From contig JYFJ02003274.1 in NCBI GenBank assembly GCA_000934665.2, forward strand, positions 1 through 44,115: DNA of 44,115 nt, read 5' to 3'. Origin of the DNA: Catajapyx aquilonaris (lineage: Eukaryota). Positions 1 to 44,115 of the stretch are shown in pieces (within the stretch, counting starts at the first letter, position 1; each line of letters starts with the position of its first letter). A program made the position numbers and the translations under genes. Below the pieces are notes generated by a model that worked only from the letters and a program-made list of their open reading frames with translations, ran no database searches and was not told the DNA's origin.

Positions 1-1
1 T

Positions 2-515
2 GATAGTAATCAAGCATATCCTCCAGCTCTGTTGAATCTAGTGATGTGTCTACTAAGAACCAGAACAAAGCTAGATTTATTGATATGCCTCTAATAACTC
101 ACACCCGAAAAAACACTAGGCCCTACTCTGAAACTATAACAACCTAATTAACCATCCTCGACGGTGCTGCAATTGCCATTATGCTGAGACCAGGATTAGC
201 AAAAACCAACGAAGATTCTGCCAGTACTGTGTTCATACAGAACGTCAAATCTCAGCTAGAATAATTATTACAGTATGTAACACGGCTAGATATATAATCC
301 GTGATGACTATGAAGAACTACGGATTGCATTTGAAGTTGATGGGAAGAATTTCCCATTCTTTGCTGCTGATGGGTTATCAAGAGATTTGGATCCTGGTGG
401 TTGCAATGCCTTCCCGATGTTTCACGCAATAACTGGGTGCGAGATTGTCTCTTTTTATGGGGGAAGAGGCAGAAGGACTGCAAGGGACACCTGGAAGGCT
501 TTGCAGAGAACTCAT
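2..515 (+). mobile_element. Degenerate Academ (AcademX-like) DNA transposon fragment, XPG/PIN-type nuclease region
   Basis: Translation across stops and frameshifts gives NQAYPPAL..TKLDLLICL, TILDGAAIAIMLRPGLAKT..VTRLDI, ELRIAF..GKNF and CNAFPMFHAITGCEIVSF..GRGRRTARDTWK. These match motifs I recognise from the XPG-like nuclease of Academ transposases (xDGAAxxxMLxP; FHAxTGCDxVS; GxGKKTAWxxW). An internal deletion is apparent and the 5' part lies outside the window. Confidence 0.65.
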
Positions 516-747
516 ATCATGTGGCTGAGAGGAAAGATGCACACTTGAGGATGGGAGGGGTGGTTATTACAATTAATGGGTTTGAGGGATAGCATCAATA
601 TTTATTTAATAATGAACAGTAAAATAAAAATTGGTAATCCAAGACACTGCATACGCATCGAATAAACAACTATCAATAATATTGTGAATGATTTTATTTT
701 TCTTCACTCGACTACCCCAATAAAATGACATTTATTATTATGTATTT

Positions 748-815
748 AACTTATTTATGTATTTATTTATTTATTCGTTACCCCGATGGGCAGTGGCAAT
801 TGGGAAAAGGCTGCG
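748..815 (-). repeat. Possible 3' tail of a non-LTR retroposon (SINE/LINE) ending in (AATA)n
   Basis: The minus strand reads ...CCCATCGGGGTAACG-AATAAATAAATAAA. A similar CGGGGTA-C-AATAAATAAA end lies on + at ~16240-16281. Confidence 0.3.
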
Positions 816-989
816 AATGACACCACAAAATTTTACAACAATAGAATTAGATAGGCCTAGTATGCTATAAATTATGAATATGATGATGATTATTATATAC
901 TAAATATGCTTTATTTTTTACTTCTAAAGTACGTTTAACTTCTAATAGTCATCGTATGGCCACAAGTAAGTGATTGTACATGAATAACT

Positions 990-1735
990 ACAAAAAATAA
1001 GACGTTTCCATAACACCTAGTCGCCATTTTGAAAAATGGCTGCCAATTTAATTACAGGAAGAATCTGGGATGGCCACCCTACCAAAAACGTCCATTAGGG
1101 TGTTGTCTACAAGTGTGCCAAATTTCATGCTTCTATCATCAAAGGCGCAATTCTTACAAATATTTCACTCATCTGGCGTACTACAGGCGCCATGCGCCAC
1201 CTACTCGCGCACTCGCGCACTCGCTCACAGAAAATGCTCTCCTGTGTACAATTCTCAACCGATGGACTTCTAATAAATGCCCAAATGTCCACAATAAAGC
1301 CCGCGACAATGTTTACAGGAAGTATTTTCTGCTATACCTCAAGGGGGAGCAGCAAAACCTGACTAAAGCGAAATGTTCTCTGAAGTTTGGTAAGTTCCTT
1401 GGCGTATTTGTCAGTCATGTGACCTCATACTCATTCCCGAGGAAGCGGTATGGTTCTGTAATTATCGCCTAGGCACTTCTTAACAACTTGGCAGCCAAAA
1501 TCCGCAGTCAGAACGAGTACCGGGGGCTCCATAAATTCATTTCTAGCACCCTAGCAATGTTCAATTTCGGCCATCTTGATGACGTAATTTCCGGCACTTT
1601 CCGGGGTCCGACATCAAAAAAATTTCATGTACGATGCAGTCACGATATGCACTTTCCAAAAAAAAGGTCATTTGCTTGTTATACCGAAGTGGTCACTAAA
1701 CCCTTAAATAAGCGTCTTTTCCTTCAGTGACCGCT
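990..1735. mobile_element. Possible non-autonomous DNA transposon remnant
   Basis: A CpG-richer island in AT-rich DNA, with motifs such as CGCCATTTTGAAAAATGGC and GGCCATCTTGATGACGTAATTTCCGG that are common inside invertebrate MITEs. Terminal repeats and TSD were not resolved. Confidence 0.3.
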
Positions 1736-2480
1736 CGCCTATATTGTTTCTTGAGTTGATACGCCAATATTATTTTAAAGTGCCTAGTGTACGTCAGCAT
1801 TGATATACCGGTTTTAAAACTCCCATCACATGAATTGAATATTACCGGTACACGAATTAAAGCAGGGATAAAATTATTGCAAAAGTAATGTCGAAATATT
1901 AATTAGTGCCTATCAATAGATAATTATAATCATTCTACACCAGTGCAATGTAAAACATTACACAAAATATGCGCAAAAAAACTCTTTCAAGATCATAACT
2001 ACTTTGATGCACATGTCTTGCTTTGATAATCATATCCCACTCGTAACATTAAAGTTACTTTTAATCAGAACCTTGGCATAAGCAGGAGCGAGATTCTATC
2101 TCACTTTAAATTCCTTTCAATGTCATTTTACAAAATAATCGAGCTGCTGCGAACGTAGACTGAACTGGTTATGTTATGCCATACTTTATATGTCTGGAGA
2201 CTCATGTAAAAACCAAGTATCTCTGATTTGGCCATTTTGAGATATTGCACCTCAAAGTTCGTGATCTGTCATTAGATCTTGCAAATCATACTTGAAAAAC
2301 TTGAAAAACTTGGCCGAAAAACAAGTTAAAGAGACGTAGTTTGTACCAGTGGATAGAGCTTGAAAAGACCCGTCCAATTGTGGCCTACAAGTAAAAACCC
2401 AGTATCTTGAGTTACATGGTTTTTACATGAGGCTCCAGATGTGCTCTCAGCAGGAGTTACATAATATCGTGTCCTGAGAT

Positions 2481-2796
2481 CTACCTTAACCAAACAGTGG
2501 CCTTCAAGCTGATAGATTTCTGAGAAAGTAGCAGCTCGTTGGCAAACATGATTTTCCTGGCTTCGAGGCAGCAATTCTAACCAAATAAATATTAAAATAG
2601 GTAATATAGAGACAAACTGGACGCCGTTTTTGAAAACGGGTTTCAGAAACGGGACTCCAGTTTGTCTCTATATGACCTATTTTAATATTTATTTGGTTAG
2701 AATTGCTGCCTCGAAGCCAGGAAAATCATGCTTGCCAACGAGCTGCTACTTTCTCAGGAATCTATCAGCTTGAAGGCCACTGTTTGGTCAAGGTAG
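2481..2796. repeat. Long foldback palindrome (~155-bp arms, ~5-nt loop)
   Basis: CTACCTTAACCAAACAGTGGCCTTCAAGCTGATAG... is the reverse complement of ...CTATCAGCTTGAAGGCCACTGTTTGGTCAAGGTAG, with only a few mismatches. The centre is near 2636-2640. Confidence 0.95.
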
Positions 2797-2804
2797 GGGT
2801 TAAA

Positions 2805-2896
2805 GTAGGACTTTCGATAGGTCCTTTTTACATCACACAAGATTTTCTTGCAAGAAAATCTTGTGTGATGTAAAAAGGACCTATCGAAAGCCCTAC
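2805..2896. repeat. Loop-less 92-bp palindrome
   Basis: GTAGGACTTTCGATAGGTCC...TTCTTG|CAAGAA...GGACCTATCGAAAGCCCTAC. The centre lies between 2850 and 2851 and there is one mismatch. Confidence 0.95.
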
Positions 2897-3203
2897 CACG
2901 TCAGAAGGTTCTCTGGAGCTGTCTTTGACACACGTCGCGACATGATGCTGGCCATGATGCTGGCCATTCTTCAACTGCTTCTGCCACTGTTGACAACACT
3001 GGATTGCCGATTGTCAAGACAGCTTTGGTGGCTCATTGCGTCATAATATCATTTGCTTTCGTGGTTTTCATTTGCGAGCTGTTGAACATCGGATACAGCA
3101 AAAGAAAGTTAGCCGTGAATACTACATCAAACTGAATAAGATAGATGAAATTCGAAAGCAACTTCATATGAATGTTATTATTAACACAACTTAGCACATT
3201 ATA

Positions 3204-3743
3204 CAGGGTGATCCAACTTTATCGCCCCAACAGTTATTGTGAAAATCGCGTAAGCTGCTACTTTTTAATCAGCTACTTGCTAAGAGTTACTTTCTCGAGT
3301 GTCTGGAATAGCACCTGCTGATATTAGGTCCAATGCCCATGAGGGAAACAGGCCGGGGTTGTGACTGGCCAAATGAGTCAATCGCAAATGATCGGATGCG
3401 AACTGTTGCGACCCTGAAGTGGAAAGGTGCCCATCATCCCTTTTATTTCCTCATATATCCAAAGTGATTCATGTGTTGGCCTTGAAGAGGGCCCATTTTT
3501 GTGCATTTTTGTGTTCTCTGGAGGGATTCAGAGGAGGTCACTATCTGCCAATCAGACCCGTCGACCCGGACAGACCCGATTGTGTCAATAAATAGGTCAT
3601 TAATTGGTACATAGTCATTGGACCTAATATCAGCGGTGTTATTCCAGATACTCGAGAAAGTAACTCTTAGCAAGTAGCTGCTTAAAACGTAGCAGCTTGC
3701 ACGATTTTTCCAATAGCTGTTGGGTTAAAGTTGGATCACCCTG
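3204..3743. mobile_element. Tc1/mariner-type MITE with ~130-bp terminal inverted repeats and TA target-site duplication
   Basis: TA|CAGGGTGATCCAACTTT...TATTAGGTCCAATG (3204-~3335) pairs with CATTGGACCTAATA...AAAGTTGGATCACCCTG|TA (~3616-3743). TA is present at 3202-3203 and 3744-3745, and there is no transposase ORF. Confidence 0.88.
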
Positions 3744-4382
3744 TAGTAATGTCACAATAAGAAAAATAATGTACCATATCTGGCCATTCAAAGAGTATGG
3801 CCTAAGCTGTACACCACTGTAGTTCATTTATCACAATACAAAATTAAACAGCGCAATATAAGTATATAATTATAGGCATGAGCACCGGACAGAAGAATGC
3901 TTTCGTATCAAATATACGGTAATTATTTTATTGTACCAATCTTAAATCAGAGCTACTTGAAGTTCATGTCCTTGTTGTTATTAATGTAAGAAGATTGAGG
4001 GGCCACGCCTCTTCGCCCGGGAAAAAAGGGCTTCAGTCCTTACCATCAAGAGATTCCCAGAGTGTCGCTGGTGAAGATAACAGTGGACAAAGGAAAGATC
4101 CTGCTGTAGAAGAGAACGTCACCACTGAGACGTTAGAACCGCATTAATTTGTTGAACCTTGAAAGTTGAAGTTTAGGCCTAGAATTCATGTGGATTTATT
4201 AAACTTATGGTCAAACCTATTCCTGAAGGTGTATAATATATAGGCACTATTATTGTCTCCTGTCAACGTTGACTGCCGTTTCTTTGAGGATTGTGATGTA
4301 ATGTGTACTGTAGCAAGCTCACCGTAAAAGAAATCCCACCAAAAACCTTTCTGTAAAAAAAGGCCTAGTTCTCCTGACTGCT

Positions 4383-4777
4383 TGGCCGTCAAAAGTGGTG
4401 AGATCTGAAATACGGCCAAGTTCAACGTCGTTGTCAATTACTGGCATTCTCAACTTCTTCAACCTAAACCACTAACTTTGTTTTTCCAGGTAGGCCTTAA
4501 GTTTAATCATCAAAAAAATTTAATGGAATTTCTCTTGCTGTAGCTTGGCCATTGCTCATGTACGAGGTATTGTTGAATTCTACAACTGTTTCAATGTTTT
4601 AAGAGCAATGGCCAAGTTACAGCAAGAGAAATTCCATTAAATTTTTTTGATGATTAAACTTAAGGCCTACCTGGAAAAACAAAGTTAGTGGTTTAGGTTG
4701 AAGAAGTTGAGAATGCCAGTAATTGACAACGACGTTGAACTTGGCCGTATTTCAGATCTCACCACTTTTGACGGCCA
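4383..4777. repeat. Near-perfect inverted repeat, 175-bp arms with 45-bp spacer (foldback/MITE-like)
   Basis: 4383-4557 (TGGCCGTCAAAAGTGG...GGCCATTGCTC) is the reverse complement of 4603-4777 (GAGCAATGGCC...CCACTTTTGACGGCCA). I saw one mismatch. Confidence 0.95.
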
Positions 4778-5040
4778 TGCACTATGTCACGTATTATGAC
4801 GACAACACGTAATCAGTAAAGTAATATGTGCGTATAATGTCACTATATAGGACAATGTCACAATGTGTGTCCAGTAAATCTATTACAAAATCATTCACGG
4901 TATGTGCAAAAAGGGAAGAAGGTACATATTAGTCATGGCTGCACAACAGTATTAGGATTTTGAATGTGGGAGGAAACGTCACAGGATTGCCAAGAAAACC
5001 TATCGTTACTCTTTCTACAAATAAGAAATAATCAGCCTTT

Positions 5041-5104
5041 CTTAAACGGGAATCGAGCCCGGAACCTCCGAGGCGGAAGGCTGTGGCTCTAACCACTGTA
5101 CAAC
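5041..5104 (-). mobile_element. tRNA-derived SINE head or tRNA pseudogene
   Basis: The minus strand reads GTTGTACAGTGGTTAGAGCCACAGCCTTCCGCCTCGGAGGTTCCGGGCTCGATTCCCGTTTAAG. It has a Pol III box A-like (CAGTGGTTAGAGC) and box B-like (GGCTCGATTCC) motif at tRNA spacing, but no intact acceptor stem. Confidence 0.55.
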
Positions 5105-5780
5105 TTCTGAATGTACTTTCTGAATGTACAAGTACAGGATGTGCAATCGATAAATAAAATGGTAAGCCAAAATTGTGGCGTCCTGGTTTGCGGATAACGA
5201 GGCCAAGTTTTTTTACCTTTCTGGTGGCTCCTGAAGAAGAGAAGCTGCCAATGAGCATGATGGATCTCGCAGTACGTCTCCATGCTGCTCATTCTGTCAG
5301 AAGTTGGCTACCACACCAAGCTACAGGCGAGGCTGCAAAAGCGCACTAGAATGATCGAGTGTGTCCAAAGGGCAATGGAAGAGGACTTTGCCTGCTTCGC
5401 TGCTGAAATCATTCTGAGTGCCATGAGTGCTCAGCAAATAAATTTTGATGGAATAATACCTGTCAACATAATTATGACATCCCCCCCCCCAAAAAAAAAA
5501 ATGGTCTAAGGAGGCCGATAACGGAGTTAAAAAATGTGCCAGATTGGCTGCCTCCAAATATTAATAACTCATTCCTATATAAGCTTATGTTAATAATGAT
5601 CAAGTGATATATTAACTGATTTTAAAATTATGTTCATCTGTTGTTTAAAATGGGTAGTCCTCAGCACATACACATTAAACTGCATTAGACAACACTGAGT
5701 CCTTATTATTTAATTTTATTATTGAGTACAGGATGCTCAGGACATATTGTTGGTGGGTACTTACACTCTCCAGGCAGTGT

Positions 5781-7799
5781 TTACTTTAAAAAGGGGAAGG
5801 TGGGTGCATTTTTATAACTCGATTTTTTACGGCGGGCGATTTCGACACCAAATATGATCAGCGATACCATAAGTCCCACCTTCCAGAAGTGAAATATTGC
5901 AGACAGCTTGTCCAGAGTGAGTATTTCATCTTCTAGGACTCTAGCCTCTCTCTTCTCATCTTCAGCTCGGGTCACCTTCAAGTGACGCAGGAACTGCATG
6001 TAGCGATCATCTCTCAGGAACTTGAAGCTGAGGTCCAGGTTATCATTGAACAACCGATGGAAGTCTTGAATAAGGTGGAACAAAGATGTTGCATCTCGAG
6101 TGACTGGTATGGACCCATAAATTGGGAGGATGCGATCGTCGCAAAACTTGACAGTCAATTGACCAGACATGTCCATAAAACGATAGAGTTCATGCTGCTC
6201 TATCATTGCGTCGATTCCTATGCATGCGACATTCTCTTTGTGTGTGCTGTCCAGGCAGCTTTGAAAGGTTTCAGCCATATCAATTCTTTGCAACAGTTGC
6301 TTCAGAAAGGTGTCATTTGATGTCCTGATGAACATACTCATGGCGATGTACTGGAATGTGTTGGATCCCATCTTCCAGCCGGACTTGTACAGTCCAGTGA
6401 ATGTTGTTGGGATGGATTCCCTAGGAGGCCAGGTCAGGAATGATACAATCTTGTCCTTGTATCCGGTCACCACCACCATCACGAAGAAGAGGCAGTAGAA
6501 GGAGGCCAGGACCAGGAACCGTCTGGTGTGGGGAAAGTGGATGTGCTGCTCCAGGAGGTGACTAAGGACGAGACCCATGGATTGGAGGAAGGTCAAAGGT
6601 CGGTGAAGTTGTTGCTCGTCTCGTCCGGATGTCCACAGAGAGAGTCTGTTGACGGCCAGGGTGACCAGGACGAGGGTGACCATGAAGCAGACCCAGAAGA
6701 CCAGAGGGTAGGGTCTGTATATGACCCTCCAGTTGATCACTCCCTCGGGGTGTCGGGTCAAGAAGGTGAAATGTGCATAACCATACGGATGCGGGTTCAG
6801 CAGGTAAGGAAGCGTCTTCTCGGACAGGAACAGAGCAGTTGGCATGTCAGCTTTTCCAGATAACATGTCGGCGAGAAGACCAACCCAGGTTCCATTCTGC
6901 AGCTGATATTCAGTGTCATCACTCTGCAGGTTCTTCACATACACTTCCACCCTCATGTTAAGCTTACTTTCCATCAGCAACAGTGCGCGTGCAAGCGGCG
7001 ACTTAACTGCCATTTCTCCATGCTCATTCAGGACTTTCTTGGCCTTGTCGAAGAAGATGTCCAAATATGTCCCTACCCTGACCTTCTTCCCGTTCATGTG
7101 TTCAAATCTGCTTCTGAAGAGACCCTTCAGCCTGTGACCCTGACCCACCTGGTAGTCCCCCAGTGGCCTGACCCGTGGCGTCCCCCCATCCCCGCAGAAG
7201 AAGCAAGTGTCCTCCATCCTCAGCCTCCCTCCTTCCCCCGTGGGACTGGTGACCACCTTCAGCCTGAGACCAGTGGCAGGGACAGAGGTGATGATCCCGT
7301 GCCTCTGATGCGACCCATGACCTGAAGCAAAGTGAATGAGGAACCAGTCCTCCCCAGGCTGTACCCTGGCGACGGTGGAGGTGTGGATGAGCAGCCCTGG
7401 GAAGGACGAGGCCTCCTTGACCAGCACCAGGTGTCCGGTGCAGTGCGTCCCAGTCCCCACCCTGGACATGAGGGAAGGAGGGACAGTCCTCCAGTCCAGC
7501 ATCTGGTCCTGTCCCGTCAGTTCAGGGTGGTCCTCGAAGGAGTGGGGGAATATCCCGTCCCCCATCCGGACCAATTGGATCGGGCTGTACTCCTCAGCCC
7601 GACCAATCACCAGTCTCTCCATCGGTGGGTTCAGGTGGGTCCAGTCCGTCGACACCACCAGACCACACTATCCTCTTTCCAGATGAGAGACCATGTCGGA
7701 CAAGGTCACATCCTCTGGACAGTCGATCTGGATGGTCACATTTGATCCAGAAACCGACATTAAGATGACACAACACACAAATAGCACAGCACCATTCAT
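5781..7799 (-). CDS. Divergent ionotropic receptor (IR, iGluR-related chemoreceptor), intronless, 672 codons, with one in-frame TAG at codon 44 (7668-7670); gene or recent pseudogene
   Basis: The ORF 5781-7658 has an S1 motif (NGTWVGLLADMLSGKADM), M1 (YRPYPLVFWVCFMVTLVLV), a pore-like segment (SMGLVLSHLLEQ), a SYTANLAAFLT-equivalent helix (VVVTGYKDKIVSFLTWP) and a final TM (LTLDKLSAIFHFWKVGLMVSLIIFGVEI). The same frame continues upstream through the TAG to ATG 7799, which encodes a signal-peptide-like MNGAVLFVCCVILMSVSG. Confidence 0.88.
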
Positions 7800-9144
7800 A
7801 TTTGGTGATTTACGCAAAAGATATATAATTATATTTTTGATGCAAACAACTCCTAAGAATTATTGCTATGCACACTGGAACTATCAGCGAAACTATGCTG
7901 AATTTCATTTATATCCTTGTAACAGCTTGTTTACTAGTCGTGAGCCTATTGGTGCTTCTGGATTGACGTCAAAGGTCCTAATATCCCGCCGCAGAGCTTC
8001 ATGTCACTCTGCTCAAGGTGTGACAGGCTCGGTGTATATAGGGGGTGGTATAATGATACGCTAACGGGATGGTAATTACATAGGTGATGGCTGTACTGCC
8101 TGTGTCTATAGTCGTGTTAGACAACGCTTGTAGTTGCTTAGTATATTCTGTCAGATTTACTGCAAAATAATATGTATAAAGAGGCCATATGGGGGGTGAT
8201 CGATATACTAAACCTCAAACAACCCAAAGGAACCTCCAGATTTGCGGAACTCAGTTTAAGTGCATAAATATTTCTCGACTGTTTCTTTAAACATGCCTTT
8301 ATTTTTAGGACGATTCACATGACAAAATAATGTGGAATGACAACTAGTAGTGTTTAATCAACATGAACACAATTATTCCTCGCCACTGCCTACAGTAAAC
8401 AACAAATCGATTGATTACTGAGTTGTACATTTTTGCTTTCAAGTTTTTCTTAAATCTTGATGTTCATGAAAACTTAAAGATTCCCCCACCCTTTTCCATC
8501 AAAGGATTACTATAGGACATTTACGAGATATTCAACATGATTTTCACTGGAAAGTGACACCTAAAAATGCTGTATGGTGCACACGGGGAAAACCTAAAAA
8601 TTCATACATTTCTACCAAACATGTTCCGACACTAAAAATAATGCTTTTTGCAATCACTTGTTATTTTATTTCCTATGTGAATGCAGACCTTTATAAAAGA
8701 GGTGCTGGTCTGATTAAAGTTTTTCAGACAACTTCAAAAACAACTGGGTTGAGCACATTGGTCATATATGACTATTAATATTATTAGATTGCAGCAGCTC
8801 AAGATTCTTCGAGGTACACACAAAATCTTAAAAATTTGTTAAATTTCTATCGAAGCTGACAATCAATCCAATACACTAGGAAATCCCGTGCATTTTCCTT
8901 CCAATGTGAATATCTATGCCATCATACTCACTTACAGAGTCGATTTAAATAAATTATATATCGATTGCAAGAATATTTCAAAACCCTCCTGCGTGCCCCA
9001 CCTTGTGCGCTTCTATATAACTGCTATGCCTGACTGAGATACGACAGGAAGACGGTCGTTATACGCACTATGCAGTGCACATACCCACACATGCTTTATC
9101 CAAGTATCCCCACCACTATCACCACCATGGATCACCACTATCTA

Positions 9145-9262
9145 GCCAAGGGCCATGCCACGTTGAAAGCACCGGTTCTCGTCCGATCCCCGAAGTCAAG
9201 CAATGTAGGTCCCGGGTAATACTTGGATGGGTGACCGCCTTGGAATGACGGGTGCACTTGGC
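9145..9262 (+). rRNA. Solitary 5S rRNA gene variant or pseudogene
   Basis: The 118 nt read GCCAAGGGCCATGCCACGTTGAAAGCACCGGTTCTCGTCCGATCCCCGAAGTCAAGC...TACTTGGATGGGTGACCGCCTTGGAA...CTTGGC, colinear with invertebrate 5S rRNA. Box A (AGTCAAGC) and box C (TGGATGGGTGACCG) are recognisable, helix I (GCCAAG/CTTGGC) pairs, and TTTT follows at 9275-9278. Confidence 0.85.
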
Positions 9263-9961
9263 AAATGATAATTATTTTCCTTCCATTTCTAAAATTACGT
9301 ACATTGCACGTGGCAGTCGCAAGTGGTCAAGGACAACCCCTTATCTTTTACATTTGGTAATTTTTATCCAGTGATCAAAAATAACCGAACTGTAATATTT
9401 GGTAATCTGCCATTCATAACACAATTAAGTACAGATCTCTTCGTGGATCGATTTTGTTTTGCTTGTTCTGAGACATTTATTTATAGGTCGTAGCCTATAA
9501 TATCTTCTCTCTATCTATCTGTGTCTCCCTATCTATCTTTAATTCATTATCTCTTCTCGTTCCCATTTCCCCCTACACCCCAAGTGCTACAACTTGTAGG
9601 TATAGCGGTGTACAGCAAGGTGTACTTATTGAAGGAATCCTATCCATCGTCACTGCTTGTCAAAATCATAATATTTTCTCTCTGACCCAGCCATTTAGCA
9701 TAAAATTATCTGCTTATGCAAATCCTTGAATATAGCCCGAGGAATTCCCAACAGGCACAATCGACAGTGGTAGGCTCGTTTCCGTCTTTTTTATTATGAA
9801 TCATATCAATAGCTTATTATCATTTAACAGAAAAATAGTTAAACTGGTTTTAATCCAAAAAAAAAGTTTGAGCAAAGCATGTCTGCAGGAAAAATATTTG
9901 TACCTCAAGAGCCCCCAAAACTAGACGTTAGCACTTTATTATTATAGGCTAAACTGATGTC

Positions 9962-12900
9962 ATGGCAGAAGCAACAGCAGAGGGCGACAACAATGTGGAA
10001 GAGGAAGAAGACCCAAGGGTGTACCAGTGTGGCAGTATTCTCATTGACTATTACCCCAACTTCCTGCAGCGATTGGCAAGTGCAAAAGTGTACCTGGCCT
10101 ACTTGAGCATTGTCGCCATATTTCAAGGTTAGCTTTTCATATCGACAACTACATAGCTTCATGCATAATAATTATTATAGTCTACGTGGTTCATGTGTTT
10201 ATTGGTGTCGTAAATATTCAAGTAATAATAATTGATTGCAGGAATGATGGGTACTTACATTGTGGGAATCATGAGCTCACTAGAGCGCCACTTTCAATTG
10301 AGTAGCCAAGAGTCAGGCATGCTTCTGACAGTGTCCGAGATAGTCCCCGTCATGTTAGTCCTCTTAATCAGTTTTTATGGAAGCCGAAGCAACCGGCCTA
10401 GATCGCAGGCCATTGGTCTTTTCATCATCTCCACCTACTGCAGTCTGATGGTTATTGGATACCTCGTCATTCCCGTCCCAAGCTTTTCAACCAGTATAGC
10501 CAACAATGGCAAAACCTCATCGGAGGCGACTAATGGAGGATCAGACATGCTCTGCTATCTGAATGATGGCATCAGCAAGAATCAGAAAGAGTGTTCCGCA
10601 GAAGAGAGTGGCTCACAAGTACTCGCCATCGGGATATTGTTCGTTGCTTTCGCCTTGGTTGGTAAGTACTACAAGTAATTATTATTAATGCAGCTAGTTG
10701 TCGGCGAAAAACTTATTTATATTTGTCATACTTCCGAGAAAACGTGCAACTAGCTATAAAAATGTCTCTAGAAAATATCTATTGCAAAAAAAATATCAAG
10801 ACATTGCAATAATAATGATCCTTTCAGTATTGCAACAGCATAATTATTTGGCTCTAAAAATGAAAATCTGACTGTCAAGTTGTTATAGTATAAGGAACCA
10901 CCTTTTCTAGACAAATCAACTTAATCGCTCAGTAAATCCCATTTCTTAAGCCACAATGTGGAGTTAACCCAAACATTACTTTTTTGGATTTTTTTTTTTT
11001 AATCAGCGCTTTCAGTTTTCGGGGGAAGCCAAAAGGCTGAACTTGATTGAACGGCCGCTGTAATCGTGGATTTATTGCAATTACCCACTTTTTCCAGATA
11101 TTGGTCCAACCCTGTTATACACAATAGGCGTACCATACATGGATGATTCCGTTTCGAAAAGAAATTCTCCAATGTATCTATGTAAGTGGACTACAGCATA
11201 AAGTAAGTGTCCGGTCAACACCCTTCATGAATAGTCGAAGAGCAGTAAAATGTGGACAACTATAAGATACATTGTTGTAGTCTACATGCTGCATAATATT
11301 ATGAAGAATTTTTGTAATAATTTAACACTACATTGACGTTTTGTTTTCAGCCATTGCCGCAACAATAAGACGACTGGGGCCTTTGTGTGGGCAGCTTCTA
11401 AGTTCATTATGCCTGCGTATTTACATCTATGTCAACATAGATCCAGGTTATTTCAGTCTTACTTATTCTTACAGCACGTTACTGGTTATGTCTCTGACAT
11501 AATACTATAGTTTATGCTATGTATATATAACTTAGTAAACATCGCCATGCAGTATACTTATATGAGGTGGACCAAAGGACAATACCGACTGAAGAACCGG
11601 ACACAAACTTGCATCTTGGCTAATATTAACTTATTGTGTCACGAATGGTCACAATAATATTTTACATTTCATTGCAGGCATAACAGACGATGATCCGAGA
11701 TGGATTGGGGCATGGTGGTTAGGTTTTGCAATTATGGGAACCACGTTCATTTTTTGTGGGTTGGGTATGGGACTCTTCCCTCAAAAATTAAAAAAGCAAG
11801 CGACTGAAGAGGATGCTGAACGAAGAGTATTTATATCAAGAGATCGTAAACCATCCCTGCCCCAGAAGGAAACTGAAGACCGCGTAAGTAATGAGGAAAT
11901 ATCTGAACGAAGCATATGCGCCATATTTAAATTGCGAGGTAAACCCTTCACTGCACGACATGTATTACAGACTGTACAAAATAATGTTCGTTGTTGCAGA
12001 ATTGTGGTCAACTGTGGTCAGACTTTCCAAGAATCCATTGCTGATATGTTCCGCCTTCACATCCATCTTTGACGCAATTGGAGCTCTCGTACTTGACAAC
12101 TGGATGGCAAAGTACATGGAACACCAATTCCACATCTCAAAGGCAGACGCTTCACTACATGCTGGTAATTGAACAGTAATTATAAAGTAGGGCATGCACG
12201 TCATTTTGTCCCTGCCCATATTAAAATTTGATTTCGTACAACAGCCATTATTACATTACATTCATTGCAGGCATGGGTTCATACATATCATCATTTGGCG
12301 GAGTTCTGATAGCCGGAATCTTGATGCAAAAGTTTCCTCCGACTGCTCGCAGACTAGCTGTCTGTCTGGCAGTGACAAACTGGATTTTTGTTATAGGTGT
12401 CATCGGGTTGACGTTCATATCCTGCGACAAAAGCCATCAAATTCCTGGAAAATTACTTCCCGACGGAAGGTTCGTTTTTAAACTAAAAAAGCCATGGTGT
12501 ACGAGTATATAGGCTATATACAACTTTCTTGCAATTTGTCACTTTTCAGCTTGGAGTTGTTTGACCCTCGGTGCAACAAGGAGTGCGAGTGTACCACTGA
12601 AGTGTTTGCACCCGTCTGCTTAGAAGGCCCCACCGTCACTTCCTCCAAGACATTCTTCTCTGCTTGTCACGCAGGCTGCCAAGAAACCTTGAGACAAATC
12701 GACACCTTAAGAATTTACGGCTACAGAAACTGCACCTGTCTGGACAGCCCTGGGACCGTTCTATACACCGGCTCTTGTGGAGGACCTTGCTCGGAGCTAC
12801 TCACCTACGAGATTTGCTTAGCTCTCCTTAATGGTTTAATCAGCTCCACATTTATTGGCAACATAATCATAGATCTCAGGTATATACTCTCATTTGTTGG

Positions 12901-13476
12901 CAATATTATTCTGAATATTATTAATCATTATACAGATAGCCCAAGCTTATGCAAGTTGTACAAGAATCATTGCGATAATTATAGGCTAATTACAATACTA
13001 ATTGTTGCTGTTGGTTCCAATTAACCTGTACATGACAGGTGTGTTCAGCCTGAAGATAAATCTGTGGCTCTCGGATTGTTTAGTACAATAGCAGCTGCCT
13101 TGGCGGTTCTTCCTACTCCGACTCTTTTTGGCCTCCTGATCGACTCCTCCTGCCTCGTTTGGGAAGAATCTTGTGGAGAAAGAGGCTCCTGTTGGGTGTA
13201 CAACATGTCAGATTTCAGGTTGAGTAGTCTAAAATCATAATAAATCAGAAAAGCCATTCATATGAATCAATAAGTTATCATAAACAATAATTATTTTTTC
13301 CACATTTCAGCTTAAAAATCCACTTGATAACCGCAACAGCAACGGCTCTGATCGCTGTTTCCCAGATGGCCAAATACAAATACGCAGCAAATATTAAAAT
13401 GATTGATGATGACACTCCCAAGACAGCTCCTGAGAGTGCAGGAAAAGTGAAAACATTATTAGAAACGAACTTATGA
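9962..13476 (+). CDS. Solute carrier organic anion transporter (SLCO/OATP family), 10 coding exons, ~688 aa
   Basis: Exons: 9962-10127, 10242-10661, 11098-11181, 11351-11446, 11678-11938, 12000-12164, 12271-12469, 12550-12879, 13039-13218, 13311-13476. All introns are GT-AG and phases are consistent (2067 nt in total). The protein has the OATP signature DPRWIGAWWLGF, plus SSLERHFQLSS, YTIGVPYMDDSV..NSPMY, a Kazal-like Cys-rich loop (CNKECEC..FAPVC..FSACHAGC) and RCVQPEDKSVALG..LIDSSCLVW..CG..GSCWVY. Confidence 0.93.
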
Positions 13477-13615
13477 CCTCAACACCTTTGTACTGTAATG
13501 CAATTTTGTATAGCGACGAACAATACATTTTTTTAAGAAGGAAAAAAAGGTCTCACACGTTCTTTCACTAAATGCTAATCCATCAACCTATTATTGAAAG
13601 CAAATAATTGCAAAT

Positions 13616-14185
13616 TATCGATATTCTAGTAATGTCACAAGTGAGGAAACATTAATTGCGCCCTCTGCCATCATCATCCTTCATAGACTGGGGTTGCCAG
13701 CGGATAACTAGGAGGAAATGTAACCACTGAATATATTATACCGATTATACATGACAAATTCTTCCTCTACGAGCCGAGGATATCAAAAAATAAGTTGTAA
13801 GTCGCTAATTGTAGCCGTTATCAAAAATTTTGAACCGCTACGTGGAGCTACATGCGTCTTTAAAAAACAAGCAGCTTATTTCCCAGTAGCTATAAGCAGC
13901 TTATCAAATATTTTCCGATCAACAGCGCCACATGTGGTGAAAGGCCGAACTTGACTGTAGTGATCAAACGATATTATCGTATCGATTAATATGTGACGCA
14001 ACATATCGACACTCTTACATGGCTCTAGGCTGTGCAATAAAAACGCAGTTTTAATTTGGAACCGGGTCGGTTTTGTGCGTAACTTGCTAAAAAAACAGGA
14101 AGGGTCAAAGTTCATCATCATGTGCCGTTATTTCGGCGTGGTATCGATGATGCGATATATCGATACGTGTTTCAGAATCGATATA
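13616..14185 (+). promoter_or_regulatory. Putative eIF5B housekeeping promoter with DRE elements
   Basis: Perfect TATCGATA occurs at 13616-13623 and 14158-14165, with near matches at ~13980, ~14142 and ~14176. The segment is CpG-rich and lies 300-900 bp upstream of the eIF5B ATG. DRE is a known arthropod housekeeping core-promoter motif. Confidence 0.6.
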
Positions 14186-14463
14186 TCCGTGGCCATCACT
14201 TTTTTTTTTTGAGTCACTGTGTGGCTGGCGTGGAACAGTGAGGCCTCGTCTTCACTACTATTCTTTGCTGCCCCGAATAATCCTTGTTGTCACTATAAGC
14301 CTTTTGCATTGGGGGTTCTTCCCTCGACTGTGCCCAAACATTCGTGCTCCCCATCCACTCGGCATTATTATCGGCGTCGGAGCATCACCTGCTCTGGGGA
14401 GGAGGCGAGGCAGGCGGTGGAGGAGGAAGAGGAAGAAGAAGCAGAAGGAGGACCTACTGCTAC

Positions 14464-16790
14464 ATGAGATCAGCGCACCGGGGAAGATATGGGGAAGGCG
14501 AAAAGGGGAGGGAAGAAAGAGCTGGGAGACGGACTGTGAGTATGGCCGTACACACCCAACACTGTTGGCACATTCCGATGCAATCAGCCTTGCCAGCTGT
14601 TGCCGCTAGGAAGCTTCACCGCAGCCGTTTAGAGCATCCAGACGCAGCGCAACACTTACACAATGAAACATGCATGCAGCAAAATCACATTGTTATACAA
14701 ATTGACAGTCGAGGTGACAGAAATTGAAAATGGTTGGCCAGGAATTTAAAATCTGCAGCAGACAAGCTTCTGGCAGGTTCATCCCACTGCTAACTTAGAT
14801 GTACAGTGTTGGAGACGGCAGGGTGCTCTGCCAATCACTGCCGCTGCGGTATCAAATGGATCCAATAATGAGTCAACCCACAGTTTTGAGAAAAGGGGCT
14901 TTGAAGGTCATACATGTGAAATTAATTCAGTGTTCGGTCATTTATGGCAGAAGTATGCTGATTTCACATGATTTTAACATAATGAAGTACTATCCTTTGG
15001 GTGTATGTTCCTGGGCTTAACTCAATTTTGACATTTTTGTGGGTTGACCCATTATTGCATATCACCGTCCAAATGTACGGTTATAAATACATGAACACAT
15101 GGCCTATAATGCAGCTACCTCAAAAGGAGTCCATTAATTTCAGTCTGATAAAGGAGAAGGCCTGCAGCGTCTCCAACTTTATGCGCGGGACTGTACCATT
15201 GCTAACACTGGTACTGCTAAGTTAGCAGTACATTAGCAGTAACTAGCACTGTATTTAAAGTAGACGGAATTTGAGAAAATTCTTATTTATTATTTTATTT
15301 ATTTTAATAACCCTTGCTCAGGACAAGAAAATGCTTGAAACATCACATTCAGCACACGTAATGAAGGTGCCAGCCTGTCTTTCAATGCATTTCTTGCAAG
15401 TTTAATATTGGGGGGGTGTGTAACACAAATGAGTGTCAGCAATTATGTAATTTAATGGCATTGGGTATTGATTGCACATATTTTGATTATGTAGCTGAAC
15501 TTTCAAGATTGTACCAGTGAAAGTTAAGCAATCATCCATTTTTGCTAATTTTATGATCAGTTTTTCCTAGTGGACTTGGCTGTTTTTGATCTCAAGACCC
15601 CTCAAATTAGGTCTTATTCGATTAATTCTTGATGTAAAGGTTTGTTCATGCAGCTTCTTCTGTTCGCAAAACGTACTTCAGCTGACATTACAAGTGCTGC
15701 TGGTTTGTTGATATTTTGGGTGATCAGATGTACTTGTGGCTAAAATATACATCCAGGAGGAAAATATGTGCTGGCAATTTTAGCTACCAGTCGTGGCCTG
15801 GCTCTAGACATCTGCGTCTTCTGCTCTCAAGTAAACAGAAGGGGTTGTGTGAACAGACCATACAAAACCTTGCTTTACATTGCCAGAGAAGATAGAAGCA
15901 CACTTTCAGGCCTGGTTTTATTTGTGTTTTTGAGTGAAGCCCAACGTTGCACTGCCTCCTCTGAAGAGTAAAAGAAATAAAAGGATTTACAGTGAAGATA
16001 CATGAAAATGAATGAAGTCACCTTGTAGTATGCTAATCAGCATTGATTTGGGCTTGGTCAGTTCCTATGAAACATGTGAGAGACTACCTGTTGCTATACT
16101 ATTAGGGCAGAGATGTTCCCTCCCCAAAAATCCCTATCCTTACCCAACGTCCTTGTTTCTCTGCACCGGAGTGAAGTTAACTTAGAAAATTGAGGAAAAA
16201 TGGTGGTGTACCACCCCCCTATAGAACCCATAAGGGTCATCACGGGGTACAATAAATAAAATAAATAAATAAATAAATAAAGATATTAGGTCAGAGAGTG
16301 AAGATGTTGCAATCTGGTGCAAGTGCTGTCATTCCAGGTGGAAATTCCCATGGGCTGTGGTTAATGTATTGGCACATATAATTTGCTATTGCAGTTAACA
16401 CTCAAGTTGGGTGTCCTTATGCTTGGAGGCAGCAATTGGAACACATTAACTTGCCGTGTTGTTGCTCGCAGAATGAGTTTACTTCATTCTGTAAACAGAT
16501 GACATGCGGAATGCTGAGTCTCTGGCCCATGTAACTACGATCCCTAAAATCCATTTCTCTGAGTTATACTTTTTTGTGAATGGTTTTGACCACACTTGGT
16601 CAATTCTGCTGATGTGGAACCTCCTGGATACAGAGGGCTGACTACTCCCTCTTTGTGTGGGTTAAAGTGAAACTAGGGTCACACAGTCTGCATTTAATAG
16701 ACCTGACAATGTTGGAAACGCATTAGTGAAACAGACCTGCACAGGCTAGCTATTTGACAGAGAATCTGTTTTTTATATCTGCAGGGATGA
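14464..16790 (+). other. Overlapping upstream ORF in the eIF5B leader (25 codons after splicing)
   Basis: ATG at 14464 (context TAC-ATG-A) is 25 nt upstream of, and out of frame with, the main ATG. It reads 24 codons to the exon-1 donor at 14535 and then GGA-TGA at 16785-16790. Confidence 0.5.
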
Positions 16791-19700
16791 AGATGGAGAG
16801 GTGGAAGCAGGAAGCATAAAGGAAGTGGAAGAAAAGCAGAAGGGCAGAAAAGGGAGTAAGGATGGACAGCCACCTGCTGAGGAAGAGGAAGCCTCTGAGC
16901 AAAATGGCTCCCAGAGCAAGTCAAAGATACCAGCGCAGAAAAAGGGAAAGAAGCAGAAGGTACATTTACTATAGTGTATTGTTCAGTGCCAAAAAAATTC
17001 TAGAAAATTATTAGACTATTACCTGTGTAAATCAGATTATGAAGAATTCCTATCAATATTGTCTACAATGGTTACTACAATGGTCTTATAATTTCTGGAG
17101 ATAACAAGGCAAGACTTCCTGTTGCATACTGTAGCCAACTCAGAGCTACATGTCAGTAGATCAATAGTAAATCCAGAACAAGGGGTGGAACCTTGTTGTT
17201 AGTTGTTTAGACTGGTTACTAATGGCAAGGATTTATTACTCGTTCTGAGTTACTATTGATCAGTGTGTAGATGAGCTTTGACATTGTGTAAGTGTTTTAC
17301 AGTATCCACTGATCGCACTTCACGTGACATTTTTTGTATGGCATATTGGCAAGTGTGCATTTATTTTGATCTCCCAGGAAAAAGTTACTTAGGTTTTAGT
17401 ATCTTGCGAGGCATCCAGAAATTATATTTGCTATGGGTAATTTAGAAGTCAGGGCCCATAAAATGTCACTTGATTCTAATATAGCTAAACTCTGGCTCCC
17501 CAAGGTTAGGTAAACTTGACCTCTCTCCAACACCTTTTTCTTCATTGCCTTGAAGTAGTTGATTTGGAAGCAAGGCCAGGACATGTGGGGAAAATGCAAA
17601 TGTTAAAGGTTAAATTTTTTTTTTTTTCAATTTTCAGCCCAAAAAGGTGTCTGATGATGAAGATGAGGAAGAAGAGGATGAGCCTGCCATCAAATCAAAA
17701 TTTGCTGCATTTGCCATGGAAAGCGATAATGATGATGATCAGGACGATGAAGAAGAAGAGCCTGTTCCCAAACCGGCCAAGAAGAAGGGAAAAGGTAAAG
17801 CTTCTGCAAAATCTGCTTTTGCTCTCCTCCAAGTGGAAGATGTGGATGTAAATAGCGATGAGGATGAGGACAAAGAAGAGGAAGTGAAACCAAAGTCCAA
17901 GCCCAAGAAGAAGGCACAGAAGGTACCAGTCGATGATGAAGGTGGGGCAAGTGCAACGGCCAAGAAGGGGAAGAGGAAGAAGAAGAGAGATGAGGAAGAG
18001 GATGAGATAGAGAGGGTTTTAGCCGAATTAGAATTGGGAGGTGGAGGGGGGAAGAAGAAAGAAGGTGGAAAAGGAAAACAGCAGGCCAAGAAAGAGGAGG
18101 AGAAGGAAGAAGTGGAGAGCAAGAAGGTGGGTGGAGAGGAAGATGAAGGAGCAAAAGAAGAGGAAGGAGAGGGTAAAGGGAAGACAGCTGCCCAAAAAAG
18201 GAAGGAGAAGCGCGAGAGGCAGAAGGCTCAAAAGGTTAGTGGCACTGAAGAGTTCAATTTGAAATGGAGTTTGATATAATATGTGGATGAACTGAAGGAA
18301 AAATATCATATCAGAGCCATATTAGGGTATCCTTGTTTTGCAGTGTGAAGAAAATTAATTTATTCACTTGTTCATACTTGAATATAAATCATTTTTCCCA
18401 CACTGAAGATTGGCCTTCTCAACATATTGCTCCAGCATTGCTTATTGGGACTTTTGGAATAAGAATTTAAATTCTTCACACATCTTTTACAATATCCTAC
18501 TTTGCATGAGCAGGCTCTCAAGGGTGAGGCTGCAGTGGAAGCGGAAGCTCCAGAAGAAGCACAAGGAGGGGCTGAGGTGCAGGAGAATAAGGAAGAGGAG
18601 GGTGAAGATGAAGATGGTGAGTGTGAACTTCTTTTTTTTTTTGAGGCATTGACACTTAGATATCGTCTCAACAGATGATAAGCAGAAGAAGAAGAAGAAG
18701 GGCAAGGAAGACAAGGATGACAAGCGTAAAGGTCCTGGAAAGAAAGCCATTTTAGCCATGCAGGAAGCTCTGAAGAAGATGAAAGAAGAGGAGGAGAGGA
18801 AAGAAAGAGAAGAAGAGGAGAAGGAGAAGCAACTGGCTGAAATGGAGGCTCAAAGACTGGAAAAGGTGGGAAAGTCATGAACAGCTTCAGAAAAGACTGT
18901 TTGGAGTGTTTTATTGATGTGTCATATCCTCCTGAGACCCGAGAAGGATTTAGTAATGCAATGCCAGTTCCTATTGCATTTTCTGAACATTGTTCTAAAA
19001 TATTGACAAAAATTATGACAAACAACCAATGCGAACATTAGGACCGATTTTTTTTTGCCAATGTGGAAATAATGGGGAAGTAGCCTTCATTTTGGAAACT
19101 ATATAATAAATTCGCCCATATTTTTTGGATTTTTTGGCATATTCCGTTTTAAGATATCAGCTTTAGTTCCTGAGTAATTGGGGTTTTTATGTAGGGAAAT
19201 GGTGACGTCACTGTTTCCCTAGAAAATGTTGACGTCACGCGAAGTGAAATGAACGCAAAAATGATGTTATAGAACGCGCCCCGTCATTGTTGTAAAATGA
19301 TTCGCTGTGGTTAGCAACCGTCCCATTCCATGAGCAAGATAGCGGCCGGGGCGCGTATTTACTTCACGCCGCTCAATCAGCTTAGGGGCTGGCAGGGGTG
19401 CCAACTGGCAGGAATCATCTGTCACCCGAATTCGGCACATGAAGGCCCCCTTTCTCCACCTCGATGGCCTACAGCCGCCTTGCGAATGCTTTCCGTCGTG
19501 TCCGCGGTTAATTCAAAGTCAAATTCCTCATCTCTCGCAGTCAACCAGGCATTTCAGTGTACCCTTTCGATTGGCTCCGGCGTTTTTCCCGCCAATTTTG
19601 AAGGCACTTTTAAATGTGCCGTAATTTATCCAGTAATGTCATTTTGATGCAACAGAGTGATGGAATGTATGTTTACAGGCATGGGCTAGCTAGTTATGAA

Positions 19701-22700
19701 CAAAAATCCCAAATCCCAGACCAAGGCTAGTTCCCCATTCTGACGACATCAGGTCTCAGGAGGATATACAAGCAGCCCACTAATTTATGTAAATTGGAGC
19801 CAGGTTTCCAACTTACAAGAGGCATTCATAAAGTTCTGAGCCCAACCATGACAAATGCATTGCACGTGACGCCGCACCTGATTTTTTCCTGCTTCGTATC
19901 TTTCTCTGATCTGAATGATACGACATGCTGCGGTTATTGCAAGAGTTGCACTGCATGGTGTACCATCCTCTACCAGTAAGGACGTGGCACCATACTTATG
20001 GAAAATGGCTTTCGGCTGAATTCCCCCAATTTTTTAATATTGTATCTTTGACCCGAAGTAGCGAGTGACCTGGGGTCAACATGTGGGGTTTTTCAGAACC
20101 AGCTAATCACGCCCGTTCCATTGGTACCACATTTGGTGAACCTTATGAGGGACCGGTAGGCTGCCCTTTGACGCGATGTAGCGGGTGACCTGATGATTTT
20201 CAGGTCTTGGCGCAATGTTAAGAATTGATTATTACCATCTTATTTTCTACAGCATATAAAAAAATTTGAGAATTTAGCCGAAAGCCATGTTCCATAAGGA
20301 TGGTTTGCACACCTTCAGGGTTGGGCTTAGAACTTTATGAATGCCCCTCATCCGTAAGTGGATGAATCATTCCTGAACAGTTTGTATAAGTGAAGTTTTA
20401 TGTAACTTGGAGTTGTGTTTTATGAAATACTTCACGTGAAATTCTGAAACCACAGCACTTGTGCTGGATGCCCGGCCCTGGGTGGTAGGACCTGGCAAAA
20501 GTTGTGTTGGTGTATCTGTGGTTGTAGGATGCCCCATCTTGGGCACTGCAGTCCAAAGAACGGTATTGTGGCTTTGCCAATCTGTATATTCTCAATTGGC
20601 TCTGGGACTGGCAACCTGGGACCCCGAGCCTGCAACAAATGTTGTAATTTTGGGATGTTTCTACTTTATTAGTTTGGTAAATTTCGCAATTTTGTGTGTG
20701 AGTCCGGCTCTACATAAGTCAAAGACTATCTGTACTCTTACTTCATGCGACATTCTGAAACTAAAATACTGCTGGTCCCCCTGTCCTGGCAACATGGCCT
20801 CCAATTAATTAGATACACATCAGCAGAACCACAATAACTTACCTTGGTCTACAGCACATCTGAAGCAAAAAAAAAAAAAAAACGTTGGGGGGAGGATTTA
20901 AATTTTAACATGACCATTACATGTCATTACTCTACCACCTAGATTCGGCTGGAGCAAGAGAGAAAAGAGCTGAAGAAGCAGAAAGAAAAGGAAAAGCGTG
21001 CCCGACTGAAGCAAGAAGGAAAGCTACTCACTCCAAAGCAGAAGGCTGACAGGGCCAGGGCACAGGCCACATTGGAAGCACTGCAAGCCCAGGGTATAAT
21101 CGTTCCAGGGCTAAGGCAGGAGAAGCCCAAGCCTGGCACAGGTGCAAGGCCAAACAGGAGCAAGCGTAAGACGGAGGGAGGGAAGCAAGAGGACCAAAAG
21201 GGTGAGGAGAAGGAAGGTGGGGAGGATGGCAACAAAGTGGAGTTGGAGATTGTGGACAAGGAGCAAAGTCCTGCTGAGAAGGAAAGTGTGGAGGAGGAAG
21301 ACGACGTAAAGGACAGTTGGGATCAGAGTAGTGGGGAAGAGGATGTCAAAGACACATGGGATCAAGATTCGTCAGAAGAAGGTGTGGCAGTAACCTTACT
21401 CCGTATTGTATTGGCGGACAGAGAATGTGGGGAATTTTGAAAGCCAGGGTTATATCTCTGAAAATCCCATTCATAACAAAAGTATATTATGTGCCAAACC
21501 AGGTTTTCTTGTAAAGACCTACAAGAAGGCCTTTTTAACTCAGCTGCTGCAGTTATCTGCGAATCAGCATTCCTCTGTTGTTAATGGTTGCAACATTGAA
21601 TTAGGCCTAAGCCCATTGCTAACTGTATATCTCTTGCCGCAATACATTGCCAATAATTTTATCCCTACCCCTGATTTGGCTCAGACAGAGATATTATTAA
21701 TACTGGCATTTTAAAAATCCTTGCATTCTTTGTTAGCATTACACTATGAATTTGACGTAAGTGGCGTGATAGGTACAGACTTTCTCTCAGGTCGAGGTTC
21801 CTTGAGATAGTCGAAGGCAAAGTTACCCTCATTGAATTTGTTGACATGGGCCCCTTGAGAGAGATAATTGCGTTAATTAATTTCACATTAGGATGTCTCA
21901 AGTAACTTAAATTCAATAGGAAGTGTGCACCTTTCATCCCACCCAGTCTACTTTGCATGTCACAATTAAGCTCATATTTGTATTGTTGGCATTGTGACAC
22001 TCCTGAGTCAAGTATGCACAGATGTTATCTTTAAAGATTATCCTGCATTTTCATTAAGAAGATACTGTTTCAGAACAAGCTGAAGAGGCTCCAGCTGTGG
22101 CATCTAAGCCGAGTGCTGTTCCAACACCCAAGTCAGATAAGAAGCCTGAGAATGGCGAAGAGGTTAGTGATGAGGCCACCAGTGAGAGTGAAGAGAGTAG
22201 TGAGAGTGAAGAAGAGGACAGGAGGACAGATGCTGAGAAGAAACGAGCAAAGGCCGTGGAAAGGATTCGGAAGAGGAGGGAGGATGCAGAGAACAATCGG
22301 AACCCAGATGTTCTTAGGGCAGCTGTCATCTGTGTCCTAGGACATGTCGACACAGGCAAGACCAAGATTCTGGACAAGCTGAGGAGAACTCATGTACAGG
22401 ATGGGGAGGCTGGTGGGATTACGCAGCAGATTGGTGCCACTAATGTACCAATAGAAGCCATCAACGAACAGAGCAAGATGGTCAAAGAGGTTTGTTTGTC
22501 AACAAAAGCTGCGAGATCATAATCGTGCCCGTATACATTTTTGACCAAATTTACAGATTCACTGATTTGATGATAATTCAGCTTCAAAGCCTTTCTTCGT
22601 TCAAAAGAGATGAAAGTGCATTTTGCATTTTCCAGATGCTGCCATTTTATCACGATTCAAGCTGGCTGCTATTAAGTTAAAGTATGGGCTTTGCATTGTT

Positions 22701-25700
22701 AGCCCTGTGTTGACTGAATGTAACGTCAATGCTAATGGAATGTGACATCTGTTAAATTTCAAATAGATTAGAAAATTAGCTTTCTGGGTCAAATTTTGGA
22801 CTGCTTCTGTGTTGGAATGGTTTCTCTGTCTCACTTGTTACTGAATCCCCTTCCATTTTAAGAGGCCACATGAAGCTGCCTACTTGTAAGGCAGCATCTC
22901 TTGAGACGCATTTGAAAGAAAACATTAGGGGCAATTGGGGGCATTTGAGCTGTCATTTTTAACTAGCTCTCACCATGAAAATTTGTCCTGTCCTACTTTA
23001 ACTATCCCTGTCAAATTTGCAAAACATTTTATCTCATCATGACGTCTATTTTACTACCAAACATGTCAAGGAGTGTGTGCAGTTCAAAATATTGCAGAAA
23101 ATTCAGGGTTCTGATTGGAATTAGAAAGCGAAAATGCAGATTACTGCACAATCTTAGTCAGATCTAGCTAACGTCCTGAGTCTTGATCATGGTACATTTT
23201 CATTATATTGTTATAATTTAGGTTTTGGAGTTGGCAGGTTGTGCTCATTTAAAATTCTTGGCCTTTTTATTTATGTTTTAAAAAGTTACATGATTCTGAT
23301 GTATATCTTGTAGTTCCAGGAAAGTGATCTGAAGCTGCCCGGTCTTCTCATTATTGACACCCCAGGGCATGAGTCCTTCAGCAATCTCCGTTCTCGAGGT
23401 TCATCCTTGTGTGATATGGCTGTACTGGTTGTGGATATGATGCATGGACTGGAGCCACAGACTATCGAGTCCATAAACTTGCTGAAGGCCAAGAAAACAC
23501 CTTTCATTGTCGCACTCAACAAGATTGACAGGTGAGAGAGTAAGAAATCCTATATCGTCACAAGTTATTTAGAGATGGAATTGTGAGGACGATGGGACCA
23601 GTTTTAAGAGTTTTACCAGTTTTACCAGTCCAAATTTCCAGTTTTACCAGTTTTAAGAAGATGGGACCAGGCAACTCTAGTTTTACCATCTGCAGCACAC
23701 ATTTGGTCTTGAGGCATTAGCATTAGTTTGGTTGTTATTGAAGCAATTGTCCTGGGGAGCAAGTACTCAGACTTTCCCAATTAAGAGGTTAACCACTCTA
23801 TCTTCAGGACAATTACTTAAATTACTCAGGATTATGTGTGATCACTAATGCAAGGGCCTATGAAGGCCTGCTGTTGATTACCCAAGATCGGGTTTACCTG
23901 ATTATGCGAATGGTTAACCTCTGGCTCCCAGAATATATTCCATGCTTCTAGCAAGAGTACTGAACTTTAAGTATTGTGATCATAGATGCTTTTTGTGGGA
24001 TATTCAAGTGCAGGGAATCTCATTTTTCTCCGAAATAAATTATACCCATTGCAGTAACTCTTACTGACCAAAATAATGACCATCAATGGACCTAAGATTT
24101 ATCCCTTCTATCCTGTGTCCATGTCCGGTAATTCTGGTAATTTGTAGCATGAGGTATCATCACTCATGATACATTACTTTTTGAAGGCTGTATGACTGGA
24201 AGTCAAACAACAAGAAGGATATCCGTGATCTCATGAAAAGCCAGAGCCCTAACACCATGATGGAATTTGAACAACGCACAAAGGAAGTGATTGTCCAATT
24301 TGCACAAGAGAGCTTGAATGCTGCTTTGTTTTATGAGAACCCTGACCAACGTTCATACGTGTCAATGGTGCCCACCAGTGCAATTAGTGGAGATGGCATG
24401 GGTAATCTGATGGCACTGCTGGTGAACCTCTGCCAGGGGATGCTGGCCAAGCGCCTCTCATACACTGAGGAACTACAAGCCACTGTCCTGGAAGTGAAGG
24501 CTCTCCCTGGCCTGGGACACACTGTGGATGTCATCCTGGTGAATGGACGGCTAAGAGAAGGAGATACCATCGTGTTGGCTGGCACTGACGGACCAGTAGT
24601 AACCCAAATTCGATCTCTCCTGATGCCCCAGCCTATGAAGGAGTTGAGGGTTAAGAGTGCATATATAGAGCACAAGGAGGTGCAGGCAGCTCAAGGGGCC
24701 AAAATTGCTGCCAGGGATCTGGAGAAGACCATTGCAGGGCTTAATATTCTCGTGGCACATCACCCAGACGAAGTGGACATTTGCAAGGAAGAGGTAGCCA
24801 AGGAGCTCAAGTCTGCCCTCGGCGCAATCAAGTTGCAGGAAAGGGGAGTCTACGTGCAAGCATCCACTCTAGGCTCTCTGGAGGCCCTACTCGAGTTCCT
24901 GAGGACATCTAAAATACCGGTAAGGAAGGCACTATCCCATGCTTTTTAAATCACGTGTCAGTTAATACAGGCTAGATTAATTTGATTTCCTGGCAATGTT
25001 ATGCTTTGGTTTTGGTGTTGATAAAGTGTTCCTTTGGGTTTGACTTTTTTTGCCTCTTGTCTTCATCCTTTGCTTTGGAGACAAATGATGTGAGTCATAT
25101 TGTGCCAAAAGTTCTCCCACTGTTCACTTGATGGTGATGTAGATACACATGGTTGACTTGGCTGCATCTCATGTTCCTCCCTTATCTCTTTTTACACATT
25201 TCGACACTTTGGCATCCATCAGTGACAGACCTAAGCCTGTTGACAAGTAACTGTATAAAACAACTAAATTTATGCCAAGCTAAATTTGTCAAATTGGGTG
25301 GATGACTACACTGAAGACTCATGTATCAATTGCCCCTGTTGAAATCATGGATATGTTGTGAGTTCAAGAGATACATTTGCCTTTGTAACATGTTCATCTT
25401 TTCTGTCTTAACACAATTTAATTTCAATGTGGGTGAAACTTCAAGTTGTTTTGTTGCACCAATTTGGACAGGTCAGTTGGAAGGATTGCCATATGTGTAA
25501 GAAGTGAATATTAATAGTGCCGTATCTGTTCCGTATGGTTGTGAAACATGCATTTAGCAAAAGCGTGACATGCAAATCCTCAAACTCTTTTTCAATCACT
25601 TGACAGATTTGACATTTTAGCCACATATCAACCTAGAACCATATAGAAAAGTTGTCATGGGCTTTCTGGAGCATATAATATGTATATGCACTTCCTGGTG

Positions 25701-28700
25701 GTGGCTTGAAATTGAGTTGTTTTCAGTTTTATGTCATAAACCCTTGCATAAACCTACTTCACGTCATAGCGTATGGTAACGTGTCATGTGCGTGGCTTAA
25801 TGTATTGGCATTTCAATACTTGCCCTGAACATTTCCAATGTAAGCAGTAGCATTGGTGATGCTTCTCTATTGTGTATGGCTTCAGATTAATCTACATCCT
25901 TTGCCTCAGTTGAAATATATTCTGTTAAAAACTTGCATTAGAGCTGATCCCACTTGTGTGTAAAAATCCTCTGGGATTGTATGCTTTTGATTGTACGTAA
26001 GAGGAGTGAGTGGAAGATGACCCCTGCGCTGCAGAGTCTGAGGTTGACACGCATTTCAGGCCACATTCTTGCTTCTGCCAGGCCTTATGGGCGACTTTTT
26101 TTTGTAGAGGTTCTGGTGTTGTTGATAATCTCGCTTTGACACTTAACTGCCTATTCAGCCTGGCTGCTGCTTACATACAGGCCAATGTTATGTCAAGGCT
26201 CCCAGAGCCCTGCAGATGTTTGCCGAACAGTTAAAAGTCTGACGATTTACCATGTGCATAAGTCAGGTTGTGTTCTACTTTTAAGTTGTTATTGAATGTA
26301 CTTAGAGTGGGATTGTAGATGGGAAAGAATCACATCAGCTGTGAAGTACAGCATATTACCTGGACTTAATTTCTGCCACACATCCTAACGATGTTTCCTA
26401 GGGAGAAATTATGCTGGGAATTTGATCTTCATAATAGGTAAATGTATTACTGTAGGGTTCCATTATTCAGGAGTTACTGACCACCCTCCACTGAATTGTG
26501 CTGATGGAACTTCTCAAATTCCCATGTCCAATGGAACCAAACAATGCAAACTATAATTAGATGCCAACTACACTCCAGTAAGCAAAATCAATTTCATTTA
26601 CTTTGCCAAGGACATTTCGTAGGATAGTTCATTGTCCTGTGAATATCTCTTTATGATGACACTGTACATAATTTGACATCACACAGAATACCTTGGAAGA
26701 AGCCTGGCATTGGTACTTTAAATTACGTTTAGGTAAAGTGGGAAGCTCCATTGTTTTGGCAAGGTTGAAGCTTGTTTTAAACAAAAATGTGCATATGCTG
26801 TGCAAATGAATGGGAATGGATACAAGTACATACCGGCATGCCACAGCATTACAATCCCATTCATAACCTTCGCTTATTCTCTTGGCCCGCTCCTTGCGAT
26901 TATAAACCCACCTGCTCCGCTCTATTCATAATTCATGTCATTTCTATTCGCCAATCCTGCTCATGTACTCATAGCTAAGAATATTGGTTTATTTTCCATT
27001 TGTTATGTAGTCTTTCAGAGACCATGGTGTGGTATGGGCCATATTAACACTGAAGAGTGCATTGACACACCTACTTGCAGCCATGAAAGGAAAAAGTTTT
27101 GCTACAAACTTACAGATTTCTTTAATCTTGTATTTTTATAACTTCTTTGATGGTAGATGTGATTTACGTTATGGTCTGAGCATGAAACTCTGCCACGGTG
27201 GGAAATGGGACTAGTTAAAAAAAAGTTTGCATGCAGCAGGCATTTCTAGTAAAAACCATGGCCTAAAAAGAGTATAGTGACCAGTCATAGAAGGATGCAG
27301 CCGAAATTTTGATTCATAAATAGGCTCCATAGTACGCATTCTGCTGAACAGGAAAAAGCGAAATTACCTGACCGGAATAGTATGACGAATTGGGAGAAAT
27401 TAGAAGAGAAAGTGAGCATGGGAATTTCTTTTGTGGGAAAATTTTCCTACAGCAATGAAATTCCATGATCCAATCATTTTCTTGGGTTAAAATCAAATGG
27501 GCTCCTAATTTTTTTTTTTTTTTTGAGTGTCCGGTTCAAACATGGGGGCTAGAAGAAGAAGAAAAAAACCCTTCTTGGAAGTGGTTGTCGGCGGGGGCCC
27601 CGCGCATAAAAATGAGTTTGCGGGCCGCGGGTTGCCGACCCCTGGATTGGAGTAAACAGGAAATCAGCAGCTGTGATGGCCACCACCCTGCAGGGCTCGA
27701 GTTTCGCCCCTCAACTTCTTGCAGAGGAAGTCGCGAAAGAAAACCCAAGGGGTCGCATCTGCCCCATTACCTGGCTCCCTTTGAAGAAACCCAAAGTTTA
27801 AAAAAAAGGGGGTCATATGTTTGCAGTGGTGGCTCGAACTATTGACCTCAGGCCCCGTTTCCGGCGGCATGACATCACTGACCAATGTGTGGGTCAGCAA
27901 ACAAGCACGTTTTTGGTGTTTAAAAAAAACACACAAATAAAAAAGGGAGGAGCCTATTGCTCGTGCGGAACGATAAGGCGACATCGTAAAAATTGATTGT
28001 GGACCTTGTGCTTTGTCCCGACCTAGAGGAAAAATAACGGATGAGTGACAAATGGTGGACATCCCTTGTCCTGCTGCTGCATCCATCCCAACATCCCCCC
28101 TTTGACCAATAACTCCCGACCACAACCCGTAACCTTGGGGGCCTTGTCCACATGGAAGTCGGGCCATTTAGCTCTAATCCTGTGATGACGAACATCCTTC
28201 TTAACTGCACAGGATGTGGCTCGTTGAAAAAGGGGTGGTAGAGGGGGGGGGGGTGCAGGGATGGTGCAAAAGTGGGGAGGTGAACTCCATGAGGTGCATT
28301 TGGGAAAAGGGATTTGAAATCGGGAAGGAAGCTGGATCATATCCGACACTATTTTCAAATATAATTGGGCCCTCCTCTATATAATCTGCAGATTAATGTC
28401 AGTGGACTATTTTAAGTAATGGCATATTTGCGGACTGAGTTACATAACACAGTAGCACATGGCGACATGGATGACCTGCCAGCATTTTTCGGGCCCAGTA
28501 ATAAAATGATGGCCTAATCCAACAGCCAGCCAGCCCCCGGAGAGACAGGACCCTCAATTATGTCATTGAAGGGCTGAACGGATACGTAACTTGGAGGCTG
28601 TTGACCACCGCCGGAGTGTCGGAGGAAAAAATATATAGTACTTGTTGCATTGCGCGATTGCAACAAAATGTCGATAAGACATCGCTTGCCCCTCAATGCT

Positions 28701-31700
28701 TTCACCTTGAGGAGTTGAATTTGTGACCCTTTCTATAGAAGACTGCTTATTTACAAACCGAGCTGGGGAAAATTACTGTAGCCGGTGACCCCGAAAGGTT
28801 ACTCCACACAACTGCACCATTCATCAGTTTTAATGCTGGCTGAGGCGATGCGAAATGTATGCGTGCGTGAGTGTGTGACTTGCTTGCTGCGTACACACTA
28901 TAAGGTCGCGCGTGCGGCCTGATGTGGGTGTGTGTGTTTTTCTCGAGATGCGCAGTAAGATGAATCAAGTGCGACTAAGTGCGGGGGCACTTCCGGCCTG
29001 GCCCCCGGGGCGATACGCACCTGACCACAGTGACGTCAGCTTGTGAGGCAATAAAATAGCCGTTTTACACACCACCGAGTTAACCAGAGCACTATTTGAT
29101 AGCGGACATGGCTGGGCATATAGTAGTAGGAAATTTTCTGACGTGGGCGATTATGTCCAGCTATCGGCCACGGAGCTGTGTAAATGACCCTCAGAATTTG
29201 ACAGCCGGATGCGGGTACCGCTGTCAGGCTGTGTTCTCCCCATGTGCCTGACAGGCTGTCCCAGAATGTGATGGAACGGAAGGAAGGACCTAAAATTGCT
29301 CCTAGTCTCTCCCTGTGAATAGATCCCACCCCTGCCGCAGCCAGGCAGGATGTCATTTGGCTCCTGCTTCTGAGGGTTATCAATCTTGTCACCGTGAATC
29401 TCTGCAGCATAAATTTCCACAAGTTGTGGTTATTGCCGGAAGGATCCGTCTTGCACGTATGCTCCTCAGACACGCACCACTGGTACTTTCGGATGTGGAG
29501 GGGGACGGTTTTCTCCAGAGGAAGACTTTTTTTTTTCGGTGGTTTCGAGGGAAAATTAACGGTGTTGACTATGTCCCCTACTAGGCATAAAACACTGGTA
29601 ATGTGGGCAACTCGCTGGAGCTGGATTCCGAACTGCTCTGGAGGCGTTTGCTGATGCTAACTTAAAAGGAAATTTAGTGCGTAGGATGCGAGCTAGTTAG
29701 GCGTGCACAGCGCTGGTGTTGCTACTTTTGGAGTCGTAAGCGTTGGAAGTAATTAGCGGCACGGATTTGTAACAAGAGTAGTGCAACAGGGTGGCACGGT
29801 GAATCAGTGCAAACTGCTGTCATCTAAGGTCAAGGTTTCGGGCTAGATCTCGTCAATTTTTGTCTTCAAACTATTTTTCGGTCCATGTGACTGCATATTC
29901 GGTGGGAACACCCTATAGCCCAAAAGATAAGAAGTAGCACCCCCCCCCCCCCNCCCCCCTGCTCGTAAAACTCAAACTGCTGCGTACCAAACCCCTAGTT
30001 TGCCAATAACCTCCGTCCAAATGGAACCATTTGAAGCAGCTTTTACAGTCCCCTGTAAATATGTCAAGACCTTGCAGCATTATCCTGCGTCGGTATGCAG
30101 CCGGTGTGGCCAGAGAGGTGCACCGGCTGCATACTTTAAGGCGCTGATTGCTTCCGGTAATCATCCTAGAGTAGGAATTGGTCACGCACAGTCCCCTCCT
30201 AAAATTTCTAAGAAGGCAAGCTCCTAAAAGAGGCGTGGATTTACGAGGGTATGTCGCAGCACGGTGGTGTATATAGCTGGCCATGAATGGCGTCCGGAAG
30301 GTGGGCGGGCAGTGGGTGCAGCCCCGTAGGCGAGAAGGGAGTCCGGCCATCGATTGCGGCACCTGCTTGCTGCAAACCCCAAGGCCGAATAAGGGAGGCC
30401 CCTGTTGGTCGAGGAGGGGGGGCTTTGTGAATGAAAACACCCCAAGACCTTATCTGCCATTCACCACAAGTGCCAACTGCCATATTGCAAGCGACACTTT
30501 TGAATGTACCACCCCATCTGGTGCTCGCACAGATTTTTAGAGGTGCTGGCCAGATGGCGTGAGGGCACCTGTCCTATATGTACAGGGTGGGCCAAAAGCA
30601 AAACTGAACCACAAGATGGTAAATCAGAACCTGAGGATGGGGGGTCCTTTCAAAAAGTTTTGAGAAAGCGGGATATATAGCCATGGTTGAAAAAAAATAA
30701 TAGTGGGTGCTCTTTTTTTTTACTGCCCGGAAAATGCTGGGTCAGCCTGCCCTTAGGGGTTATAAAATATATAGGCACCTGAGACCCCCGCCAGTCACTT
30801 CCGGCGAGCTGCATGAATGGTCGTTTCGGATGTGAATGGCCCGTCACGGGGAATTTGGGAGTCAAGTGGTCGAAGGGGCAGTTGTTGCCCCCTCCAGAGC
30901 TGTAATTTGTGCTAGTATCTCAGTGGACCGTGCCTCGTAAATCCTCCCCCCCAAAAAAGAGGGAAGATGTGCCCAGTTTCCCCCCTTTTTCTTCCTTGAA
31001 AGTTGTAGGGTAATTTATTGGCAGATTTAATTTTGTTTGAACTGGATGGTTTACGTCTTTACGACATGAGTTTTCTGTGTGCAATGTAATTAGAACCGAA
31101 TTCGGCATCGTGGGGCAAGCTTCATCCGGTCGACCTGAGCTTCGTGCCGGTGGGATTGCATAGTATGAAACACCATTCATAGTCTCCCCCTCTCACCATT
31201 TCCATCCATCCTCTCTTTCTCTCTCCCCCCTTTTTACGGTTTCCTGGTGGTCAAACGGAAATGGAAATCCTTGATAAAATCCAAGGAAGGAAGAGGCGGT
31301 CATTCCTTCCTGGGAGCCCAGGACGCGGGCAGGCGGGCAGGCAGGCTGGCTGCCTTGTGAATGAGGCTTTGATGTTTCCTGTACGTCCTTTATTCTCTAT
31401 GGTATGGTGCGCCAGGCACTCACCATACTTCCCTTTCCATGCGTGCTTTGCTCAAACTGATGATGGGGGATGGTATGCGACGGGGCTACGGACGGACGCG
31501 GGAAACCCAACGGGATGCACGAGTCTCCTAGCTGGATGCACAGGAGGGTTTAATAAATGGTTTCTTCTTATTTTCAGTATGCAGGGATCAAGATCGGGCC
31601 TGTGGTCAAGAGGGATGTGATGAAAGCGTCTATTATGCTGGAGCACGATAGCCAGTGAGTGTTGCATCGATTGTTGCAATGAAATGGTATTCGTGTATAC

Positions 31701-34700
31701 TAATACTTTGGCTACAGATATGCGGTCATTCTGGCGTTCGATGTGAAGATCGAGAAGGATGCGATGGAGCTGGCTGAATCCATGGGTGTGCGGATCTTCC
31801 AGGCGGATATAATTTACCATCTGTTTGACCGGTTCATGGCCTACAGGGATGAGCTGAAGCAGAAGAGGAGGGACGAGTTCAAGCACATTGCGGTGTTTCC
31901 GTCGAAGCTAAAGATCCTGCCTCAGGTTAGCCATGTTTTAGTGTAAGCTGGATTGTACAGGAATGCGCAAAAAAATGCAACACACTTGCTCTTGTTTACA
32001 GTTCATATTCAACAGCCGTGATCCGATAGTGATTGGCGTGGTGGTGGAGTCTGGTGTCCTGAAGCAGGGGACCCCCATGTGCGTGCCCAGCAAAGAGGTA
32101 AAGCTGCTGAGTGGAATGCTTGATTGGATAGGAAGTGGGTGTGGGAGGAGAACAAGGGGGGGAATAGCGTGGGAGGAGGGGGGGGGGGGGGGTCTGCCTC
32201 CCACACACTTCCTGTTTCTCCCTCGGGATCGATGGGACATGGGGAATGGAGCAAGCGCAGTGTACACATTCGACGCCCCCACTGATATGATTTTGGCCCT
32301 ATGGACCTTGCCCTTGCTGCAGAGGACATACCCCCCCCCTTCCCCTGCAATATTTGGCAATCTGCAGGAAAGAGAGGTCACCTCCCCCCCTTCTCCCATA
32401 GAATCAATTGATTGCATCCGTGCCTAATGGTGTCACGGGTAGTGAATTAGCCTGATGAGAAGTTGGAATGGAAGTAGAGGCGCTGGAAATAGTGGAGTTG
32501 GGAAGTTTTTGGGCGAGGTTCCAAGGCCCGCTGGCGGCCCCCATCACTCATTGGTGGCGCTGTGGATGGTTGGGGTAAAGGGAGGACGCATCCATCTTCT
32601 CCCGGAACTCGTCCGCAGCCATTTTAGACCCGCACCTTTTCGGCGGAAACATCCGGCCCAACAACACTTCAAAAGACACACACCTGGTGGCGGACTTCTC
32701 CAGGACTCCAGGGAAGGGCGGCACATCCCCAACATCTTCATCCTTGGGGAATTGGAAATGAATGGGGAGAGACACCCCCTCAAGTCTCATTCATTGGTTT
32801 TAGACAATGGTCGGGATGGGGGCGAGAGAGGGGCGTGGGTGGGGGTTTTTGCCAAGAGAATCTTCGTCTTCCATGTGAGCCAGCTAGTATTTGGCAGGGG
32901 CGTAGGAATGGGGGAGAAAAGGGGTGTGCTGAGCAGACCAGGGGATGGGGAGTGCCCCCCTATCCCACGGACAAGCATTGCATCTCTGCATGCCATTATT
33001 GATATAGGCCCTTGCATGCTCTTCCTTCCACGATGAATAAGTCGAGAGAGGGATATCTTGAAAGGTGGCATCAGAGCAGCGCACCGTGGGCGGAAAAGTC
33101 CTCAGGAAACGCCCTCCAACGGCACCACAGCCCATTTGACGGGCGAACCACTACTGTAACGGTCTGTCAGGCTCAGGGGGTGCCATCTGCAGCACCGTTT
33201 TTCTAGAACCACCGGATTCACATTACACATACATACCGATCCATCGAGAAGTCACTTGGAAGGAAAATTTATTACAGTAACTGTGATCATGAAATAGTAT
33301 TTGGAACTATATGCTCATCGTGTATTACTGGAGTACCCTTTTTTTTTTGTATACCGAGGGAGAATGGGCCTGTAATTATAGTTGAAGACACTGGGCTCTA
33401 GGGAACCTCGCCACGCCGCTTGCCCTTTTTTATTCTGGGATGCCCTGTACCGTGAAGACGTGCGAAGATGGAGGATCATAGTGCACCCCGGCCGCCACTC
33501 CCCGTCTATGCCACTGGGGCACCCTGAGAAAGTCCCCATGGAGCTCGCTTGCGGAAGTGACGTCCATGCATTTCCTGCAAGGCGGCCTCCTCACAAAAGA
33601 AGAAAAAAAAAATAAGGATAATCATTAAAAAAAGAAGCGAAGATGCAGGGATCGTACGGGAAACCTTATATCACGGGTTTTGCTTAGAGGTTGGCTCTAC
33701 AGACCGCATTCTTTGGCATAGGTTAGGATAGGAGTTGGGCGGTGACACGACCCGCATATTTGCCCCTAGGATTATCTATGCCCTACTGCACTGGATACTA
33801 GTGCGAATTGCGCCGGGAGAGGACCCCCCTGCACTTAATTTTGGGTGTCTGGCCTGCGGATGAGACGTTTCCGATTTGGATGTGGAGAGGGGGGGGGGGG
33901 AGAACATCCTGTACAAGTGTAGGAGAAAGTTATTGAGGAGCGAGGGGAAGTGGGGGGAGATGGGAGGGAGGGAGTCGAACGGAAGTGGGTGACGCTTTTC
34001 TTGGTTCTAGTTGGCAGACGAAGCTCAACGGGCTTACTGTGGGAACATGGATCTCCCATCCTCATCAGAAAATGGGAGAGAGGAAGGAGAGGGAGGGAAG
34101 GGACCTTTACTGACATTGGGATGTCTTTTCCTCCCCCCCTTTTTGCGTCCCTCCCCCAACTCCGGATTCTAAGGTGCCCTTTTGCAAGGACCCATTTGGA
34201 TGTTGAGGCTCACTTTTGATTGTCATGAAGAGTGTTGGCGGTTGACCTCTGGATGTGGAGCGAATAAGTAAGGAGGCCCTTGCCGGGATGCAATTAGCAA
34301 AGTCGGGAGGCTGGAAAGCAAACTTCCTCTACCGGTTACTTATAATGCATATGTTGGCATCCGCTCCCGAATCGGTGCGCTGACCCTATGCCAGCAGTAG
34401 GATTTTTTTCTCTCTCTCTCTCTCTCTCACCCTATACGTCTCTCTCGCCCTCTGTGGCGCCCACTTCCTCCACTTGGTCGGGAGGTCACTGTATTGTCAA
34501 GAACATGGGTAGACGCGTTGACAGTTCGGCGGTTGATCGACGAAAGGTTTTTGTCAAATACGTGCTTCGTCTTTTTTTGTGTGCCCTGGTAGCTCGGTTT
34601 ACAAATTGTCCTAATTATTTGAAGTTTAGTTCATTCTTGCAGTTTGCGAGCATGAATCAATGCTAATTGACTGACCCAAAATTCTGGACACATAGGTAAT

Positions 34701-37700
34701 AATATTTGTTGGTTGCCAGCAGGATACCAGTTTTCAACCAACAATATAATATTATTACCCATGTGTCCAGACTTTTGGGTCACCCTGTAGATGATCTGCA
34801 TGTTCTGTTGCCCAACTGGTTTTAAAATAGTGTTACCAGAAACAATGCTGTGGCGCGTCTCTCTCGAGATAAGATCTATGCAGTTTAATATATAAAAAAT
34901 TATGTAAAGGAAATACTACAGATACAATCATGTATACTGTTTTATAGCGTAAGAAGAGTGAAAAGTCACTCGTGATAATAATGCAGGTGAATGCGTGTTT
35001 TTTGTTGCGGATGTTGCTTATGTGCCTGTTAACGTCTCCGTGCTGAATTTGCAAAAACGTATTAGAAGCCGAGATACGGGAAGTTTCGTAAAAATAATAT
35101 TAGCCAACCCTTGTAGCTTATTAAATGCTGCAACCTTCGTAGTCACAGTAATAGCGAAATATTGAATGCAAAAAATATATATCTACAGTACTGTATACAG
35201 CCTGTTGATTTTTCAGGAAATTAACTCGATTGAATGTCACATTAAAGAAAATGACATTGGGCAGAATTTTCGTTTCACTGCTAGTTACTGCTTACTTAGC
35301 ACTAACACTGGTACTGCTATGTTAGCAATATAACTAGCAGTGGGACGAAAATTCCACCTATTGGATTTGAATTGCATTGAATTGTGCAAGTGTGTGCTTG
35401 ATAGTCTCATCACTATTGTCCAGTACGTTTTGAACTACAATTTTTGTGTAAATTGGAATCATTAAGTAAATATGACCGTTTCTTCACTATTGCACATCTC
35501 TACCTCCTCATCCCACCCCCCTAAAAATAACGTCCGTCGAGCCCCCCTCAGAACAATTGAGGCATGTAGAAACTGCAAGTTACACTTTGCTTCTCATCTG
35601 TACATCCGATACCTTTGGGAGGAAATCCGAGTTTTTCCCCGGTGAGAAAGTTACGTGGACCGTCAAATCTCATGAGGTGGGGGAGGAAGAAGGAGTTTTT
35701 TTTCATATTTTTTTTTATATGGTGGGTTCCAGGTCAGAGGAAGGGGTGGCCTTTTCTTATAGGGGGGGAAAGGGAGGGAACAATAATGCTAAAGCTTAAG
35801 GGAATTCTGGCAGGGTGATTTTTAATTAGACCTGCCTTATTGTGCAGGGCAGGTGAACTATGGGTAGGCCGGCTTGCAGGAGGAGGCATGGGGAGGGGGG
35901 TAGCCCTTTTGTGCACAGGAAGAGAAGCCCAAGGAGCCGGATGTGGATCCTCAGAGCGTGACGTTTCAGGGATTGCTTTTCCTGGCCTTAATTGCCCTTC
36001 GAGAGAAAAAGACGACTGGGCTACCTGTGTCCACTTGTCTGTCCTTGGTGACACCTGGGCGACTATTAATCCGGGCCGACATCTGCCCGAGAGCTTTTCC
36101 TACTTCCGGCTTATTGGGCCAAGGGTCACGTCCTGTTATTGGCCTGATATGTGCACGTGACCTGGGGCAGGGTTGCCACAACTATTGGTGACGTAGCCTT
36201 GGCTGTCAGTGTGGCTTGAGGGGGAGTCCCACTTTCATTTGTGGCCTTATTTCCGCCGCCTACGTAATGACAACCCTGAGGTGGAGAGAGGGGGGAGGGG
36301 GGGGTAGCGTTGCTGCAAGTGACCTTTTGAATTCCATTCAAGGCTCTCCACAACTCTGTTTTATGAATGGACGTGGCGGACAGTTGTAAAACCAGTCGCC
36401 GTAACCATCGGAGAGAGGGGGATGGGGGAGGAGAGGGTTTCATGTTCATTCAGGGTCCCAAAAGTGTACGCTCTGTGCACATGTCGCATGTGTGTGTGTG
36501 TGTTTCGATCGCACGTTACAGGGGTCCCATGTAATAGTATGGTTGGAGAGACCGGTTGCTCAAGCTGATATTGAGGGCAGGGCAAATATGGCCGCGGCCA
36601 CACTTCCTGCCTGCCATTCATGGGGAGAGAGAGGGGGGTCCGCCTTTGGAATCGATTCCATTCATTGATAAACCTCCCACGCTTGCGACACGGCGCGTGC
36701 GTGACACCCNCCCCCCCCCCCCCCCTCTCAAAAATGATGAATGGGTAAAGCTACTGCACAAGGCCAGGTTGCTGGAGTCAACAATTTTGCAAGCACATGG
36801 GTGGGCCCCCGTTATTTTAAGGCGTCATAATTTCATAGGGGGGGTGGATATTACATAATTTAAGTCTTGGAGTCTGAATTGGAGGGCTTGTATTCAGCCT
36901 CCTTCTCCTCTTGTGATGGTTGCCGCCATGTCGAGTGGTTATGGATGTGCGGAAGCCCTGTCGACGAAAAGGGAGCCGCCGCATTTTGTTTTTCTGGCCC
37001 ACCCCTCGACATTTTCAACAGTGGCATTATTTCTCGATGCTTTAAGCGCATCCTGTACGTCACCGTTTTTTTTTTTTTTTTAATTTTTAAAAAATAGTAT
37101 AATAATCATTTTAAAAAACGACAGGAAAAATGGGGGTTCGTGTAATGTGTGCGCCGGATATGGAGAAACCATTTTTCTGACCCTGACCCCATCCATCCCT
37201 GCAGAGTCATGTCGAAGGAGAAATTAAGAAACACTATGCTGTACACACACATATTGCGGACGTAGGCAAAGCCGCAATTACGCCGGTTTATCAATACAAA
37301 CCTGCGAAACGGGGAGCAATGATTCATATTTCCGGTGCTTGCAAAGTGTGTGCGGATATATGGCGAATGTCTGCTTGTTTTTTGTTTTCCTACATGTTAT
37401 TTTATCGCATCGTAATTACATGTTGCACAGCCAGGCAGTATAACTGGTTCATCGACAAATTGTGTACAAATTAGGCATCTTGACTGTTTACTGCGTATAA
37501 TGGCATTGTAAACTATTTGTCGCGAGTATGATGTTTGTCAGACTTGATTGTATAGCTATCTCTCGCACGATGGCAGGAGTGTGCTGAGAGAGTATGCGCC
37601 ATCTATACGTGAAAAATAGTTCCATGTGGTAAATCTCATTAAATTGCTTAATTATAGGTTTTGCCAAATTTGGGTTCGCTAGTATTTTTCTAGTCCAGTT

Positions 37701-39769
37701 CAGGGCATGAAATGTGATGGCCTGGATCATTATCTCACATGTGCAGTGAAGGTGAATGTGTTGGGTGTTGCGCAGCTCCGGTGTTTCTGCCCCCTACCGA
37801 AGGAAGTCTCGCCCAAATTGATTTCCTTCCTTTTCCTTCGACACCCTTCCGTCCGGTGTGCCAAGCAGATTCCCACCACCACTGGGTGTTACAAAAACTT
37901 GATTATCCTCGTAATGTGGATTTCACCCCGACCGCATTGTGGACATAGCGTGGGTGGGCCCTCCCCAAATCTGGGTGTAAAATGCCTGGGATGCCTAATC
38001 CGGGCAGGCAAGAATAGATGGCCAGGTGTTCCAGGACACTTTGACAAATGACTGGAAGGGAGGTATAGGCCCTCCTCTTTCTCCATTGAAAGGGACGGGT
38101 TTCCGGTTGGATCTCCATTCTTGCCTGGCGCTCCTTCCAAGATGGCCGCTTCCGCCCGCTTCCATATTTGACACGTTTTTCTCCACCTTTTTCCTGAGGG
38201 GCCTCCAGCATTCATTCCTCATATATTAACCTTGGCTCTTTTCATTGTATCGTTGGTGCTGGCTATGATCCAGCGCCGCACTATTAATAGCTCACCCTTC
38301 AGGCGGCGAGACGAGCCACCTTCTGGCTATTTTTTTTTTCTTCTATGGCAATGCGTGTGTATGTGTGTGCCATGTAATGATCTCAGCCGTGGCTGGCAGC
38401 CAATGTCTCACAAACACCGGTAATTGAACTGCTCAGAATGGGGTTACACATAGGTGTCAGTAGGGCTTGCATCAAAGCGCCCGGATTTTTTTTTCCGCTC
38501 AAAGTCGTCCGACGAAATTTTCGTCCAAATGTTTGTCCAGGCAGCAATCAACATGAAATATTAAATCCTCCATGGTTACCTTCCGCAGTTGTACCTGATT
38601 TTTTTTTTTAGATATATATTTTATAAAAAAGGTACAGTGTACGAAATATCTTGGGCGAAAATTCACCAATAGGATGAAATGACTTCTGACGACAAATTTT
38701 TGGATGTGAAATGTTATGTGCCATTTTTTTTTATCGTTTCAGTTTTTGGAGATAGGAACGGTGTCCAGCCTGGAGGTGAACCACAAGAATGTCGAGATCG
38801 CCAGGAAGGGACAGGAAGTGTGCGTCAAGATAGATCCGGTGTCAGGGGAGGCGCCCAAGATGTATGGAAGGCACTTTGACGAGAACGACCTGCTTGTCAG
38901 CAAGGTAAAAGAGGTGGCTGGAGGGGGGGAGGAAATTTTTGCGCAAAAATTTTTGTGTGAGCCGGAAGTTTGGAAGAGCTATATATGGAAGGAGGCTTCC
39001 GGTCCTCTGTTAAAAGGGAGTGCACAAACACACACAATGAAAGGGTGCCATCTGTTTCCGGTCCCAGGTAGCTTGTCCCGAAAGTCATCACTTTTGAGAG
39101 AGGCCCGGAAGTGGGCTGGCTGACTGGGCTTGTTATTGCCGACGGAATCGAAGCTCAGCCAGATTTGAAACTGATTGAGGTCTTCCAGAAGCCTTCCCAG
39201 TCACACGTCTAATTTATTTTTAAAAAGTGTAGATTTAGAAACGAGCCTTGCGATATTTTTAAATAACTAAACATTGATCATCACTCATCAGCGACCACAA
39301 TTGTATACAAGTGACATACAATGCTTGCAAAAGTAGGTGTGAAAAAGTGTGTTCTATTGTCAACAAAACGTTTTGGCCTAACGCTACATTGTTAACAGCA
39401 AAACATAATTAGAGCATCACTGATGAGTCTCCCATGGGGCATCACTTTTTAATGCACTTGTGATGCTTTATTGTTGCTTTAAAAAATCACATGATCATTA
39501 GAAGACCATTAAAAATTAGGCTCAATAGTAATGATTTTTAATGTTTTGCTGTTTATAGGGTATTAGATTTCCATTGATTTCACCTTGGACGTGTGCTGAT
39601 CTCGCAGGATACAGATTATTGTTATTGTTATGACATGCCCATGGTATGTTTCTCGTTACAGATAAGCCGCGAATCAATTGACGCCTGCAAGGAGTACTTC
39701 CGGGACGACCTGCAGAAGACGGATTGGCAGCTGATGGTGGAGCTGAAGAAGTTGTTTCAGATCCTGTAA
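14489..39769 (+). CDS. eIF5B: Eukaryotic translation initiation factor 5B (IF2 homologue GTPase), 14 coding exons, ~1194 aa
   Basis: Exons: 14489-14535, 16785-16959, 17638-18234, 18514-18616, 18675-18865, 20943-21381, 22059-22489, 23314-23531, 24187-24919, 31578-31654, 31718-31925, 32002-32097, 38743-38904, 39662-39769 (3585 nt, GT-AG, phases consistent). The protein has a K/E/D-rich N-terminus, G1 [22 protein letters not shown]3 DTPGHESF, G4 [32 protein letters not shown] and the C-terminal [17 protein letters not shown]. Boundaries of the low-complexity N-terminal exons are less certain. Confidence 0.96.
16190..16281 (+). repeat. Possible retroposon 3' tail with (AATA)n in eIF5B intron 1
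   Basis: A small hairpin ACCCATAAGGGT is followed by CACGGGGTAC and AATAAATAAAATAAATAAAT... It resembles the inverted end at 748-815. Confidence 0.35.
23598..23690. repeat. Short degenerate tandem repeat (CCAGTTTTA)n in eIF5B intron 8
   Basis: Several adjacent CCAGTTTTA/AGTTTTA units plus a duplicated GATGGGACCAG. Confidence 0.7.
27590..27644. mobile_element. Solo hAT-like MITE terminus
   Basis: GCGGGCCGCGGGTTGCCGACCCCTG is the reverse complement of CAGGGGTCGGCAAC..., a typical hAT terminal/subterminal pattern. I did not find the partner end. Confidence 0.4.
30280..30845. promoter_or_regulatory. Candidate ETS + Capicua enhancer module in eIF5B intron 9
   Basis: TGAATGAA at 30428-30435, with TGAATGG variants at ~30285, ~30457 (rc), ~30814 and ~30833. 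CCGGAAG lies at 30294-30300 and CACTTCCGG at 30796-30804. Confidence 0.5.
34672..34789. mobile_element. Short Tc1/mariner-like hairpin MITE remnant
   Basis: TGACCCAAAATTCTGGACACATAGGTAATAATATT..TGTTGGTTG pairs with CAACCAACA..AATATTATTACCCATGTGTCCAGACTTTTGGGTCA. The right end is CACCCTG|TA, the same terminal motif as the 3204-3743 element. Confidence 0.7.
35260..35358. repeat. Short inverted-repeat element, related to a copy at ~15198-15251
   Basis: GAATTTTCGTTTCACTGCTAGTTA pairs with TAACTAGCAGTGGGACGAAAATTC. The internal CTAACACTGGTACTGCTA.GTTAGCA also occurs in intron 1. Confidence 0.65.
36101..36746. promoter_or_regulatory. Dense Capicua-site cluster with ETS sites in eIF5B intron 12 (candidate ERK-responsive enhancer)
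   Basis: TCCATTCA 36333-36340, TGAATGGA 36364-36371, TTCATTCA 36445-36452, and TCCATTCA 36657-36664 overlapping TTCATTGA. Variants lie at ~36613 and ~36738. ETS cores are TACTTCCGG 36101-36109 and CACTTCCTG 36601-36609. Confidence 0.6.
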
Positions 39770-39838
39770 GGTCAGGAGCTGGCCGTTTTATCCAATCAAG
39801 AATTTGATGTGAGGCCATTTACTACCTGTGAACGTTAA

Positions 39839-39844
39839 AATAAA
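39839..39844 (+). terminator. Candidate eIF5B polyadenylation signal
   Basis: AATAAA 70 nt after the eIF5B stop codon. Confidence 0.45.
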
Positions 39845-42800
39845 TTGAAACAACAACAAAAAAAAGAGTGACTGAGCCCATCCAAGCCAGGTCATTACAA
39901 GGTGAAACCCCTTCAGCAATTTCTTCCAGAAAGGTCGGTAAAGGACCGAAGGAGGATGCGAACCAGATCAGTCCACTTTTTTTTCCCCTCTCTACTTCTT
40001 CTTGAATGCTGCCCACCCTATCCTCCCACTCTCATTGCGACGTAGGTGAAGAGGATGCTCTTTCAGTTTTTTTTTCCATATATACATTTTTTTTTCCAAC
40101 CTCCTTCAGGCTATACGTGCCCCTATGTGAGCCTTTCCATTCATGTCCGCCCACGTGTATACCTGTGCTCATGCATTCATATCAAGCAGCCGTGAAGATG
40201 GCTGGGAGGGCAGGGGAGAGGGGGGCATATGTATACGAGGAAGTGAATGAATCTTGCGACATCTCGGTATAATTCAAGTTGTGGAGAAGGTCGCACGAAC
40301 GGTATCGGGACCAGTGGGTCACTCTGAAGGCGCCATCGTCCGTCTACTCAACATATCAGCATATATTTTGAGTACAAATTGGAGCAGGCCGGAACACTAT
40401 TTAAATGGCAAATTTAATTGCATTGGTGCATAAATTGGGTCTACCGGTGGTTTTGTGAATGAGTATGTGAGCGTGTGCGTCCTGCTAGTTGCGGTCATCG
40501 GTAGGGGGGGAAGTCAGGGAGAGGGGGGGAGAAAAATCCAGGTCACAAGGAAGCGGTGAATAGCGGAATTTTTGCCCTTCAGAGGTTGATGTCGATTGCG
40601 GGCCATTTCTTTCTAGGTTTTTGCGGTGCTCCCTTTGCTGTTGCTTTTGCAGCTTGCGCAATTGCCTGTAGAGTAAAATGAAGCCCGCCTCTCTTTTTTT
40701 GTGCAAATTATGTTCCGCTTTCCCGCCCCCGCAATTGCGTTTTTTTCGCTAAAACTCACGTGACCCGGTCATTTGGTGTGAATGGAACTATCTGGAAAAA
40801 CGGACCGCCCTATCAAGCACTTGAACTTTGACCTCAAGGTGCTAATGATCTGGTTGGTGATTGGTGGCGAGTCTTCCTGCTCATCTTATCACAAAAGTGC
40901 TTTTTTCCGGGGCAAGAGTCGAGCACTGCTAATCGTAGCTGCTAATCTTATTGGGTTGATGTGTCGATATATCCGCACAGGATGGTGCAACTGGCCAGGT
41001 TCAGAAGAGGTGGTTTCTGAAGTTTCTTGTACTGACGTGAGCAATGCACCACCCTGTTGTCGGTTTGTGTTGGGCGATAATTGCGACAGATAGAATTTAT
41101 CACTGCAGAAATGTCATTGCCGCCACTTTCCTCATGGCTTTGTTATCACACCCATAACACCTGTAAAGATTTGCAGGAGAAAGTTGGTTTGCGGAGGAGG
41201 AAAAAAATAATGGTAGGCATCAGTCAACATACGATGATAACATGGACAGGAAGATTGTTATCAGAAATCACAGGAAGGTGCACAGCCCAAGTCCATAGTC
41301 CAACAGGAAATCATGGGCAAAGAATTGCTTGCACCAGCCATCTAATGTCGCCAACTTGAGACCACAATTTGCATACATTTTATTGTGAGAAATTGGCAGG
41401 TGTTGCAATGTAACTTCCATTGATCTCATATCGTGTGAGATTTGTAAGTGATGTTACACACACACGTGTCTGTGTCATTGCGTCATATCCGTTTTATGGC
41501 TTCCTCTGGGAGAACCCCGGTCGCTAGAGAGCTACTGAAGGATATACAGTATATACCTAGCATTACATTCATAATCCTTGTGAATATGCACGGGGCACAG
41601 ACCTATGAGAAAACTGGGTGAGAATAGTTTTAGCAGGAAATTGAAATGAGAGAACAAAAAAAATTCTCCCTCAGCCATTATTTGCGTACAGAGGATGCAA
41701 GGTCACAAGCTGTATCGCTTCGTGCTGCACTTGAATTCATTCATGTATTTCCGTTTATTTTCGCAACCAAATTGCGCACGGTATTCTTGCAAATTAAGTA
41801 AGATCACACAGAATTGGCTATAGGTGTGTAAGGACAAAGGTACGCCTAGCCAATTTTATGTAGAATTGACTTTGTACATATGGTGCCAACTGGTGGTGGC
41901 ATGCACTACGTTCAAGTGCGGAGCGAGCTGGGTAGTGTTGCCAAATTTTGGTTGGTTCACTACAACTTTTTTTTATGAAGTGGATACAAAGTTGCCCTCT
42001 CAGCATGTTGCATCCTCAAATGAGATACAAAGTTGCTTGGTCGTTTCAGAAATACCCTTAATTTTTTTTTCGGGAATTCTGGTTGACGACTTGGACCATT
42101 CGCTTTATGACGTCGCTCTGCTGAAGGTTTTATTGCAGTGCTCGATTTTAACGACTTCTGTCCCCACAAAGTTCCAGCTCCAAGTGAAAGAACACTCGCT
42201 TTTTTTCCTGTCTTTTTACACTGTCAATGGCAGGACGCTCCTAACATAAGTGCATAACCACGACTTTTCTATGCTCGAAAAGAAACATTTAAAAAAAATA
42301 TGTTTTATAGCATACTTTAAGTCAGGCTAATACCGTCAGTACAAGGCGAAATCCGCGTCGCCATTTGCGTTGAGTGGCCCTTTTTTGGCGGGACTATGTG
42401 TGTATATCTCCTGGTCCTTGTAGTCTCAAGAAATTCAAGATGGGCGATGAAACATATGCGCGCGTAAAACCTTCTCCGCTGGATTTTTAACTTGATTTGT
42501 GTGCGTGTGCGTAAATTTCGTTTTTTGTTGTTGTTGTTGTTGTTCTCTTCCGGTTTTGCCGTTTTTACGAAGCGTGAAAGCGTGTCAAATCCGGACGTCA
42601 AAGAAGTTTGGAACCAAACAGCTATTAATCTATTTTTGGGATCTGGAGTTATAACCCGCGTCTCCATCGTCGAGGCGGCCTTTTTTTTTTTCTTCTTCTA
42701 AATATCTATGCTTCGGCTTGTGTATAGTCGAAAATGTTTCTAGGTTTTGTACTGGCATGGCCTGGCGACGTTTGTCATTAGCAGGGTGACACACCGTGGT

Positions 42801-43634
42801 CATCGCGTGCTGGGCGGGGACCTCAACAAAAATTATTACACGGAATGTTGCGGCCTGTTCCAGGAAGAGCTGCATTGGCCTGTTTCTCAATATGCTTCGG
42901 AGAAAACTGGGGGAAACATTTTATTGAGCCTTTTTTGGTCTGGCAAGTTGCAATTCAAGATGGTTCAATGGCAACTTGCGCAGAAGGGTTGAAAAACAGG
43001 AATGCGCAAAAGCTATGCGCAGTCGTCGATATGAAAATTGGTGCCAATAGTGAACTAACTGCAATTTTTTTAATTTTAAAAAGTAACGACTCATTAAAGT
43101 ACATGTTATTTATTTATTTATTTATTTAGATTAAAAATAGCCATGTACTTGCTCCTTACAGTTTGTTTGTGGGTGAGGGATTGAATAAGCGTGGGGAGGT
43201 GCGTCCAGTTGGCAAACGAAAACACAACAGCAGTAACACTTGACCTTGAACAGAGAAATGGCTGATTGGGCACCACATTGCGAAAAAATCTTAGCCGTGA
43301 CACAAATTCTAGCCAGACCACACTCACATTTTGTTGCAAGTTTGAAATTTTGTTGCCCCCCGTAAAATTTCAAAATCATAACCATAGGCTACCAACAAGT
43401 GAAAGGCATCTCCGAAAAGTTAAGCGCTAGGCAATGGGTTAAAAATGTAAAACTTATCGCACTTCCTGTGGCTGGAAAAAAAAAAAGCGTGTAGCAATCT
43501 AATCGCAAAAATTATAAAAAGTCACCACGTAAACACCCCTCCACGTTTCCATTCAAGGAGCTTATATAGTTGAATTGCCTGTTACTTCATTGGGACAGCA
43601 AGTTTTCTAACAGAATTGCTCGAAGAAAAAAATC

Positions 43635-44102
43635 AAAAACAGAACTGCTGGATCTGGCACCATGATTTGGTTGACAGTGTTACCAACCCAACCGTACCGT
43701 ACTCAACCAGACTATATTAGTACAGTTGCGTTGGCAACACTGCTAACCAGATCAGGGTGCCAGGCCCAGAAGTTTCGTGTTTTTCGACTGCAATGTTGCC
43801 ACCCCTGCTCCAATACTCCAACTGTTGCCAATCCAACCGTACTTTTATATATATATTTTTATATACACATATATATATATACAGCCAGGTTGTAATGAGA
43901 GCACGGGTTGGTCACATCGCCAACCAAATCAGTGTGCCAAGTCCTGCAGTTTTGTGTTTTCCGAATATATAGTGTTGGCACCCCTGCTCCAATATTCCAA
44001 CTGTTGCCAACCCATGTAATGAGATCACGGTTGGGTTGGTAACACCTGGTTAGACCTGGGCACCTGGCACCCTGATTTGGTTGGTAGTGTTACCAACTCA
44101 AG
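43635..44102. repeat. Composite direct/inverted repeat, probably transposon-derived
   Basis: TGGCACC.TGATTTGGTTG..AGTGTTACCAAC occurs at ~43635 and ~44064, with an inverted copy at ~43729-43769. CACCCCTGCTCCAATA.TCCAACTGTTGCCAA is duplicated at ~43800 and ~43979. Confidence 0.75.
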
Positions 44103-44115
44103 CGTATTCATTACG

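Follow-up and report, generated by a model that had tools for sequence, protein, structure and literature searches.

The 3' part of the eIF5B gene of Catajapyx aquilonaris raises the question of whether its introns and downstream flank carry enhancers responsive to RTK/ERK signaling, and which gene such enhancers would serve. The window (the whole stretch of DNA that was analysed; 44,115 nucleotides of contig JYFJ02003274.1, forward strand) includes this region at positions 27500-43560, which the initial annotation had described as resembling a Capicua (Cic) and ETS regulatory landscape. The identity of the host gene as eIF5B was confirmed by phmmer, which matched solved eIF5B chains with E 2.8e-101; the predicted protein was 73-80% identical to eIF5B of insects and Daphnia, and the Pfam matches followed the expected domain order of GTPase, domain 2, IF-2, and domain 4. 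The exon-intron model was set by one spliced contig of a probable RNA run, X5. On the forward strand, intron A (24919..31576; 6,658 nt; GT..AG joint 24918/31577) is followed by three small exons within 31577..32095 (31577-31654, 31718-31922, and 31999-32095; spliced-contig joints, Pfam IF-2 and GTP_EFTU_D4), which are separated by introns of 63 and 76 nt. Then come intron B (32096..38740; 6,645 nt; joint 32095/38741), the domain 4 exon (38741..38902; spliced contig and Pfam), intron C of 757 nt, and the last coding exon (39660..39769; spliced contig), whose stop codon TAA lies at 39767-39769. AATAAA was observed near 39841, downstream of the stop, and the window extends 4.3 kb past the 3' end of the gene. 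Apart from four small exons, the region 27500-43560 is made up of two eIF5B introns of 6.6 kb each and the 3' flank. Comparison of the motif positions with this gene model placed the Cic and ETS sites in the introns and the 3' flank, as had been claimed.

According to the available sections of two papers, enhancers of RTK targets contain TGAATG(G/A)A octamers to which Cic binds, and isolated copies are recognized without the aid of helper sites (PMC4684324, PMC5344332). All ten strict TGAATG[A/G]A octamers listed previously for the region were recovered exactly (30428, 36333, 36364, 36445, 36657, 40136, 40244, 40779, 41736, and 43548), together with the two outside it (16009 and 24540). The four TCAATG[A/G]A variants at 36661, 38082, 39570, and 41416 were also found, but one more exists at 24083, and this variant was not enriched in the region (4 versus 1.81 expected; reached in 34 of 300 shuffles). 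The 14 ETS cores claimed earlier were all recovered with an offset of 1-2 bases at most. The same patterns gave nine extra cores (27725, 32130, 32207, 34322, 34463, 37801, 38813, 39696, and 42547), and those at 38813 and 39696 fall in eIF5B coding exons. Full octamers made up only 10 of 31 TGAATG hexamers, and the 28 GGAAGT sites carried A or C at -1 in 18 cases and G at +1 in 14.

The excess of these words was evaluated in the region 27500-43560, with expectations taken from shuffled or Markov-modelled sequence of the window. TGAATGRA was observed 10 times versus 1.98 expected, and CCGGAAG 11 times versus 1.66; none of 400 dinucleotide shuffles reached either count, with the reservation that word counts in natural DNA are more over-dispersed than such low-order shuffles suggest. 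The enrichment that had been proposed was therefore reproduced, although the earlier figure of about one expected octamer holds under uniform base composition only. When the shuffling was confined to 1-kb blocks, the expectations were 1.81 for the octamer and 1.76 for CCGGAAG, and the observed counts were again reached in none of 400. Even when the best 16,061-base span was picked post hoc, none of 500 block shuffles reached 10 (Cic) or 11 (CCGGAAG). Markov models of orders 1-3 gave an excess of 5.2-7.2 times the expectation for the octamer and 3.4-7.4 times for CCGGAAG. Furthermore, MGGAAGT (18 versus 3.4) and CCGGAAGT (6 versus 0.45) exceeded their shuffle expectations in the region. Among 16,384 8-mer patterns of the same form, 28, mostly of low complexity, occurred at least 10 times in the region, and six of 1,870 patterns of similar expectation did so. 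The leading non-repetitive 7-mers of the region by observed/expected were ETS or Cic words: CACTTCC (14/2.4), CCGGAAG (11/1.7), ACAGGAA (13/2.6), ATGAATG (15/3.3), and CCATTCA (15/3.8). The excess of ETS and Cic motifs is a real statistical feature.

The selectivity of this excess was examined with a panel of 40 consensus patterns, seven for Cic/ETS and 33 for other factors, using 300 shuffles each. Eight of the 40 had counts in the region that no shuffle reached, namely six of the seven Cic/ETS patterns together with GAGA and MEF2. No Cic/ETS pattern attained this level in the first 27.5 kb, where MGGAWRY (6/300), MGGAAGT (9/300), and CAGGAAGT (5/300) were mildly raised. TATATAG, which recurs near the sites, was rejected as specific, with 13 occurrences in the region versus 19 in the first 27.5 kb.

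A different explanation is a non-functional word bias, in which old decayed insertions or neutral drift left ETS- and Cic-like words by happenstance and the motifs were picked post hoc. We regard this as rather doubtful, while giving it serious weight. AATAGT (22/6.4) and GTATACA (9/0.9), words with no known reader, were as enriched in the region as the Cic/ETS words. The left 27.5 kb also has hexamers with z near 5, and over the whole window the octamer was merely marginal (12 versus 6.23; 3 of 100 shuffles reached this count). These observations favor the word bias, whereas the ETS/Cic-selective enrichment among the 40 patterns argues against it.

The arrangement of the sites bears on the same explanation. 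Part of the TGAATG hexamers are grouped into three clusters, each about 0.5 kb long, near 30.3-30.8, 36.3-36.7, and 40.0-40.5 kb. Three 550-bp clusters with at least five TGAATG were matched by 20 of 20,000 placements, which speaks against a mere word bias, subject to the choice of the two motifs and of the window sizes for clusters having followed inspection of the sequence. Motif search delimited an unstranded candidate module at each cluster. Candidate module 1 (30151..30840) contains six TGAATG hexamers (30284-30833), the octamer 30428, and CCGGAAG at 30151, 30294, and 30798. Candidate module 2 (36102..36745) contains the octamers 36333, 36364, 36445, and 36657 and ETS cores at 36102 and 36602, with six TGAATG hexamers in 404 bp; its four octamers span 332 bp (36333-36664), and four per 350 bp occurred in 172 of 20,000 uniform placements. 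GAGA-type runs are present in it, and tracts of poly-G, (GT)n, and poly-C flank it. Candidate module 3 (40003..40786), which lies in the 3' flank, contains the octamers 40136, 40244, and 40779, that is, three in 651 bp (40136-40786), and six TGAATG hexamers; one GGAAGT overlaps an octamer at 40238-40251. Two of the three clusters consist mostly of TGAATGG hexamers that fall short of the full octamer. The same search found two further isolated octamers (41736 and 43548) with ETS cores (42547 and 43461) in the distal 3' flank (41736..43555), as well as three CCGGAAG cores in intron C (38962..39111). In the bin that holds the latter, summed contig depth is raised (145 versus about 33), so that they may belong to a repeat.

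In random placements, ETS and Cic sites were no closer to each other than chance at 15-200 bp. An ETS core lay within 25 bp of TGAATG at four sites versus 2.14 expected, and 851 of 5,000 placements reached this number. A composite ETS and Cic element was accordingly rejected, the adjacent pairs 30284/30294, 36602/36615, and 40238/40244 being within chance. The lack of ETS-Cic co-localization counts in favor of the word bias.

The base composition gives evidence on both sides of the word bias. Up to about 27.5 kb, intron A is rich in AT and poor in CpG. A poly-T run on the forward strand (27510..27525) marks the boundary in the composition profile, with GC 0.39 and CpG o/e 0.33 to its left and GC 0.50 and CpG o/e 0.67 to its right. 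This run sits exactly at the jump, like the end of a retroposed insert, and MITE-like high-copy repeats occur at 34.3-35.6 kb; both fit a bias derived from decayed insertions. On the other side, GC content is higher and CpG depletion weaker in the 3' third of eIF5B and the following 4 kb than in the 5' two-thirds of the gene, and CpG o/e is 0.34 in the 5' coding blocks versus 0.78 in the 3' exons. Because the higher CpG o/e extends to the 3' exons, the shift is a property of the domain and not only of young inserts. It counts in favor of the reading as RTK/ERK-responsive enhancers, but 5'-biased gene-body methylation could alone account for it. GC skew is positive until about 42 kb, beyond the eIF5B poly(A) signal.

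A repeat family behind the sites was rejected, as all site contexts differ and show no self-similarity. Self-BLAST confined internal repeats to 35.3 kb and 43.6-44.1 kb. Summed DNA contig depth was near the baseline of 33 in the bins of modules 1 and 3 and 66.6, roughly double, in that of module 2, and read depth was near baseline across most of the region. A nested coding gene or transposable element was likewise rejected: among 150 of the 159 ORFs of at least 55 aa overlapping 24.9-44.1 kb, the Pfam matches were eIF5B exons only, and seven further ORFs at 43.1-44.1 kb gave no Pfam domain, although short remnants of transposable elements may still be present. In the region, no Rfam family exceeded the threshold; sub-threshold plant-miRNA-like matches fell on a MITE hairpin at 34671-34783. 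For the word bias, the near-baseline depth and the failure to find transposable-element protein domains in the 150 ORFs or diverged internal repeats are adverse.

The ETS-rich, GC-rich stretches might also be unannotated promoters or transcription units (non-coding RNAs, alternative starts) and not distal enhancers, which we consider highly improbable. CCGGAAGT, with the excess given above, is often found close to animal promoters, and the positive GC skew runs past the poly(A) signal. From the probable RNA run X5, a contig of 256 nt maps to 37711-37966 in intron B; it was the sole informative X5 match in the introns, where missing cover carries no weight. However, the ORFs yielded no domain and Rfam no family. 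The X5 contig has a depth of 2, and DNA depth is raised in the bin around it, so that it may be a repeat transcript; as evidence it is also limited in that starts and strands are not readable from contigs.

If the sites are real enhancers, they could serve eIF5B itself, the amount of this translation factor being coupled to growth-factor/ERK signaling by ETS sites in its introns and by Cic repression. All the sites are within the gene or shortly downstream of it, and intronic enhancers act mostly on their host gene. In addition, proliferation genes of gut stem cells in the fly are under the control of Cic, as described in the accessible part of one paper (PMC4684324). We nevertheless judge this assignment unlikely: the interval 12638-16009, which spans the putative promoter at about 14-15 kb, has no strict ETS core or Cic octamer, the 5' gene body with its CpG o/e of 0.34 resembles a constitutively methylated housekeeping gene, and the sites crowd at the extreme 3' end of the gene and beyond the poly(A) signal.

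The excess of ETS and Cic words suggests that the introns and the flank may be growth-factor-responsive enhancers, and it is plausible that they form an RTK/ERK-responsive regulatory region. The motif enrichment and the intron and flank location bear out this part of the proposed Capicua and ETS landscape, but the sites do not co-localize beyond chance, and of the other ERK-response motifs neither AP-1 (0 versus 1.7 expected) nor SRF sites (3 versus 1.9 expected) were enriched in the region. In such enhancers, the octamers would be occupied by Capicua, with repression as the default state; once ERK signaling had removed it, ETS activators acting at the GGAA cores would drive transcription. That the three clusters are enhancers of this RTK-Ras-ERK type, with the right-hand neighbor a more likely target than eIF5B, seems to us possible while falling somewhat short of probable; the preference for the neighbor is a guess. 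At present, the sequence offers a statistically sound motif excess, a useful lead rather than a discovery. True Capicua/ETS enhancers here would represent a ready-made ERK-response element outside model insects.

Drosophila RTK enhancers with Cic sites (pnt, stg, CycE, and argos; hkb probes), as far as the sources at hand describe them, use the same octamer in several copies per element, as observed here. In contrast to them, two of the three candidate clusters here hold mostly non-octamer TGAATGG. In humans, the accessible text describes the CIC targets SPRY4, SPRED1, DUSP6, and ETV4 as ERK-feedback genes repressed via TGAATGAA-like sites, SPRY4 being a target by ChIP-qPCR (PMC5485162), and Sprouty-family genes are reported among CIC targets in the portions available of two papers (PMC5485162, PMC5344332). 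The control of human ERK-feedback genes by CIC makes a sprouty-type target plausible here. However, the human sites are promoter-proximal octamers, whereas those found here are intronic or flanking in a neighboring gene, and no sprouty gene is seen in the window: within it, Pfam detected neither a Sprouty domain nor any other domain in the ORFs of the 3' flank.

Sprouty itself is a candidate target only because of the Drosophila precedent. The initial annotation had stated that the two genes are neighbors in Drosophila; indeed, sprouty and eIF5B share one active, enhancer-rich domain marked by abundant H3K27ac, in which GAF/Psq/Pc/CBP peaks fall on GAGA motifs, and the paper describing it, in its accessible part, does not place sprouty enhancers in eIF5B introns (PMC6754745). 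An old arthropod regulatory block, kept from this distant arthropod to Drosophila and holding sprouty ERK-feedback enhancers in the 3' introns and flank of eIF5B, is in our estimation improbable. Genomic regulatory blocks with bystander genes were reportedly described by Kikuta (2007) and Engstrom (2007). In such blocks, the long introns of a housekeeping gene carry enhancers for a neighboring developmental regulator, and the same arrangement is proposed here. Such blocks are defined by conserved microsynteny and by conserved non-coding elements, arrayed in the introns of the bystander. Our literature search found no paper linking eIF5B with microsynteny, none that brought together microsynteny, sprouty, and a bystander, and none that tied genomic regulatory blocks to sprouty in a relevant way. 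Should the clusters serve sprouty, they would account for the lasting proximity of a gene for a translation factor and one for RTK feedback, and provide a testable case of gene order under regulatory constraint.

GAGAGAG was also enriched in the region (19 versus 1.3 expected), a simple repeat near 34.0-34.5 kb contributing part of the excess. GAGA motifs are likewise present in the Drosophila sprouty-eIF5B domain, according to the accessible part of its description (PMC6754745).

The motif search was repeated over the 3' introns and 3' flank of eIF5B (27500-43560), for which the initial annotation had proposed a landscape of Capicua (Cic) and ETS sites, and every site coordinate it had listed was correct. 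The strict Cic octamer, TGAATG[A/G]A on either strand, occurred 10 times in this region against 1.98 expected from dinucleotide shuffles of it and 1.81 from 1-kb block shuffles, and 10 was reached by none of 400 shuffles of either kind. The ETS core CCGGAAG was found 11 times against 1.66 expected (0 of 400 shuffles of the region); hence the enrichment over dinucleotide-shuffled sequence, which had been suggested as a check, held for both motifs. In the first 27.5 kb, the counts were 2 against 4.36 for the octamer and 0 against 1.28 for CCGGAAG, and over the whole window the octamer excess was only marginal (12 against 6.23; 3 of 100 shuffles). Because the region had been picked after its sites were seen, the best 16,061-base span was sought in each shuffled window; none of 500 shuffles reached 10 octamers, 11 CCGGAAG or 19 [AC]GGAAGT. 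When the expectation came from Markov models (orders 1-3) fitted to the region, the octamer stood at 5.2-7.2 times and CCGGAAG at 3.4-7.4 times expectation; order 4 absorbed much of the motif signal, as expected from a model that holds the motif's own 5-mers. Of the 16,384 patterns built like the octamer, 28 had at least 10 matches in the region, mostly homopolymer or dinucleotide repeats; among 1,870 with a similar expectation, 6 did. The variant TCAATG[A/G]A was not enriched in the region (4 against 1.81; 34 of 300 shuffles). The motif observation was thus confirmed, and is stronger than inspection of the sequence by itself could show.

The identity of the gene as eIF5B is firm on protein similarity. 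Its successive exons matched GTP_EFTU, domain 2, IF-2 and domain 4 in Pfam, and the exon at 24185-24946 matched solved eIF5B chains (E 2.8e-101). Among the best 120 of 4,262 matches (<1e-60), the named proteins were all from insects or Daphnia (73-80% identity) and mostly annotated as eIF5B, which places the host among the arthropods; none was near-identical. The 3' gene model, on the plus strand, was set by a spliced contig of 3,805 nt with GT..AG joints from X5, a sequencing run probably of RNA. An exon ending at 24918 is followed by intron A (6,658 nt), exons 31577-31654, 31718-31922 and 31999-32095, intron B (6,645 nt, between 32095 and 38741), exon 38741-38902, intron C (757 nt, between 38902 and 39660) and the last exon from 39660, with the stop codon TAA at 39767-39769. 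As AATAAA occurs near 39841, the sites from 40136 on lie beyond the first poly(A) signal. One octamer is in intron A, four are in intron B, all within 36333-36664, and five are in the 3' flank. That these candidate elements, intronic and flanking alike, serve eIF5B itself is a smaller rival explanation and an improbable one. Another X5 contig (256 nt, depth 2) matched intron B at 37711-37966 with no mismatch; because DNA depth is raised in its bin, it may derive from a transcribed repeat or an intron remnant.

We also looked at the nature of the underlying DNA. The sequence contexts of the motif sites differed from one another, and sensitive self-BLAST detected no internal repeats beyond a 40-nt piece (35.3 kb) and some MITE-like repeats (43.6-44.1 kb). 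When 150 of the 159 ORFs of at least 55 aa overlapping 24.9-44.1 kb were searched, only eIF5B exons matched Pfam at E 0.01 or better, one further match being sub-threshold and at chance level; seven more ORFs at 43.1-44.1 kb had no Pfam match, and no Rfam family reached its threshold. Unannotated transcripts, as a smaller rival explanation for the region, are very unlikely. Summed over the contigs of a DNA run, possibly the source of the assembly itself, depth was near 33 in most bins; this measure is not a copy number. It was far higher at 34.3-35.6 kb (327 and 2,725), at 36.9-38.2 kb (114 and 276) and at 38.9-39.5 kb (about 146), and the three CCGGAAG of intron C may lie within a repeat. Short palindromic MITE-like elements at 34672-34782 (44-nt arms) and 35255-35363 (33-nt arms) fall in the bins of depth 327 and 2,725 against about 33, and the former gave sub-threshold, plant-miRNA-like Rfam matches. 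At the right edge (43640-44111), direct and inverted repeats with 80-93% identity are nested together; they were probably copied from a single small mobile element. The only two N letters in the window (29953 and 36710) each lie within a long C homopolymer; DNA contigs from run X1 end at homopolymers of this kind, which makes the local length uncertain near both.

The grouping of four octamers within 350 bp recurred in 172 of 20,000 trials that placed ten sites uniformly. The 31 TGAATG hexamers of the region were gathered as three clusters, at 30284-30833 (six hexamers), 36335-36738 (six) and 40003-40456 (five); at least three such clusters arose in 20 of 20,000 uniform placements, an optimistic figure because the 550-bp window was picked after looking. 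The bins of the first and third clusters were near baseline depth (33.7-43.4), and that of the second was at 66.6, about twice baseline. ETS cores were spread fairly evenly across the region, and together these patterns describe homotypic Cic-type clusters in an ETS-rich background. A composite ETS-Cic element is not shown by the data: at all distances from 15 to 200 bp, the proximity of the cores to TGAATG sites or octamers did not exceed chance.

A set of 40 consensus patterns was compared with 2-kb block shuffles (n=300). For eight of them the count in the region was reached by no shuffle, and six of these eight were among the seven Cic/ETS patterns tested; the other two were GAGAGAG (19 against 1.3) and a MEF2-like pattern (6 against 1.3). 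AP-1 (0 against 1.7) and SRF (3 against 1.9) were not enriched in the region. In agreement with this selectivity, an unbiased word count gave CACTTCC, CCGGAAG, ACAGGAA, ATGAATG and CCATTCA as the top over-represented 7-mers after simple repeats. The bases next to GGAAGT also tend towards ETS preferences: of the 28 sites, 18 carry A or C at -1 and 14 carry G at +1. The most likely reading, a tentative one, would make the region a site of RTK/ERK-type enhancers composed of Cic octamer clusters and ETS cores. Words without an obvious reader were enriched equally (AATAGT(G), 22 against 6.4; GTATACA, 9 against 0.9), and hexamers at z near 5 were present in the left part of the window too, so low-order nulls understate the over-dispersion that words show naturally. 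A non-functional word bias is nearly as likely as the enhancer reading.

For such enhancers, passages of PMC5344332 report that CIC represses RTK-responsive genes via octameric TGAATGAA-like sites, that isolated octamers are read with no helper sites needed, and that Sprouty and Spred belong to its targets. According to PMC4684324, 692 of 2,279 Cic DamID sites contain the octamer, and an EMSA for Cic is reported at pnt. PMC5485162 reports that SPRY4 is de-repressed when CIC is knocked out and that its putative sites are enriched in ChIP-qPCR. The initial annotation had named sprouty as the prime candidate target and eIF5B as a possible bystander, taking the two genes to be neighbours in Drosophila. 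Indeed, a section of PMC6754745 places both in one H3K27ac-rich chromatin domain of Kc167 cells, where GAF, Psq, Pc and CBP peaks also occur, and this supports that neighbourhood. Our literature search found no paper joining eIF5B with microsynteny and none joining microsynteny, sprouty and bystander, and 'genomic regulatory block' with sprouty gave only an unrelated match. A specific sprouty block, with the candidate enhancers serving that gene, is unlikely.

Inside intron A, a 16-nt poly-T run (27510-27525) marks a rise in GC content from about 0.39 to 0.50. CpG o/e was 0.34 in the 5' coding blocks; in intron A it was 0.33 in the left part and 0.67 in the right, followed by 0.66 for intron B, 0.78 for the 3' exons and 0.80 for the flank. 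The 3' exons show this shift as well, so it belongs to the domain as a whole and is not confined to young inserts. The gene spans two CpG domains: o/e is 0.2-0.36 over most of 16000-27500, in exons as in introns, and 0.55-0.9 between about 27.5 kb and 44115, and the switch coincides with the poly-T run. These values would point to germ-line methylation of the 5' two-thirds of eIF5B and none in its 3' third. Such methylation fits 5'-biased gene-body methylation, a recognised pattern, or an unmethylated regulatory domain alike.

To the left, an intronless minus-strand ORF of 628 codons (5781-7667) gave a weak, sub-threshold ligand-gated ion channel match (E 7e-05; 23 bits against a cut-off of 30.8) and may be a divergent ionotropic receptor. 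A solitary, full-length 5S rRNA gene (9145-9263, plus strand; 83 bits, model 1-120 of 120) lies between this ORF and the Pfam-matched exons of an OATP-type transporter (10.2-13.2 kb), to the right of which eIF5B follows on the plus strand. In 1-27499, the CRE half-site TGACGT occurred 19 times against 6.45 expected and the full TGACGTCA three times against 0.25, unlike 27500-43560, where the same excess was absent.
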